A stretch of 64,000 bases of DNA from Parcubacteria group bacterium (GTDB lineage Bacteria > Patescibacteriota > Minisyncoccia > Moranbacterales > GCA-2747515). The first letter of the stretch is position 1. Each line of letters opens with the position of its first letter. Of the stretch, positions 1 to 64,000 are shown in pieces. The position numbers were made by a program, and so were the translations under genes. The notes below the pieces were generated by a model that was given only the letters and a program-made list of their open reading frames with translations, searched no databases and had not been told where the DNA came from. The DNA is taken from NCBI GenBank assembly GCA_041660065.1, contig JBAZXC010000002.1:102866-166865 (forward strand), read 5' to 3'.

Positions 1-3000
1 ATGTGACCTTCATTGAGCTGTGTGCCCTTTGCCACGAGATCACCCTTCTTGACATTGATCGTTGAATTTGACGGTACATTGTATTTCTTTTGTTGCTTGC
101 GCTTGCCTTCTTTCTCGATCACGATCGTTACAGTTTTTCCGCCATCATCCTCAATATCGACAACTGCACCATCAATCTCGGAAATGATCGACTCGCCCTT
201 TGGCGTACGTGCTTCAAAGATCTCTTCTACACGAGGCAAACCTTGTGTAATATCAGATCCCGCAACACCACCAACGTGAAATGTACGCATCGTAAGTTGT
301 GTACCCGGTTCACCGATTGCCTGTGCTGCGACTGTCCCTACAGCCTGACCAAGTGCAACCAATCCCTTGCGACCGAGATCGACACCATAACACTTTTGAC
401 AAATACCTCGCAATGTCTTACATGATGTTGTCGTACGAATTTTGACCTTTTCGATGCCTGCTTTATCGATTTCCTGCGCTTGCTTTTTGTCGATCAAAAC
501 GCCTGACTCTACGATCACCTTATCCGTCTTTGGATGTTTGATCGCGCCAACCGATGTGCGTCCTTCTACACGTGATCCAAAATTGATACCGATGCGATCG
601 GAGTCTTGACGATAGACATATCCACCCACGCGATCACCACAGTTTTCTTCCGTGACAATCACATCTTGCGCAACATCCACGAGACGTCGTGTGAGATAAC
701 CGGCAGTTGCTGTACGAAGAGCCGTATCTGCCATACCTTTACGCGCACCATGCGTTGAGATGAAATACTCCAACACATCGAGACCTTCTTTGTATGAGCT
801 ACGTACCGGCAACTCCAATGTTTCACCTGTCGCGCCAGCCATAAGACCTTTCATACCGGTCATCTGTACGACAACGGATTCACTACCGCGAGCCTTGGAA
901 TACACCATGGAATATACAGGACCTTCTTTGTCCAATCCTGCACGCACAGCATCCGTAATGTCATCTTTTGCCTTGTTCCATGTATCGATCGTACGGTTCT
1001 TGCGTTCTTCGTTCGTGAGAAGTCCCATATCAAAGCTCTCTTTGATCCCTGCCACTTTTTGCTTTGCATCCTCAAGGATCGCTTTCTTCTCCACCGGCAC
1101 GACGAGATCATCCATGCCCCAACTGATACCGGAAAGTGTAACGCTCTTGAATCCCAGATTTTTGACGCGATCGATAAACGCTGCTGTTTCCTCTTGTCCG
1201 ACAGTGTCAAGCATCTTTCCAACAACATCTTTCAATTCTTTCTTTGTCATTTCTTGATTCAAAAAGCGCATCGATGCCGGCAAAATATCATTGAACATCC
1301 CGCGTCCGGCTGATGTCTTGTAGACTTTGCCCTTATAAAGAAGCGTGATCTCTGCATTGATCGCGATCGCTTCATTTTGATATGCCAAGATCGCCTCATC
1401 AATATTCGCAAAGATTTTTCCCTCACCCTTTGCGCCAGGTTTGATATGCGTGATGTAATAGATTCCCAACACAAGATCCAACGATGGTGTAGTGATCGGC
1501 TCTCCACTTGCAGGCTTGATCAAGTTTTTTGATGAAAGCATGATATTTGCGCTTTCCTCACGTGCCTTATCCGTAAGTGGCACATGTACTGCCATCTGAT
1601 CGCCATCAAAGTCTGCGTTGAATGCGGCACACACCATCGGATGCAACTGGATTGCTTTACCCTCGATCAATACCGGTTGGAATGATTGAATTGACAAACG
1701 GTGAAGGGTCGGCGCGCGGTTAAGCATCACATAATGGTGTGAGATAATATCATCCAAAATTTCATATGCCTCTTCCGTCTCATTGTCCACCATACGTCCT
1801 GCCGTACGCACATTGTGAGCGTACTCGCGTTCGATCAACTTGTTGATGATAAACGGTTTGAAAAGTTCCAATGCCATGCGTTTCGGCAGACCGGCCTGAT
1901 GCAACTTGAGTTGCGGACCAATCACGATAACGCTACGCCCTGAATAATCCACACGCTTACCCAAGAGATTCTGACGGAAACGTCCTTGTTTTCCTTTCAA
2001 TGAATCTGCGAGAGAACGAAGTGGACGTCGTTGTCCGGTTGATGCCGCAACAGATGCTTGTCCACGTCGTGCTGAATTATCAAAGAGTGCATCAACCGCC
2101 TCTTGCAACATACGCTTCTCATTACGTGTGATCACTTCCGGTGCACGCAATTCGAGCAATTTTTTCAGACGATTGTTACGGTTGATGATACGACGATAGA
2201 GATCATTGAGATCGGACGTTGCAAAACGTCCACCATCCAATGCAACCATCGGACGGAGATCCGGCGGGATCACAGGAATGATCGTCGGCAGCATCCATTC
2301 CAAATGAATATCTGCTTTTTTTATGCCCTGATAAAATTTGATCCGCTTGAGAAGTTTTTTCTTGAGAATGGAGTCCGCATCGTCGAGATGTTGCACGAGA
2401 CTTTTCATCATGTCATCCACATTCATATTCTTCAAGATTTTCTGCACAGCCTCCGCGCCAATTCCCGCAGTAAAAACTTGACCAAAACTCGTAGACAGAT
2501 TGAAATATTCCACCTCGCTCAAGATCTGATACAAAGCAAGAGATCGCAACGCATCACGTTTACTGCGATATTGTTTTTTGAGTTCTTGCATTCTCTCATC
2601 ATCACCGCTGGTTTTGATCTCCTTTTGCTTGTGCTTGAATTCACTCTCAAGATTTTCCATCGCTTTTTCACGCGCATCATCATCTACATCCGTCACGATA
2701 TATGATGAAAAGTAGATCACTTTTTCCAATGCCTGTGGGGAAAGTCCGAGAGCGAGACCAATCTTACTCGGCACACCGCGCAAAAACCAAATGTGTGATA
2801 CAGGCACAGCAAGCTGAATATGTCCCATGCGCTCACGACGAATGATCGAACGTGTTACTTCAACACCGCATTTGTCACATGTGATTCCTTTATAACGAAT
2901 ACGCTTGTATTTTCCACAATAACATTCCCAATCCTTTGACGGACCAAAAATGCGTTCACAAAACAAACCGTCCATTTCATAACGTTGTGTACGATAGTTG

Positions 3001-3110
3001 ATCGTTTCCGGTTTTGTGATCTCACCATGCGACCATCCGAGAATATTTTCCGGACTTGCGAGTCGGAGTCGGACGCTGTCGAAATCACTTACTTTTGTTG
3101 CATTTTCCAT
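1..3110 (-). CDS. rpoC: DNA-directed RNA polymerase subunit beta-prime (partial; C-terminus runs off the window start)
   Basis: Minus-strand translation from the ATG at 3108-3110 gives [85 protein letters not shown] (N-terminal Zn-finger). Downstream motifs include [14 protein letters not shown] (catalytic DxDGD). The frame is open to position 1 with no stop, which is why the ORF track does not list it. It sits immediately downstream of rpoB. Confidence 0.95.
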
Positions 3111-3146
3111 ATGTTTGATAAAGTTTAGATTTAATACATCGATGCA

Positions 3147-6100
3147 TTACTTCTCTTCTTTTTTTGCATCTTGTGCATCCTTCTCATCTGACTCGACTTT
3201 TTGTCCGATGAGTTCCACATCCAAACACAAACCCTTGAGTTCATTCACCAAAACATGGAATGACGCCGGAAGATTTGGACTCTTGATCTCTTCGCCCTTG
3301 ATGATTGCCTCATACGCCTTTGAACGTCCGAGTACATCATCAGATTTGATCGTCAACATTTCTTGCAATGTATGAGCGGCACCATAACCTTCCAATGCCC
3401 ATACCTCCATCTCTCCAAAACGCTGTCCACCAAACTGTGCTTTACCACCAAGCGGTTGTTGTGTGATCAATGAGTATGGTCCGATCGAGCGCATATGCAA
3501 CTTATCATCAACGAGATGATTCAACTTCATAATATACATCACACCGACAGTTGACTCATTATCAAACGGGCGTCCCGTCTTTCCATCGATCAAACCGATC
3601 TTTCCGCTTTCTGGAAGTCCCGCTGATTTAAGTTCTGCTTTGATATCTGCTTCAGATACACCGTCAAGCGCAGGTGTTGCTGCCGTGTAGCCATGCGCAC
3701 GTGCTGCCCATCCGAGATGCGTCTCCAAGATCTGACCGATATTCATACGACTTGCTACACCCAACGGATTCAAGATCACATCAACCGGTGTGCCGTCTGG
3801 CAAGTATGGCATATCCTCCACCGGTGCAATACGCGAGATCACACCCTTATTTCCATGACGCCCTGCGAGCTTGTCACCGACTGCGATTTTGCGCAATTGC
3901 GCAACAGAAATCTGAATTTGCTGGCTTACGCCTGTTGGCAAACGATCACCCTGATCTCGTGTAAATACTTTGATATCCACAACTTTTCCATGTTCACCAT
4001 GTGGTAAATACAGAGAAGAATCTTTTACATCACGGGATTTCTCACCAAAGATCGCACGAAGGAGACGTTCCTCTGCTGTGAGGTCACCCTCACCCTTTGG
4101 TGTGATCTTTCCGATCAAGATATCTCCCGATGACACTTCCGCTCCGATGCGCACGATGCCCGTCTCATCCAAGTTCTTCAGACGGTCTTCACCAATATTT
4201 GGGATATCACGTGTTACGATCTCAGGTCCGAGCTTTGTGTCACGCACATCCAATGAAAAATCTTCAATGTGGATCGAGCTATAACGGTCATCCTGCAATA
4301 CCTTTTCTGAAATGATGATCGCATCCTCAAAGTTAAATCCTTCCCATGGCACGAAAGCCACGAGCATATTTTGTCCGAGCGCAAGCTCACCATGATCAGT
4401 TGATGATCCGTCTGCGAGCAATTGCCCTTTCTTGATCACATCACCCTTGAGTACACGCGGCACCTGATTCATCGATGTAAACGCGTTGGACTTCATAAAT
4501 GTATGAAGCAAGTATTCTCTTTTATTTGTTTTTTTCTTCGCACCTGCCGGTGCTTCTTCTTCCACGACAATATGATTGCCATCCACAGAAATCACCTTTC
4601 CCGGGTTTTTTGCAATCACTGCCTGACCGGAATCCGCTGCCGCTTTGTCTTCGATACCTGTTCCCACAAGCGGTGCTTCCGGTTTGACACACGACACAGC
4701 CTGACGTTGCATGTTCGAGCCCATAAGTGCACGGTTTGCATCATCATGCTCCAAGAAAGGAATAAGTGCTGTCGCCACAGAAATACACTGCTTTGGTGAC
4801 ACGTCAATATATTCAACACTTGTCACACTTACCATATCCGGCTGACCGCTGACACGCGCTTCTACCATCTTTTCCACGATGTTGCGATGCTCATCAAGTA
4901 CTGTGCCACCATGTGCGATCGTCAATCGATCTTCTACAGTCGCATTGATATATTCGATTTTGTCCGTTACAAACGGCACGACATGGATCATGTCTTTTTT
5001 CTCTTTCGCGATCTTTTTTGCAAGAGTTTCATCGATCAATGTACCGATAGCACAATCACCGATTTTCTCCGTTAAAATACGACCGACAAGATCATCTGCA
5101 GTATTTGCGACTTCTTGCGCCACTTTCAAGTATGGTGTTTCGAGAAATCCATATTCATTGATCCGTGCATATGTCGCCAAATGTCCGACGAGTCCGATAT
5201 TCGGTCCTTCCGGTGTTTCTACAGGACAGATGCGTCCATAATGAGAATGATGCACATCACGCACTTCAAATCCCGCACGCTCACGCGTCAAACCACCGGG
5301 TCCAAGGGCACTTAAGCGACGCTTATGCTCCAACTCTGCAAGCGGATTTACCTGATCCATAAACTGCGACAACTGTGAGCTGGAAAAAAATTCTTTGATC
5401 GCAGCTGCAACCGGACGAGAATTGATGATCTGTCCCGGCACAACCGTATCCACATCACACGTACTCATGCGATCTTTGATATTGCGTGCCATACGCGCAA
5501 AACCGATACGCATTTTGTTTTGGATAAGTTCTCCCACACCACGCACGCGACGATTGCCCAAATGATCGATATCATCTGCCTGTGCTTGCGGATTATTGTT
5601 CATGCGAATGATCTCCTTGATAATGAGAACAAAGTCCTCCACATTTAAAATACGATTTTCTGGGTTATTTGCTCTATCAAGTTTCAATCGTTGGTTGAGA
5701 CGGTATCGTCCCACCGCACCAAAGTCATAACGATCAAAGTTAAAAAACATTGCATCAACCATTTGTTTTGCATTCTCTTCTGTTGCAAGGTCTCCCGGAC
5801 GTACGCGTTTATATACCTCCTTGTATCCCTCACCTTGCGATGTTGTAATATCTTTTGCAAGCGTTTCACCGATATGATCTACGTCGATCACTTCCACATC
5901 CTGTGCAAAAAGTGCACGAATCTGATCATTAGTACCATGCCCAAAAGCACGCAATAGCGCCGTCACCGGCAATTTGCGCTTACGATCGATCTTCACATAG
6001 ATCACACCATCACGATCTGTCTCAAGCTCCAACCATGCACCACGATTTGGAATGATTTTTGCACCAAAAAACTTACGGCCTTTGATGTATTCCATCGAAA

Positions 6101-6560
6101 AGAACACGCCGGGGGATCGGATGAGTTGTGATACGATCACACGCTCCACACCATTGATAATAAACGTTCCACGATCTGTCATGATCGGAAATTCTCCAAA
6201 GTAGATCTCTTGCTCCTTTACTTCCCCGGTCTTTTTGAACACAAGCTTTGCTGTTGCGCGAAGCGGTGCCTCATAAGAAATATTTTTTGCGCGCGACGTC
6301 AACTCGTCGTATTTGGATTCGTCCAAGAAGTAATTGGAAAGAGAAAGTTCCATTTCCTTTCCGGCAAAATCAACGATTGGATTTACTTCATCCAATAGCT
6401 CCTGCAATCCTTTTTCCAAAAACCATTCATACGAAGCCGTCTGTGCCTCGATAAGATTTGGCAATGACACAGCTAACTGTTTCTTGAAAAACTTTCGTTT
6501 TGCAAGAGACGAAGAGGCGCTGAATTTCCCCTTTACCTTCATTTTCTTGTTTTCAACCAT
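3147..6560 (-). CDS. rpoB: DNA-directed RNA polymerase subunit beta
   Basis: The 1151-aa ORF carries RpoB hallmarks (GFEVRDVHHSHYGRICPVETPEGPNIGLV, QRFGEMEVWALEGYGAAHTLQEMLT). The track start at 6602 is a TTG. An in-frame ATG at 6560 (MVENKKMKVKGKF...) follows a GGGAGG Shine-Dalgarno 7 nt upstream, so 6560 is the likely start. Confidence 0.96.
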   Translation of the reverse strand: MVENKKMKVKGKFSASSSLAKRKFFKKQLAVSLPNLIEAQTASYEWFLEKGLQELLDEVNPIVDFAGKEMELSLSNYFLDESKYDELTSRAKNISYEAPLRATAKLVFKKTGEVKEQEIYFGEFPIMTDRGTFIINGVERVIVSQLIRSPGVFFSMEYIKGRKFFGAKIIPNRGAWLELETDRDGVIYVKIDRKRKLPVTALLRAFGHGTNDQIRALFAQDVEVIDVDHIGETLAKDITTSQGEGYKEVYKRVRPGDLATEENAKQMVDAMFFNFDRYDFGAVGRYRLNQRLKLDRANNPENRILNVEDFVLIIKEIIRMNNNPQAQADDIDHLGNRRVRGVGELIQNKMRIGFARMARNIKDRMSTCDVDTVVPGQIINSRPVAAAIKEFFSSSQLSQFMDQVNPLAELEHKRRLSALGPGGLTRERAGFEVRDVHHSHYGRICPVETPEGPNIGLVGHLATYARINEYGFLETPYLKVAQEVANTADDLVGRILTEKIGDCAIGTLIDETLAKKIAKEKKDMIHVVPFVTDKIEYINATVEDRLTIAHGGTVLDEHRNIVEKMVEARVSGQPDMVSVTSVEYIDVSPKQCISVATALIPFLEHDDANRALMGSNMQRQAVSCVKPEAPLVGTGIEDKAAADSGQAVIAKNPGKVISVDGNHIVVEEEAPAGAKKKTNKREYLLHTFMKSNAFTSMNQVPRVLKGDVIKKGQLLADGSSTDHGELALGQNMLVAFVPWEGFNFEDAIIISEKVLQDDRYSSIHIEDFSLDVRDTKLGPEIVTRDIPNIGEDRLKNLDETGIVRIGAEVSSGDILIGKITPKGEGDLTAEERLLRAIFGEKSRDVKDSSLYLPHGEHGKVVDIKVFTRDQGDRLPTGVSQQIQISVAQLRKIAVGDKLAGRHGNKGVISRIAPVEDMPYLPDGTPVDVILNPLGVASRMNIGQILETHLGWAARAHGYTAATPALDGVSEADIKAELKSAGLPESGKIGLIDGKTGRPFDNESTVGVMYIMKLNHLVDDKLHMRSIGPYSLITQQPLGGKAQFGGQRFGEMEVWALEGYGAAHTLQEMLTIKSDDVLGRSKAYEAIIKGEEIKSPNLPASFHVLVNELKGLCLDVELIGQKVESDEKDAQDAKKEEK

Positions 6561-6767
6561 AAAAAGACCTCCCATCATCTCGGTATTCTTTACTTTGTTC
6601 AACGTCTTGAAAGTATAAGAAATACCTTTCTGATGGAGTTTTGAATGATTAACTATTTAATTGTCGCACAAAAATGTCCGATGTGATGCATCCAATTTGA
6701 CACGAAATTCCCTGTTTTCCAACAAAAAATTCGTACCATTAAAGTGGATTATTTTTCAGTACCATGA

Positions 6768-6796
6768 ATAATAGCAGGAAAAAAATATGTTGTCAA
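6768..6796 (-). promoter_or_regulatory. sigma70-like promoter upstream of rpoB (TTGACA, 17-nt spacer, TATTAT)
   Basis: Minus strand reads TTGACA acatatttttttcctgc TATTAT. It lies about 200 nt upstream of the rpoB start. Confidence 0.5.
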
Positions 6797-6867
6797 CTAT
6801 ATTTTTGGTTATCATTACCGCATAATTGAACGGGATCTGCCTACATTATGCACAACTTATCCACAGC

Positions 6868-6898
6868 AAGCAAAAACCCCCACAAATCGTGAGGGTTT
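6868..6898 (-). terminator. Hairpin plus T-run downstream of the thioredoxin-like gene
   Basis: Minus strand reads aaaccctcacgatttgtgggggttttt: a GC stem, then a T-run, 30 nt past the stop at 6928. Confidence 0.35.
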
Positions 6899-6927
6899 CT
6901 CGATTGTTTATAATCTCTGTGCAATTC

Positions 6928-8109
6928 TTATGCGCCACAATCTGCGGTTGTATTTGCGTTGGCTGCGGCAGCTGTGCCTGAACCGAATCCTGGTGCCGGT
7001 GCATCACTGGACATTTCTGTCTGACATGCTGCCGGTTGTGTATTGAATGCGGAGCAAATCGCTTTCATGAGACTTGCGCTATCACGACCGGATTGGATCA
7101 ATTCCCCATTGATCACAAGAGTCGGCGATCCTTGGACACCATATTTCTCATTATCCGCCTTTGAGATGTTGAACTGAGGAAACTGTCCACTCACCCATGA
7201 CGACTTATCATTGAACAATTCTGTAACTTTGAATGCTTTATCTGTTTGCGCCACGCACTGCGCCAAAAGCGTTTGATTGACCAATGCTGTCTGCATGCAT
7301 GCTTTTTCATCCTGTTTTTCCAAAAAGCATCCAAGATACGCATGAAATTTTTGCGGTTCTTTTTCCTGGATGCAATACTGACGCAATTCTTCCTTCACTT
7401 CTTTCTCACCATGCATTGCATAATCCACAAATTTGAATTTTGCATTGACAGTTGTGCCAAGAGCTTTCAACACCGGCAAAATGCCCTTCTCGATCTGCGT
7501 ACCATATGGGCAGTGACTCATCACAAAGATCTCAACTTCCGGTTTATCTGATTTTGTCTGCACTTCTGTAGTCTCAGTTGTTGTGGCATCCTCTTCCGCG
7601 CTCTTTTCTTCAAGTTGCTTTGTATCAACAAGCTGCGGAATAAACTTGGTCATATCTTTTGACATGTACGACGTCACTTCTTGACCCTCTACAGTAATGA
7701 TCATTTTATAGAGACCGCTTTCTTCTGTGATTTTACCGATCTCAACCTTTGTGCCTTCCGGAACCAGTTGACCGGTGATCATTTTCATCGCATTATCCCG
7801 AACTTCCTGCGCCACCTTTTCTTTTACAGGACGTTCTTCGCCGACGTTGTCACGTTTTTGCATTTGGAAATATGCAATAGCACCCACTGCCAGAACGACG
7901 ATCACAAGCCAAATAAAAATATTCTTTCCTCCTTGTATGCCACAGCACACATCACCGCATGTCTTTCCTTCGCATGAGCCTCCTTCGCATACACCATCCT
8001 TACATGTGCCACTCTCACACGTTCCTCCCTCGCATGAACCTTTTGCCTCCTCTTCCGGAGTTTTCTTTTCCTCTACCACTTCTTCTGTCTTTTTTTCCTC
8101 TGACATCAT
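6928..8109 (-). CDS. Membrane-anchored thioredoxin-fold (DsbA-like) protein with an N-terminal Cys-rich tail
   Basis: The N-terminus has CxGGxC/CxxGxC repeats (GSCEGGTCESGTCKDGVCEGGSCEGKTCGDVCCG). One TM helix follows (IFIWLVIVVLAVGAIAYF). The C-terminal domain has the SHCPYG CxxC motif typical of the thioredoxin/DsbA fold. Confidence 0.6.
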   Translation of the reverse strand: MMSEEKKTEEVVEEKKTPEEEAKGSCEGGTCESGTCKDGVCEGGSCEGKTCGDVCCGIQGGKNIFIWLVIVVLAVGAIAYFQMQKRDNVGEERPVKEKVAQEVRDNAMKMITGQLVPEGTKVEIGKITEESGLYKMIITVEGQEVTSYMSKDMTKFIPQLVDTKQLEEKSAEEDATTTETTEVQTKSDKPEVEIFVMSHCPYGTQIEKGILPVLKALGTTVNAKFKFVDYAMHGEKEVKEELRQYCIQEKEPQKFHAYLGCFLEKQDEKACMQTALVNQTLLAQCVAQTDKAFKVTELFNDKSSWVSGQFPQFNISKADNEKYGVQGSPTLVINGELIQSGRDSASLMKAICSAFNTQPAACQTEMSSDAPAPGFGSGTAAAANANTTADCGA

Positions 8110-8195
8110 TTTGTAATTACAAATTATATTATGTATTGATATATATTATATCATTTTCTTGATCATTCTCAAGAAAATAGGTTTCTCTCATCATA

Positions 8196-8486
8196 TCATG
8201 ACTGCGCATGACGCGCAAAATTGAGCGTCTTGATGATCGTTCGCGCAATTCGCGCTGTGGTGTACCCCTTGGGAATGTCCGCCACAAGCACAAAATCGTC
8301 CACATCTTCCACGACACGCTCATTGCGCATGAGAATGTCCTCGATCGCCGGAAAGAATTTTTCCAATAGATCATTGTCATCCACCCACTGCATGCGATCA
8401 AGATCCTGATCGTTGTCACGTAATACGAGCGCGACATCTTTTTCTTTCAATGATAATTCTATTTGCATACCCATGTGCCTTATCAA
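8196..8486 (-). CDS. Hypothetical acidic protein (96 aa)
   Basis: Tightly spaced ORF in a co-directional gene run. No recognisable motif. Confidence 0.35.
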   Translation of the reverse strand: MIRHMGMQIELSLKEKDVALVLRDNDQDLDRMQWVDDNDLLEKFFPAIEDILMRNERVVEDVDDFVLVADIPKGYTTARIARTIIKTLNFARHAQS

Positions 8487-8541
8487 AAATAATCACCCCT
8501 CTATTGTACTCATATAACACAAATACACAACAAAAACATTT

Positions 8542-9246
8542 CTACAGTTGGCTTGTGATATATTGCATTTCCATTTTTTCATCCCCATATGCAGAAAAAG
8601 TACTTTCAATAATGATTGGTCGCTCTTTCTGCTTCAGTGCACCGACAATCTCATTTTGACATGTTTCAAAAAGTGGCACATGCAACAACTCTGGGCCATA
8701 TCCGCTGATATGATACCCCACAATACGATCGCCGAATTGTGCATGTAATTCTTTTGCCAATTGCATTGACGGGTCATTGACAAAACAATGTTGCAGATCG
8801 ATCACAAGTCCAAAGGGATATCGATCCAGAAGAGACTGTACATCGTCAAGAGTTCTGAACGACTTTTTGCGATCATCCATATTCTCGATTGCCACGGGGA
8901 TTTTGTATTGACTGATAATATCCCATCGCTTCACCGCATCTGGATGAAAGACGACATATGTAGCAGAAAATCGCGCACTCAATTCTTCCAACTGTTTCAA
9001 TAATACATGTGACACGGCATCGTCATCATACGCAATTACAGGTGCATGAATGGAAATGTGATCGAATTGCATAATATGCGCATGTTCCCCCGCAGAAAGA
9101 AATTTTACATGTTCCTCTGTGTGACACATTAACTCAATCGCACGTGCACCGGTAGCACAAAAACGATCCACTAATTCTTTGGAAAATCGCTCATGACTAT
9201 TATTTTGCAATCGATAAAAAACCCCGCACGAAAAACCAATGACCAT
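8542..9246 (-). CDS. Xylose-isomerase-like TIM-barrel protein (AP endonuclease family 2 / sugar phosphate isomerase-epimerase superfamily)
   Basis: Motifs resemble the Nfo/xylose-isomerase-like fold: ISIHAP, VVFHPD, IENM, DLQHCF. Confidence 0.4.
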   Translation of the reverse strand: MVIGFSCGVFYRLQNNSHERFSKELVDRFCATGARAIELMCHTEEHVKFLSAGEHAHIMQFDHISIHAPVIAYDDDAVSHVLLKQLEELSARFSATYVVFHPDAVKRWDIISQYKIPVAIENMDDRKKSFRTLDDVQSLLDRYPFGLVIDLQHCFVNDPSMQLAKELHAQFGDRIVGYHISGYGPELLHVPLFETCQNEIVGALKQKERPIIIESTFSAYGDEKMEMQYITSQL

Positions 9247-9263
9247 ACTATATAAAAGTTATG

Positions 9264-9476
9264 TTATCTTTCATTCACGGTATACACGTCATCATCAAAT
9301 TCGATGAAAAAATGATGGCGTTCATGATCTTGAAAATATGCCGTTCCCTTATGTTTTGCATACCCAAAGATCGTGTTAAATTCATCCGTATCCAAATGAT
9401 TTTCCAAATAAAGCATCAGATCACTTGCGTCATCGTTCATGTGAATACGGCATCCGTGCAAAATACTTTCTTTCAT
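9264..9476 (-). CDS. Hypothetical small protein (70 aa)
   Basis: Fills the gap between flanking minus-strand genes. No motif recognised. Confidence 0.3.
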   Translation of the reverse strand: MKESILHGCRIHMNDDASDLMLYLENHLDTDEFNTIFGYAKHKGTAYFQDHERHHFFIEFDDDVYTVNER

Positions 9477-9497
9477 AATATTCTTTAAAATAATTAC

Positions 9498-10742
9498 TTA
9501 TGCCTCCTTTTTGCATTTTTCAACAATTTCTTCAACCGTCATAATAATGCTTTCAGATTCCGTACGACGACGCACTTCTACGCCACCCTGCTCAAGCGAC
9601 TTTTTGCTCACAACCACGCGATATGGACAACCGATTAGATCTGCATCTGCAAATTTTTCCCCGGCACGTACATTCCGATCATCATAAAGCACTTCTATGC
9701 CGGCAACGGTCAACCGGTCATAAATTTTTTGTGCTTGCTCATCTTGCTCTAGACTGACCAAATGCACAAGGAAAGGCGCAATGATATCAGGCCAGACGAG
9801 ACCTTTGTCATCTGCAAATAATTCCGTCACTACACCCATTACACGCGCAGGGCCAATGCCATAGGAACCCATGATCACCTTTTGTTTCGTGCCATCTTGT
9901 GTATCGTATGTGAGATCAAATGCATCACTGAATTTTGTACCAAGTGAAAAGATATTGCCCACCTCCGCCGCTTTTTTTTGCACAAGAGACTCTTTGCTCA
10001 CGCCAAGATCTGCCAATACCTCATCAGTGTATACTTCTTGATTGATCGCCATGTTCTTTTCTTCACTGACATAAATGATGTCTTCTCCGGCATCGCACAC
10101 TGTCTGGAATTCATGTGAATACTTGCTAAATGTGCCACCACCGGCAAATGTCAGATATGTGTGATCACCAATACCCACACGACGAAAGATATTGAGGTAT
10201 GCTTTTTTTGCATTTTCGTAGAACATTTCATGTTCTTTTTGATCAGGTGAAAAAGAATATGCGTCTTTCATAATAAATTCCCTCCCACGCATGATCCCAC
10301 TCTTCGCACGCGCCTCATTACGAAACTTCGTTTGAAATTGGTACACACTAAATGGAAGATTTTTGTACGACGACACATGATCTTTCATCATGGACGTTAA
10401 CACTTCCTCATGTGTAAATGCCAAGCCTACCTCTGTGCCATTTTTCAGTGACGTCTTAAACCAGTTGTCTACCACCTCATCACTCCACCGTCCAGTCGTG
10501 CCCCACACGTCTTTGCTCTGCAATGATGTCATAAATAATTCCTGACACCCGATTGCATCCATTTCTTCGCGGATGATACCGATGACTTTATTGAGAACAC
10601 GCAGCCCCAATGGGAGAAAGCTGTACGCGCCAGCCATTTCCTTGTGAATAAATCCTGCACGGATGAGTAGCTGAGCATTTTTACTCACTTCGTCTTGTGG
10701 TGCAAACTTTTGCGTCCTGGTAAATAATTGCGATTGTTTCAT
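9498..10742 (-). CDS. proS: Prolyl-tRNA synthetase, short form without the editing insertion
   Basis: Class II aaRS ProRS motifs are present (FTRTQK, AGAYSFLPLGLRVL, GYGIGPARVMG). The 414-aa length implies the INS editing domain is absent. Confidence 0.88.
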   Translation of the reverse strand: MKQSQLFTRTQKFAPQDEVSKNAQLLIRAGFIHKEMAGAYSFLPLGLRVLNKVIGIIREEMDAIGCQELFMTSLQSKDVWGTTGRWSDEVVDNWFKTSLKNGTEVGLAFTHEEVLTSMMKDHVSSYKNLPFSVYQFQTKFRNEARAKSGIMRGREFIMKDAYSFSPDQKEHEMFYENAKKAYLNIFRRVGIGDHTYLTFAGGGTFSKYSHEFQTVCDAGEDIIYVSEEKNMAINQEVYTDEVLADLGVSKESLVQKKAAEVGNIFSLGTKFSDAFDLTYDTQDGTKQKVIMGSYGIGPARVMGVVTELFADDKGLVWPDIIAPFLVHLVSLEQDEQAQKIYDRLTVAGIEVLYDDRNVRAGEKFADADLIGCPYRVVVSKKSLEQGGVEVRRRTESESIIMTVEEIVEKCKKEA

Positions 10743-10924
10743 AAAATTGACATTAAAAAAATAAAAGATCGTGAAAGTTAAAGAATTACCCTCACGGGGA
10801 TATAGTTGTATGCATTATAGAAAAAATGGGTATTGCAAAACATATCGTAATATTCATTACTTCATTGCTTCCATCATATTATCCAAACACCTTTTCGTCA
10901 AAGAAATCACAAGTAAACAAATAT

Positions 10925-12187
10925 TTATACTGTATGCAATTTTGTAATTTCTTTTTTGCAAAACAAAAACATGATCAATAAAATGATCGCAACGACCACC
11001 GGTAATATAAAAAAGTATTGAGGCTGATTGATAGTGAATAAAATACACCCAAAAACTACCATACGACCAACTACCGTCGGCACTTCACGCAAGATGATAA
11101 ATTCTTCTTCATTTTTATCTTTGACCGATTTGTAGATATAACTGAAATATGGCACAAGAAAAAATGTCATTGAGAACGCACCTACCAGCGTTAATACATA
11201 CGCCATGATTTGTCCGTGAGAGAAAATCCTACCAACAGACACAACAATGACACACAGTGCTGCAATGATAATAAGTTTATGCGGATCTTTATTTGCTTTC
11301 TTCCCTATAAAAAACAAAAATAGAATTCCACCAATTGACGACAAGCTCCCTACTATGCCAGGCACTGCTAATGACCCGATCATGATGTACACATAAATAC
11401 TCCAATACCAATGTGATTCTTCGATTACATTATCAAGTGACTCAAGAAAAAATAATTTCTTTCGTTTTTTTATTTTTGCAAAAGTCTCTTTCCAATGCAA
11501 TGATAATTTTGATTCATGACTTTTAATGCCGTGAAGTGGGATAAATGACAAGATGAGTCCCAAGATTGCAATGATAAATATCGGCCAAAACCCGACAAAA
11601 TAAACCATCACAACACTTATGAGCGGATTGAGTACTTGTAAAATTTTTGGTAAAGCAAAAAACGTTGCAAGATCGGTGCCCATTTTATCAAAATCTGTAT
11701 GTTTTACCAAAAGAATATTTAATGGCACCCAATAGATAAATGTTGCCATTCCGCCGACCATTGCCACAATGCCAAATGGCATATGCCAGTCTTGCATAAA
11801 ATACAAACTTACATAAAAAAGAATTTCCATCGGATAATAAAGTTGAAAAATACGCACCAATCCGATTTTTTGTATCAATGGTGAGATTACAAATAGAGTA
11901 AATAACAAACCAAATCCATGGAAGATTGCATAAAAAACAACGACATCTGTCAATGTATTGCCAATCGTCAATAAATACACCGGCACATAAATGCTCACAA
12001 AAGAAAGCGCAATTGATCGGATCGTGTGTGCAATATGGATGCGATAGATCTCTCGCTTGTCTTTTATGATTTTTTGGAAAATCAATTGTACTTCAAACAA
12101 ATTTTTTATCATTTCTAATTTTGAACTTCCAATATAATTTTCATTTATTTTCCATAAATTTTTTAAGCCCCTCAACTGTAATTTCAT
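10925..12187 (-). CDS. Polytopic membrane protein, possible MFS-like transporter
   Basis: About 12 predicted hydrophobic helices. The N-terminus overlaps the upstream gene by 47 nt, so the real start is probably the internal Met near 12112. Confidence 0.4.
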   Translation of the reverse strand: MKLQLRGLKNLWKINENYIGSSKLEMIKNLFEVQLIFQKIIKDKREIYRIHIAHTIRSIALSFVSIYVPVYLLTIGNTLTDVVVFYAIFHGFGLLFTLFVISPLIQKIGLVRIFQLYYPMEILFYVSLYFMQDWHMPFGIVAMVGGMATFIYWVPLNILLVKHTDFDKMGTDLATFFALPKILQVLNPLISVVMVYFVGFWPIFIIAILGLILSFIPLHGIKSHESKLSLHWKETFAKIKKRKKLFFLESLDNVIEESHWYWSIYVYIMIGSLAVPGIVGSLSSIGGILFLFFIGKKANKDPHKLIIIAALCVIVVSVGRIFSHGQIMAYVLTLVGAFSMTFFLVPYFSYIYKSVKDKNEEEFIILREVPTVVGRMVVFGCILFTINQPQYFFILPVVVAIILLIMFLFCKKEITKLHTV

Positions 12188-13142
12188 AACTTCTCACGAA
12201 AGAATCATCCACGTGCGCATAAAGTAATCCCTTCCCATTTTGTTGATCCATAAAATAACTGGCAAAGGTAATCGTTTTTGCTTGACTGTCCCTGATAAAA
12301 TAATTTGGAGAGATCCACTCAATTTTACCTTCTTCATAATTATAGATAAATAAACCTACAGAAAATTTTCCATATTTTACAAACGTCCCGTTTTTTCTAT
12401 CCACCTCTCTGCCATTCATAAACCCAAGACACTTCCCCTCTCCTACATCAATAAATTTTCTTGACATCAACGGACCTGGTGAAGCATGTCCACCAGCCCA
12501 TTCAATATTTTCTTTTTTAGGGTGAAAAACTGTTTTGCCAAATTTCCAATTTTTCCCCATGTCTTCCGCGATGACCGTTCTTATAGTCGAATACCAATAT
12601 CCTTTGCCATGATCACTCGATTCAACAAGATTATATCTAAATCCACGTTTATTCATCGGAGCAATCGACACTTCTTTTGCTCCACAGTTATTTTTTTCCA
12701 TCAAAACCGGTTGTGTCATTGTCAAATCACTCAGATCTGTCCCAAATGCATGCCCCAAGTGCACGACCGCATTTCCTGTTCGTTTATTAAATAAAGGGAT
12801 TGTAAAATAGACATGCAGTGTATTATTTGTCTCATCCGCCCAAATATCCGGATCTTCAAATCCGATAAAGTCTAGTCCTTTTTTATTGAGAGAGTTTATG
12901 ATTTCTTCTGTATTTTTCATGTACAGTTCACATGTGATCTCATAGATCCCTGCATCATTTTTTACTACTTTATACAAAGCACTTCTGTCAACATACCCTC
13001 GTTTTTCCACATCTCCCTCTCTGCTGACTACACATCTAATAATGCCTTCTTTCCAATCAAAATGTGAATTGAGAGTCAAAGCCATAATATGTTTAAACCT
13101 TCTATCAGATTTTATAGCTGTTTCTTTATTTTCTAAATACAT
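12141..13142 (-). CDS. Hypothetical protein, possible beta-propeller glycosidase-like (GH130/DUF377-like)
   Basis: FEDPDIW resembles the EDPR motif of GH130/GH43-type propellers. Weak similarity only. Confidence 0.3.
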   Translation of the reverse strand: MYLENKETAIKSDRRFKHIMALTLNSHFDWKEGIIRCVVSREGDVEKRGYVDRSALYKVVKNDAGIYEITCELYMKNTEEIINSLNKKGLDFIGFEDPDIWADETNNTLHVYFTIPLFNKRTGNAVVHLGHAFGTDLSDLTMTQPVLMEKNNCGAKEVSIAPMNKRGFRYNLVESSDHGKGYWYSTIRTVIAEDMGKNWKFGKTVFHPKKENIEWAGGHASPGPLMSRKFIDVGEGKCLGFMNGREVDRKNGTFVKYGKFSVGLFIYNYEEGKIEWISPNYFIRDSQAKTITFASYFMDQQNGKGLLYAHVDDSFVRSYEITVEGLKKFMENK

Positions 13143-13255
13143 TTTTTTATATACGCTTTAATATGCTTGTGCATTTACACATCCACACCGATTATATCAT
13201 AAATACAAAGAAAAGAGGCGACTACAATTATGTAATCCGCCTCTCTTGTTGAGAT

Positions 13256-14878
13256 TTATTGAATGGATGCCACCATCCAGCTGATCGCATTTGCGATCGC
13301 TTGTGCCGTGGCATGATTTGAATCTTCATGTACGGCATGTCCACTATGAATATGTTCTCTGCCAGGAATGGTATCGTGCGTCATTTTCAGTTGTACATAG
13401 ACATCACCAAGTGCTTCATCACCCTTTGTGACTTGCACCGGGCGCCAATATTCTTGCGAGATCGTATATTCTTGCAATTGTGGAAAAAATTCTTTTGCAA
13501 TGGCGACAACAGCATCAAATGCCGCACTCACAGGACCATTGCCGGTGCGCACGGCTGCTACTTTTTTACCGTGCAATGATGCGATGACGGATGCTGTTGG
13601 TATTGTACCCTTGCCACTCACAATTGTGGAACGATCGATCACAATGCTACATGGCACTTCCTTGATCACATCTGTTACAACTGCGACAACTTCTCGATCA
13701 CTCAAAGAAGTACCGCGCCGTCCTTCTGAGATACGCTTGATCTCTACCATGATCTCTGCAAGCTGCTCTTTTTTTACGACAAAACCAAGCTCTTTAAGTT
13801 TTGTCATAATGCCCTCCTTGCCGGAAAATTGTGTCACCACAGTCTTCACGCCGGTGTGTCCATATTTTTTTGGATCCCAACTATAATATGGGCTGACGGT
13901 TGTACCGTTTTGCTTTGCTTTTTCTTCAATGGCCTGATGCGTACCGGAACTGCAAATGCCATTTTGATCTCCCACCACAACCCAGTGTCGTGGCACAGGC
14001 ATGCCCAGACAGTTTGCGATCATGTGAACGATCTCCACAACAATTGCAGGATCGAAACGTATGTTATACCCACCAAAAATATCTTGGCGTGTATGCATGT
14101 TCATGATCACGGACTCAAATTTCGTCATACCGCTACGCTCACCCAGTCCATAAAATGTACCTTGCACTTCTGTGATACCATGTATAATTCCTTGCAAAGC
14201 ATTTGTCGTACTGTGATCACTATCATTGTGACAGTGACATGCAATACGCGCTTTATGAATGTTTGACACATGCGCAAATACATATGCGATGAAATCGCCA
14301 AACTCGTTGAGAATACGCAATCCGGTTGTGTCAGGCAAATTGACACTCGTTGCACCGGCAGTGATCACTGCTTCCACGATCTTGCAAATAAATTCTTTGC
14401 CCGCTCGCGCAGCATCTTCCGGCGAAAACTGCACATGGTGGAAACCAATACTTCTGGCATATCGCACCATATCAACTGCAGTGTCAATCACCCATTGTCG
14501 TTTTCCCTCCGGCGAATCACCATATTTCTCAGCATCGAATTGTGCGAGCATAAGCTCGTCACTTACCGGAATATAAATATGAACCATGTCACAACCGGCG
14601 ACTTTTACCGCATCAATATCTGCCTCCACAGCACGAGCCAGTCCTGAAAGAATAGGCTTATGATGTGTTTTTGTACCTCGCACAACGTCAACGATCTCTC
14701 GACATCGTTTTGGATTGCCTTTTGCACTGCCGGGAAAACCGATCTCGATGATGTCAATTCCGCCTTTCACCAACTTTCTCACATAGCGATCCTGGTCTGC
14801 AGGCGTGATCGCCCCACCGTCAACTTGCGCAGATTCACGTAGCGCCACATCATTCAACCAAATCTTCTTCTTTTCCAT
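13256..14878 (-). CDS. leuA: 2-isopropylmalate synthase / citramalate synthase family (HMGL-like DRE-TIM metallolyase)
   Basis: N-terminus is IWLNDVALRESAQ (compare LeuA IFDTTLRDGEQ). HCHNDSDHSTTNALQGI matches the LeuA HxH metal site, and a C-terminal LeuA-dimer-like region is present. The start at ATG 14878 (MEKKKIWLND) follows a GAGGAG SD; the track start at 14923 is a TTG extension. Confidence 0.8.
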   Translation of the reverse strand: MEKKKIWLNDVALRESAQVDGGAITPADQDRYVRKLVKGGIDIIEIGFPGSAKGNPKRCREIVDVVRGTKTHHKPILSGLARAVEADIDAVKVAGCDMVHIYIPVSDELMLAQFDAEKYGDSPEGKRQWVIDTAVDMVRYARSIGFHHVQFSPEDAARAGKEFICKIVEAVITAGATSVNLPDTTGLRILNEFGDFIAYVFAHVSNIHKARIACHCHNDSDHSTTNALQGIIHGITEVQGTFYGLGERSGMTKFESVIMNMHTRQDIFGGYNIRFDPAIVVEIVHMIANCLGMPVPRHWVVVGDQNGICSSGTHQAIEEKAKQNGTTVSPYYSWDPKKYGHTGVKTVVTQFSGKEGIMTKLKELGFVVKKEQLAEIMVEIKRISEGRRGTSLSDREVVAVVTDVIKEVPCSIVIDRSTIVSGKGTIPTASVIASLHGKKVAAVRTGNGPVSAAFDAVVAIAKEFFPQLQEYTISQEYWRPVQVTKGDEALGDVYVQLKMTHDTIPGREHIHSGHAVHEDSNHATAQAIANAISWMVASIQ

Positions 14879-14957
14879 CACTCTCTCCTCATCCTTTTTT
14901 GAATTTTTTGATCTTCTCTTCAACTGTTAATGAACCCATGAATTGACCCATGTAAAC

Positions 14958-14979
14958 AAAAAAACCTGACAGTGTCAGG
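14958..14979 (-). terminator. Attenuator / rho-independent terminator hairpin between the leucine-rich leader peptide and the leuA-like gene
   Basis: Minus strand reads cctgacactgtcagg followed by TTTTTTT (6-bp perfect stem plus a 7-nt T-run). Confidence 0.6.
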
Positions 14980-15016
14980 CAGTATCAATGTTTTGTCCTA
15001 TATTACTCGTAAAACA

Positions 15017-15088
15017 TTACCCAACACAAAAACCTTCCTCAACGAGGAGTAGCAGGGCTAGCAGGTTTTGTGCTGTATAGTGTTTCAT
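15017..15088 (-). CDS. Leucine-rich leader peptide (23 aa, MKHYTAQNLLALLLLVEEGFCVG) upstream of the leuA-like gene
   Basis: Six Leu codons fall within seven consecutive codons (CTG CTA GCC CTG CTA CTC CTC). The ATG lies 6 nt after a TACAAT -10 box. The terminator hairpin follows about 40 nt downstream. Confidence 0.5.
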   Translation of the reverse strand: MKHYTAQNLLALLLLVEEGFCVG

Positions 15089-15094
15089 GCCGTC

Positions 15095-15122
15095 ATTGTA
15101 ACAAAAGATGTTTTTTTGTCAA
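15095..15122 (-). promoter_or_regulatory. sigma70-like promoter (TTGACA, 16-nt spacer, TACAAT) driving the leader peptide and leuA-like gene
   Basis: Minus strand reads TTGACA aaaaaacatcttttgt TACAAT gacggc ATG. The -10 to ATG distance of 6 nt suggests a leaderless transcript. Confidence 0.5.
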
Positions 15123-15138
15123 ACAGCTAATAAAAAAT

Positions 15139-15687
15139 CTATGTGTTTTGTTGCTGCAAAAATTTCCTTAATTGTGCAATTGGTCTGATCTGGAGATATG
15201 TCTTTTCATAATCTTTTTCACTAAGTGACGCACGTGTCATTGTATACCCCGTGGGAATGAAAAAATGGTCCCAATCAAAACCGTTTTTCCCTGCCGGTTT
15301 TTTGGCAATTTCTCCCACTAATTTTTTTTCAAATATTTTTAACGTCTTGCCATCATAATATCCGATCGCACATCGCGCTGTTGCTTTGCGACTTTTGCCG
15401 TTGAGTAAATCACAAATATTGTGAAATGGCATTTGATCAACAAAAAAACGAATGAACGGTCCAGGCAATTTCCCCAATGCCTCAAATTCCAACGACACAT
15501 CCTCCACGATCACAGGTTTCTTGATTTTTTGGTATGCCTGTCGAACCTTGTGCTCGATGATTTCTTTCAATCGCAAAGATTGGATCTCATCGAGATCGAT
15601 CTTTTCGTGATCGATCGGATGACCCAAAAATTTTGCCAGATAATCCGCCTTGTTTTGATTGCCTGTTACAAATACAATATTTTTCAT
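15139..15687 (-). CDS. rdgB: Non-canonical purine NTP pyrophosphatase (RdgB/Ham1/ITPase family)
   Basis: N-terminal IVFVTGNQNK matches the Ham1 signature. Length 182 aa. Confidence 0.85.
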   Translation of the reverse strand: MKNIVFVTGNQNKADYLAKFLGHPIDHEKIDLDEIQSLRLKEIIEHKVRQAYQKIKKPVIVEDVSLEFEALGKLPGPFIRFFVDQMPFHNICDLLNGKSRKATARCAIGYYDGKTLKIFEKKLVGEIAKKPAGKNGFDWDHFFIPTGYTMTRASLSEKDYEKTYLQIRPIAQLRKFLQQQNT

Positions 15688-15775
15688 ATGAGTTCTAATT
15701 TAAAAATATTTCCTATATAACCATTTTAATAAAAATGTCATTTTTTCTTTTATATAAAACATTTATTGAAAGCAA

Positions 15776-15857
15776 ATCTATGTCATCCTGAACTTGTTTC
15801 AGGATCTCGCGCTTATGGTTTATATAGATCCTGAAACAAGTTCAGGATGACATAGAT
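15776..15857. repeat. 32-bp perfect inverted repeat (atctatgtcatcctgaacttgtttcaggatct) with an 18-nt spacer, in the rdgB/smpB divergent intergenic region
   Basis: Arm 1 (15776-15807) is the exact reverse complement of arm 2 (15826-15857). Each arm also contains a nested palindrome (cctgaa...ttcagg). Confidence 0.9.
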
Positions 15858-15981
15858 ATCGATGAGTTCATGCGTCATCATAACAAATACATGATCGCGA
15901 TGCAAAACACTAAATCATTGACGAACATCTTTTTATCATTATGATAGATATACTCACGTTTCGTGATATAATACCAACATT

Positions 15982-16428
15982 ATGGCAGTGATCGCACTCA
16001 ATAAGCAAGCAAAATTCGATTATGAACTCATTGACCACTATGAGGCGGGTTTGGCATTGTTCGGTCATGAGGTCAAATCGATCAAAACGGGACACATTTC
16101 ACTCAAAGGCGCTTTTGTCACAGTAAAAGGTAGTGAGCTTTATCTCACCAATGCGATGATCCCTCTCTATAAACATGCAGCAAATATCAAAGAGTATGAT
16201 CCAAATCGGTCTCGTAAGCTCCTCGTCAAAAAGTCGGAAATCCGCTCGCTGATCGGCAAAAAACAACAGGCTGGCTTGACATTGGTACCGATTCGTGTTT
16301 ATACTAAGGGAAAGCTGATCAAGCTTGATTTTGCGCTTGCAAAAGGCAAGGCAAAATATGACAAGCGTCAGACGATCAAAAAACGTGAAACTGACCGCAA
16401 TATCACACGCGCATTGCGCAGAGGTTAA
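15982..16428 (+). CDS. smpB: SsrA-binding protein
   Basis: 148 aa with SmpB motifs (NKQAKFDYELIDHYEAGLALFGHEVKSIK, LLVKKSEI). Confidence 0.95.
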   Translation: MAVIALNKQAKFDYELIDHYEAGLALFGHEVKSIKTGHISLKGAFVTVKGSELYLTNAMIPLYKHAANIKEYDPNRSRKLLVKKSEIRSLIGKKQQAGLTLVPIRVYTKGKLIKLDFALAKGKAKYDKRQTIKKRETDRNITRALRRG

Positions 16429-16498
16429 AAAATATGAACATTGACAATCAAAAAGCAATCGCCGCATGCATCGCTTATAGACAAAGCGTTGCAAGCGG

Positions 16499-16920
16499 GG
16501 GGATGCTTTTAGCTTTCGACAGTTTGTCGTCTGCCGATATGCACGTCGGGCATGTATATTCACCCCGTAAAACTGGTATACACATTGATAAGTGCAAACT
16601 TCATCAACAAAGCAAAAGTAGCATTTGCTAACGCATTTGCTCCATCTTTTGCACCGTCTCTCGCGTAATAAACGCTTGAGCCATCACACAGTCGATATCT
16701 CATAGACTGATCGTGGTGTCATATTATGAGGTTCGTCACATTGGAGTATCATTGCTTCTTTATGACTAAATCTACAATGATAGATCATGGGATTTTTTGA
16801 TCACTTTATCGCCCGTGATCGAACATGTCGATTTGCATCGACACGAAAAGTGCTCTAAACGTGTAAGAAGTATTGTCGGATCAACAAATTTGGACGTGGG
16901 TGCAATTCCCACCATCTCCA
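16499..16920 (+). ncRNA. ssrA: tmRNA (transfer-messenger RNA, ssrA)
   Basis: Lies immediately downstream of smpB. The 5' end GGGGAUGCUUUUAGCUUUCGACAG resembles the canonical tmRNA 5' end. The 3' end has a T-arm-like GTGGG-tgcaatt-CCCAC, then CATCTCC, which pairs with the 5' GGGGAUG to form a 7-bp acceptor stem with a discriminator A; CCA is not encoded. An internal tag frame (gca aac ttc ... ccg tct ctc gcg taa taa) ends in LA plus a double stop. Confidence 0.72.
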
Positions 16921-17081
16921 CAAATTTAGTATATGAGACATGTAGACTTGTAGACCACTAGAAAAAAATCTACATATCTCATAACTTGAAGTACGATATG
17001 ACCTCATTTAAATATTTGGACACATTGTGCTAGTATATATATACTTTACAAACTTTTTACTTTTAACTTTACACTGAATTT

Positions 17082-17627
17082 ATGCGCAGACGATTCCGTA
17101 GAAAACCCAAGAGAACACCTCTCGTGCCACATATGCGTGCCAATGAAAAGATCTTTGCTGATCCGATCGTTTTGATCGATCACAACGATGAATTCATCGG
17201 CGAAATCCCTCTTTCGCAAGCACGTGCCCTGGCAGAAAGTTCCGGCCTTGATCTCGTGGAGGTATCACCCAAAGCAAATCCTCCCGTATGTAAAATTCTC
17301 GATTACGGCAAATTTCAGTATGCCCAAACCAAACAGTTCCGCCAAAGCAAGTCCCAACAAAAAGTCGTTACCACAAAAGGCGTGCGTATCGGTATTCGTA
17401 CAGACACACATGACCTGAGCTTTAAAAAAAGCCAAACGGAAAAATTCCTCACCAAAGGCAATAAAGTGAAAATCGAGATCGTACTCCGCGGACGAGAAAA
17501 AGCCCACCAAGACCTCGCGAGAGAAAACATGCAAAACTTTATCAAATCACTGGAAGTGCCATTTCGTACAGAAGAAGAAATTAAACGTTTCCCCGGTGGT
17601 TTTAATACGATCATCGCCCCGGAATAG
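17082..17627 (+). CDS. infC: Translation initiation factor IF-3
   Basis: Conserved IF3 core (NEKIFADPIVLIDHNDEFIGEIPLSQARALAESSGLDLVEVSPKANPPVCKILDYGKFQYAQ). The start may instead be the internal ATG at 17131 (MRANEK) or a non-canonical codon, as is typical for infC. Confidence 0.88.
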   Translation: MRRRFRRKPKRTPLVPHMRANEKIFADPIVLIDHNDEFIGEIPLSQARALAESSGLDLVEVSPKANPPVCKILDYGKFQYAQTKQFRQSKSQQKVVTTKGVRIGIRTDTHDLSFKKSQTEKFLTKGNKVKIEIVLRGREKAHQDLARENMQNFIKSLEVPFRTEEEIKRFPGGFNTIIAPE

Positions 17628-17737
17628 ATATTTGACAAAAAATCCAAATTACTATAAAATCTTTTAATAGTCACTGATTTTTATTCAGCAGAAGCCGGAA
17701 GAGGCATTTTGCACTATATTTTATTAGAAAAAACACT

Positions 17738-17932
17738 ATGCCGAAGATGAAAACCAATAAAGCGTTGAAGAAAAAGTTCTCTGTATCAAAGAACAAAAAA
17801 GTAACCCGCCGTTCAACAGGACAAAATCACTTTAACGCAAAAGAATCCGGAAACACAACTCGTAGCAAGAGAAGTGATAAACGTCTTTTTAAGACAGATG
17901 AAAAAAACGTCCTCAAAGCGTTAATAAACTAA
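17738..17932 (+). CDS. rpmI: 50S ribosomal protein L35
   Basis: MPKMKTNKALKKKF..., 64 aa and basic. Sits in an infC-rpmI-rplT arrangement. Confidence 0.9.
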   Translation: MPKMKTNKALKKKFSVSKNKKVTRRSTGQNHFNAKESGNTTRSKRSDKRLFKTDEKNVLKALIN

Positions 17933-17965
17933 ACTTTATAAACTTTTAACTTTAAACTGAGTCGT

Positions 17966-18310
17966 ATGGCTAGAGTAAAACGAGGTGTTGCCGCCAACAA
18001 ACGAAGAAAAAATCTTCTCAAACTTGCAAAAGGATTCCGATGGCGTCGTAAGTCACATTATGTTGTTGCAAAGCAAGCAGTGATCAAAGCCGGCATCTAC
18101 AAATATCGCGATCGTCGCACAAAAAAGCGCACGATGCGCAATCTATGGATTGTCCGTCTCAATAACGCATTACGAATCAATGAATTGAGATACTCCATAT
18201 TCATCAACCTGATGAAAAAGAAAAATATCATTCTTGACCGTAAAGTACTCTCCCAACTTGCAATGGAAAACCCCGCAGTATTTACACAGTTTGTACAATC
18301 GATCAAATAA
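17966..18310 (+). CDS. rplT: 50S ribosomal protein L20
   Basis: MARVKRGVAANKRRKNLLKLAKGFRWRRK is a classic L20 N-terminus. Confidence 0.95.
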   Translation: MARVKRGVAANKRRKNLLKLAKGFRWRRKSHYVVAKQAVIKAGIYKYRDRRTKKRTMRNLWIVRLNNALRINELRYSIFINLMKKKNIILDRKVLSQLAMENPAVFTQFVQSIK

Positions 18311-18323
18311 GATTTCCATTTAG

Positions 18324-18349
18324 AAAAACCGCTTTCGAGCGGTTTTTTT
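18324..18349 (+). terminator. Rho-independent terminator after rplT
   Basis: aaaaaccgctttcgagcggttttttt: stem accgct/agcggt with a ttcg loop, then a T-run. Confidence 0.75.
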
Positions 18350-18427
18350 GTATGAAACTATATAAACCATCACGGAAATGGCAAATGGTCGTATATAGAA
18401 AAATATGAGAATAACGAGACCGCACAC

Positions 18428-18456
18428 TTGACTAAAATATAATGATGTGCTAAACT
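18428..18456 (+). promoter_or_regulatory. Putative promoter (TTGACT, 17-nt spacer, TAAACT) for the downstream small ORF
   Basis: TTGACT aaaatataatgatgtgc TAAACT, about 60 nt upstream of a GGAGGA-preceded ATG. Confidence 0.35.
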
Positions 18457-18513
18457 CCTAACCTAGTGAGAGGATTTCTTTTTACATATCAAATCTGAAC
18501 AAGTGGAGGAAGG

Positions 18514-18840
18514 ATGAACGTATCCATAGAAACGGAGCGAAAAACGGGATTGACCGTGTCCGAGCTTCGTGCAAGGCTAAATGTATCTCCAGATCACTTA
18601 CACGCCAATGAACTTGGCGTCATTTTTGTACAGTACGGTGATACGATCGCAGAACTAACATTGATCAATATGCTCGGAGAAAAAAACGCCAGCGTGCGGT
18701 TTGTGGCATATTGTCAATTAGTACGTGCGCATCGTTTATCACAAAACGCACACGATGCGTTGAAAAAATTTTGTTCCGCAAAAGAAAACTTTGACCTCAT
18801 TACAGAAGCAAAGGAACGCTTCTGGCTTCACGTAAACTAA
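18514..18840 (+). CDS. Hypothetical protein (108 aa)
   Basis: Strong SD (aagtGGAGGAaggATG). A hairpin terminator follows directly. No motif recognised. Confidence 0.55.
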   Translation: MNVSIETERKTGLTVSELRARLNVSPDHLHANELGVIFVQYGDTIAELTLINMLGEKNASVRFVAYCQLVRAHRLSQNAHDALKKFCSAKENFDLITEAKERFWLHVN

Positions 18841-18865
18841 TGTGAAGACCGCTTACAAAAGAAAC

Positions 18866-18910
18866 AGCCTCTCGTCACAACATGATGAGAGGCTGATTTT
18901 TATTATTTTT
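18866..18910 (+). terminator. Rho-independent terminator (9-bp stem cagcctctc/gagaggctg plus T-run); likely bidirectional
   Basis: cagcctctcgtcacaacatgatgagaggctg followed by atttttattattttttt. The reverse strand is also T-rich after the stem. Confidence 0.7.
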
Positions 18911-19090
18911 TTGTGTGTTTTGCGATCGTGTCCCTTGTCAATCGAATAAGTGCATGAAAAGGCAACCAGAGCCACAGTGTGCGCTCCAGCCATTTACCGA
19001 TGATCTGGTTGATATTTGTATATTGTGGATTTGCCATGTGTAAAATATAAAAGCCAAGAATATATAGCTTTTATTATATCACAGAATTCA

Positions 19091-19999
19091 TTACTGCTGT
19101 ATGTCCTGCGCTGTGCGATTACGTTTTTTGACCAATCGCACGATTACTTCTCCGAGCGATACAATATAAAGAAATACCACAATGCCTGCTGATACGAGAA
19201 ACCCTATTCTTATCGCCCCACTTTGGAAATCCGTACCAATTGCCAACACATGTACAACAACGAGCGCAAAAACGGCAACATGCAAAAAATGCAATCCTCT
19301 CCACAGTTTCTGTGGCAACTTTGCACGTAATAATGATGTGATGATCAAAATGATCATTATATACAACGCGATGATGCCCCATGCAATTGCATGCACATTG
19401 ATCACATCGGGATTTGCTGTAAATGGCACCAAAACCTCTATAAGTGACAAGTGTACAAATGTATCAAACATGAGCACAAGTCCATGCACGAAAATAAAGG
19501 CAAGAGCAAGAAATGAAAAATAGATATGCATATCGAGCTTGTAAATCGGCGCGACAAATCTTTTGAGAAATGGATTGCGAAATGACAGACCAAAAAAGGT
19601 CACTAGCCACAAGAGCACATAGGCCACAATGCCCGTTGCACGAGAAAAATACCATGAGATTGGTGCTCTCTCTGCTGTTGTGTCTGGAACCGTTTCTGCA
19701 AATTGAGTCACCAGCGGATCAGACGCATCGAGCGGATTAGTCCCATTAAGCACCTCCACACCATCAAAAAATCCATCATCATCCGTATCCGGATCATTGC
19801 TATCTGTGCCAAAAATTTGCACCTCTCCCTTATCGGTCAGTGCATCAAGGTCAGTATCAACGATTGGCTCTGTTCCATAATCTACCTTTTCTTGTGCATA
19901 TACAGACCCTGCGATCATCATACTCAAAAAGAACACTACACTAACGCACAATATTTTGTTGTATATCTTCTGTTGCATATATCGTATTATTTTTATCAA
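19091..19999 (-). CDS. Secreted/membrane protein: signal peptide, TSP type-3-like Ca-binding motif, and a C-terminal ferric-reductase-like (MsrQ/YedZ-type) bis-heme transmembrane domain
   Basis: Signal peptide LCVSVVFFLSMMIAGSVYA. DSNDPDTDDDGFFDGVE fits the DxDxDGxxD pattern. TM helices carry His pairs (H-x13-H: HIYFSFLALAFIFVH; HFLHVAVFALVVVH) typical of the FRD heme-b fold. The start overlaps apbE by 59 nt, so the real start may be the Met at about 19978. Confidence 0.55.
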   Translation of the reverse strand: MIKIIRYMQQKIYNKILCVSVVFFLSMMIAGSVYAQEKVDYGTEPIVDTDLDALTDKGEVQIFGTDSNDPDTDDDGFFDGVEVLNGTNPLDASDPLVTQFAETVPDTTAERAPISWYFSRATGIVAYVLLWLVTFFGLSFRNPFLKRFVAPIYKLDMHIYFSFLALAFIFVHGLVLMFDTFVHLSLIEVLVPFTANPDVINVHAIAWGIIALYIMIILIITSLLRAKLPQKLWRGLHFLHVAVFALVVVHVLAIGTDFQSGAIRIGFLVSAGIVVFLYIVSLGEVIVRLVKKRNRTAQDIQQ

Positions 20000-20909
20000 T
20001 AATGATCGCTTTGATGTGATGATCCTGTGCGTATTGCATGCCTTTATCCATGCCCATCAAAAATATCGTTTTTGCCCATACATCCGCCATCTCCACCGAT
20101 CGCGCAATCACCGTAACAGTAGAGAGATCGAACGCTGACATTCCTTCATTTTTTGGATCGATCAAGTGATGTCTTTTTTGATCTCCGATGATCCATTGTC
20201 TGCGCGTCACACCAGACGTTGCAAGTCCCTCTCCATCCACACACAGCGATATTTGTGCATCCTTAAGCCCTTCTATGCCAACGTACCATGATTTTTCCGC
20301 AACATCCTTGCCTTCTACCCACATATCCCCTCCTGCATCGATGATATAACCTTCGCAACGTCCGCGCAAAAATGAACGTGCCTGATCGACCACCCATCCT
20401 TTTACAATACCAGACAGATCGATCTTTTGGTGTATGAGAATCATCGACGCCTCCTTATTGACCACAATATCTCCTGTGATCATTTGTCTGTCGCGATGCG
20501 AGATATTCACATTCTGTGATTTTTTGTGATCAAGCTTATCTATGTAAAAATCATGGTCATAACCCGATTGGATAAGTGCATCATAGATCCGCGGATCAAA
20601 ATATCCTCCCGTTCTGTCATGATAGTATATTGCCCGCTCCACCACATCAATGAATTCTTCCGACACCTGCACATATGCACCCACATGGTTATTTACGAAA
20701 GACAATTCGCTCGCCACGCGAAACCTGCTGAATATCTGTTCCATTTTTTTAAAAAACACTTCGATATTTTCCATGATGTGCGTGATCTCCTCCTTTCCCA
20801 ATTCTTCACTGACGATATCAATTACCACATCCGTACCCATCGCTTTGAATGATCCACTCCAGCGCTCGTTATTTTTCATATACATCAACAATGCCATTAC
20901 GATCATCAT
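19941..20909 (-). CDS. apbE: FAD:protein FMN transferase (flavin transferase ApbE family)
   Basis: Motifs MGTDVVIDI, IDAGGDMWVEG, LATSGVTRRQW and HHLIDPKNEG match the ApbE family. Confidence 0.8.
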   Translation of the reverse strand: MMIVMALLMYMKNNERWSGSFKAMGTDVVIDIVSEELGKEEITHIMENIEVFFKKMEQIFSRFRVASELSFVNNHVGAYVQVSEEFIDVVERAIYYHDRTGGYFDPRIYDALIQSGYDHDFYIDKLDHKKSQNVNISHRDRQMITGDIVVNKEASMILIHQKIDLSGIVKGWVVDQARSFLRGRCEGYIIDAGGDMWVEGKDVAEKSWYVGIEGLKDAQISLCVDGEGLATSGVTRRQWIIGDQKRHHLIDPKNEGMSAFDLSTVTVIARSVEMADVWAKTIFLMGMDKGMQYAQDHHIKAIIIDKNNTIYATEDIQQNIVR

Positions 20910-21246
20910 CCTTTACAATAAAATGGTCATTTATGCTGGGATATTGATCTGTATCATCAAAAATACCATCGCCATCCGTATCAGCTTGTGTTGTGGTAAC
21001 GATTTCTTTTGACACCGTTTCGCTTACAGTCACTATTTCTGTAACAACTGTTTCTTTTGTAACAGCATCGTCAGATCGTTTCTCATCGTCCTCCTCATCC
21101 TCATATTCTTCCTGGTCATCTTCTTCATTCTCCTGTGCAACAACGCGCTGTGCGAAAGAACTATACATAACAACAAAAAAAACAAGGCTCAATACAAGTG
21201 ACATAATTACAGCTATTTTTTTGGATAAATGTTTCATAATATACAC
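20869..21246 (-). CDS. Secreted acidic protein with a TSP3/EF-hand-like Ca-binding motif
   Basis: Signal peptide, then a poly-acidic tract (QENEEDDQEEYEDEEDDEK), then DTDGDGIFDDTD. Confidence 0.5.
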   Translation of the reverse strand: MYIMKHLSKKIAVIMSLVLSLVFFVVMYSSFAQRVVAQENEEDDQEEYEDEEDDEKRSDDAVTKETVVTEIVTVSETVSKEIVTTTQADTDGDGIFDDTDQYPSINDHFIVKDDDRNGIVDVYEK

Positions 21247-21256
21247 AATGAAAAAA

Positions 21257-21601
21257 TTATGACGTTTTCGTTTTTTTTGTCGCTTTTGGTGTTGTTGTGA
21301 CAGTCGGTGTCACAATCCTTTGTGGAGTAACTGTTGTCGTAGTGGTTTGTTGTGTCACCTGTTCCGTTGGTACGTGTGCTGATTTTTGCAATACTATATC
21401 CCTCTCTTTGGCAAAATCCCGTTGTGCGGTTACAATATCACTCTGCATCAATTGATCCATATAATCTTTGATATCACTGTATGTTTTGAGATTTTTTTGT
21501 TGTTCATAATGCACACGAAAACCCAAAACAGCTGCAAGTGTAGCAAATACGCTTGCAAAGAATATCGCGATCTTCAATGGAACATTTTGCATTTTCATCA
21601 T
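21257..21601 (-). CDS. Membrane-anchored hypothetical protein with a Thr-rich low-complexity tail
   Basis: N-terminal TM (IAIFFASVFATLAAVLGF). C-terminus is TTTTTVTPQRIVTPTVTTTPKATKKTKTS. Confidence 0.45.
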   Translation of the reverse strand: MMKMQNVPLKIAIFFASVFATLAAVLGFRVHYEQQKNLKTYSDIKDYMDQLMQSDIVTAQRDFAKERDIVLQKSAHVPTEQVTQQTTTTTVTPQRIVTPTVTTTPKATKKTKTS

Positions 21602-21615
21602 AAATTAACAGCTTA

Positions 21616-22098
21616 TTATATTAGCGCATACAATGCGATACCGGCAGCAACCGACACGTTGAGCGATTTCTTTTGTCCATACATTGGAATATCGATCATC
21701 ACATCACATCGTGCCAATGTTTCTTCATCGATACCAACAGGTTCATTGCCAAGCACAAGCGCGATATTCCCGACAGGTTTATATGAACGAAAATCAATAC
21801 TCCGCTCTCCTTGTTCCAGCGCAACGATCGTCACAGATCCTTTTTTCAATTCTGTCGCAACATCCGCAAAATCGTGATGTTGTGACCATGACACATATTC
21901 ATTCGCACCCAGCGCCGTTTTGATGATCATACGCTCAGGCTTGGTTGTGTAAATCCGTGTGCCGTCCGGCGGTGCAGGCGTATATCCCGTGAGATAAATA
22001 TGATCCACACCAGCACCGTCTGCCGTACGAAAAATCGCCCCGACATTATATGCAGACCGGACATTATGTAATACCAGATAAAATTTTTTTTCTTTCAT
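21616..22098 (-). CDS. SpoU/TrmH-family RNA 2'-O-methyltransferase (TrmL-like)
   Basis: 160 aa. SPOUT-class signatures present: NVGAIFRTADGAGV, LVLGNEPVGI and the C-terminal knot region SLNVSVAAGIALY. Confidence 0.75.
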   Translation of the reverse strand: MKEKKFYLVLHNVRSAYNVGAIFRTADGAGVDHIYLTGYTPAPPDGTRIYTTKPERMIIKTALGANEYVSWSQHHDFADVATELKKGSVTIVALEQGERSIDFRSYKPVGNIALVLGNEPVGIDEETLARCDVMIDIPMYGQKKSLNVSVAAGIALYALI

Positions 22099-22116
22099 AC
22101 GTTATCAAAAAACCTT

Positions 22117-22659
22117 TTAAATGTGCATCTTTTTGAGATCTCTGCGCAACTCTTTATATCGCGGGATCGTCTGTGCCACAAGTATCCAAAATTGCTTAGA
22201 ATGATTCATTTCCCACAAGTGACACATCTCATGCACTATTACATAATCGCGCAAATCATCAGATACACACATCAGTTTACAATTAAAACTCAATGTACCG
22301 TCAGAGCTGCAGCTACCCCATCGCGTCTTTTGATGTCTGATATGTATTTTTGTATATACATATTTATAGTGTGTATTGAAATATGCTAATCGCTCTTCAA
22401 TGATTGGTCGCAAAACTTTTTTCATATGTTTCACAACACATGGATCAACAGTGACATTTTTATGTTTTGTCGTGATATTTTTTCTGATCCATTGTACATT
22501 GCGCGCGATCAAATCTTTCACCATCACCGTCGTACACGCACGTGGCACAGATACCACAAGTGATCCATCATGATGCGTGATAAATCTTACATGTTTTTGG
22601 CGTGATCGCCGCTTGATCGTAAAAGGGATTTTTTTATTATCAACAATAATATGCTCCAT
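22117..22659 (-). CDS. YgjP-like (DUF45) predicted metal-dependent hydrolase with an HExxH motif
   Basis: HEMCHLWEMNHSKQFW matches the DUF45/M48-like zinc-hydrolase signature. Confidence 0.65.
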   Translation of the reverse strand: MEHIIVDNKKIPFTIKRRSRQKHVRFITHHDGSLVVSVPRACTTVMVKDLIARNVQWIRKNITTKHKNVTVDPCVVKHMKKVLRPIIEERLAYFNTHYKYVYTKIHIRHQKTRWGSCSSDGTLSFNCKLMCVSDDLRDYVIVHEMCHLWEMNHSKQFWILVAQTIPRYKELRRDLKKMHI

Positions 22660-22675
22660 GTAAAAAATTTATTAT

Positions 22676-24535
22676 TCAAGACTTCACTATTTTTGTGATC
22701 TGTTTTATGATCGCCTCTATAGATAATCCGGCATCCGTAAGTACCTCTTCACGAGATCCGTGTGTCAAAAAAACATCCGGCAAACCCATATTATGCACAC
22801 GCACATCAATGCCCTGTGCCAATACGCATTCATTTACAGCGCTTCCCGCTCCGCCCATTACAGCATTATCTTCCACCGTTACAATGTGGCGATGCGTCTT
22901 GCATAATCTCTTGATCACTTGTGTATCCAATGGCTTGACGAATCGCATATTTACGAGTGTTGCATCCATTGTCTCCGCAACGACCATACACCGATCCACC
23001 ATTGCGCCAAATGCAAGGATCACCACATTTTTTCCTTTACGCAATACCATCGCTTTGCCTAAAACGATCTCACTAGTATTTCCTTTTAATTGTTCTTGAC
23101 CACTGCATCGTGGATAGCGCACTGCACTCGGGCCGACGTGGTCATATGCAAATTGCAACATCTTTTTACTCTCCTCCAAATCTGCCGGCGCAAGGATGAC
23201 CATGTTTGGTATGCATCGCAAAAACGACAGATCAAAACTGCCTGCGTGTGTCGCACCATCCGGACCCACAATGCCGGCCCGATCGATCGCAAACATCACA
23301 TCGAGATTTTGCAAAGCAACATCGTGAATGAGCTGATCGTATGCGCGTTGCAAAAATGTTGAGTAGATTGCTACTACCGGTTTAACACCACCTGTCGCAA
23401 GTCCGGCGGCAAATGTCACAGCATGTTGTTCTGCAATACCCACATCATGATGACGCTCCGAATATTTTTGATGGAATTCTTTGAGACCGGAACCCTCCAG
23501 CATTGCCGGCGTGATCGCATGAAGCCTTTTGTCCTTCTTTGCCGCCTCACAAACCCACTGCGCAAACACATCGGTATATGTTTTATTTTTTTTCTTTTGA
23601 TCGCTCTTTTCTCCGGTTTGCGGATCGAACGGTCCCACAGCGTGCAACGACGTGCGATCATTCTTTGCATGGATATATCCTTTTCCCTTCGTTGTTACAA
23701 TATGCAGAAAGCGCGGTCCTTTGATGTCTTTGAGATTATGCAACACCTCAGCAAGCGTTTTGACATCATGTCCATCAATTGGTCCGAAATACAAAAATCC
23801 CAATTCTTCAAAAAGCGTCCCCGGCGTCAGCATGCCTTTCGCATAAAGTTCCGTTTTGCGCGCAAGCTCGTGGATCGTTGGAGATTTGCGCGAGAGAAGG
23901 TCTTTGCTTTCCTTGCGCAAACGCTGAAATCGCCGCGATGAAATAAGCCGTGTTAAATATTTGTGCATTGCGCCTACATTTGGTGAGATCGACATTTTAT
24001 TATCATTGAGAACCACCAACACGTCCGCCATTACATCACCCGCATGATTGAGCGCCTCAAATGCCATACCACCCGTAAGCGCACCATCCCCGATCACGGC
24101 AATATGTTTTTCTTTTTTATCCTTTGACGCAAGTGCCATACCAACCGCCGCACTGATTGATGTTGTAGAGTGTCCCACACCAAAAGCATCATGATCACTC
24201 TCTTCTCTTTTGGGAAATGGCGAGAGTCCATCCTTCTGACGGATCGTGCACAGATAATCTTTGCGTCCCGTAAGGATCTTGTGTGGATATGCCTGATGAC
24301 CCACATCCCAGATAATTTTATCTCGCGGTGAATTGAACACGTGGTGCAAAGCAACCGTTAATTCCACAACACCAAGATTGGAACCAAAATGCCCACCCGT
24401 ACGTGCTACAGATTCAATGAGAAAATCACGCACTTCATCACACAAGATACACAGTTGTTCATGTGTGAGTTTTTGTACGTCCCCCGGACCATTGATCTTA
24501 TGCAGAATTTTATATTTTTCCGAACTTTGAGACAT
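22676..24535 (-). CDS. dxs: 1-deoxy-D-xylulose-5-phosphate synthase
   Basis: DXS N-terminus MSQSSEKYKILHKINGPGDVQKL, plus a TPP motif (GDGALTGGMAFEALNHAG) and a transketolase-like C-terminus. The start is the ATG at 24535. The track's 59-aa N-terminal extension (to 24712) overlaps the sufS promoter and start and is rejected. Confidence 0.95.
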   Translation of the reverse strand: MSQSSEKYKILHKINGPGDVQKLTHEQLCILCDEVRDFLIESVARTGGHFGSNLGVVELTVALHHVFNSPRDKIIWDVGHQAYPHKILTGRKDYLCTIRQKDGLSPFPKREESDHDAFGVGHSTTSISAAVGMALASKDKKEKHIAVIGDGALTGGMAFEALNHAGDVMADVLVVLNDNKMSISPNVGAMHKYLTRLISSRRFQRLRKESKDLLSRKSPTIHELARKTELYAKGMLTPGTLFEELGFLYFGPIDGHDVKTLAEVLHNLKDIKGPRFLHIVTTKGKGYIHAKNDRTSLHAVGPFDPQTGEKSDQKKKNKTYTDVFAQWVCEAAKKDKRLHAITPAMLEGSGLKEFHQKYSERHHDVGIAEQHAVTFAAGLATGGVKPVVAIYSTFLQRAYDQLIHDVALQNLDVMFAIDRAGIVGPDGATHAGSFDLSFLRCIPNMVILAPADLEESKKMLQFAYDHVGPSAVRYPRCSGQEQLKGNTSEIVLGKAMVLRKGKNVVILAFGAMVDRCMVVAETMDATLVNMRFVKPLDTQVIKRLCKTHRHIVTVEDNAVMGGAGSAVNECVLAQGIDVRVHNMGLPDVFLTHGSREEVLTDAGLSIEAIIKQITKIVKS

Positions 24536-24566
24536 ATGCGCTATTTTAACACAATTTGAAAATCTT

Positions 24567-24595
24567 TTGACATTTTTCAACACATAAAATACAGT
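24567..24595 (+). promoter_or_regulatory. Promoter for sufS (TTGACA, 17-nt spacer, TACAGT) placed for a leaderless transcript
   Basis: TTGACA tttttcaacacataaaa TACAGT acaagat ATG. Only 7 nt separate the -10 from the start codon. Confidence 0.45.
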
Positions 24596-24602
24596 ACAAG
24601 AT

Positions 24603-25829
24603 ATGAATACAATAGCAAAAAAGGAGGATTTCCCTATTTTTACACAAAACCCACAACTTGTATACCTCGACTCCGCCGCGACAGCATTGACGCCACAGAT
24701 CGTCATCGACAAATTGTGCGAATATTACACTACATACAACGCCAATATTGCACGCGGTCTTTATGCGATTAGCACGCGTGCAACGATTGAATTTGAAGCG
24801 TCACGACAAGTTGTTGCTCAATTTATCAATGCACGCGAAAATGAGATCGTTTTTACTTCCGGCACCACGATGAGTCTCAATATGATCGCATATGGGTTAG
24901 CCGATACGATCACAGCGCAAAACAATATCGTTACGACCGCCATGGAGCATCATGCGAATTTTATCCCATGGCAACAACTCTGCGAAAGAACAGGTGCCCA
25001 ATTTCGTGTTGCCACGATCACAGAAGACGGAGAGATTGATCAAAATCATCTACTAGACCTCATTGACGCCGATACGTCCGTTGTTGCATTGACCCATGTA
25101 TCCAATGTTCTCGGAACGATCAATCCGATCAAGGAGATCATCGCAAAAATCCGAACAAAAAAACCTGACACACTGATTGTCATCGATGCCGCACAGTCGA
25201 TCGCACACTTACCGATCGATGTTGCTGATATTGATTGTGATTTCCTCGCTTTTTCCATGCATAAAGTTTTTGGCCCGACTGGTGTCGGCATCCTCTATGG
25301 CAAAAAGAGCTCCCTCGAAAAACTCCGACCCGTTTTTACCGGTGGCGACATGATCGAAAGCGTGTCCACTTGCACCACAACATTTCGCGAACTCCCGCAT
25401 CGATTAGAAGCCGGTACACCACATATTGCCGGCGTGATCGCAACCAAAACCGCACTTGACTATCTCTCACGCATTGGTTATCAAGCAATTCGTGCACATG
25501 AAGAAGATCTCCTTGCATATTGTATCTCGCAATTGAAAGAACATTTCGGAGAGACAATTACAATTATCGGACCAAAAGAGATCGAAAAACGTTCCGGGCT
25601 TATCAGTTTTACGTTTGGCAATTTCCACCCGCACGACATCGCCACGATCCTTGATGACAGCGCCTCTGTCGCGATTCGTGCCGGACAACACTGCACGATG
25701 CCACTCCACATCGAAACCCTCCACATCAACGCTACCGCTCGCGCGAGCTTCTCTATTTACAACACCAGAGAGGACATCGACGCTCTTATCACCGGCCTCA
25801 AAAATGTTTCCGATACACTGTCAAAATAA
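24603..25829 (+). CDS. sufS: Cysteine desulfurase (class V aminotransferase, SufS/NifS-like)
   Basis: 408 aa. PLP-lysine region SMHKVFGPTGVGILY. Followed by sufU and sufT homologues. Confidence 0.85.
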   Translation: MNTIAKKEDFPIFTQNPQLVYLDSAATALTPQIVIDKLCEYYTTYNANIARGLYAISTRATIEFEASRQVVAQFINARENEIVFTSGTTMSLNMIAYGLADTITAQNNIVTTAMEHHANFIPWQQLCERTGAQFRVATITEDGEIDQNHLLDLIDADTSVVALTHVSNVLGTINPIKEIIAKIRTKKPDTLIVIDAAQSIAHLPIDVADIDCDFLAFSMHKVFGPTGVGILYGKKSSLEKLRPVFTGGDMIESVSTCTTTFRELPHRLEAGTPHIAGVIATKTALDYLSRIGYQAIRAHEEDLLAYCISQLKEHFGETITIIGPKEIEKRSGLISFTFGNFHPHDIATILDDSASVAIRAGQHCTMPLHIETLHINATARASFSIYNTREDIDALITGLKNVSDTLSK

Positions 25830-25891
25830 TACTTCCTATGACCATTTTTCTTTTCCTACCACCTACAACCTAACTCTTACCACCTATTTAT

Positions 25892-26269
25892 ATGAACATT
25901 TACCAAGAAAAAATTCTCGACCATTACCACAATCCGCGCAACGCCGGCACGATTGACGCACCTACACATAAATGTTGTGCCGACAATCCTACATGCGGAG
26001 ATAAGATCTGTGTCACACTCATGATCGATGACGATCATATCACTGATGTAAAATTTACCGGTGACGGTTGCGCCATCTCTCAAGCGGCAGCGTCACTTGT
26101 CACAGAAAAGATCAGTGGCAATACAGTTGTAAACGCACTAAAACTCACACGCAATGATATTACAGAGATGCTTGGCGTAGAGATCGGCATCGGTCGCATT
26201 AAATGTGCTCTCCTCGGCATCGAAACCATTCAAAAAGCCATTCAATGCGGACAGGTCGATAAAAACTAA
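25892..26269 (+). CDS. sufU: Fe-S cluster assembly scaffold (SufU/IscU-like, NifU N-terminal domain)
   Basis: Conserved Cys ligands in GDKICVTLMID, FTGDGCAISQAAASL and RIKCALLG. Confidence 0.75.
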   Translation: MNIYQEKILDHYHNPRNAGTIDAPTHKCCADNPTCGDKICVTLMIDDDHITDVKFTGDGCAISQAAASLVTEKISGNTVVNALKLTRNDITEMLGVEIGIGRIKCALLGIETIQKAIQCGQVDKN

Positions 26270-26315
26270 ACCGTTCGTCATTTTTTCTAAAAAACCCAAG
26301 ATTCTATAACATCTT

Positions 26316-26615
26316 ATGTACATCGACAAAGACTTATTACAAAAACTACACACCGTTATCGATCCGGAGCTCAACATCCCCATCACCGACATGGGACTGA
26401 TCTATGGCATCAAACAAGTTGACGATACTGTCCACGTCACCATGACACTCACAACGATCGGCTGTCCGCTCTATGACGTGATCCATGACGAGATCGTGCG
26501 CACACTCACCACAGACCCTTCGATCAAAGACGTGCAAATTGAACTCACATTTGATCCCCCATGGACACCGGACATGATGACCGACGCCACTAAAATGGAA
26601 ATTGGATTTTTGTAG
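26316..26615 (+). CDS. sufT: DUF59 / SufT-like Fe-S assembly protein (MIP18 family)
   Basis: IDPELNIPITDMGLIYGI...TLTTIGCPL is characteristic of DUF59. Confidence 0.7.
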   Translation: MYIDKDLLQKLHTVIDPELNIPITDMGLIYGIKQVDDTVHVTMTLTTIGCPLYDVIHDEIVRTLTTDPSIKDVQIELTFDPPWTPDMMTDATKMEIGFL

Positions 26616-26637
26616 CATTTACTTTTTATGCCAAAAA

Positions 26638-26661
26638 CAAAAAAATTGTCATTCCTGCGAA
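26638..26661. repeat. 24-bp palindromic element gtcattcctgcgaaggcaggaatc (stem attcctgc/gcaggaat); likely a bidirectional terminator and the left copy of a pair flanking the GIY-YIG gene
   Basis: 8-bp perfect stem with a gaag loop. A-rich upstream and T-rich downstream on both strands. A near-identical copy sits at 27145-27168. Confidence 0.8.
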
Positions 26662-26678
26662 GGCAGGAATCTTTACAT

Positions 26679-26948
26679 TTACAAAGTTTCATATAGATCC
26701 TTCCAATGCGGGTTTTCTTTCTCAATCAAATTGATTTTCCAATCTCTTTTCCATTTTTTTAATTGCTTTTCACGCACCAGCGCAGAGTGAACATCAGTCG
26801 TTTGTTCAAAATACATCAACCTATGCACAAAATATTTCTGCGTGAATCCGTCTGCTATATTATTTTTGTGCTCCCACACTCTTTTTTGAAGATTGGATGT
26901 TACGCCAATATACAATACACCGTTTTTCTTGCTTGCTAAAATATACAC
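26679..26948 (-). CDS. GIY-YIG nuclease superfamily protein (UPF0213/YhbQ-like)
   Basis: YILASKKNGVLYIGVTSNLQKRVWEHK is a classic GIY-YIG motif. GTG start; the frame is closed by a stop 3 codons upstream. Confidence 0.8.
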   Translation of the reverse strand: MYILASKKNGVLYIGVTSNLQKRVWEHKNNIADGFTQKYFVHRLMYFEQTTDVHSALVREKQLKKWKRDWKINLIEKENPHWKDLYETL

Positions 26949-26956
26949 GAAATATT

Positions 26957-27116
26957 ATACCATCCTCAACTAACCACTTCTCATAAGTCGCAGTAAAATC
27001 TTGCGCAAAAACTGGAGAAAAAATACGAAGCATATCTGGATATATGTAGTATTTTTTATCCTGTTTTTGCCAAGATTTTCAAGACTTGGTGGGGAGTGGT
27101 TAGTTGAGGATGGTAT
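26957..27116. repeat. 21-bp perfect inverted repeat (ataccatcctcaactaaccac / gtggttagttgaggatggtat) bracketing a 118-bp segment just upstream of the GIY-YIG start
   Basis: Exact reverse-complement arms at 26957-26977 and 27096-27116. Confidence 0.9.
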
Positions 27117-27144
27117 TACTTCATTTTTTTGATATGAAAGAAAG

Positions 27145-27168
27145 ATTCCTGCCTGCGCAGGAATGACG
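27145..27168. repeat. Second copy (inverted orientation) of the 24-bp palindromic element: gattcctgcctgcgcaggaatgac
   Basis: Its reverse complement gtcattcctgcgcaggcaggaatc differs from the 26638-26661 copy only in the loop. Confidence 0.8.
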
Positions 27169-27204
27169 CGTAGAGGGTTTGCTTATATCTTTTCTAAATC
27201 CCTA

Positions 27205-27330
27205 CTGTGTCGGATTTCACTGGGTTTGCCCTGTGAAATTACTTCATACCGACCGAGTCGGATTTAACTGGGTTTACCCTGTTAAATTACTTTGTACCAA
27301 CTGCGTTGGATTTAACAGGGTCAACCCATT
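27205..27330. repeat. About 2.6 tandem copies of a 48-bp repeat overlapping the 3' end of ispG
   Basis: Unit A (27205-27252) and unit B (27253-27300) share 40 of 48 positions. A partial third unit runs 27301-27330. This repeat generates the spurious plus ORF 27179-27589 with VGFHWVCPVKLL/VGFNWVYPVKLL repeats. Confidence 0.85.
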
Positions 27331-28540
27331 TCCCTTTTTCTTTGATCAGTGCAACCAATGCATCAATTGCGTCTTCCTCCGGAAGATTTCTTTGTACCAC
27401 TTCTTTGCCATAGTACAAACTGATCTTACCTGGTGCGCCACCGACATAGCCAAAATCTGCATCCGCCATTTCACCCGGGCCGTTGACGATGCACCCCATC
27501 ACGGCGATCTTTACACCGGTCAGATGTCCCAGTTTTTGCTTGATCTTTTTTGTCACGGATGCAATGTCAAAAAGTGTGCGACCGCATGATGGGCAGGAAA
27601 TAAATTCTGCTTTGGAAATACGTCGTTTTGTCGCTTGCAGAATCGTAAAACATACAGGGATCTCATCCTCTGGTGGCTCTGTGAGAGAGACGCGCAACGT
27701 ATCACCGATTCCCTCCAAGAGAAGCGTGCCGATCCCAATCGTTGATTTGGCACGTCCATCCTCTTCGCTCCCCGCTTCCGTCACACCGAGATGGATTGGG
27801 TAATCCATATTTTCCTCATCCATTTTATGCGCAAGTAATCTGTTTGCCTCGATCATTGCCGTCGGGTCAGATGCTTTGATCGCGACGACGATATTGTGAT
27901 AATCATTTTTCTGAAACACACGCAGATATTCCATCACGCTTTCCACAAGCCCATAAGGCGTATTGCCATACTTGCCCAACACGCGTCCGGAAAGCGACCC
28001 CCAATTCGCGCCAATGCGAATCGGTTTTTGTGTCTTTTTCAATTCAGCGATAAATGGTTTTAGTCCCTCCTCAATCCTCTCCAACTCTTGTTGATATTCT
28101 CTATCAGTCAAAATTTTGTCACCACTACCACGACTGTCCAACAAATTTCCCGGATTCAATCGGATTTTATCTGCATATATAAGCGCTTCAAACGCCGCCG
28201 CTTTGTCAAAGTGAATATCCGCAACGATCGGCACGGTGCAATGATGCTTTTTTTGCAAAATATCTTTGATCTCTTTGAGCGCGTGCACATGTTTGACCGT
28301 CGGCGTCGTGATCCGCACCAGCTCCGATCCGGCATCCACGCATCGCATAATTTGCGCAACTGTCGCCGCAATATCAAGCGTGTCCGTATTGGTCATTGTT
28401 TGTACGCGAATTGGATGATCACCTCCAATGCCTACATTTCCCACCATCACAACGCGTGTCTTACGTCTCGGTAATAATGCTGCAAATTGATCTGTGTTAT
28501 TCATAAGCGCCTCATTTAATAAATTACCTTCGTTTGACAA
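27287..28540 (-). CDS. ispG: 4-hydroxy-3-methylbut-2-en-1-yl diphosphate synthase (IspG/GcpE)
   Basis: 417 aa. N-terminal TIM-barrel region (RRKTRVVMVGNVGIGGDHPIRVQTMTNT) and a C-terminal [4Fe-4S] Cys cluster (ISCPSCGRT...GCIVNGPGE). Confidence 0.95.
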   Translation of the reverse strand: MSNEGNLLNEALMNNTDQFAALLPRRKTRVVMVGNVGIGGDHPIRVQTMTNTDTLDIAATVAQIMRCVDAGSELVRITTPTVKHVHALKEIKDILQKKHHCTVPIVADIHFDKAAAFEALIYADKIRLNPGNLLDSRGSGDKILTDREYQQELERIEEGLKPFIAELKKTQKPIRIGANWGSLSGRVLGKYGNTPYGLVESVMEYLRVFQKNDYHNIVVAIKASDPTAMIEANRLLAHKMDEENMDYPIHLGVTEAGSEEDGRAKSTIGIGTLLLEGIGDTLRVSLTEPPEDEIPVCFTILQATKRRISKAEFISCPSCGRTLFDIASVTKKIKQKLGHLTGVKIAVMGCIVNGPGEMADADFGYVGGAPGKISLYYGKEVVQRNLPEEDAIDALVALIKEKGKWVDPVKSNAVGTK

Positions 28541-28610
28541 ACACCATGTGAAATACTACCGTAAATATACAGCGACACATAGAGCTCGTCAATTACATAT
28601 ATTTTGTCAC

Positions 28611-29432
28611 ATGAAGAATATCTCGATCATAAAAATTGGTGGCAGTATAATCACAGACAAAAGTTCTCACAAACTCATTGTGCATCGTGAGTTACTTCAT
28701 GATATTGCAAAAGAATTGCATCAGTATCTTCTAAAAAAGCCACGCACAGAATTGATCATCATTCATGGCGCCGGTGGTCCCGGACACCATATCGCGCACC
28801 AACATGGTCTCGCCGACGGCACACTCCACGACCCTGTGAAAATCCGTGCTGTTTGTGACACACGTCTCGTAAACCAAAAATTGAACACGGAAATATGTGA
28901 GATATTGTTGCAAAATGATATTCCCGTCATCCCGGCGCATACGGGCACATTGATCACACAAAAAAACAAAGAAATTGTTTCCTGCGATCTTTCGATCCTA
29001 CAATCAATTTTAGGATCAAACTGCATCCCGGTTCTTTACGGCGAAATGGTCCATGATGCCGTACTGGAATATTCGGTCTGCTCCGGAGACACAAGTGCGG
29101 CATATCTTGCACAACATTTGCCTGTAGAAAAAATATTTTTTGCGACAGATGTGGATGGCATTTTTGATAGGGATCCGCACAAATTTCCGGAAGCACAATT
29201 GATACCAAACATCTCCTTGCATGACATATATAATGATACGTCACTCTCGATCGAAAGATCACACAATACTGACGTTACCGGCGGACTACGAGGAAAACTT
29301 TCTGTATTTCAATCATTTGCTGATCACGCACACACGCTCAAAGAAATCATTATTTTCAATGGCACCGATCCAAAGAAATACCATGATGTTTTGACTGGAA
29401 CCGCAACAATTTCTACACGAATTACTTTATAA
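28611..29432 (+). CDS. Isopentenyl phosphate kinase (amino-acid kinase family)
   Basis: Motifs IIKIGGSIITDK, IIHGAGGPGHHIA, FATDVDGIF, DVTGGL and FNGTDPKK parallel archaeal IPK (ILKLGGSILSDK / VHGGGAFGH / YATDVDGV / DVTGGM / FNGNKANN). Start at ATG 28611; the track's upstream extension overlaps the ispG start. Confidence 0.78.
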   Translation: MKNISIIKIGGSIITDKSSHKLIVHRELLHDIAKELHQYLLKKPRTELIIIHGAGGPGHHIAHQHGLADGTLHDPVKIRAVCDTRLVNQKLNTEICEILLQNDIPVIPAHTGTLITQKNKEIVSCDLSILQSILGSNCIPVLYGEMVHDAVLEYSVCSGDTSAAYLAQHLPVEKIFFATDVDGIFDRDPHKFPEAQLIPNISLHDIYNDTSLSIERSHNTDVTGGLRGKLSVFQSFADHAHTLKEIIIFNGTDPKKYHDVLTGTATISTRITL

Positions 29433-29469
29433 AAAATAGAGACACGCCAATATGGCATGCCTCTCCTTC

Positions 29470-29928
29470 TCATTTTTCTTCATCCAAAAATATTTCGAGC
29501 GATGGACGTGTCTCTATACGGACAAAGCTCTTTTGCGATATAAGGTCAGCACAAGAGCACCAGCCATAATGCACAACTTCAGGATCCCGCGGAACTGACG
29601 TGAACTCCCTGTCACAATAACCCCATGCCACATGGGCACACACACCCGGAACGAGCATCAGCAGATTTGGACTAATGAATAATCCGGAGATTTGTTCAAA
29701 AGAACATCCTGTGATCTCTTCATCCACCATGCGCCTGATCGTGTCACAGCATGTTTCCCCCCTTTCAATGGTTTCCAATGGAAAAGATATCATACCCGCC
29801 TCTTTCCCGATCATTGGTTTAGCAACCAATTCTCGAATCGTATAGATCCGCCCTGTTCCATTGGCAACTAAAATCAGACCGATGCCTCTCACTATTTTTT
29901 CGCATATTTTCATATCGTGAGCCTCCAT
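29470..29928 (-). CDS. Possible NUDIX-family hydrolase
   Basis: Degenerate Nudix box GKEAGMISFPLETIERGETCCDTIRRMVDEEITG (G-x5-E-x7-R..DEE..G pattern). Confidence 0.4.
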   Translation of the reverse strand: MEAHDMKICEKIVRGIGLILVANGTGRIYTIRELVAKPMIGKEAGMISFPLETIERGETCCDTIRRMVDEEITGCSFEQISGLFISPNLLMLVPGVCAHVAWGYCDREFTSVPRDPEVVHYGWCSCADLISQKSFVRIETRPSLEIFLDEEK

Positions 29929-30080
29929 TTATCACAATATATATACGCACACCCTTACTGCGCCTCAAAAAGAACGTAAGTCACATAGTAACATTTACTC
30001 AATAACGTGTCAATTGTGCAGTGCACCATTTCATATAATGATGGTATAATGTTCCTGTAATCACAAAAATAAACTCTCTT

Positions 30081-31169
30081 ATGCAAAATCATTATGTTGT
30101 CATCATGGCAGGAGGGTCCGGCACACGCCTCTGGCCGCTTTCACGCAAAGACAACCCCAAACAATTTCAAAACCTCACCAGCGAAGACCGCACGCTCCTC
30201 CAAGAAACCTATGATCGCATCTCCCCGCTCGCAGATGATCTCGAGCACATTTTTGTCGCAACTACGCAAAATTACGAAAACATCGTCAAAGAACAACTGC
30301 CGGATCTGCCTCCACAAAACATTATCCTCGAACCCTGCGGACGTGACACCGCACCGGCAATCGCTTTTGCCACACAGATCATTTACAAAAAAGATCCCGA
30401 CGCAGTGATCACTACGACGCCATCAGACCACGCGATCAAAAATCCCGGCGCATATCTTTGCACCGTACAAACAGCATTTGCCGTGATCGCCGACCATCCG
30501 GAAAAATTCGGCCTCATCGGCATCACGCCGACAGAGCCGAGTACAGAACTAGGCTATATTCAGATGGGCACAGAACTGGAAAATTCATATAAAAAAAGAG
30601 TTTTTGAAGCTGTCGCATTCAAAGAAAAACCGGACGTAAAGACCGCAGAAAAATACCTCAACAACTGGTCATATTTGTGGAATGCCGCCTATTTTGTTTT
30701 CAAAGCGGATACATTTCTCCGCATGGTCCAAAAATTCACACCACACATCCATGACGCTCTCACGCAGATTGACGCAACCGATGATGCCGATGCGATCCAT
30801 AGCCTTTATTGCGGCCTCCCCAAAGAACCGATCGATACCGTCATCCTAGAGCAACTCTCCGCAAAGGATCGCTTCGTTGTCCCTGCAGATCTGGAATGGA
30901 GTGACGTGGGCAATTGGCGTACGTTGCATGATTTCCACCGCTGTGACAATGGACAAAAAAGCGTTACCAGAGGTAAAGTTGTCGAGATCAACTCACACAA
31001 TTGTTTGGTATTTGGACACCCTACCAAAACCATTGCCACGCTCGGACTCAATGACATCGTTGTGATCGACACTGATGATGCGATCTTGATCACGCACAGA
31101 GATCAAGCCCACGAGGTCAAAAAGATCATCGATCATCTCAAAGATCAAGAGATGGATCACTTGTTATAG
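30081..31169 (+). CDS. Mannose-1-phosphate guanylyltransferase (nucleotidyltransferase plus C-terminal beta-helix)
   Basis: N-terminal VVIMAGGSGTRLWPLSR is a sugar-nucleotidyltransferase signature. 362 aa, typical of ManC/CpsB. Confidence 0.8.
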   Translation: MQNHYVVIMAGGSGTRLWPLSRKDNPKQFQNLTSEDRTLLQETYDRISPLADDLEHIFVATTQNYENIVKEQLPDLPPQNIILEPCGRDTAPAIAFATQIIYKKDPDAVITTTPSDHAIKNPGAYLCTVQTAFAVIADHPEKFGLIGITPTEPSTELGYIQMGTELENSYKKRVFEAVAFKEKPDVKTAEKYLNNWSYLWNAAYFVFKADTFLRMVQKFTPHIHDALTQIDATDDADAIHSLYCGLPKEPIDTVILEQLSAKDRFVVPADLEWSDVGNWRTLHDFHRCDNGQKSVTRGKVVEINSHNCLVFGHPTKTIATLGLNDIVVIDTDDAILITHRDQAHEVKKIIDHLKDQEMDHLL

Positions 31170-31188
31170 ATATAAGAAAATCAAAACA

Positions 31189-31215
31189 ACACTCACATGA
31201 TCGTGAGTGTTTTTT
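31189..31215 (+). terminator. Rho-independent terminator after the guanylyltransferase gene; bidirectional
   Basis: acactcac atgatc gtgagtgt (8-bp stem) followed by ttttt. Confidence 0.7.
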
Positions 31216-31218
31216 GAT

Positions 31219-31668
31219 CTAAACATTCTTTGTAAACGCAACGCCATAAATTTTTATCTCCTCACCGCACAGCCAGTCATATGTTGTCCGTGAATCCATG
31301 GATTGTCTGCGGTCGCCATTTTCCAACCATACATCTTTGCGTCCCTCCACCCAATAGCAATCCCCTTCTTTTTTTGTGATTTTTTTGATATACGCACCAT
31401 CGCACTTTTCGTCCGTGCATTCAAATGCGATCACATCCCCGACAAAAAAAGTACTTGCCGGCACAACATCAACAAGCGTACGATCATAAAAACCATACGA
31501 CTCCATCGAATGTCCCTCTACTTGAAATGTCTGTGTTTTCATGAAATCATACCGCTCATTGCCGATATTCTCATTGTCATACGGCACATATTCCGCCGCA
31601 CTTGCGATCGCACCAATTGGCGCAAAAACGCTAAGAAACAACATAAAAACTGCACTATAATAATACAT
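31219..31668 (-). CDS. Signal peptidase I-like (S26 family) protein
   Basis: N-terminal TM. GHSMESY resembles the GDSMxP catalytic Ser box. GDVIAF is also present. Confidence 0.5.
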   Translation of the reverse strand: MYYYSAVFMLFLSVFAPIGAIASAAEYVPYDNENIGNERYDFMKTQTFQVEGHSMESYGFYDRTLVDVVPASTFFVGDVIAFECTDEKCDGAYIKKITKKEGDCYWVEGRKDVWLENGDRRQSMDSRTTYDWLCGEEIKIYGVAFTKNV

Positions 31669-31908
31669 ATTTCACCCGTTATAGTCTTAAATTCCTGTTT
31701 CATTCGATCAAAAAATCGAACCATATACTATAGCACACTTTTGGTTTTTTGTCAAATATTTGCTTGGCATCCTCCGGGGTGTGCCAAAATACCATCTAAA
31801 ATACCTACGTCTTGATAATCTCATGGGGCCATGTTACAATTCGCGTCACGCGAGATTGTCAAGGATTCTTTAATAACTCACAAATATTTACACAAGAAGG
31901 AGCGAACC

Positions 31909-32307
31909 ATGATTACAGTATTAGGATATGTTCTTGCAATTATATGGATTGTGATCAAAGTCTGTGCAATTATATGTTTAGGAGTGATTCTATTTGACAA
32001 AGATCTCTATACGTCTATTTCCGATAATCCTCCATGGCAAATCTTGACACGATTAAAGGAAATCCGAGAAGGAACGAGTTGCTTTAATAGCAGAACCCAC
32101 TATCTCCTTCTCGAAATTTTTCGCGTATTTTTACTTTCTTCAATGATCTTTCTCCTCGTACCAACGGTAATTAATTTGTTCGAAGATGGCATCCACCCGA
32201 TGGATCCTGAACTCGTGATAACGGTCTGTTGTTGTATCGGCACGGCAATGATAATATGCCTAAGTTGCTATCTATATAGCTTTGCCACTTACGCGATCAA
32301 AAGATAG
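31909..32307 (+). CDS. Hypothetical membrane protein (about 132 aa, 4 TM)
   Basis: ATG at 31909 is preceded by an AAGGAG SD. The track's upstream extension is less likely. Confidence 0.5.
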   Translation: MITVLGYVLAIIWIVIKVCAIICLGVILFDKDLYTSISDNPPWQILTRLKEIREGTSCFNSRTHYLLLEIFRVFLLSSMIFLLVPTVINLFEDGIHPMDPELVITVCCCIGTAMIICLSCYLYSFATYAIKR

Positions 32308-32337
32308 CATCCAACTATTTTATTGATTCAATGCTTA

Positions 32338-32377
32338 AAAAAGGACTGCACAAAATCTATTGTGACAGTCCTTTTTC
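32338..32377 (+). terminator. Bidirectional rho-independent terminator
   Basis: ggactgcaca...tgtgacagtcc long stem followed by ttttt. Lies between convergent genes. Confidence 0.6.
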
Positions 32378-32402
32378 ATCTCCCAGATGATACTCTGCTA
32401 AT

Positions 32403-33338
32403 CTAAAAATCAATTTCAAGCGCAATAAAACGTTTTTTATATTCTTCAAAAATACGCGGTCCGTGCGGTTTGGGTAAAAAGACGAGAAATTGATCAGAAA
32501 AGAGGATAATACCCCCTTTGTATTGGGTTTTTGGATTATTTTTGATCTTTTGTTCTTGGATCTTCTTGAGTCGCATTTCCATACCGCGATCACCAAAGAT
32601 CAATTCCAGAAGCCGTCTGATGCTTTTTGTCACGATCGTATCTTTGACCGCCGTATCATAATATTTTTCCTGCATAAAATGTGGCTTGTATGAACGGATC
32701 CATTGATTTTGCATACAAAAATCTGCAAAAAAACCCAGATCAAAAACGGGAAAGATGTAGGAATATTCATGCGCAGCAAAAAGATCCTTGGTGGGCACGA
32801 CGAGCGATTGCGTTGTGATGTGATAGTTGAGACACGCGCGATCGTTAACCTGTGCATCATGCCGGCGAAATCCGCACGCATGTGCCAGTATTGTGATAAA
32901 AAAACGTCCCGTCCAAATATGACCGTGCTTATAGGCAATAAGGAGATCAAGGTCGCTTTCTTTTTCGCAATGGTTATAAGAGAGACGCCCTGTCACACAG
33001 ATCATGCGCACAAAAGGGCTCATACACAAAATTCTCACGATCTTTTCCACGCGCTTTTTCTTCTGCAAACTAATGATCGCTCTTGTACGGCGCACATCCA
33101 CGAGCGTTTCGCGACCGTGCAAAAAATAGAACCCGTTTTTTTCTCCCACATACTGACGAACTTCCTTTGTGCGCAATGCTTCAAAGACATCCGCAAGCGT
33201 CCACATATCATCCGTATGATCTGCGCTGCACCTGATCAAATCCTTCCACACCTCAAAGGCAGTCAACGGCCGATCCAATACATCATAGTATGTGATCGTT
33301 GCCAAGATATTCTTATGAATTATATGATCCACATGCAT
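32403..33338 (-). CDS. Hypothetical protein, possible Pol-beta-like nucleotidyltransferase fold
   Basis: VTGRLSYNHCEKESDLDLLI resembles the G[SG]...DxD minimal NTase motif. Otherwise unassigned. Confidence 0.3.
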   Translation of the reverse strand: MHVDHIIHKNILATITYYDVLDRPLTAFEVWKDLIRCSADHTDDMWTLADVFEALRTKEVRQYVGEKNGFYFLHGRETLVDVRRTRAIISLQKKKRVEKIVRILCMSPFVRMICVTGRLSYNHCEKESDLDLLIAYKHGHIWTGRFFITILAHACGFRRHDAQVNDRACLNYHITTQSLVVPTKDLFAAHEYSYIFPVFDLGFFADFCMQNQWIRSYKPHFMQEKYYDTAVKDTIVTKSIRRLLELIFGDRGMEMRLKKIQEQKIKNNPKTQYKGGIILFSDQFLVFLPKPHGPRIFEEYKKRFIALEIDF

Positions 33339-33400
33339 GACTTACTGCTAAAAAATCCTCTCACCCACACGCCTGACAAATACACGACCGTAAATTATTT

Positions 33401-36244
33401 TTACATGAATTTTGCCGTAGGACTTTTTTTATTTTTCTTTAATTTTTCCGGCACGCCGGCGTAGATCAACTCTCCTCCACTCTGCCCACCATCCGGACCA
33501 AGTTCGATCACCCAATCAGAATGTTTGATCACATCAAGATTGTGCTCCACGACCAATACTGTATTGCCTTTGTCCACCAATCCATCCAACATGCGCAATA
33601 ATTTTTTCGTGTCATCGAAATGCAATCCTGTCGTCGGCTCATCCAAAATATATAATGTCCTTCCCGTGGATTTGCGTGCAAGCTCTGTCGCCAACTTAAT
33701 GCGCTGTGCCTCTCCGCCGGAAAGATTAGTCGCACTCTGTCCGAGATGAATATATCCCAAACCAACCTTCTTCATCGCAGAGAGTTTTTCTTTGATGAGT
33801 GCGTGACTCTTGAAAAATTCATATGCATAATCAACGCTCATATCAAGGACGTCAGCGATCGTCACACCATTGTACTCCACCTCCAATATGCGACTATGAT
33901 AACGCTTGCCACCACATGCCTCACACGGCACATACATATCCGGCAAGAGATGCATCTCCACCTTGACAGAGCCATCTCCCTTACATACCTCACACCGACC
34001 ACCACGCATATTGAAACTGAAATGACTTGCTTCGAGACTTTTTTCTTTTGCACTATCTGTACCGGCAAAAAGATCTCTGACATGGGTGAACACGCCCGTA
34101 TACGTCGCTGTGTTTGATCGTGGCGTACGACCGATCGGATTTTGATCAATTGTGATCACTTTGTTTACATGTTGTAGCCCAACGATTTTTTTATATCGTC
34201 CCGGCTCAACGGTTGAGCGATGGAATTTTTGAGCAAGAATTCTCGAGAGTATCTTGTGTACAAGAGTTGACTTTCCACTACCGGACACACCACACACCGT
34301 GACAAACATTCCCAACGGAAAAGCCACGGTAATATCGCGCAAGTTATGTTCACTCGCCCCGACAACGACAACCTCCTTACCGTTTCCTTTTCGCTTTTTC
34401 TTTGTTTCTGCAACAGTCAATTTCCCAGAAATATATTTTGCCGTTGTCGTTTTTGCCTGCAACATTTTTTGCAACGTCCCGGAGAAAACAAGTTTTCCCC
34501 CTTCTTCCCCGGCGCCAGGTCCCATATCAACGATCCAATCAGCTTGTTTCATGACGTCCGCATCATGCTCCACGATGATAAGTGTATTGTGTGCTGCCTG
34601 CAATCGTTTCATTGCCCGAAGGAGTCGTGCTGTATCGCGACTATGTAATCCCGCTGTCGGTTCATCCAACACATAGATCACACCCGTGAGATCTGACTTG
34701 ATCTGCACCGCCAAACGAATACGTTGTGCTTCACCACCTGAAAGCGTATTACTTGAACGCGACAGCGTGAGATATTCCACACCGACATCGCACAATGCAC
34801 GTGCACGCGTATGCATCTCGGAAACCAGTGTATCCACGGTGATCTTTTCTTCACGTGAAAAACTACCTCCATCGCCGATGTGCTCGATAGCATCGAGAAA
34901 ATCACACAGCGACAATGAGACCAGATCATTGATCGTACGTTCATTGACCGTCACGGCCAGATATTCTTTTTTCAAACGCTTCCCTTCACACGAAAAGCAC
35001 ACGCGTTCCACCATATAGCGCTCCAATTCTCTACGCATATACTCTGATTTTGTATTTCTATATCGCTCTTCTAAATCGGCAATGATTCCTTTGAAATCAC
35101 CTTCATTTTTTGCATTTGGCACGCCATAAAAAATCACTGCAAGATGTGACTTTGAGATTTTCTTTACCGGTTCAGATAATGAAAAATGATATTTTTTAGC
35201 GATGCTTTCCAAACTTTTTTTATGCTTGCTGTATGCGGTATTTTTTCCGCCGGATTTACTCCATATATGGATTGCACCCTCTTCAATTGACAGCTCATCA
35301 TTTGGGATCAGCAACGTCGGATCGATCTCATTTTTGATGCCCAGTCCATCACACTCAGGACATGCGCCATCGGGATTATTGAAAGAAAAACATCGTGGCG
35401 TAATCTCTGAAAGACGAAAACCGGATTCCTTACAGTAATAGTCACGAGAATATTCTTCATCCACCGCATCATCATATGACACAATACATAGTCCCCCGGA
35501 AAGTTTCATCGCCGTTTCGATCGAATCCATAAGACACTCGCGATCCAACTCGCTTATTTTATGTTCAAAACGATCGATCACAATATCAATATCCACAGAA
35601 ACGGCATCACTCACGATCATTTCCGCCTCTATGACCGACATAATTTTGTGATTGAATCGCACACGAGGATATCCGTCTTTTTTGATCGACTGCAACACCT
35701 CCTTATTATTTTTTTTATCTGTATTTACCGGAGACAGAATTGTGATCAATTTTCCCTGTGCGGTCTTCATGATTTTGATCGCGATGTCACGCACACTTTT
35801 TCGTTTGAGCGGACGCCCCGTTGTCGGACAATGCGGTACACCGACAGACGCAAAGAGAATACGCAGATAATCATAGATCTCCGTCATCGTTCCGACTGTT
35901 GAGCGGATACTTTTGCTGACGCTTTTTTGATCGATCGCAATTGCCGGTGAAATATTTTCTATGCGATCCACATCAGGCTTGGTCATGACACCCATCACAC
36001 TGCGAGCGTGTGTTGAGAGACTCTCCATAAATCGCCGATTACTCTCCGCATAGATCACATCAAATGCCAGAGAGCTTTTCCCGGAGCCGGACAGTCCGGT
36101 CACAACCGTCATCTTGTTGCGCGGAATATGAACGGAAACATTTTTCAAATTATTGACACGCGCATTATGTATAAAAATTTTATTTGGATCTGACGTTTGT
36201 TTTCTGTCAGGCATTTTTTTCTTACATGATCGTAATGGACTCAT
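33401..36244 (-). CDS. uvrA: Excinuclease ABC subunit A
   Basis: 947 aa with two ABC ATPase modules (VVTGLSGSGKSSLAFD and TVCGVSGSGKSTL), Zn-finger CxxC pairs and LSGGEAQRI signature motifs. Confidence 0.97.
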   Translation of the reverse strand: MSPLRSCKKKMPDRKQTSDPNKIFIHNARVNNLKNVSVHIPRNKMTVVTGLSGSGKSSLAFDVIYAESNRRFMESLSTHARSVMGVMTKPDVDRIENISPAIAIDQKSVSKSIRSTVGTMTEIYDYLRILFASVGVPHCPTTGRPLKRKSVRDIAIKIMKTAQGKLITILSPVNTDKKNNKEVLQSIKKDGYPRVRFNHKIMSVIEAEMIVSDAVSVDIDIVIDRFEHKISELDRECLMDSIETAMKLSGGLCIVSYDDAVDEEYSRDYYCKESGFRLSEITPRCFSFNNPDGACPECDGLGIKNEIDPTLLIPNDELSIEEGAIHIWSKSGGKNTAYSKHKKSLESIAKKYHFSLSEPVKKISKSHLAVIFYGVPNAKNEGDFKGIIADLEERYRNTKSEYMRRELERYMVERVCFSCEGKRLKKEYLAVTVNERTINDLVSLSLCDFLDAIEHIGDGGSFSREEKITVDTLVSEMHTRARALCDVGVEYLTLSRSSNTLSGGEAQRIRLAVQIKSDLTGVIYVLDEPTAGLHSRDTARLLRAMKRLQAAHNTLIIVEHDADVMKQADWIVDMGPGAGEEGGKLVFSGTLQKMLQAKTTTAKYISGKLTVAETKKKRKGNGKEVVVVGASEHNLRDITVAFPLGMFVTVCGVSGSGKSTLVHKILSRILAQKFHRSTVEPGRYKKIVGLQHVNKVITIDQNPIGRTPRSNTATYTGVFTHVRDLFAGTDSAKEKSLEASHFSFNMRGGRCEVCKGDGSVKVEMHLLPDMYVPCEACGGKRYHSRILEVEYNGVTIADVLDMSVDYAYEFFKSHALIKEKLSAMKKVGLGYIHLGQSATNLSGGEAQRIKLATELARKSTGRTLYILDEPTTGLHFDDTKKLLRMLDGLVDKGNTVLVVEHNLDVIKHSDWVIELGPDGGQSGGELIYAGVPEKLKKNKKSPTAKFM

Positions 36245-36451
36245 AGGTTGATATTATATTTAAGATAGAACAGCATTAGTTACCAATTTTAGACCATTTT
36301 TGCCCTATGGTCAAGAGAAAGGTCAAAACCCAAAAAAATCCACCGAATATTCCGTCGCAACCCCGACAGTTCATCCGCATCACATATTGCCACGCACTAG
36401 AGCGTGGTAATATGTGGCTATGTTTATACGAGAAAATCAAAATAAATAAAA

Positions 36452-36475
36452 AACCCTGAGATGCGTCTCAGAGTT
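36452..36475 (-). terminator. Rho-independent terminator ending the ATPase/giant-protein operon
   Basis: Minus strand has stem ctgaga/tctcag with loop cgca, followed by ttttttatttatttt. Confidence 0.6.
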
Positions 36476-36501
36476 TTGAATTTTGTTTAAAAAAGAAAAA
36501 A

Positions 36502-38985
36502 TTATTTCCAAAAATGTTCCGCTGGCGATTGCGGTGACGGTTGTACGAATACAGAACGCGCAGCTACTTCTCTCTCAATAATGTCGCGATCGCGACCATA
36601 TTTGAGTCGTGATAATTCTTTGATCGGGTCAACGATGTCCGGATTACCTTCTGTCGGAAGGGGTGCTTTCATATTGAACGGTGCCGTTGAAATATTATTG
36701 AGAAGCAATCGCGCAAAATAATTATAATTATCCACATTGATCAGATCCTGCGCAGTAAAGACCGGCGCAAACTGTTTTTCGAGAAATTCTGCATCCTCTG
36801 CACCGACGCGCAATACTGCCAACGAGCCCACGTTACCAAAAACCGCCTTGGAAATGCCCTCAGACAATTGTCCGATAAACTGATGTGCAATGATAAGTGC
36901 GAGCCGATATTTACGCGCCTCAGACAAAATTTGTGCAATTGAATCCGTCGTTACATTCTGAAACTCATCGATATACAAATAAAAATCTTTTCGATCTTTT
37001 TCCGGCATGTCCACACGACCCAATGCCGCCATCAATAGCTTTCCCACGATCACCATACCAAGCAAATGACTGTTTGTCTCACCAATTTTTCCTTTAGATA
37101 GATTGATCAGCAGGATCTTTTTTGTATCCATGATATTGCGAAAATCCAACGTGCTTTTTTGCTGAGAGATGATCGGACGCATCATGTCATTGGAAAGAAA
37201 TGGCGTGAGCTTTGATGTAATATATGGCACCATATTTGCGAGAGCGGCTTCACCGCCGGCTTTTTCCGCTTCATTCATCCAAAAATCTTTGACTACCATA
37301 TTGCGACAACGCGACAATTTCATGCGACGGAAATTTTCATCAGCCAAAACTTTCGGGATTTCCATAAGCGTTGACCCCGACTCCGGATCGTCCATGATCA
37401 GAAGCATGGCATTGCGCATGTACTGTTCAAACATCGGGCCGCCGGTTGCTTTGAGATCATAGAGCTTATCAAAGATATTGATGATCTCATTGATCACAAA
37501 TGTTTTTTCTTCCGGCTTATTGTATTCCAACATATTCAAACCGAAAGGACGTTCTGTATCCGATGGATCAAAATACACCACATCCTCTGCCCGCTCTTTT
37601 GGTACAGCAGTCAGGATATCCTCGATCGCCTCTCCATGCGGATCCACAAAGCACAATCCGTGTCCATTGCGCACATCCTGCTTTGCCATTTCTTGCAACA
37701 ATGTTGATTTACCGGTACCCGTTTGTCCAATCACATAAAGATGGCGACGGCGATCATTTTGTGACAGATAAATGTCCGTATTGACACCGCGATAATCATT
37801 CCATCCCAAATACACACCTTCTTTCGGCACATCGGTTGGTGGTGGCGCACTCCCTGCTTTGAGCCATTTGATCTTTGGCGTTTCTGTTGTCGATATAGGA
37901 AAATGGAAAACGCTCGCAATTTCTTCCACACCCAAAATTACACTCGCATCCTCATCAAATGCACGAAAAATATAGTTGAATGCTTGTTTTTTTGTTCTTG
38001 TGCCGAAACGTTTGATCAAAAAATGATTCACACCGGGATTTTCAAACTGCGAAAAAGCATTTTCCATATGCGACAAAATTTCCTCCGCACGCTCCTGCGT
38101 GCCTGCAGAAGCCACGAGACGAATGTTGGCAAGAAACGCTGCTTTTGATGTTTTTGATTCAATTGCCTTGACCAACTCCTGCTCTTCCGGCGTCAGTTGC
38201 ACTCGCTTATCCATTGCATGTTGTTCAGAAACTTTTTTTGTTCCAAAGGCTTTCCCTGCTTCTTTGAAGACTTCCCCGGCAATGCTCCTATTTACATCTT
38301 TCAGTTGCTTTCCTTGTTGCATTTCATGTGCAAATTTACGCCCTTTTGCACGCCACCCAGATCCAACATCATGCAGAACAATCTGAATACTTGCACCTTC
38401 ATCATGCGAATTTAATTTACTAAACGCCGTCGTAATTTCACTGAGCGGATCCTTCTCCATACGCTCATATGTACGAACCGGCAATGCGCTATGCCTCTTC
38501 AACGACACAACGCCCATCGCTGTTTTTGATCCCGGCGTAAATATTGTATAGTCCTCCACTTTCTCGATCGATGAATCAGAAAAATAACTATGCACTTGTT
38601 TTTCAAGAGAAGATCGATATTTTTTTGGCACAGAAATGTAAAAAAATATTTCTTCTTTTCCTGCAGGATTTGCGATCTCAAGAGTGATCGTCGGTTTGCC
38701 ATACACAAAAGCCCTCCATGAGATCTTTTTATCTTTTAATTGCGCAAGGGAAATAAGAAGCTGTTCCATCACGCCGATTTCTTCTTTCCACATCTCCGGA
38801 TTTTGCCGACCTTTTTCATTGCGGTGTCTATTTTGTGCAACGCGAATCACTTCCAGATCTTCATTCATTGATCTGTTCACAATAATTCGATACCCAAAGA
38901 TACTTCTGAGCACTAAAAATGCTCCCGTAATCACACTGACCACCGCAGACATGCCAATCAAAACAATAAATATAAGACCAAACAT
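36502..38985 (-). CDS. FtsK/HerA/VirD4/VirB4-superfamily P-loop ATPase with an N-terminal TM segment (putative conjugation- or T4SS-type ATPase)
   Basis: N-terminal hydrophobic segment. Walker A HLYVIGQTGTGKSTLL followed by FVDPHGE. Walker B YLYIDEFQNV. C-terminal LALIIAHQFIGQL. This architecture resembles T4CP/VirB4/TcpA-like ATPases. Confidence 0.6.
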   Translation of the reverse strand: MFGLIFIVLIGMSAVVSVITGAFLVLRSIFGYRIIVNRSMNEDLEVIRVAQNRHRNEKGRQNPEMWKEEIGVMEQLLISLAQLKDKKISWRAFVYGKPTITLEIANPAGKEEIFFYISVPKKYRSSLEKQVHSYFSDSSIEKVEDYTIFTPGSKTAMGVVSLKRHSALPVRTYERMEKDPLSEITTAFSKLNSHDEGASIQIVLHDVGSGWRAKGRKFAHEMQQGKQLKDVNRSIAGEVFKEAGKAFGTKKVSEQHAMDKRVQLTPEEQELVKAIESKTSKAAFLANIRLVASAGTQERAEEILSHMENAFSQFENPGVNHFLIKRFGTRTKKQAFNYIFRAFDEDASVILGVEEIASVFHFPISTTETPKIKWLKAGSAPPPTDVPKEGVYLGWNDYRGVNTDIYLSQNDRRRHLYVIGQTGTGKSTLLQEMAKQDVRNGHGLCFVDPHGEAIEDILTAVPKERAEDVVYFDPSDTERPFGLNMLEYNKPEEKTFVINEIINIFDKLYDLKATGGPMFEQYMRNAMLLIMDDPESGSTLMEIPKVLADENFRRMKLSRCRNMVVKDFWMNEAEKAGGEAALANMVPYITSKLTPFLSNDMMRPIISQQKSTLDFRNIMDTKKILLINLSKGKIGETNSHLLGMVIVGKLLMAALGRVDMPEKDRKDFYLYIDEFQNVTTDSIAQILSEARKYRLALIIAHQFIGQLSEGISKAVFGNVGSLAVLRVGAEDAEFLEKQFAPVFTAQDLINVDNYNYFARLLLNNISTAPFNMKAPLPTEGNPDIVDPIKELSRLKYGRDRDIIEREVAARSVFVQPSPQSPAEHFWK

Positions 38986-39013
38986 AAAAATCGATTGTTG
39001 TACTTAAAAACAA

Positions 39014-39451
39014 TTATTGTTCAATGAACCCCTTTGCAATAAGTGCTTGATAAAACTCTTCGGCGCGCATCCGATCATGCAATTGATCCAAAACATAATA
39101 ATCCTCCACCCGTTGTGCCACCTTTACCGCATGTGCCACACCTTTTGTCATTGCCAAATCCATGAGATGCGATATTTGCGACTCACGATCTGCAATTTGA
39201 TGCAATGCGCTTGCATCTTGCGTTATTGTGTCATCATCATGTTGATGCGATTGCGATTGTACTTGTGACAAAATCTGCGTGTACACTGTATCATTTTGCG
39301 CACGCGTTTTTTCCCGTGCATTCTCTTGTACGGGTTCTTGCTCTTCTTGAGCGTGCGATCCTTTTGCATCTTGCACGCCAAAACGGCGCTCCAGACTGAC
39401 AAATTCTGGATTGAGTTTTTCACCACTTGGCGGATTTTGTTGATCTGGCAT
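39014..39451 (-). CDS. Hypothetical acidic protein (145 aa), operon partner of the ATPase
   Basis: 28-nt gap to the downstream ATPase and 23-nt gap to the upstream gene. No motif recognised. Confidence 0.45.
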   Translation of the reverse strand: MPDQQNPPSGEKLNPEFVSLERRFGVQDAKGSHAQEEQEPVQENAREKTRAQNDTVYTQILSQVQSQSHQHDDDTITQDASALHQIADRESQISHLMDLAMTKGVAHAVKVAQRVEDYYVLDQLHDRMRAEEFYQALIAKGFIEQ

Positions 39452-39474
39452 ATTTCTAACTATTCATGATTGAC

Positions 39475-39798
39475 TTATGTTGTGGCTGTTTCCGTAATGT
39501 GTTTTTTGAGATCGGCAATTGCCTCTGCAATGATACTGTCATAATCCGTGAGTTTCTCGCGCAAAAATGTTTCGATCGCGTTTGGATCGATATTCTCAAT
39601 ATTTTCCATCAAATCTTCAAATTGTTTGCGATCAGAATCGCTCAGCTTGGTATAGGCGTCCACTAAAACACGCTTGATTACCGATTCCGTCATACGTTCA
39701 ATAAGACGTTCTTGTCTATCCGCATCCAAATCGGTAAAACCAAATTCTTGTGCGATCACTTGTTGAATTGTTTGTGGTTGTTGAATATCCTGTGTCAT
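39475..39798 (-). CDS. Hypothetical acidic helical protein (107 aa)
   Basis: Co-directional with the cluster, 26 nt downstream of giant protein A. Confidence 0.45.
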   Translation of the reverse strand: MTQDIQQPQTIQQVIAQEFGFTDLDADRQERLIERMTESVIKRVLVDAYTKLSDSDRKQFEDLMENIENIDPNAIETFLREKLTDYDSIIAEAIADLKKHITETATT

Positions 39799-39824
39799 AA
39801 TTTTGTTTTAATTAATTGTCTTTA

Positions 39825-42800
39825 TTATAACTTAAACTCTTGTGGAGGAAAAATTGCATCAGTTTTATGCATCGCTTCTGCGCGTGCCGCAATACGCGTA
39901 AAATATGATTGCACCGTAGCATCTTTCCCTGGCGAACCGACTTCATCACCGAATGTTTGTTTTGCTCGTTCAACTATGCCGGCAAGTCGTGTCTGCATAT
40001 TTGGCTCAACACTGCCCTCCGTTAAAAAAAGATCCAATTTTGTCCCGGCAATATTTTTGATCTGCGCCAATGAATCCAATCCAAATGTTTTTTGAATTTT
40101 TGCGCCAACCATAGTATTCATAAATTCCTTTTGATCGAAATCTGGTCGTTCTCGCAAAATGTTCATGATTTCTATGTCATCCATTTTTGCATATGCTTCA
40201 ACACTTTCTGAAACCGCATGCTCGCCACCATCAACCACTTTTTCCTTCAAAATGTCATGCATATCACCACCCTTGCCACTGAGATAACTTTCCATATGCG
40301 TATTCAAATTCCGCATTGCAATTCTTTGCTGAGTATGATCAGAAAATCCACTCAAATCTCTCTTATAGCCGTCCGCCATCTTGCGCGCCGCATCCTCATC
40401 GATACCTCGTCCCATCAATTCTTTGGTAATATCATCCGCCGATGACTCCGGAGTAAATGTAAATGCTGAAGTCATGACACGATCACCTTCTTTAGGAACA
40501 AAATCATCAGCATTTGGCGAACGTCGCACAACATTTTCCTCTGCGTTACCTGTAGCAGTCCCTTCCTTAACCTCAGCTCCTTCATTATGGATTTCGGAAG
40601 TAGGAGCGATTGGTATTTCTTCAGAAGCTACCGGCATCTGCTCGATCGTTTGTCCTTGAAAATCAATCTCATGGGAACGCAACACATCCTCAACGGTTTT
40701 ATTGTAAAAATCAGCATGATTTTCTTTGGCAAGGTTGATCAAGTACTGATCCATTGGCGTCTGCATGCCACCATTTGCATGCATGAGCTCATCAACATAC
40801 TTATCAGCCGAAACTGTGGCAAAAAATTTATATTGATCATTATCCATGCCAAAGATCTTTTGGATATCTTCTTTTGTATTCACATCTTTGACCACTTCTG
40901 CATTTGAAACGTCTTGCTCAACCGCATGCGGTGCTTCCGTTTGAATATTTGCTTCTTCTGGTACAACGTGCGAACTTCCCGCAAGCTCAACATCCGGTTT
41001 GATATCGCCGAGGTTGTGGAGATCAAGTTTAATTTTTGTGCCAGGTTGTATGTGATCAATGTCAACTCCCGGATGTGCCTCTCTATACTCATTTGCCAAC
41101 ACAACCGCACGCGCCCTTGCCCACTCATGCACATTTTCATATTTTGCCGGATCCCATCCCATCTTTCCTTCAGTCAAAATCGTATGATTGTCCCCATTCT
41201 CGAGAAATTCTCGTATTGTTTTGATCACACTGGAACCCGCTTTAACAGTCAAAACCCCGGCAACACCCTCAGGATCAACAACGATTCCCTTGAGATCGTG
41301 CCACGACTCATTTTTCATCAGATCCTCATTTTGTGGAGTGGGCGCCTCACGATTATCGTCTACCGACTGTACATTTTCATTCTGAACTGCGTTTTGTTCT
41401 GCCATTGACGTATCAGCAGGGTCTGCAGGTATATTTGGTTGTTCCCCGAGAGATGTAAAAGTGTCACCAACAGGCGTTTGATCCGGCGCCACACCTTTGA
41501 TAAGATCATCCAGAGAATCTCGATCAACACTTTGCCCGATGGACTCTTGTGCGTTCTGCACGGCATTCTCCGCAATCTGTGCATCGTCTATGCTATGCAA
41601 TACGGATTGCACTTCTTCCGGATTGATATCTTTTAGCTCTTGCGCAAGCAATGGCTTCCCGAGATTATCCAAAAATTCTTTGTCCGGTGCATGAACGACA
41701 GCATCATGTGACGCAATGTCATTTATGCCATGCGTATCACCACCCATCAGCATAAAAACACTCCCGCCGGCAATCGCGCCCGTGATCAATCCCGCCAATC
41801 GTGCATTGCGCGTGATCGCTTCTTTTCTCTTCACATCTCCCACGATGTTCTTGTAATCAAAATCCATCAAGTGGAGAAATTGTTCTTCTTCGGTCATATT
41901 TTCAAATGCTTTCTTTTCTGTTGCCTTTTCTTTCGTCAGACGATTACTTTGCCATTTTTCTACAAGTTTTGTCGTGCCCATGCCTACTGCCACACCCGCC
42001 CCGATCGGTGCCAAAAACTTTCCCAAAGCAGCAACGCCCTTCAATGTCGACATCGTCGTTTCGCCGGCCCCAAACTTCATTGCAACTTTTGGAGCCATCT
42101 GAAGCATTGTGCGGACACTACCAGAGATCACGCCAAGCCCCACCGATCCTATCGCAAGCGCCTTCTGCACAGTCTTATTGCTCGCCCATCGTGCAATTGG
42201 TGAAAGATACTTTCCCATTGCCGATACATTCTCCGCCTTGATCTTTGTGCGTTGCTCTTGCAAGAGAACACTTTCATTCAAACGACCCTCTGCAATATCC
42301 TGTCGCACCGTTTTTTGATCTTCCGGAGAAAGATTTTGATAATTCTCTGTGAGAAATTGATCTAATTTTTTGCACGCAGATTCATATTCATCACGAAATA
42401 TTTGTAATTCTTTTTGTGCTTCTGTATCATCATGTCCCAATGCAAATTTGCGCAGTTTTGCCAGTGATGCATTGACAGAAATATCTTTACGCATGTATAT
42501 TTCACGCTTTTGCGCAATATCCACACGCAATTGTTCAAGCACTTCATTTTTGATTTCTGCTGTTTTGGCACCATGCGCTTCTGCACGCCTATTGACTTCA
42601 CGGTCAAACTTTTCTTCTTCAGTCATATCTGTATCGCGGGATCCTTCTGCTCTTTCACTTGCATTTTTAACTTCGTCACGCCTGTTAACCTCGCGATCAA
42701 ATTTTTCCTCCTCATGCATGTCTGTATCACGAGATGAACTCTCTCTATTTTCCGCATCTTTACGTCTATTGACTTCACGATCAAATTTTTCTTCTTCATT

Positions 42801-43523
42801 CAAATCTGTATCACGCGATGTTCTTTCACCTGCGTTCACACCGGATCCATTCTCTGGCCCCTCTGCTTTACTGCCATCATCACCTTGTGTCGATGCACTA
42901 TTTTCCAGTAATGTCGCTATAGATGCAATTTTTTCAGCTTCTTCAATATCCTGTGTCAAGACTTTTGCATCTTTTTCATATTTTTCCAATTTCTTTTTTT
43001 CTCCATCAAATTTACCCTGCGCAATATCACTTGCGTCAAATTGTTTTTTACTTTCATAATTTTCACCCGCATCGACTATGCCACGCAACCGTGTAATTTC
43101 CTTCTGCAATTCTTGCAATTCTTCTTTTTTGCCACTAATATTTTCTCCTTTGCGCGCGTTGATATATTCGCGCAATGCATCCTGATCGATATCATGAAAC
43201 GTCCCATCGGCATATTTTGCTTTTTCTGCCAAAAGTTTTTCTCTCTTCTTCTGGTATTTTTCCACATCACTTGCTTTTGCGACAATTTCTCCCGCCGAAT
43301 CACTTGTTGCATGCAAAGCACTTTCTCTACCGGAAATTTTTACATCAATAAGGGCAATCTCTTGATCAATCTCCTGAGAAATTTTTTTTTGATCTCGATT
43401 GCCATTTTTTAGAAACTGTGCAACCTTTTCTGCAGACGCCCCATGCAAAACAGATGCAAAATGTTTTTGGTTTTTTACTAATTCATTTGATTCTGCTACT
43501 GGTTTCATTTTTTCAATATTCAT
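39825..43523 (-). CDS. Giant repeat-containing membrane-associated protein A (1232 aa)
   Basis: N-terminal coiled-coil-like KE-rich region. Three tandem 28-31-aa repeats (SRDTD[LM]xEEEKFDREVNRR...). A central cluster of Gly/Ala-rich hydrophobic helices. An acidic linker. A C-terminal module shared with the upstream paralogue (TVKAGSSVI...VDIDHIQPGTKIKLD; C-terminus KQTFGDEVGSPGKDATVQSYFTRIAARAE). Confidence 0.7.
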   Translation of the reverse strand: MNIEKMKPVAESNELVKNQKHFASVLHGASAEKVAQFLKNGNRDQKKISQEIDQEIALIDVKISGRESALHATSDSAGEIVAKASDVEKYQKKREKLLAEKAKYADGTFHDIDQDALREYINARKGENISGKKEELQELQKEITRLRGIVDAGENYESKKQFDASDIAQGKFDGEKKKLEKYEKDAKVLTQDIEEAEKIASIATLLENSASTQGDDGSKAEGPENGSGVNAGERTSRDTDLNEEEKFDREVNRRKDAENRESSSRDTDMHEEEKFDREVNRRDEVKNASERAEGSRDTDMTEEEKFDREVNRRAEAHGAKTAEIKNEVLEQLRVDIAQKREIYMRKDISVNASLAKLRKFALGHDDTEAQKELQIFRDEYESACKKLDQFLTENYQNLSPEDQKTVRQDIAEGRLNESVLLQEQRTKIKAENVSAMGKYLSPIARWASNKTVQKALAIGSVGLGVISGSVRTMLQMAPKVAMKFGAGETTMSTLKGVAALGKFLAPIGAGVAVGMGTTKLVEKWQSNRLTKEKATEKKAFENMTEEEQFLHLMDFDYKNIVGDVKRKEAITRNARLAGLITGAIAGGSVFMLMGGDTHGINDIASHDAVVHAPDKEFLDNLGKPLLAQELKDINPEEVQSVLHSIDDAQIAENAVQNAQESIGQSVDRDSLDDLIKGVAPDQTPVGDTFTSLGEQPNIPADPADTSMAEQNAVQNENVQSVDDNREAPTPQNEDLMKNESWHDLKGIVVDPEGVAGVLTVKAGSSVIKTIREFLENGDNHTILTEGKMGWDPAKYENVHEWARARAVVLANEYREAHPGVDIDHIQPGTKIKLDLHNLGDIKPDVELAGSSHVVPEEANIQTEAPHAVEQDVSNAEVVKDVNTKEDIQKIFGMDNDQYKFFATVSADKYVDELMHANGGMQTPMDQYLINLAKENHADFYNKTVEDVLRSHEIDFQGQTIEQMPVASEEIPIAPTSEIHNEGAEVKEGTATGNAEENVVRRSPNADDFVPKEGDRVMTSAFTFTPESSADDITKELMGRGIDEDAARKMADGYKRDLSGFSDHTQQRIAMRNLNTHMESYLSGKGGDMHDILKEKVVDGGEHAVSESVEAYAKMDDIEIMNILRERPDFDQKEFMNTMVGAKIQKTFGLDSLAQIKNIAGTKLDLFLTEGSVEPNMQTRLAGIVERAKQTFGDEVGSPGKDATVQSYFTRIAARAEAMHKTDAIFPPQEFKL
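42572..42830. repeat. Three tandem copies of an approximately 90-bp coding repeat inside giant protein A
   Basis: DNA units ...cgatcaaa(c/t)ttttc(t/c)tc(t/c)tca...atctgtatc(g/a)cg(g/a)ga... recur three times, encoding the SRDTDxxEEEKFDREVNRR repeats. Confidence 0.8.
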
Positions 43524-43619
43524 ATTAAATTTTGATTTTCCCTTACGCTTATATTGGTCATTATACTACATTTTATATTGTTCACCTAAAAAACACCCGC
43601 CAATTGCTTTTCACGCTCT

Positions 43620-45686
43620 CTACACTGTTTTTTCTAGTGCATTGTCCTGTAACAAACCCTCTCGCAATGCCACGCGAAAGAGATAATGCGCGACCTTTGT
43701 CTGTGTGTGAGGCGCACCAACGTGTCCGTATGTTTTTTCTGTGTGAGCAATGAGATCACGCAGACGCTTTTGCACTTCATTTTGATCATTTTGCGCCAAA
43801 AAATCGTGCACATTTGCCTGTGAGATCCGTTTAACAAATTGCTGTCGTTCTTGCATCGGTGCATTTTGCAATTCATCCGGTGCAAAAATTTCCATGATCC
43901 GATCAAAAACAATTTTTTTCATCTCCGCACCTTTTTGCGCATCAGACGTGATCTCTTGGATCTTTAGCAATTCTGCTTGCGGCGACATCGTGAGGTTTTC
44001 TTGCGTACCATTATCAAAATTTTTAATTTTTTCTCCTTGATCGCCTACATTGCCATGATCTGTCGCCAAAGATGCTCCTTCTGTCACATCAGTTTCATGC
44101 GCATCATATTCAGAAATTGTCTTGCCTTTTTCTTTTTCATATTGTCCACGTTTTGCGAATGTGATGTTGTCAATATGTACATTGTCAAATCCGCCATCCT
44201 GTGGTGCAAAAGAAAAGTCGATTGTTGTCCCCGGCTGTACATGATCCAAATCAACTTTTTTGCCTCCGCTTTTCTTTTTTAGATCTTTTGCATACTGCTG
44301 TGCGATGCGGTGAGCCATCTGTTCCGGCGTTTTATCAGAACCTTCCAACAGCTCAGGATGTGCATCCAAATGATTGCGCAATGATCCCTCAATACTACTC
44401 TTTGGCTCAACGGTAATAGAGAACGACTGTCCTGATTGATAAGGGTTTTCATTTGCAACGCTACCCTGCGTTTGTGTTTCGATTTTTTCCGGCTGCGCAT
44501 TCTTTGCGTCCTCAACATATTCCTGCACGAGTTTTTGTACATCTCCTTCCTGCATATGCACAGCACCGCCGATGCGATCATCCCTCTGTTCTATGGTCTG
44601 CGTGTCAAAATTGATCTGTTTTTCTTGTTTGTGTCCATCTGCCATGCCGTGAATAATGCCTGCAACTACGAGAGTTGCAAAAAGCACGCGTTTTGTGTAT
44701 CGTGGAAGCTTTATATATTGTGCAGAAAAGTTTTTGACGATTGTAAAAATTTTACCTTTACTTTTTTTTGCTCGTGCATCCGTGATCGCATCATACACCG
44801 CGATGCCTTCATAGGACTCTCCCAACATCATGTCAACTTCTCGCGACCGTCGATCTTCTCCATAGCCTTGCGAAGTAATATATTTACTATGAATCTCATT
44901 GTATGCATGTCTCGCTTTTTGGTATTCAGCATAGAAAATGCCCACGCTACCATCGTTCTTTTTTTGATCTTCACCCTGCAAGGAATTTGCGTTACGCCCA
45001 TCTTTTGCAGGATCAACGTGATCAGTTTGCATAAAAAACTCCTTAACCCTATCCCATGCCGTTTCATATTCAACCTTTTTTTTCGCGTATAGCTCTCTTG
45101 CCTGAACCATTTTCTTTTTCATTTCTTCTACATCAGCCTCTCTGACAATTTCTGGTACCACGATCTCCTGGACAAGAAATGATTTTCCTTTTCCTTTCAC
45201 TATATCATCCAATCGTTCCGCCTGAATTTTTTTAAGAATCACATTGATTTGCGCCTCGTTAATAATGCCGTGTTCTTCCCGCAAGTTTTGTCGCACTTGT
45301 TCAAAAAATTCTGCTCGTGCGCTGACATTTTCAATAGGAATTTCTTTAAAATCACGGATATATTGCGGGACAACTTGCGTCAAAATATGTCCATCGCGAG
45401 ATCTCATGTCCGCATCATACCCCGCAGCAACATTACTACCATCCTCATTTTTTCGATCAAAGTCCAAACGTTGTGCAATAATAGATTCAATTTCTTTTTC
45501 TTCATCTTTTGTAAGATTTTCCCGCACAACAAGACCGGAAACCGCGTCATGAATGACTGTACGTTCTCCCTCTTGATCAACGTGATCCTGTGATTGTATT
45601 TCTTGTTTTATGTGCTCGACGAGACTGGCAACTTTTCTAATAACGTCATCGCTGAGCATTTCTCCATTACCATGATGATCATGCAT
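43620..45686 (-). CDS. Giant membrane-associated protein B (688 aa), paralogue of protein A
   Basis: One TM (RVLFATLVVAGIIHGMA). Shares with protein A a TVxxxSSI...VDLDHVQPGTTIDF module and a C-terminal EKTYGHVGAPHTQTKVAHYLFRVALREG motif. Otherwise low complexity. Confidence 0.65.
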   Translation of the reverse strand: MHDHHGNGEMLSDDVIRKVASLVEHIKQEIQSQDHVDQEGERTVIHDAVSGLVVRENLTKDEEKEIESIIAQRLDFDRKNEDGSNVAAGYDADMRSRDGHILTQVVPQYIRDFKEIPIENVSARAEFFEQVRQNLREEHGIINEAQINVILKKIQAERLDDIVKGKGKSFLVQEIVVPEIVREADVEEMKKKMVQARELYAKKKVEYETAWDRVKEFFMQTDHVDPAKDGRNANSLQGEDQKKNDGSVGIFYAEYQKARHAYNEIHSKYITSQGYGEDRRSREVDMMLGESYEGIAVYDAITDARAKKSKGKIFTIVKNFSAQYIKLPRYTKRVLFATLVVAGIIHGMADGHKQEKQINFDTQTIEQRDDRIGGAVHMQEGDVQKLVQEYVEDAKNAQPEKIETQTQGSVANENPYQSGQSFSITVEPKSSIEGSLRNHLDAHPELLEGSDKTPEQMAHRIAQQYAKDLKKKSGGKKVDLDHVQPGTTIDFSFAPQDGGFDNVHIDNITFAKRGQYEKEKGKTISEYDAHETDVTEGASLATDHGNVGDQGEKIKNFDNGTQENLTMSPQAELLKIQEITSDAQKGAEMKKIVFDRIMEIFAPDELQNAPMQERQQFVKRISQANVHDFLAQNDQNEVQKRLRDLIAHTEKTYGHVGAPHTQTKVAHYLFRVALREGLLQDNALEKTV

Positions 45687-45733
45687 ATCCCATCATTTTA
45701 TTCACTGTATTATCATTATTTTTGTTCCTCACC

Positions 45734-45742
45734 ATTATACCA
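45734..45742 (-). promoter_or_regulatory. Extended -10 element (TGgTATAAT) upstream of giant protein B; candidate operon promoter
   Basis: Minus strand reads gatgTGgTATAATgg, about 47 nt upstream of the ATG at 45686. Confidence 0.45.
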
Positions 45743-45826
45743 CATCATAAAAACACATAACATTCTCCCGACAAAAACTATTCACCTATCATTACAGTTA
45801 CGAGATCTTTCATCATCAAAACATCT

Positions 45827-47458
45827 ATGTCAATTTGTGTTATAATGAAGAATATTATTCACCCCAAAACCATCATGACATATGCTAGCCACAAAAAAAT
45901 ACACTACATCCTTCTTACCTTGATCATTTTGCTCGGATTTTTTGTTCGTATCTACCACATTGATTCCGTGCCAAGTGGCATCTATCCGGATGAAGCAAAT
46001 AACGGCACAAATGCCTTTGATGCCCAGCGGACAAATATTTACCCGTGGTTTTACCCCGACAATAACGGACGCGAGGGATTGTTTATTAATCTCATTGCAA
46101 TTCTTTTTAAATTGTTTGGCGTAAATATTATTACATTCAAACTGCCGGCAATCATCATGGGAACATTGACGGTGATCGGCGTGTATTTTCTCTCGCGTGA
46201 ATTATTTATCTCTCGACCGCGTCTTGCGCTCATTGCCGCCTATTTGACTGCTATAAGCTATTGGGCGGTGAATTTTTCTCGCATTTGCTTCCGCGCCAAC
46301 ATGATGGTGCCGATTCTCGTTTTTCTTTTTTATTTCCTTTTTAAAGCCCTGCGCACGCGCAAGCCCCTCCATTTTGCCATCGCCGGCGCTTTGTGCGGAC
46401 TGGGATTTCACACCTACATTGCCTATCGCATCACTCCGGCGCTTGTTCTTGTCCTTTTTGTATTATTTGCGATCCAACAAGGTTTTTCCCATTTTATCAA
46501 AAGATATTGGAAAGGGCTGTTGCTATTTTTTGTCAGTGCATTCCTCGTATTTGCCCCAATGGGTTATACCTATTACACACATCCGGAATACCTCACATCC
46601 CGCACTGGCGATATATCGGTTTTTGCAGTGAAAGATGCCCCCCTTACACAAACACTTACATACACGATCACTCTTTCTCTTTTAAAATACAACGTAGCGG
46701 GTGACAACAATTGGCGCCATAATTTTCCACCGTACCCGTTATTGGAACCATGCGTTGGATTAATGTTTCTCGGCGGACTCATAACGTCGATTGGGCTCTT
46801 TTTCCTTTACCTCTTTCGCCGCTATCGTTTCAATGTGCGCAATCGTACTTTTGTTGTGCATGGATTTCTCCTTGCGTGGTTTGTCGGATTTCTCGCACCA
46901 GAGTTTCTCACCACGGAAGGATTGCCTCATGCACTGCGATCCATTGGCACAATTCCTGTGGTATTTATCTTTGCAGCATTTTTTATCACCATTCTTCTCG
47001 AACGCTCACAAAAACATTCGCACCTCTTATTCGTAGCCGCATCAGTCATGACAGTTACACTCCTTATTTACTCTGGTTTTTTTGACATGATCAAATATCA
47101 TGTGTTTTGGGCAACAAACGTCAACCAAGCGTACGCATTCAACAAAAATCTCACTGATATGGGAAGATTTGCTCATGATTTGCCCCAAAGTGAGGTGCAA
47201 ATCTACATTGTCGCCGGACACATGGATCTCTTGCCGGTCAAAATGCTCACCACAGACCGCACAGACACGCGTTACGTCTACGAAAACGACCTTGCGCAAA
47301 TCGACACTACGCAGCCATTCATTCTCCTTTTGCCATATGAAAATATCTCTGTTATCGATTATGTTGCAAAACGTAGTGATGTAGTGATAGAAAAAATTCA
47401 AAAACCTCTCAATAGTTCATTTGTAATGGTCACGTCAATTAATAATCAAAAACTATGA
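45827..47458 (+). CDS. GT-C fold membrane glycosyltransferase (ArnT/PMT-like, GT39/GT83 family)
   Basis: About 12 TM helices. N-terminal loop motif SVPSGIYPDEANNGTNA is typical of ArnT/PMT_2. The start is more likely the ATG at 45874 (MTYASHKK), because a TATAAT box overlaps the track start. Confidence 0.7.
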   Translation: MSICVIMKNIIHPKTIMTYASHKKIHYILLTLIILLGFFVRIYHIDSVPSGIYPDEANNGTNAFDAQRTNIYPWFYPDNNGREGLFINLIAILFKLFGVNIITFKLPAIIMGTLTVIGVYFLSRELFISRPRLALIAAYLTAISYWAVNFSRICFRANMMVPILVFLFYFLFKALRTRKPLHFAIAGALCGLGFHTYIAYRITPALVLVLFVLFAIQQGFSHFIKRYWKGLLLFFVSAFLVFAPMGYTYYTHPEYLTSRTGDISVFAVKDAPLTQTLTYTITLSLLKYNVAGDNNWRHNFPPYPLLEPCVGLMFLGGLITSIGLFFLYLFRRYRFNVRNRTFVVHGFLLAWFVGFLAPEFLTTEGLPHALRSIGTIPVVFIFAAFFITILLERSQKHSHLLFVAASVMTVTLLIYSGFFDMIKYHVFWATNVNQAYAFNKNLTDMGRFAHDLPQSEVQIYIVAGHMDLLPVKMLTTDRTDTRYVYENDLAQIDTTQPFILLLPYENISVIDYVAKRSDVVIEKIQKPLNSSFVMVTSINNQKL

Positions 47459-49257
47459 TCAGAAAAAACTACATCTTCATTATCATTGGAATTATGCTCT
47501 TTATGGGCATCACTTCTTTTCTTCTTGCTTGGAATGATTCGTTGACATTTGACGAGGTTGCGCATATTCCCGCAGGATACAGCTATGTTGTGTTACATGA
47601 TTATCGCCTCAATCCCGAGCATCCACCCCTCGCCAAGATACTCACTGGTCTCATGCTCCTCCCTCTGCATCCACACTTTGATACTACGCAGGACTTCTGG
47701 ACAGAAACTCACGGCACCGGCGAATACGGACAATGGGATGCCGGACGCTATTTATTGCACCATGCAAACAACGACACCGACAAAATTGTTTTTTTTGCAC
47801 GCATGCCCTTTATCGTCCTTGCCCTTGCTTTTGGATTGTTCCTCTTCTATTGGGGCAAGAGAACTGGTGGCATCATCACTGGTCTTTTTGCTCTCATTTT
47901 ATACGCATTTGACCCAAACATCCTCGGACACGATCATCTTGTGACGACAGATCTTGCCATTGCCATTGCCATGAGCATCGCATTTTTTTATTTTTTGCAA
48001 TTTCTCAAAAACCCCACCTGGAAAAATGCTCTGTACGGAGGTATCGCCCTTGGCATTGCACAAATTACAAAATTCAGTGCGATCCTCCTCATCCCATTCT
48101 TTGGACTACTTCTCGTGATTTATCCCTTGCTCATAATCCTCCCCAAAGAACAAAAGCGTCACAAGATATTTGGCTCCTATCTACTCAAAGGGATATTTGC
48201 CATGTTCATAATGCTTGCAGTAATGTATGCAACATATTTACCCGTCACGTATAAGATGCCATCTGATGTCCTCCCCACGATTGCCGCTGTCAAAGGCCAG
48301 CCGAACAAATACCCGCGCGATAAATATCTCATCGCCTTCATTAATAAAACCAATCAAAGCACTCTTACCAGACCAATTGCGACGTACACCCAAGGGATTA
48401 TGCAAGTATTTAATCGCGTCGATGATGGAAATGTTTCGTATTTTATGGGCACCGTATCAAGCAATGCATCTGTGTGGTATTTTCCTTTTGTTTTTATTGC
48501 AAAGCAAACCCTCGCACACTTATTCTTTTACATTGTCGCTCTCATTCTTGGACTGCTCCTCATCGTCCATTCAGTACAACGTGTTTTTACGCAAAAATTC
48601 GCACACTCACTCCACGCCTGCCGTCGTTTTTGTATACGCAGATTTCATGAGATTGCTCTTGGAGCATTTGTTGTTTTTTACGGTTATATTTCCATAACCG
48701 GCAATCTCACCATTGGCTTTCGCCATCTCTTTCCCATAATGCCCCTTCTTTACATCCTCACAGCACGCACACTGATCAATTCATACACCAAACTTCATAA
48801 TCATTTCTGGCAAAAGATCGTACGTGGAATATTTGTCGGCATTATTCTCGTTCTTGCGACACTTACCATTAGCGCTTATCCCTATTATATTTCCTATTTC
48901 AATGAACTTTTTGGCGGACCAAAAAACGGATTCCATTATGTTACGGATTCCAATGCCGATTGGGGACAAGATCTTAAGCGTCTTAAAAAATATCTCGACG
49001 CGCATCCGGAAATCGACAAGATTCGCATTGATTATTTTGGCGGTGACAATGTCACTAATCGCATTGGCGATAAATATATCATGTGGTGGGATAGCAAACG
49101 ACCGATCGAACCGGGCTACTACGCGATTTCCACGCTCCTCTTACAAGAGTCTCTCTATCGTACTGATCGCTCCTATGATGACACCTACCGCTGGACAGAA
49201 AAGCTCACACCATTTGATCACGTTGGCACATCCATTATTCTATACAAAGTTGAATAA
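47455..49257 (+). CDS. GT-C fold membrane glycosyltransferase (PMT family, dolichyl-phosphate-mannose mannosyltransferase-like)
   Basis: FDEVAHIPAGYSY and EHPPLAKIL motifs (PMT DE..H / HPPL signature). Multiple TM helices. Overlaps the upstream gene by 4 nt (ATGA). Confidence 0.7.
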   Translation: MIRKNYIFIIIGIMLFMGITSFLLAWNDSLTFDEVAHIPAGYSYVVLHDYRLNPEHPPLAKILTGLMLLPLHPHFDTTQDFWTETHGTGEYGQWDAGRYLLHHANNDTDKIVFFARMPFIVLALAFGLFLFYWGKRTGGIITGLFALILYAFDPNILGHDHLVTTDLAIAIAMSIAFFYFLQFLKNPTWKNALYGGIALGIAQITKFSAILLIPFFGLLLVIYPLLIILPKEQKRHKIFGSYLLKGIFAMFIMLAVMYATYLPVTYKMPSDVLPTIAAVKGQPNKYPRDKYLIAFINKTNQSTLTRPIATYTQGIMQVFNRVDDGNVSYFMGTVSSNASVWYFPFVFIAKQTLAHLFFYIVALILGLLLIVHSVQRVFTQKFAHSLHACRRFCIRRFHEIALGAFVVFYGYISITGNLTIGFRHLFPIMPLLYILTARTLINSYTKLHNHFWQKIVRGIFVGIILVLATLTISAYPYYISYFNELFGGPKNGFHYVTDSNADWGQDLKRLKKYLDAHPEIDKIRIDYFGGDNVTNRIGDKYIMWWDSKRPIEPGYYAISTLLLQESLYRTDRSYDDTYRWTEKLTPFDHVGTSIILYKVE

Positions 49258-49299
49258 AATCATTCACGAATTTGTTTGATATTTTTTCCAAAAAACTTT

Positions 49300-50241
49300 T
49301 TAATCATGTGCATCATTGATCTTCTCTTCCTTTATTTCCAAGGCTTCTTTTTGCTCCTTCTCTTTTTCACCAGTATCCTCTTGAATTTCCACACCATCTT
49401 TAAATTTATAAAAAATTTTTCCCGCAAAGCGTAAATCAACATATTCCAAATCATTGCGTGCAACCGGCAAAGCAACTTTGTGTGCAAAAAGTTTCGCCGT
49501 ATCCAGCGTATCCTTTGTCGCACTTTCCAACGATGCGAGAATTTGCCATGACTCATCAGTGACAAACCGTATCTCTCGCGACCCTCGTACATCAATAAAA
49601 TATGGCTGAACAATGCCAACATTAAGCGTGTAAATCAACTCTTTTCCCAAATATGCAATAGTATCAAGATCTTTTTGTAAAATCACACACTGCCCAATAT
49701 CAACATGATCTCGCGCCTTGTCCACGACAACAAAATGATCATTTTGTTGAATAAGCGCAGAATTCATATCCACAGATCGCACAACACAACCGTCTGCAAG
49801 TTCATAACATGCCCCCTCCTCACTGCCAATGCACCACACCGAAAATAATGCATATTCTTCCACCGAAATGACAATCGTGTCCGGAAAAACCTTTTTTATA
49901 ACAACGCTTTTAATTCGTTGATCCTCGGAAATTTTTTTTATAATGTCAGATGTATTTAGAAAAAAGTAATTGTTTCTTTTGATACGTCCGAAAATTTCCC
50001 CTGCAATTGTATCCTGTGTGCCATTGATAATATTCTGCGCATCTGTGCGATGTGATCCCTCCACAGCAATATGTGAAATCTCAGTAACAGGAGAATAAAA
50101 AAGCACATACCCAACACTGCATACAAAAATGATAACCATTAAAACAAAAAACCATTTTTTTGGATTTTTTTCTTTTTTTGCTGTTTCCTTTTTTTCACGA
50201 CTGCTTCTGACCACCTTGCTATTTTGTTTTCGCACGATCAT
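49300..50241 (-). CDS. ftsQ: Cell division protein FtsQ/DivIB-like (POTRA domain)
   Basis: Basic N-terminus, single TM (WFFVLMVIIFVCSVGYVLF), then a POTRA-like beta-rich region. Confidence 0.6.
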   Translation of the reverse strand: MIVRKQNSKVVRSSREKKETAKKEKNPKKWFFVLMVIIFVCSVGYVLFYSPVTEISHIAVEGSHRTDAQNIINGTQDTIAGEIFGRIKRNNYFFLNTSDIIKKISEDQRIKSVVIKKVFPDTIVISVEEYALFSVWCIGSEEGACYELADGCVVRSVDMNSALIQQNDHFVVVDKARDHVDIGQCVILQKDLDTIAYLGKELIYTLNVGIVQPYFIDVRGSREIRFVTDESWQILASLESATKDTLDTAKLFAHKVALPVARNDLEYVDLRFAGKIFYKFKDGVEIQEDTGEKEKEQKEALEIKEEKINDAHD

Positions 50242-50244
50242 AGA

Positions 50245-51144
50245 TTATGTAATATGAATCAAAAGATCCTCAATCGCCAATTGTTTATTGACATTTGTAT
50301 CCTGTAGCAAAACAAGGACTGATTCAACTCGCTGTGCAATCTTCAATAAGTGAAATTTTTTTGTTTGCAGTGCTGCCAAACGCACACGATAAATCCACGC
50401 ATAAAAAAAACAGGAGAGATACTTTTCATCTTTCTTTGACAACTCCGTAGCCAACTGCATTCTTTCCACCAATGACATCCGACTCAGCGTGCGCAATTGA
50501 TCTCGCGCAAAAGAAATGATTTCTACAAACTCTGGATCATCTTGCAACCGATATGCATATCCGGGACGCCCTTGTGCATCATCAACACATTGTTGATCAA
50601 ACCCCTGTGCATGGAAATCAGGATCATTCACAAGAGAAAAATGCACGACAAAACATCGTGAAACAATTGTTTCGAGCAACTGATCAGGACGATGCGCGAC
50701 AAGAATGATAAAACGATTTTTTTGCGGTTCTTCCAATGTTTTTAATAACGCATTTTGCGCAGAGATCGTCATACGCTCCGCATCATCAATGATCAACACT
50801 TTGGCTTTTTGATCTGGGGCAAGTGCAAAAGAACGTCTCGCAGAAAATAACTGGTCAAGTGAAATGTCTTTATATACCATTTTTCCTTTTTTTTCTTCAA
50901 CAATTGGCGCAATCGTGACAAGATCGCTATGTGCTACATCACAAATCATCCAGCCTTCATTAGTTTCGCCACCGATGAGCTTCTGCGCGAAACTGCGTGC
51001 AATCGTCATTTTCCCCACATGTTCAGGACCGCAAAACAAAAAACTATGATGCATTTTTTTCTTATGTAAAAAAGCATTAAGTAACTGTAATTGTGGATGA
51101 TGTCCGATAATTGATTTTTTATTCACATTGTACATATTGATCAA
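50245..51144 (-). CDS. holB: DNA polymerase III delta-prime subunit
   Basis: AAA+ clamp-loader fold: HHSFLFCGPEHVGKMTIARSFAQKL, FIILVAHRPDQLLETIVSRC (SRC motif). Confidence 0.75.
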   Translation of the reverse strand: MINMYNVNKKSIIGHHPQLQLLNAFLHKKKMHHSFLFCGPEHVGKMTIARSFAQKLIGGETNEGWMICDVAHSDLVTIAPIVEEKKGKMVYKDISLDQLFSARRSFALAPDQKAKVLIIDDAERMTISAQNALLKTLEEPQKNRFIILVAHRPDQLLETIVSRCFVVHFSLVNDPDFHAQGFDQQCVDDAQGRPGYAYRLQDDPEFVEIISFARDQLRTLSRMSLVERMQLATELSKKDEKYLSCFFYAWIYRVRLAALQTKKFHLLKIAQRVESVLVLLQDTNVNKQLAIEDLLIHIT

Positions 51145-52282
51145 TTATTTTTTGAAAATTTTTACGGAAATTGTGGCAGGAAAATTCATTTGCTTTTGCG
51201 ATCATTGTCGCACGATCATATCGTCCCTCCCGCTCTAAAAATCGCCGTACGCCATCTGCCATCATTTCAACTGTTGGCGCATCAAAAAGCTCGCCTGTTT
51301 TTCCATTTTCCACGATCTCACATGCACCGCCTCTGCCGAGAGCAATCACGGGAATACCGGCGGACAGTGCCTCCACACACACAATCCCAAAATCATCTTC
51401 TGCGGGAAAAAGCATCGCCCGTGCGCCGGCAATATATGACCATTTTTTTTCATCATCTACCCAACCGACAATTGTCACAGTCGGACCGGCAAGATTTTCC
51501 AGGTATTTTCGATCACTACCGTCCCCGATCACCATAAGTGGCAATTGCAGTTTATTACATGTTTCGATCGCCAATGCAACATTCTTACAACGCGAAAGTC
51601 GCGAAACGATAAGAAAATATTTTTCTTCCTGCTTGTGCTCTTTTATTTCTTCTCCACTTAGAGCAGATTTAACACCCGGATAAACCACATCTGCACTGCG
51701 TCGATAATATTTTGCAATTCTCTTTTGCGTATAAACTGAATTCGCTACAAGTACATCCGGCCGCTGTGCCGCTTGATGATCCCATACACGTAAATATGAC
51801 AAAAATAATCTCGCAAAAAAACCGTTCTTTTTATCAAGCATTTTACGCAAATAATATTCATTTTCATCCCACACATATCGCATCGGCGAATGGATGTACG
51901 CAATATGTTTTGTATTGAGCCGCGTCACGATACCTTTACTCCATGCACCGGAACTGGATATGATCACATCATAATCACGCAAATCAAATGTTTCCACAGC
52001 CGTTCCATAAAACGGCAACAACCACCGATGGTGCGCCCGAATCCAGCGTGGCCATTCCTGTAGGAAACTCGTGCGCACTCTTTCCGGTGGAAAGATCTCT
52101 GCCATACACGCACTGTCGTACAAAAGCGTATAAATCGGTGCGCTGGGAAACATCGCCGCAATATCACACAGTACCTTTTCCGCCCCTCCCCGATATAAGA
52201 GAAAATCATGCACAATCGCAACTCTTAGCTCAGACCGTTGTTGACTTAGTGTTTCTTTTGTAGTACAATTCCCCATTGTCAT
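51119..52282 (-). CDS. Glycosyltransferase family 4 (GT-B)
   Basis: The EDFGIVCVEALSAGIPVIA motif (E-x7-E) is typical of GT4. Confidence 0.75.
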   Translation of the reverse strand: MTMGNCTTKETLSQQRSELRVAIVHDFLLYRGGAEKVLCDIAAMFPSAPIYTLLYDSACMAEIFPPERVRTSFLQEWPRWIRAHHRWLLPFYGTAVETFDLRDYDVIISSSGAWSKGIVTRLNTKHIAYIHSPMRYVWDENEYYLRKMLDKKNGFFARLFLSYLRVWDHQAAQRPDVLVANSVYTQKRIAKYYRRSADVVYPGVKSALSGEEIKEHKQEEKYFLIVSRLSRCKNVALAIETCNKLQLPLMVIGDGSDRKYLENLAGPTVTIVGWVDDEKKWSYIAGARAMLFPAEDDFGIVCVEALSAGIPVIALGRGGACEIVENGKTGELFDAPTVEMMADGVRRFLEREGRYDRATMIAKANEFSCHNFRKNFQKIIDQYVQCE

Positions 52283-52335
52283 AGTATATTTTTATAATAC
52301 GTTCATTTTACCACCTTTACAAACGGAGGCAACCA

Positions 52336-52713
52336 ATGCGCAACGAACGCGGACGTTACTTTACCAAAACCGGTCGCAGACTTCTTGTGATAATGTTGGC
52401 AGTGCTTATCGGTATTTTTTTGTGGCAATCAAAAAAAGAAACTCCCTCTAGGCAAGTGCACGCACTTCTCACACTGAAAGATTGCGCCCCTCCTCATGAG
52501 GGAATCACGTTTCACGAAAACATGGTCACCGTCAATAAGACGATCATATTTTGCAATTGTATCGCGGAATGGGAAAAAATTCCTGTACATACCATGATCA
52601 TTCTCGCAAATGGCACAACCATCTTACCGATCGAGGAAAGCTCCACAGCAGCGGTTTTTCCGACATCATTGCACCATATTGCAAAAGAAAACTGGCATAT
52701 TATCGCCAAATAA
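52336..52713 (+). CDS. Hypothetical membrane-anchored protein (125 aa)
   Basis: GGAGG SD present. N-terminal TM helix. A terminator follows. Confidence 0.45.
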   Translation: MRNERGRYFTKTGRRLLVIMLAVLIGIFLWQSKKETPSRQVHALLTLKDCAPPHEGITFHENMVTVNKTIIFCNCIAEWEKIPVHTMIILANGTTILPIEESSTAAVFPTSLHHIAKENWHIIAK

Positions 52714-52736
52714 ATCGTGTTCACACAAAGCCACTT

Positions 52737-52787
52737 CATACAGATTAACACATCTGCAAAGTGGCTTTTATTTTTGGTGCCCACCTA
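52737..52787 (+). terminator. Bidirectional terminator (10-bp stem aaagccactt/aagtggcttt plus T-run)
   Basis: Lies between convergent genes. The large loop contains a secondary hairpin. Confidence 0.5.
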
Positions 52788-53945
52788 TTTTCGCAAAAGC
52801 ATCTTTGCCACCAAGCGCGCGCAACGTTCCCATGTGAAACGTTTGATATTTTCATATCCATGCGCAATCGCAGATTCGCGCACATCGTGATTCGCGAGAA
52901 GTGCATATGTTTTTTCTGCGATATCCGTAGCGCTGAGAGGATCAACCAAAAGCGCACTATCTCCCGCAACCTCTCGCAAAGAAGAATTATTTGATGTAAC
53001 CACCGGCACACCAACTTGTTGCGCTTCCAATACCGGCAAACCAAAGCCCTCATAAAGAGATGGAAAAACAAAAACCGCCGCATTGCGCAATAATGCCCAT
53101 TTTTCATCCACACTGATGAAACCCGTCAGAACAATATCATCTTTAAAAGGATGGCTCATGATCTCCTCTTGGATTCTTTCAAAACCAAAACCACCCTTAC
53201 CCACCAAAACCAATTTATGCGAAAGAAGGAAGTGCCTGCGCAAAATTTCATACGCTTTCAGGATTTGTATAATATTCTTTCGCTCTTCCAATCGTCCAAT
53301 AAATATAATGAATCCCTTCTCTTGCAAATGATATTTATGCAAAACTGTCGCTGTAAGCTCTTGTTGTTCCGGTGGCGCAACATTCATCCCTTCATAGGCT
53401 ACGCGCACCTTTTCTTTTTTAACCTGATAGATACGCACGAGGTCGCGCTTGGTATTGTTTGACACGCAAACAATGTTACGCGCCCACTTGCAAGAATTTT
53501 TGATCCCACGACGCATAGACACTTGCTCATAACGTGAATATGCTTCAGGATTGATTTCAAACTCCAACCCATGGACAACGACGGTAGTTTTCTTTGGATG
53601 GATCGGTGGTGCAATGTGTCCCGGCACAAGGAGATGTGTCGGCCGATGGATGAGAAGTGCCAACGATAATCGCACATACGTCCAAAAACGTGGCGACCAC
53701 AATTCTTTGACGCGCCATGTTTTTGGTAGAGAAAAATCAATATTTTCTCTCGTGCCACGACGAAGATAGAGTGTCACATGCTCTTGTCCCAATGGCACAC
53801 GTAAATATTTGATCAGTTGATAGGAATATTCTTCTATACCGGTCCTTTCATGAAGAAATGCCCGCGATGCATCAATAGCAATTTTATTCATAATATGGGC
53901 GATCAATAGTTCGTCACTTGATAATAAATGGGTCGCATTTATCAA
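52785..53945 (-). CDS. Glycosyltransferase family 4 (GT-B)
   Basis: C-terminal FGLPVLEAQQVGVPVVTSNNSSLREVAGDSALLVDP matches the GT4 signature. Confidence 0.75.
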   Translation of the reverse strand: MINATHLLSSDELLIAHIMNKIAIDASRAFLHERTGIEEYSYQLIKYLRVPLGQEHVTLYLRRGTRENIDFSLPKTWRVKELWSPRFWTYVRLSLALLIHRPTHLLVPGHIAPPIHPKKTTVVVHGLEFEINPEAYSRYEQVSMRRGIKNSCKWARNIVCVSNNTKRDLVRIYQVKKEKVRVAYEGMNVAPPEQQELTATVLHKYHLQEKGFIIFIGRLEERKNIIQILKAYEILRRHFLLSHKLVLVGKGGFGFERIQEEIMSHPFKDDIVLTGFISVDEKWALLRNAAVFVFPSLYEGFGLPVLEAQQVGVPVVTSNNSSLREVAGDSALLVDPLSATDIAEKTYALLANHDVRESAIAHGYENIKRFTWERCARLVAKMLLRK

Positions 53946-53986
53946 TCCACTTGTCTATTGATCCAAATATCTACATGTCTAATAAA

Positions 53987-55006
53987 TTATCTCCTCGTTG
54001 TTGCAAGGATCGTTTTCTTATAAATATCGAGATTGTCCAATACCTTGCCTGTACCACGCACGACACAACGAAGAGGATCGTCCGCCACATAGCACGGCAC
54101 GCCGATCGTCTTGGTGATCAATTGATCCAAGTTTTTGAGAAGTGCGCCTCCACCGGACAATACTGTCCCCTTATCCATAATATCTGCTGACAATTCCGGT
54201 GGCGTATCTTGCAAAACTTTCTTTACCGCATTGATCACCTCACGCAACTCATCTTGCAATGCTTCCGTTACTTCGTTGGATGTGATCGTGATCGTCTTTG
54301 GCAATCCGCCCATCAGATCTCGTCCGCGAATATCCATGCGTTCTTCTTTGACTTGTTGCATCGCACTACCGATCTGAATTTTGATCTCCTCTGCCATCTG
54401 TTCACCAATCGCCAATGAGTATTTGCGCTTGATATAATCCGAGATTGCCTGATCGAATTTGTTACCACCCACGCGCGCACTATGCGACGCCACCACGCCA
54501 CCCAATGAGATCACAGCGATCTCACTCGTACCACCACCGACGTTGATGATCATATTTCCCTGTGCCGTATGGATCTTGATCCCCGCACCGATCATGGCAA
54601 GGATTGGCTCCTTCACCACATATGCCCTTTTGGCACCTGCCTTTTCCGCCGCATCCACTACCGCGCGCCGTTCTGTTGATGTAATGCCTGCCGGGATCGA
54701 GATCATCACTTCTGGTCGCACAAGAAAAAATCGTCCTGTCACCTTTTTGATGAAGTATTTGAGCATTGCCTCGGTCACCCGATAATCCGCGATCACACCA
54801 TCCCGCAACGGCTTGTACGCCGTGATTGTGTCCGGCGTGCGTCCCAGCATCTCTTTCGCCTCATTGCCCACAGCCAACACTCTATTATCGATCATCGACA
54901 CAGCAACAACCGACGGTTCATCCACTACCACACCGCGCTTCGGCACAAAAACAAGCGTATTCGCCGTTCCGAGATCAATCCCAATTTTTCGCACGATCAT
55001 ACTCAT
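53987..55006 (-). CDS. mreB: Rod shape-determining protein MreB
   Basis: IGIDLGTANTLVFVPKRGVVVDEPSVVAV is an actin-fold MreB signature. 339 aa. Confidence 0.95.
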   Translation of the reverse strand: MSMIVRKIGIDLGTANTLVFVPKRGVVVDEPSVVAVSMIDNRVLAVGNEAKEMLGRTPDTITAYKPLRDGVIADYRVTEAMLKYFIKKVTGRFFLVRPEVMISIPAGITSTERRAVVDAAEKAGAKRAYVVKEPILAMIGAGIKIHTAQGNMIINVGGGTSEIAVISLGGVVASHSARVGGNKFDQAISDYIKRKYSLAIGEQMAEEIKIQIGSAMQQVKEERMDIRGRDLMGGLPKTITITSNEVTEALQDELREVINAVKKVLQDTPPELSADIMDKGTVLSGGGALLKNLDQLITKTIGVPCYVADDPLRCVVRGTGKVLDNLDIYKKTILATTRR

Positions 55007-55015
55007 AAATGCCTA

Positions 55016-55804
55016 TTATTTACCTGTAACTCTGTATATTCCATTATCCAACATTTTCTTCTTTCTGTCCATGATCGTGCGATGTTTTGCCCAAAAAGCT
55101 TTGTCTACTTCTTCCGCGCACACACCCAGACTGATAAAATTTCCCATCACCAAATTGAGCAGGTCGATGTTTTCTTCGATCACTTCTTCACGCGATTTCC
55201 CCTTTGTGATCGCTTGCGCCAATTCCCCCAACTCCTCGATCATGAGATTGAGACGAAACATCATGTCTTCATTATTTGTACCTTTCATCGCAAATTTATC
55301 ATGAAATTTTTGGATCGCGTCATAATACATGTGCATCCCACATGCATTCTTTTGGCGTAAATCGATGTAACGACCACTGCGATAATCCTCGATCGGCTCT
55401 CGTGTCGTTTGTGTGATCTTTTTCGGCAGTGCATCCAACGCAAACCATTTGATCTTATCGCACTTATCTGGCTCCATGTTTTTTGGCACGCCGGATATGA
55501 TGCATGCAATATAATTAAATGCAACCCAATGTTGTTTTTCTTTATGTATAATATGATCCGTATGCGGTAAATATCCCCACACATCGATCTCGATATTTAA
55601 TTCCTCCTTGATCTCACGCGTTATTGCATCGATTGCGTTCTCACCATGCTTTACACCGCCACCCGGTTTGGACCACCAACCGGATTCATTGCGCACATCT
55701 TTACCCCGTCGCATAAGAAGCGCCTCACCTTTTTCATTGAGGATCAGCACACCGCCACCCACGCCAATATAATCCACTGCTTTTTTACACGAACATTTTT
55801 TCAT
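55016..55804 (-). CDS. NUDIX hydrolase fused to a MazG-like nucleotide pyrophosphohydrolase domain
   Basis: Nudix box GGGVKHGENAIDAITREIKEELNIEI. The C-terminal EELGELAQAI...EENIDLL matches the MazG EExxE motifs. Confidence 0.7.
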   Translation of the reverse strand: MKKCSCKKAVDYIGVGGGVLILNEKGEALLMRRGKDVRNESGWWSKPGGGVKHGENAIDAITREIKEELNIEIDVWGYLPHTDHIIHKEKQHWVAFNYIACIISGVPKNMEPDKCDKIKWFALDALPKKITQTTREPIEDYRSGRYIDLRQKNACGMHMYYDAIQKFHDKFAMKGTNNEDMMFRLNLMIEELGELAQAITKGKSREEVIEENIDLLNLVMGNFISLGVCAEEVDKAFWAKHRTIMDRKKKMLDNGIYRVTGK

Positions 55805-55816
55805 AAAATTCTTTCA

Positions 55817-57121
55817 TTATTCTTCCACCAATGTTATGTCTGCACCGATACTGCGCAATCTTTCTTGCAAATTCTCATAACCACGACTGATCGAGTACAC
55901 ATCGCGCAAGATCGATTTTCCTTTTGCGCCAAGCATCGCGACAAGCATGATCGCTGCCGGTCGCAATGCCGGTGGCGATGTCAGATCGGCACCGTGAAAT
56001 TTCGTCGGACCAGTGATATCCACGCGATGTGAATCAATGAGTGTCGCATGTCCGCCGAGACGATTAAGTTCTGTAAAATATACTGCGCGATTTTCGTATA
56101 CCCAATCATGGATCAATGTCTTGCCTTTTGCCATCATGGCAATCGGCACAAAAAACGGCAAATTATCCATATTTAGTCCCGGAAACGGCAACGCATGGAT
56201 TTTGTCTTGTAATGCGGTAAGTTTTGATGGGATCATTTTGATATCCACCAGTTGTGTCCGCTTATTGTATGATCGATATTTTTTAAGTATTTCATATTGC
56301 TGCCCCATTTTTTCCAATTTCAATAACTCCAATTCCAAAAATTCGATCGGACATCGCTTAACGACAAGCTCACTTTTTGTTGTGATCGCAAGAGAGAGAA
56401 AGAACATCGCCTCAATTGGGTCTTCGCTAATTGTATATTCCACTTTTTTCTTGAGATTCTTTTTGCCATAGATCTCCAATGTCGATGTGCCGATGCCCAC
56501 GATTTTTACACCAAGTTCTTCCAAGAAAAAACACAGGTCTTGCACCATGTAATTCGATGTTGCCATTTTGATCGTTGTTTTGCCGGGAATTTGCGCCGCC
56601 GCCATGATCGCTGTTTCGGTCACAGTATCCCCTGACTCATAGAGCACATTGCTCTCTGCGGGATGCAAAACATCTATCGACATATCAAATCCGCATTTTT
56701 GCGACACGATCTCGATGCCATATTTTTCCAAGGCAAAAAGATGCGGACGAATTGTCCGTGCGCCAAGTTTGCATCCTCCGGCCTGCGGGATGAAATATTT
56801 TTTGTGTTGCCCGGCAAGTGCACTGATGAGCATGATCGCACTGCGCGTTCTTTCTGCCGCCTGCACATTGATCGTTTCCGGCGTTAATTTCTTTGCTGGT
56901 GTAAGCGTCAGTGTCGCACCGTTTTTTTCCACATGCATGCCAATACTTGTCAGCACTTCGATCCATCGATTCACTTCTTCGATCTGCGGCACATTTTTCA
57001 AAACAGTGACATCCTGATTGATCACTGAAGCGGCAAGAAGCGCCACTGCGGCATTTTTTGATCCATTGACACTGATCGACCCATGTAATTTCTTCCCGCC
57101 GTTGATCTCAAAATATTGCAT
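55817..57121 (-). CDS. murA: UDP-N-acetylglucosamine 1-carboxyvinyltransferase
   Basis: 434 aa with the EPT fold: MQYFEINGGKKLHGSISVNGSKNAAVALLAASV, and catalytic Cys region KLGARTIRPHL. Confidence 0.95.
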   Translation of the reverse strand: MQYFEINGGKKLHGSISVNGSKNAAVALLAASVINQDVTVLKNVPQIEEVNRWIEVLTSIGMHVEKNGATLTLTPAKKLTPETINVQAAERTRSAIMLISALAGQHKKYFIPQAGGCKLGARTIRPHLFALEKYGIEIVSQKCGFDMSIDVLHPAESNVLYESGDTVTETAIMAAAQIPGKTTIKMATSNYMVQDLCFFLEELGVKIVGIGTSTLEIYGKKNLKKKVEYTISEDPIEAMFFLSLAITTKSELVVKRCPIEFLELELLKLEKMGQQYEILKKYRSYNKRTQLVDIKMIPSKLTALQDKIHALPFPGLNMDNLPFFVPIAMMAKGKTLIHDWVYENRAVYFTELNRLGGHATLIDSHRVDITGPTKFHGADLTSPPALRPAAIMLVAMLGAKGKSILRDVYSISRGYENLQERLRSIGADITLVEE

Positions 57122-57264
57122 AAAATTCTCAAAATAATTACCCCCATATCTTCGTCAAGTATAGGGGAAACACCCTTTTTTTACAAGATAAATGACTTTT
57201 TCATTCTTGAATATTTTAAAAACCCCAATGAGAAAATCCTTTGTAACATTAGATTACGAATTTA

Positions 57265-57768
57265 CTACATTTTTAATGTCAAATGCACAGCATTATATTT
57301 TGGATCAGTTTTTGATTTCTCAACGTCCGTTATTTCATAATTTCTTGTCAAAAGCAATTTAAGCATTTCTTTTGACACATTATAAACTTTTACTGTTATA
57401 GATTCATATTTATTTTCTCTGGCAAATTGCTCATTTCGTTCAAAAAGCTTAACAGCGATTCCTTTGTTTCTATACTCTTCCAATACCCCCATGATCCACA
57501 GGTACAGAGAGTTGTTTTTCTCAAAAGAAATTGAATCACCAATAATTTGATCATTAACCTTTGCCACAAATATTTTTGGTTGTAAATTTTTTAATTTCTC
57601 CTGATATTGATCTAAAGAATATGGATCTTTCTCATACATACCTTTAAATATCTTGTCATTTACAAAAACAATTTGCTCAAGTTGATCAATGCCACACTCT
57701 GTTATTTCATATTTATTGGATCGCTCAATATTTGCACTTGGAAATTCTTCTCTCATAAAAAATGTCAT
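57265..57768 (-). CDS. GNAT family N-acetyltransferase
   Basis: Acetyl-CoA binding motif RNKGIAVKLF (R/Q-x-x-G-x-A/G). Confidence 0.8.
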   Translation of the reverse strand: MTFFMREEFPSANIERSNKYEITECGIDQLEQIVFVNDKIFKGMYEKDPYSLDQYQEKLKNLQPKIFVAKVNDQIIGDSISFEKNNSLYLWIMGVLEEYRNKGIAVKLFERNEQFARENKYESITVKVYNVSKEMLKLLLTRNYEITDVEKSKTDPKYNAVHLTLKM

Positions 57769-57984
57769 TAAATAAAATATACGAATACTTATTATATCGA
57801 CTTCAGTTTACACCTTATCATTAAAATACGAAATCTTCCACAATCTTTATAAATTATTAACCGTTTTTACAAGATAAAAAGCCATAAGCGAATTTTTATT
57901 GCGCGTATGGCTTGATAAATATTATTTCGTCAGAAAATGCCCTTTGTGACGAATAGATGTAAAGAAATGAACATCTCTTTTTTT

Positions 57985-58110
57985 ATTTTTCATAGAACTT
58001 GCGCGTTTGCGTACAGTTCGAGGCGCAATCGAGGAGCGGAGTAAGCTGTAGTATATGCTACTGCGTCGAGCACCGCAGATTGCAAACAAAGAAATGTGCC
58101 AAACGCGTAA
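57985..58110. other. GC-rich, helix-rich intergenic segment: candidate structured small RNA or regulatory element (unassigned)
   Basis: A 15-bp imperfect inverted repeat (gaacttgcgcgtttg ... caaacgcgtaagttc) encloses about 90 nt with several local hairpins (ctgcgtcgagcaccgcag; gtag...ctac). GC content is well above the flanks. No Rfam-type consensus recognised by eye. Confidence 0.25.
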
Positions 58111-58280
58111 GTTCTATACATTACAACGTTGTGTAATGATCATATATTCAATTGTCAAATGAACAAAAAATCGGGCTTGAGTTATAAATAACTCACCCGA
58201 ATTTTCATCTCGTAGCGTTGCCCAAAAGCAGACTACTCCATAAGTATAGCACGAAATCGTGACGAAGTCAATCATGCACT

Positions 58281-59567
58281 CTACAACCGATCTTTATAAT
58301 TCTCCGCCCAATATTTTACCTTATTGCCATATTGTTTGCACACAGTACGATTAATATTTGATCCGCAATAATAACGACGTGCCGCATCGTACTCCCCCTT
58401 TTCGCTTGATGCACCATCATTCGCGAGTTTGATCGCCATCGCCATCACGCCATCGGTGAGGCTCCATGGATTTGCCGGGCTGTTTCCGGTATAACTCTTG
58501 ATCTTGGATTCATATCCTACCCACGTTGTTGGCATGAATTGCGCCACGCCCATTGCTCCGCCAATCCCGTAACTGAGCGCACACGACACCTTCTGCTTTT
58601 TATAATCATAATCCAGATCTTTGCAAATACGCTTAAAGATCTCTAAATTTTTGTCACCCATCTTGCTTTGTTTATATGTACACCCGCCGGTAAATCGACC
58701 AAGATCTGTTTCCACCACAAGCATGCCAAGAATAAAGCTCTTACGCACACCCGTTTTTTTGCTTGCAAATTTTGCCGCTTCGACGATATCATCCGTGCTG
58801 AACGACTCGCCCAACAACGATGACAATTTTGACTCGACCGCAGAAAGCTTTGCGTTCAAATCCGCCAGTGTCGTATCTACCTTAACGATCTCTGTTTGCA
58901 CAGCGACGGATTGCGCCAAAAGATCTGATTCTTTTTCCTTATGCTCCTCTAAGAGCTTCTCTTTTTCGCTTTTGAGCGCGGCAAGTTCATTTTTTTTCTG
59001 CTCTTGCAAATCCTTTGTGGATTGCACCTGTTGCACCATCTCAACGATCTTTGAACGCAGTGACCCGAGATCATCGGTCTTTCCCATGAATCTCTGCATG
59101 CCATCATTATTTTCTATAACAGAAGAAAACGTGCGACCATTTTGCGCATAATATACATTGCGCATTGTCTCCGCCAATGATCGTTGATAAAGAAGAATCT
59201 GTCCATTCAATGACTGGATCTGTGCATCATGCCGATCAATATCCGCTTCTTTTGCTTCAATATCACTGATAACCATATCAATCGTACGCTTGGTTGCGCC
59301 AAGCGACTGTTGCACGACATTCAAATTTCCCTGCAAAGATGATTTTTGTGCTTCCACTTTTTCCACTTTATCCTCGTATTTTTCTTTTTTTTCTTCGTAT
59401 TCTTCTTGTTGTTCTTTTTCTTCTTCCGTCAATTCATCTTCTGAATCATCTGCATAGAGAACATTCCCATTGCACAAAAAAAGCCCCGCACATAAAATGC
59501 ACATCCAGATCAATAAATATATATTGCGCCTTCTTTGTCTTTTCATAGCATACCTATCATACCACAA
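58281..59567 (-). CDS. Secreted coiled-coil protein with a C-terminal lytic transglycosylase (SLT-like) domain
   Basis: Signal/TM, then an acidic KE-rich segment and a long coiled-coil. The C-terminus has GIGGAMGVAQFMPTTW (compare the SLT GLMQxMPxT motif). Confidence 0.6.
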   Translation of the reverse strand: MWYDRYAMKRQRRRNIYLLIWMCILCAGLFLCNGNVLYADDSEDELTEEEKEQQEEYEEKKEKYEDKVEKVEAQKSSLQGNLNVVQQSLGATKRTIDMVISDIEAKEADIDRHDAQIQSLNGQILLYQRSLAETMRNVYYAQNGRTFSSVIENNDGMQRFMGKTDDLGSLRSKIVEMVQQVQSTKDLQEQKKNELAALKSEKEKLLEEHKEKESDLLAQSVAVQTEIVKVDTTLADLNAKLSAVESKLSSLLGESFSTDDIVEAAKFASKKTGVRKSFILGMLVVETDLGRFTGGCTYKQSKMGDKNLEIFKRICKDLDYDYKKQKVSCALSYGIGGAMGVAQFMPTTWVGYESKIKSYTGNSPANPWSLTDGVMAMAIKLANDGASSEKGEYDAARRYYCGSNINRTVCKQYGNKVKYWAENYKDRL

Positions 59568-59629
59568 AATGCGCAGACAAAAAACCGACCCACAGGATCG
59601 GTTTTATGTACATCGAATGAAAAATACTG

Positions 59630-60289
59630 CTATTTTTCTTTTTTCTCTTCTTCTACCACCTTATCAGCCACACCTTCGATCTTTGAGACATCAGCATCCA
59701 CTTCCGTATTGAGGGATGCAAGCTCTTCCTCAGATCGCGGTTCAGAAACCATTGCAATGATTGTTTCCGGATCAGCCAATATGTGCACCTTATCACCAAG
59801 TGTGAGATCACCGACCGTGATATGATCGTCAAATGTTTTTAACGTCTCAAGATTTACCTCAATTTCATGTGGCAAATCTGCAGGCAGTGCGCGAACCTCT
59901 AGTTCATCGAGCGTCTTGACCAATGTGCCGCCCAATTCCTTTACTGCCGGTGCGATACCCACAAATACAAGCGACACACCTGTTTCAACTTCCTCTTTCA
60001 TATTGAGGACATACAAGTCGATATGTGTAAGCACGCCCGATACCGGATTGTTCTGATAGTCGTAAATCAACACATTGACCGGTTTTTTTTCTCCATCAAT
60101 TTCCAATGTTACCACTGTACTCATACCAGCCTGTGCAAACACGCGCGCAAACTCCACGCTATCGATCCATATACTCTGCGCTTTCACGCCATCGCCATAC
60201 ACCACTGCCGGAATATTTGTCCCAGCCTCCGCACGCATCTTTTTACCGGTCTGCTCACGTTTTTTTGCCTTCAATGTGATCTTTTCCAT
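59630..60289 (-). CDS. rplY: 50S ribosomal protein L25 / general stress protein Ctc
   Basis: MEKITLKAKKREQTGKKMRAEAGTNIPAVVYG is the L25 N-terminus. An acidic C-terminal extension gives the Ctc form. Confidence 0.85.
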   Translation of the reverse strand: MEKITLKAKKREQTGKKMRAEAGTNIPAVVYGDGVKAQSIWIDSVEFARVFAQAGMSTVVTLEIDGEKKPVNVLIYDYQNNPVSGVLTHIDLYVLNMKEEVETGVSLVFVGIAPAVKELGGTLVKTLDELEVRALPADLPHEIEVNLETLKTFDDHITVGDLTLGDKVHILADPETIIAMVSEPRSEEELASLNTEVDADVSKIEGVADKVVEEEKKEK

Positions 60290-60316
60290 ATCATGTAGAA
60301 ATAATTATTCTTAAAC

Positions 60317-60640
60317 TTAAAACATTTCACTCGTATATCCGTCAAATCGATTGAGATAATCATGTACAGCGATCACATCATTATCCGAAACCGTTTTTGC
60401 ATCAAAAAAACTTTTTGCCTCCAATGGTGTTGCGTCCGTCAGAACGCCAACCGTCATCATTCCCGTATCATTTTGCGATACAAAGATCATCGCCGCACCG
60501 GCGCATTTTGCGCATGAAATATGCAAGATTGTACGGTCTTCATCATGGCCAAGTGGCATATACGACAAATGATCGCGCGATGCTCCGCACACCGGACACT
60601 TTTGTGGAATTACACGGTCATGGTCTCGTGAAAAGTTCAT
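60317..60640 (-). CDS. Hypothetical zinc-ribbon protein (107 aa)
   Basis: CPVCG...CAKC are four Cys arranged as a Zn ribbon. Confidence 0.4.
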   Translation of the reverse strand: MNFSRDHDRVIPQKCPVCGASRDHLSYMPLGHDEDRTILHISCAKCAGAAMIFVSQNDTGMMTVGVLTDATPLEAKSFFDAKTVSDNDVIAVHDYLNRFDGYTSEMF

Positions 60641-60797
60641 ATAGGTTGTATGCTACTACAAAAAAGAAAAAATTGCAAGATAAACACTCTGCCACATCTC
60701 TCAGTCTTCATTATGACAAAGATCAGCACTTCGTCAAGCTGTGCATCCTGAACCGTGCTCTATACTCCACTCAAGGACAGTCTTCAATTCACTCTTT

Positions 60798-61538
60798 TTA
60801 TAAATGATCCCAAATAAACTGAAACCAGATACGATAGTTTTCAGCCAATTCTTTGTTTTTCATGACAAAGATCGTGCCTCCCTCTCCAAAGTTTCCCACG
60901 CCCACACTATTAAATGTAACCACATAATCACCGAATATATCACAAACGCCCGGCGTGGAATATTTTTTAGGTAAAATTTTATAGGCACCGCCAACCTTCC
61001 TGATCGCCTCGGGCATTTGTTCTTTCACCCGGTGATCAAAAATTGTACGGTACTTCACTTTTTTCTTTTTCATCTCTTTCTTGAAATTGTCGAGAAAATA
61101 ACTAGGGATATTTGGCGTAAACCATAGCGCCTTGGCTCCCAAAAAATCGACGGGCTCACCAACGCGCACCAAATCTCGCATATAATTTTTATACCCTTCC
61201 ACGCCTTTATAGATAAATGCGATTTCTTCTGTCGGTTTTTTGCCATACGCCTCTCTCAACTGTGGCAAGATCTTTTCTATCTCAGTTTCTTTTTCATGGA
61301 CAATTTCCAACAATTTGTCCGGATTGACGGCGCTATAGATATTTTCCCCTGCTTGAAAGATCTGAAAAACCAAACCTTTTTCAAGAAGACGATTCAGAGA
61401 ATCATAAATATTTCTCCGATGAACATTGCTTTTTTTGGCAATGTGAGAAACAGAGGATTTTCCCAGATGGATCAGGGCTTCATAGATCTTCGCTTCATTC
61501 GGAGAAAGTCCGATTTTTTCCAGACTATTTTCGTACAT
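60798..61538 (-). CDS. TrmB-family transcriptional regulator (winged HTH plus C-terminal effector domain)
   Basis: N-terminus LEKIGLSPNEAKIYEALIHLGKSSVSHIAKKSNVHRRNIYDSLNRLLEKGLV matches the TrmB HTH. Confidence 0.7.
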   Translation of the reverse strand: MYENSLEKIGLSPNEAKIYEALIHLGKSSVSHIAKKSNVHRRNIYDSLNRLLEKGLVFQIFQAGENIYSAVNPDKLLEIVHEKETEIEKILPQLREAYGKKPTEEIAFIYKGVEGYKNYMRDLVRVGEPVDFLGAKALWFTPNIPSYFLDNFKKEMKKKKVKYRTIFDHRVKEQMPEAIRKVGGAYKILPKKYSTPGVCDIFGDYVVTFNSVGVGNFGEGGTIFVMKNKELAENYRIWFQFIWDHL

Positions 61539-61563
61539 ACGTTTGACTAAATTATTATATGGT

Positions 61564-61595
61564 GATAGTTACCACCTCATGGGATAGTTGACCAC
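61564..61595. promoter_or_regulatory. Tandem direct repeats GATAGTTnACCAC in the divergent promoter region between the TrmB-like regulator and a membrane protein (candidate operator)
   Basis: gatagttaccac (61564-75) and gatagttgaccac (61583-95). TTGACT lies just upstream at about 61543-48. Confidence 0.3.
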
Positions 61596-61697
61596 TCTTT
61601 ATATATAAATAATAATAAACTTAGTGTTTCATGTCAACTAAACTGTTTCGATGTTTCACAAATCCCAAAAAGTGCCTGTCGGCAAAAGGAGGAAATT

Positions 61698-62240
61698 ATG
61701 TTCTTTCAGTCAATTCTATACATAGTCTTCATATCTATTGGATATTCCGCTCCAATTACGGAACCTGTTATCCTAATGTCAATGGGAATGCTACTCTTGG
61801 GAGTAGTATGTGCGTCCCTAATAATCCCATTTGGTGGTTTGGACAAAAAAACGGAACATATTTCTGAATCAGTGTTGCTATATGGTCCAATTTCTTTTAT
61901 CGGTTGGCACATTGGAAATACTGCTGCCTTTATAGGTCATGAGTTTGACCCAGCTATCCTTGGTTCAACTACGTTTGTTGCCATAATATTGCTGTCCTTT
62001 TGGAGAACTTCCTATCATAGTAGAGAATACCGATTCAGTAATTTTCTACCCATCAGCAACAAACTTCCGACTACAACAAAAGTTGTTGTTAGTCTAAGGA
62101 TTCGTAAGCTTTCTACCTTAGCCGATAAGATAGTCGTGGCTATAGCGGAAAATAATCCCCTACCAACAGATTTATTAAAAGAGGCGGGAGTTACAGAAAA
62201 AGAAATGGACGAGATGAAAAAAGAATTGTCTAACGAATAA
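61698..62240 (+). CDS. Hypothetical membrane protein (180 aa)
   Basis: Strong SD (aaAGGAGGaaattATG). 4-5 TM helices. A terminator follows. Confidence 0.55.
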   Translation: MFFQSILYIVFISIGYSAPITEPVILMSMGMLLLGVVCASLIIPFGGLDKKTEHISESVLLYGPISFIGWHIGNTAAFIGHEFDPAILGSTTFVAIILLSFWRTSYHSREYRFSNFLPISNKLPTTTKVVVSLRIRKLSTLADKIVVAIAENNPLPTDLLKEAGVTEKEMDEMKKELSNE

Positions 62241-62263
62241 CTCCTAACAAGGACGATTTACCA

Positions 62264-62308
62264 TAAGCCATGTGACTCCGCATATTCAGTTTCACATGGC
62301 TTTTTTAA
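62264..62308 (+). terminator. Rho-independent terminator (11-bp stem aagccatgtga/tcacatggctt plus T6)
   Basis: Sequence-evident hairpin followed by a T-run. Confidence 0.7.
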
Positions 62309-62440
62309 TCTTCGGAAATCCTCATGAAACAAAAAATGGTTTGCAATGACCATCCTTGCAAATACCGATACGTAGATTTGGAACTTTGTACTAAAATAAA
62401 TGCAATAATATTTTGAAAGAATATGAGTTGAACTGGATAT

Positions 62441-62470
62441 AAAAAAGCCACCATATACAATTTTGGTGGC
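62441..62470 (-). terminator. Rho-independent terminator (stem gccacca/tggtggc) for the minus-strand ORF ending at 62511
   Basis: A T-run follows the stem on the minus strand. Confidence 0.55.
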
Positions 62471-62510
62471 TATTATGCAATATACAAAATAAAAGCAATG
62501 AGGAAAATTA

Positions 62511-62846
62511 CTACTCTATGACCTCCACTTTTCGACGTCCTCTGGCCCTGCGAATCGTGCCTTCGACGAAATTTTCGCCAAATGTATCAGGAATTATTCC
62601 GCAGTAAAATCCATCCTCTAACCATATTTCAAAATGATCTTCTTGACCAGGGGGATCAGCACATACATCCTTACAGATACCTTCTGTAGGAAGGAAAATC
62701 GAGTCCTTGTGAGTTATGCGAACTTTTTTACCGATGAAAAATCTCATTTTTGTTTCTTTGCTGGAATTTGTCACTGGTCTATTCCTCCTTTGAAATAATT
62801 TAAGTAATTTATACAGACCGGCAAAAAAAATAATCAGCATTCTCAA
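62511..62846 (-). CDS. Hypothetical protein (probably the shorter 78-aa form starting at the internal Met)
   Basis: ORF only. AT-rich context. Flanked by terminators. Confidence 0.3.
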   Translation of the reverse strand: MRMLIIFFAGLYKLLKLFQRRNRPVTNSSKETKMRFFIGKKVRITHKDSIFLPTEGICKDVCADPPGQEDHFEIWLEDGFYCGIIPDTFGENFVEGTIRRARGRRKVEVIE

Positions 62847-63009
62847 TTATTTAACCGCCAGTTTGTGATTTATGTTGTAAATGAACCAACGAAATAGCAT
62901 AGCACAATTCTACAGTCTTGTCAAGTTCTGGCTTCACCTACTGAACAAACTTAGAACTTTTGATTGGATAGAATTTGAAATAACTTTAGCAAAATTAAAA
63001 TGTACTTTT

Positions 63010-63053
63010 TTTATAAAAATAAAAGCTACCCCTTGGAAATCCCATGGGGTAGC
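63010..63053 (-). terminator. Rho-independent terminator (8-bp stem gctacccc/ggggtagc plus T-run on the minus strand)
   Basis: Sequence-evident hairpin; downstream of the gene ending at 63080. Confidence 0.55.
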
Positions 63054-63079
63054 TCTGAACTCATTAATTAATTGATTTT

Positions 63080-63715
63080 TTAGGCGGCAGTTATCCTTAC
63101 AGGCAAGAATGTTCTTGAATTATCTTTAAACATTCTTACCACCTCCTTGAATAAAAAAAGATTTTTGCCTGTCTTCGGCAAATTATCTAAAGAGACTTTC
63201 AAATCGTCATCTTGAATCACGAGGACTTTTAGAATGCGCCTCCGCTTATCCTCTGAACGATCATTTACCATGACAACCCAGCATTTCTTTTCCTTAAATG
63301 GAAACCCAAGCGCCCTCTTGATTTCTCCGATAGAGCATTTCGCAGCAATGCGATCCCTAAAGGGAGCCAGAGCTGCGTAGGCGTATTCCTCAAAATCTAC
63401 AACGGGTTTCGCTCTTGCCGATCTAAAGACTACTCTCCAGAAAAGAAAACGATTGTCATATGCTTTCTTCAAAAAAACCGGACCTTCAATAGTCCGAAAA
63501 TGAAGAGCATCTGACCCTGACTTCCCTGGATTATCGTTTCTGGTGAAATACACCAGCTCAATATTTACTCGTCCGAAGTTACGCTTCGTGAGAAATAAGA
63601 AAATATCGATTGAGAAGTAAAACAGAAAGAATATAATGGCTGATGCCAGTCCAATGACAAACCTCCCGGGAAAAGCCACTAAGAAATCAGATATACTAGC
63701 CATATCACCCTCCAA
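63080..63715 (-). CDS. Hypothetical membrane-anchored protein (211 aa)
   Basis: N-terminal TM (FVIGLASAIIFFLFYFSIDIFLFL). No motif recognised. Confidence 0.4.
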   Translation of the reverse strand: MEGDMASISDFLVAFPGRFVIGLASAIIFFLFYFSIDIFLFLTKRNFGRVNIELVYFTRNDNPGKSGSDALHFRTIEGPVFLKKAYDNRFLFWRVVFRSARAKPVVDFEEYAYAALAPFRDRIAAKCSIGEIKRALGFPFKEKKCWVVMVNDRSEDKRRRILKVLVIQDDDLKVSLDNLPKTGKNLFLFKEVVRMFKDNSRTFLPVRITAA

Positions 63716-64000
63716 GTAATATTGGTTAATGGATCAATTATCATAGATTGTCAAAAAACTGCGATATTAAACAATAGCATTGTAATATTTATCAGTCAAC
63801 ATCAATCAATATCAAAAGGCGCTAATGAACCTTAAGGTTATGATGATCGTTTGGCAGGACAGCTTTCGAACTTTTGAGTGGCTTAAAGGTTTGCCAGATC
63901 CACCGACGATTATTAAGCAGATAGGTCAACTTTTAGAATTAATATAAAAAAAGCGCCGTACCAATAGGTCGTGCGCCTCATAGAAATTTTTGATGCTGAG

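Follow-up and report, generated by a model that had tools for sequence, protein, structure and literature searches.

Gene content of the locus

The 64-kb stretch of DNA analyzed here (the window) belongs to a Parcubacteria (Moranbacteria-type) genome. A preliminary description placed two paralogous proteins within 39825-45686, and we found two adjacent open reading frames there exactly as stated, at 39825-43523 and 43620-45686 on the minus strand; they are designated here genes A and B. Together they open an operon with the order B, A, DUF5663, 145-aa protein and ATPase, with gaps of 23-96 nt between genes:

43620-45686, minus strand: gene B (NCBI WC819_03215, hypothetical protein), 688 aa; the shorter paralogue and first gene in the operon
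39825-43523, minus strand: gene A (NCBI WC819_03210, hypothetical protein), 1232 aa; second gene in the operon
39475-39798, minus strand: DUF5663 gene (PF18908, 26.2 bits, cutoff 23.7); product of 107 aa, acidic, helical, with no membrane segment
39014-39451, minus strand: gene whose 145-aa product is conserved in its C-terminal half
36502-38985, minus strand: gene for a VirD4/TrwB/TraD-like P-loop ATPase (827 aa, membrane anchor at the N-terminus); last in the operon
36450-36477, minus strand: terminator-like hairpin (12 pairs plus a T-rich tail), 25 nt past the ATPase stop codon

The DUF5663 gene starts 26 nt downstream of A, and the 145-aa protein showed no family match above threshold. A consensus scan found a terminator-like hairpin only after the ATPase gene within the operon, which probably ends there. 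The peptide strings quoted in the preliminary description were found in A and B; the word "giant" that it used is too strong for proteins of 1232 and 688 aa.

Related loci were screened solely for the window's own genes. The order A-like gene, DUF5663, 145-aa protein and ATPase is kept in L001/L003, in L002 and in seven further genome loci, mostly from Candidatus Moraniibacteriota; L004, the eighth of these further loci, stops at the A-like gene. The DUF5663 and 145-aa genes are syntenic in every locus extending past A, and the ATPase gene follows them in each related locus whose sequence reaches far enough. Loci L005-L011 contain an A-type protein only, without a B-type partner. In the window, the operon is flanked by UvrA, PMT_2, FtsQ, holB and GT4 genes, and conserved FtsQ, PMT_2 and UvrA genes also flank the syntenic block.

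A and B are paralogues

Comparison of A and B by BLASTP produced collinear local matches, with weak overall pairwise similarity. These matches comprise a module (A753-835/B419-493; 31 % identity, E 3e-4), the C-terminus (A1135-1214/B589-675; 26 % identity, E 1e-4) and, more weakly, the region preceding the membrane segments (E 0.03). Profiles of the A-type and B-type modules matched each other in hhalign with 99.1 % probability (E 4.3e-19, 66 columns), which shows that the likeness goes beyond low-complexity composition. Additionally, an HMM of the C-terminal domain made without B-type sequences recovered B (E 6e-5, with Z set to 1e6), and A and B were the sole matches of the C-terminal HMM among 398 ORF segments of the window. 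Judged from these alignments, A and B are true paralogues, with homology in three collinear regions: a pre-membrane helical region, an alpha/beta module and a C-terminal all-alpha domain. The paralogy, the common module and the common C-terminal signature asserted previously are therefore borne out by BLASTP, HMM and hhalign as part of a wider family, the signature being a domain separate from the module. Orthologues of A had 83 %, 54 % and 44 % identity, and an orthologue of B had 81 %.

Domain architecture and membrane topology

Protein B consists of a charged helical N-terminal region followed by one membrane helix, the B-type module and the C-terminal domain. The features of both proteins are:

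42585-42818, minus strand: three copies of the 19-aa sequence SRDTDxxEEEKFDREVNRR in A (aa 236-254, 264-282 and 295-313)
41736-42170, minus strand: Gly/Ala-rich membrane region of A (aa 452-596), from hydropathy and orthologue conservation
40998-41270, minus strand: A-type module (aa 752-842; LTVKAGSS...TEGKMGWDP...HEWARARA...DIDHIQPGTKIKLDLHNLGDIK), from family search and AlphaFold
39834-40130, minus strand: C-terminal all-alpha domain of A (aa 1132-1230), from family consensus and AlphaFold
44637-44690, minus strand: the one transmembrane helix predicted for B from hydropathy (aa 333-350)
44193-44435, minus strand: B-type module (aa 418-498), homologous to the A-type module by hhalign
43623-43928, minus strand: C-terminal all-alpha domain of B (aa 587-688)

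Topology was deduced from simple hydropathy and charge analysis. The 24 residues before the B helix contain seven K/R and no D/E, and four K/R against seven D/E follow it; by the positive-inside rule, these counts predict an N-in/C-out orientation for B. The membrane region of A contains three hydrophobic stretches (452-474, 494-521 and 575-596), the last of them preceded by a K/R-rich loop and showing the same positive-inside bias as the single helix of B. Whether A spans the membrane two or three times is uncertain from these profiles, and two spans would place its module in the cytoplasm. This region is the best-conserved part of the protein, with 74-96 % identity to orthologues. The C-terminal parts of A and B are highly acidic and their K/R content is halved, and the linkers following the membrane segments show insertions of 100-180 aa among orthologues, a pattern typical of exposed regions.

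Two domain families absent from the catalogues

The module is an alpha/beta domain of 80-90 aa. A search of 1.84 billion representative proteins retrieved 56 with E<1e-3, nearly all of them long Moraniibacteriota-type proteins (all but a few of 600-1700 aa), in which the module lies ca. 70-80 % along the protein length. The A-type module was modeled by AlphaFold with pLDDT 86 and pTM 0.80, as about 90 aa with the predicted order beta-alpha-(alpha)-alpha-beta-beta (b1-a1-(short a)-a2-b2-b3). Its best-conserved residues are TEGxMGW and EWAxxRA; the B-type module does not contain the 12-residue TEGKMGWDPAKY segment or either conserved Trp. The module did not match Pfam, NCBIfam or solved structures, its Foldseek matches were all non-significant (best E 0.5-0.7), and a search of viral contigs found no relatives. 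It is thus not a well-known annotated domain in Pfam, NCBIfam or PDB, so that neither this outcome nor a purely compositional likeness counts against the preliminary description.

Of the 59 proteins collected for the family, 44 end in the C-terminal domain, which has ca. 95 aa and the consensus PeF..v..qiqe.FG....nIa...l......l..vi.RAq..lGd.vg.P..natVg.YFtRIFArAv.eGKvkdIFPssdF. The AlphaFold model of this domain from A had pLDDT 88 and pTM 0.81. The domain did not match Pfam or NCBIfam, and in PDB neither its sequence profile (best E 0.14) nor its model in Foldseek (best E 1.5, TM <0.3) found a match. The module and the C-terminal domain are therefore domain families missing from every catalogue searched. 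A third paralogue, present in L001, keeps the C-terminal domain and is missing the module.

Resemblance of the module to LysM

It had been proposed that both ends of the module resemble LysM. This resemblance disappears at the sequence level and persists only as a resemblance of fold, given by the element order in the AlphaFold model and by non-significant Foldseek matches. Pfam models of the LysM clan (CL0187) matched none of 49 module sequences at E<=10 (0/6 in a smaller set). Against a LysM profile built from seven PDB LysM sequences, the probabilities in local hhalign were 1.2 % (whole family) and 1.0 % (B-type), and both global mode and variants with the insert spliced out remained below 3 %. 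Homology of the module to LysM is thus not supported by sequence comparison. Foldseek matches of the module model to LysM had E values of 0.7-6 (non-significant), probability <=0.47 and TM <=0.48; nevertheless, they took ranks 2, 4, 5 and 22 with PDB and 2, 3, 8, 10 and 20 with BFVD, and no other named fold recurred as often among the weak matches of the module.

LysM (PF01476) is a compact beta-alpha-alpha-beta fold of ca. 44 aa with two antiparallel strands, and it recognizes glycans that contain GlcNAc (peptidoglycan, chitin). The module is likewise a small alpha/beta domain with an opening strand hxVxxGxS, a closing strand PGTxh and two helices between them, and the membrane-anchored protein that carries it is predicted to expose it outside the cytoplasm. 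However, it exceeds LysM by 25-35 aa and has one more short helix, a long loop and a third strand; its TEGxMGW and EWAxxRA motifs sit in a segment that LysM does not have, and part of which was lost in B-type modules; and it has no significant sequence, profile or structural match to LysM. The LysM signature (GDTL after strand 1, an Asn ending helix 2 and GQ before strand 2) is not conserved either, the module showing G-S-S, no conserved Asn at the equivalent site, and P-G-T.

The module might still be a true, highly diverged LysM with a helical insertion of 25-35 aa between the two LysM helices, tethering both proteins to the peptidoglycan of the cell itself. The identical element order and the similar short motifs at both strands agree with this, as do a share of LysM in the PDB and BFVD Foldseek lists far above its share of those libraries, the predicted location outside the cytoplasm and the presence in the window of cell-wall genes (MurA-type, MreB, FtsQ and an SLT domain protein). 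Yet the lack of any LysM-clan Pfam match among the 49 members, the negligible hhalign probabilities even in global mode or with the insert removed, the Foldseek values, the non-conserved GDTL, Asn and GQ, and the third strand and Trp-containing conserved segment, which have no LysM counterpart, make this origin rather unlikely.

The ATPase and its relatives

The ATPase matched Pfam TrwB_AAD_bind over residues 406-713 (29.2 bits, cutoff 20.5), as well as DUF87 and TraG-D_C, whereas its matches to the NCBIfam TraD and VirD4-like equivalog models were below their cutoffs. Its best PDB match was TrwB, residues 1-38 are hydrophobic, and its orthologues carry PF26449 (DUF8128). With nucleotide-binding and all-alpha domains and an N-terminal anchor, the predicted protein fits the T4CP type. 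We found no VirB4-sized ORF unaccounted for in the 64-kb window, with the same picture in L001 and L002, and no equivalents of pilin, VirB3, VirB6 or VirB8 were recognized within the window.

Nearly all of 5,713 patescibacterial T4CP homologues are chromosomal and lie amid housekeeping genes, not beside virB4 (Quinonero-Coronel et al., 2025; PMC12102498). The ATPase resembles these orphan proteins in matching TrwB/VirD4/TraD models, in its N-terminal anchor and in its chromosomal place amid housekeeping genes without an adjacent virB4. That paper gives the orphan genes no partners or function; here, in contrast, there are four fixed upstream partners: the B-type, A-type, DUF5663 and 145-aa proteins. 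The ATPase also matched the PHROG profile phrog_5156 (E 4e-82), with phage proteins showing 21-22 % identity by tblastn. These homologues, from the Bacillus and Geobacillus phages SP-10, G (gp156) and TP-84, share its architecture over ca. 85 % of the length; they differ in being of unassigned function, and the one phage neighborhood inspected had no comparably annotated gene.

Proposed function

The association of two domains absent from the catalogues with a constant conjugation-type ATPase partner points to an uncharacterized cell-envelope machine. Our preferred interpretation, which we advance tentatively although it is plausible, is that the paralogues A and B are envelope proteins anchored in the membrane and confined to a Moranbacteria-type lineage within Patescibacteria; their genes open a conserved operon of five, and they would belong to an envelope apparatus. 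We infer this function from sequence, models and context; no homologue with an annotation points to it, and where genomes are small and highly syntenic the conservation of gene order is no proof of physical interaction.

In such an apparatus, the long charged N-terminal halves of A and B would stay in the cytoplasm, where the SRDTD..KFDREVxRR peptide, triplicated in A, may be a docking motif for the ATPase or for the two small proteins. Owing to the membrane segments, the module and the C-terminal domain would lie outside the cell, as would the acidic, variable linkers, and the module, with its LysM-like element order, might bind a ligand of the wall or surface, whether peptidoglycan of the cell itself or a glycan of a host cell. 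A and B, with their partners, could in this way anchor and position an ATPase-driven envelope apparatus working without a neighboring VirB4. The more specific proposal that the five genes encode an undescribed VirB4-independent apparatus, with a hexameric coupling-protein-type motor that the cytoplasmic arms of A and B tether through the SRDTD..KFDREV motif and with outside domains (one a LysM-like binder, the other new and all-alpha) that engage the wall or a host cell, is a speculative one and probably incorrect in this form; if true, it would assign a function to thousands of orphan T4CP genes of Patescibacteria.

Alternatively, the module and the C-terminal domain might mediate protein-protein contacts (oligomerization, or A with B) instead of ligand binding, the likeness to LysM being a coincidence of a small common arrangement. 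All fold matches are indeed non-significant, A and B are co-encoded with matched pairs of both domains, as hetero-oligomer partners would be, and the missing Trp-containing segment of B-type modules argues against a common glycan site. We consider this doubtful, because the A-type-only loci L005-L011 indicate that an obligate A-B pair is not general and because LysM recurs among the weak matches more than at random.

It is less probable that A, B and the third paralogue of L001 serve the VirD4-like ATPase as substrates or effectors, with the C-terminal domain as an XVIPCD-like signal and the T4SS encoded elsewhere. XVIPCD-type recognition is established for an antibacterial T4SS (PMC8740702), and the XVIPCD of Xanthomonas and Stenotrophomonas T4SS effectors is a conserved domain of ca. 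100 aa that closes proteins of varied architectures, encoded together with a VirD4-type ATPase. Similarly, the conserved ca. 95-aa domain ends otherwise diverse proteins, including the L001 paralogue without the module, the genes adjoin a coupling-protein-like ATPase, and coupling-protein genes are often distant from virB4 (PMC12102498). However, the C-terminal domain had no sequence or fold match in PDB, although the PDB set searched may hold no XVIPCD entry. Moreover, A and B have conserved membrane segments, and from the charge bias they are predicted to insert by a Sec/YidC-type route that leaves the C-terminus outside from the start. Conservation is highest in the membrane region, as would be expected of a resident membrane protein more than of a cargo.

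The SRDTD repeats of A

The three tandem repeats reported in A are present, with cores at 42762-42818, 42678-42734 and 42585-42641, in the N-terminal, predicted cytoplasmic, part of the protein. They are spaced by 28 and 31 aa (84 and 93 nt), with variable linkers of 9-12 aa. The claim that they are nearly perfect in DNA and hence unstable was wrong: the cores are 76-87 % and the whole units 67-74 % identical, the longest common exact run is 14 nt, and Tandem Repeats Finder reported nothing for the array. Most substitutions between copies are synonymous (9 of 11, 5 of 7 and 11 of 13), suggesting that the motif is constrained at the protein level and that the copies, heavily diverged at synonymous sites, are old. 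The repeats are thus, as far as the alignments indicate, old, protein-constrained copies and not unstable perfect repeats.

A contingency (rapidly variable) locus, in which unequal recombination alters the copy number among strains and tunes the protein, is very unlikely: the number of copies does fall from three here to two in the orthologue with 83 % identity and one in those with 54 % and 44 %, by an indel in register with the repeat unit, but the short identical runs, low copy identity, silence of Tandem Repeats Finder and synonymous divergence all speak against it, and strain-level variation could not show because A and its nearest orthologue each stand alone in their protein clusters and two metagenome scans found no close relatives. 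In distant family members the SRDTD motif occurs as a single copy, conserved amid unalignable flanks.

Genes A and B are adjacent and paralogous

The preliminary description reported paralogous giant proteins at 39825-45686. Two adjacent ORFs on the minus strand occupy exactly this stretch, although "giant" is overstated for products of 1232 and 688 aa:

39825-43523, minus strand: gene A, ORF of 1232 aa, identical to WC819_03210 ("hypothetical protein")
43620-45686, minus strand: gene B, ORF of 688 aa, identical to WC819_03215 ("hypothetical protein")

The two records belong to a MAG of the Parcubacteria group (307-kb contig). BLASTP comparison of A and B gave only weak, collinear, local matches, situated in the alpha/beta domain common to both, here called the module (31 % identity, E 3e-4), at the C-terminus (26 % identity, E 1e-4), and in the helical stretch that precedes the membrane region (E 0.03). 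Nevertheless, A and B are paralogous, and their similarity is not just compositional: the profiles of the A-type and B-type modules align with 99.1 % probability (E 4e-19), and an HMM of the C-terminal domain made without B-type sequences matched B at E 6e-5 (nominal database of one million). When run against 398 ORF segments from the window, this HMM matched A and B only, and the C-terminal signature proposed for the pair is therefore real. Since PADLOC and PHROGs gave no match for A or B, their origin from a defence system or a phage is unsupported.

The module resembles LysM in predicted element order

In an alignment of 49 sequences the module is a well-defined domain of 85-95 aa, with the consensus LTVEKGSSIEGTLxKFLxxNxxKLTEGxMGWDPxKYxxVxEWAxKRAHGLAxEFAKAHPGIDLDxVQPGTxLxLDLSNPADIK; the profile alignment shows that the B-type lacks the 12-residue segment TEGKMGWDPAKY. 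The family is narrow, with 56 proteins at E<1e-3 (28 of them <1e-10) in a profile search of 1.84 billion representative proteins. As anticipated, the module is without match to any well-known annotated domain: no module sequence convincingly matched a Pfam family, or LysM in Pfam at E<=10, and the module profiles had no credible match among PDB sequences. Likewise, no match came from a further word-indexed homology search with the 49-sequence alignment or from a scan of viral contigs, and NCBIfam returned nothing for full-length A and B.

The module was modeled by AlphaFold2 from the same alignment with good confidence (pLDDT 86, pTM 0.80), its elements being ordered as strand, helix, short helix, long loop, long helix, strand and strand. 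Foldseek found no significant match for this model in PDB or BFVD; among the non-significant matches there were LysM domains (PDB ranks 2, 4, 5, and 22; BFVD ranks 2, 3, 8, 10, and 20) and also LysM-bearing baseplate proteins. POTRA, which likewise has a beta-alpha-alpha-beta-beta arrangement, was discarded, as no POTRA structure appeared among the PDB matches. Judging from the model, the element order and strand motifs of the module would be closer to LysM than to any other catalogued fold. The LysM-like character attributed to the shared module is thus at most a likeness in these two traits and does not extend to the sequence: against a profile of seven LysM sequences taken from PDB matches, hhalign gave 1.2 % for the whole family and 1.0 % for the B-type, and less than 3 % in global mode or with the insert spliced out. 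Neither LysM homology nor an identical fold is demonstrated, and a true, peptidoglycan-binding LysM homologue, which would agree with the element order but not with these scores, appears doubtful. We also consider it unlikely that the domains serve for protein-protein contacts and that the LysM-like order is coincidental, a reading compatible with the non-significant Foldseek scores and less so with the repeated appearance of LysM among the matches from both databases.

The C-terminal domain is a second uncatalogued family

With an iterated local HMM, 44 of 59 collected family proteins were seen to end in a domain of ca. 95 aa, situated at their extreme C-terminus; the others include several fragments. 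The domain is all-alpha in a confident model (pLDDT 88, pTM 0.81) and has no match in Pfam, PDB sequences or PDB folds. Its terminal position would suit A and B being substrates of a coupling protein that recognizes this domain, by analogy with XVIPCD effectors; with predicted membrane segments in both proteins, we deem this quite improbable.

Three possible relatives of this domain were rejected. An internal second copy in A (aa 872-955, IQKIFGMD... resembling IQKTFGLD...) reached only 12 % over 14 columns with hhalign, and homology of DUF5663 to the domain only 0.7 %. A Pfam match to DUF7863 at the C-terminus of B (43623-43934, minus strand) was judged unreliable: it is sub-threshold (22 bits, cutoff 25), covers positions 81-146 of the 169 in the profile, and is confined to the two B-type sequences of the 37 C-terminal domains scanned, being absent from the other 35.

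A third paralogue of 629 aa is encoded in the related locus L001 (17915-19804); it combines the C-terminal domain with the Gly-rich membrane region and has no module. It is followed by a second DUF5663 gene (19850-20188), both being inserted between the ATPase gene and uvrA.

Predicted topology of A and B

Neither protein starts with a signal peptide-like sequence, and both open with an extended helical region rich in charged residues. B contains a single hydrophobic helix (aa 333-350), directly preceded by residues that include 7 K/R and no D/E, and A contains three Gly/Ala-rich hydrophobic stretches, the last of which is flanked by a K/R-rich loop on its N-terminal side and by acidic sequence on its C-terminal side. 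Following the positive-inside rule, this charge pattern predicts an N-in/C-out orientation, in which the module, the C-terminal domain and the variable acidic linkers between them and the membrane would face the exterior; how many times A spans the membrane is uncertain, which constitutes the main weakness of this topology. Conservation among orthologues is highest in the membrane region (74-96 %), and the post-membrane linkers tolerate insertions of 100-180 aa, which fits with surface exposure.

A 799-aa protein from metagenome contig ODTX01001851.1 (2521-4920) shows 28 % identity to residues 486-620 of A. The likeness is confined to the Gly/Ala-rich membrane region, and the protein lacks the module, the C-terminal domain and a nearby ATPase; this suggests that the membrane part could be a unit of wider distribution.

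The repeats of A are old

The motif SRDTDxxEEEKFDREVNRR occurs, as described, three times in A (aa 236, 264, and 295, spaced by 28 and 31 aa). The claim that these repeats are near-perfect in the DNA, and hence recombinationally unstable, did not withstand comparison: identity is 76-87 % for the 54-nt cores and 67-74 % for the 84-nt units, the copies have no exact run in common that exceeds 14 nt, and Tandem Repeats Finder reported no repeat at the array. Substitutions between cores are mostly synonymous (9/11, 5/7, and 11/13, counted codon by codon), indicating that the copies are old and that their protein sequence was kept constant. Repeat number does differ among orthologues: three in A, two in an orthologue with 83 % identity, and one in those with 54 and 44 %. 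The orthologue with 83 % identity is shorter than A by 28 aa in total and has about one unit deleted in the repeat zone. The motif is also found in single copy, with unalignable flanks, in four more distant family members, and its behavior is that of a short linear motif under conservation. Of two metagenome scans meant to count repeats at strain level in close relatives, one yielded no relative and the other a single distant protein, similar in the membrane region only, and the collections searched contain no strain-level relatives of A. A contingency repeat locus, which the differing copy number might evoke, is very improbable with copies this divergent.

A and B form an operon with an orphan VirD4-like ATPase

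Downstream of A there are genes for a DUF5663 protein, a 145-aa protein and an ATPase:

36502-38985, minus strand: ATPase gene, product of 827 aa

The gap between B and A is 96 nt, and those that follow are 26 (A-DUF5663), 23 (DUF5663-145-aa gene) and 28 nt (145-aa gene-ATPase); a terminator-like hairpin is found after the ATPase gene alone. The complete order, from the B-like gene to the ATPase, is kept in the orthologous loci L002 and L001/L003, the latter pair representing a single contig. Among GTDB species representatives, seven further loci, mostly from Candidatus Moraniibacteriota, keep the order from the A-like gene onwards, and an eighth (L004) contains the B-like and A-like genes, its sequence stopping before any downstream gene. 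The B-type paralogue was found in the closer relatives only. The contig of L003 (DYDB01000003.1) is titled 'Micavibrio sp.', an alphaproteobacterium, a label that looks wrong because its gene content and order match those of the Parcubacteria window and of the Moraniibacteriota loci.

The ATPase is of the coupling-protein type: it clears the Pfam cutoff for TrwB_AAD_bind, has an N-terminal anchor, and its closest solved relative is TrwB; its orthologues also carry DUF8128. Its alignment to phage family phrog_5156 covers the whole protein (E 4e-82), and it also matches proteins from 71 phage records (ca. 21-22 % identity over ca. 85 % of its length), nearly all from Bacillus/Geobacillus phages (SP-10, phage G gp156, TP-84, and Thrax phages), indicating that this combination of N-domain and coupling-protein-like architecture also exists in Firmicutes phages. 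The 64-kb window has no unassigned ORF of VirB4 size, and neither VirB4 nor any other T4SS family is listed for L001 and L002 beyond the matches of the ATPase itself. In a survey of Patescibacteria, just 148 of 5,713 VirD4-like genes were near virB4, and its authors considered a possible co-option for other functions, leaving their role open (PMC12102498); within the window, the ATPase is likewise unlinked to a T4SS cluster. The literature searched neither describes the operon nor mentions DUF5663 or DUF8128.

A possible role in the cell envelope

Patescibacteria are a very large, almost wholly uncultured bacterial radiation and, to our knowledge, little is understood of their attachment to hosts and of the exchange of material between the two. 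The components of the operon are of known kinds, namely an ATPase of the coupling-protein type, surface proteins with a membrane anchor, and a small alpha/beta domain similar to LysM. Pfam, NCBIfam, PHROGs, PADLOC, and PDB contain neither the module nor the C-terminal domain, and the two families are candidates for domain databases. On function, we tentatively favor, as a possibility ahead of those discussed, that A and B reside in the envelope as proteins of an apparatus driven by the ATPase. Their cytoplasmic arms would dock through the conserved SRDTD..KFDREV motif, present three times in A, linking both proteins physically to the ATPase, and their external parts would display the LysM-like binding module and the second, uncatalogued domain to a ligand. 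The locus gives one lineage of orphan VirD4-like ATPases fixed partners, two of them membrane proteins probably exposing both domains on the surface, and yields testable hypotheses on the binding ligand, the topology and the ATPase docking motif.

Two tandem genes for PMT_2-type (GT39/GT83-like) membrane glycosyltransferases (45827-49257, plus strand) are divergent from B. Such genes, in some cases only one, lie beside the operon in all related loci that reach that far (L001-L005, L009, and L010), a position that might reflect a connection with the glycosylation of surface proteins or of wall polymers. Otherwise the window carries housekeeping genes of the chromosome, among them rpoB and holB and those for a class II aminoacyl-tRNA synthetase, DXS, GcpE, UvrA, FtsQ, MreB, a MurA-type enzyme and glycosyltransferases. 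Two ORFs, 6928-8109 (minus strand, 393 aa) and 12141-13142 (minus strand, 333 aa), are without Pfam match at E<=1e-5. The window also contains a tmRNA gene (16499-16923, plus strand; Rfam, 118 bits) whose predicted tag is unusually long, with 24 residues (ANFINKAKVAFANAFAPSFAPSLA).
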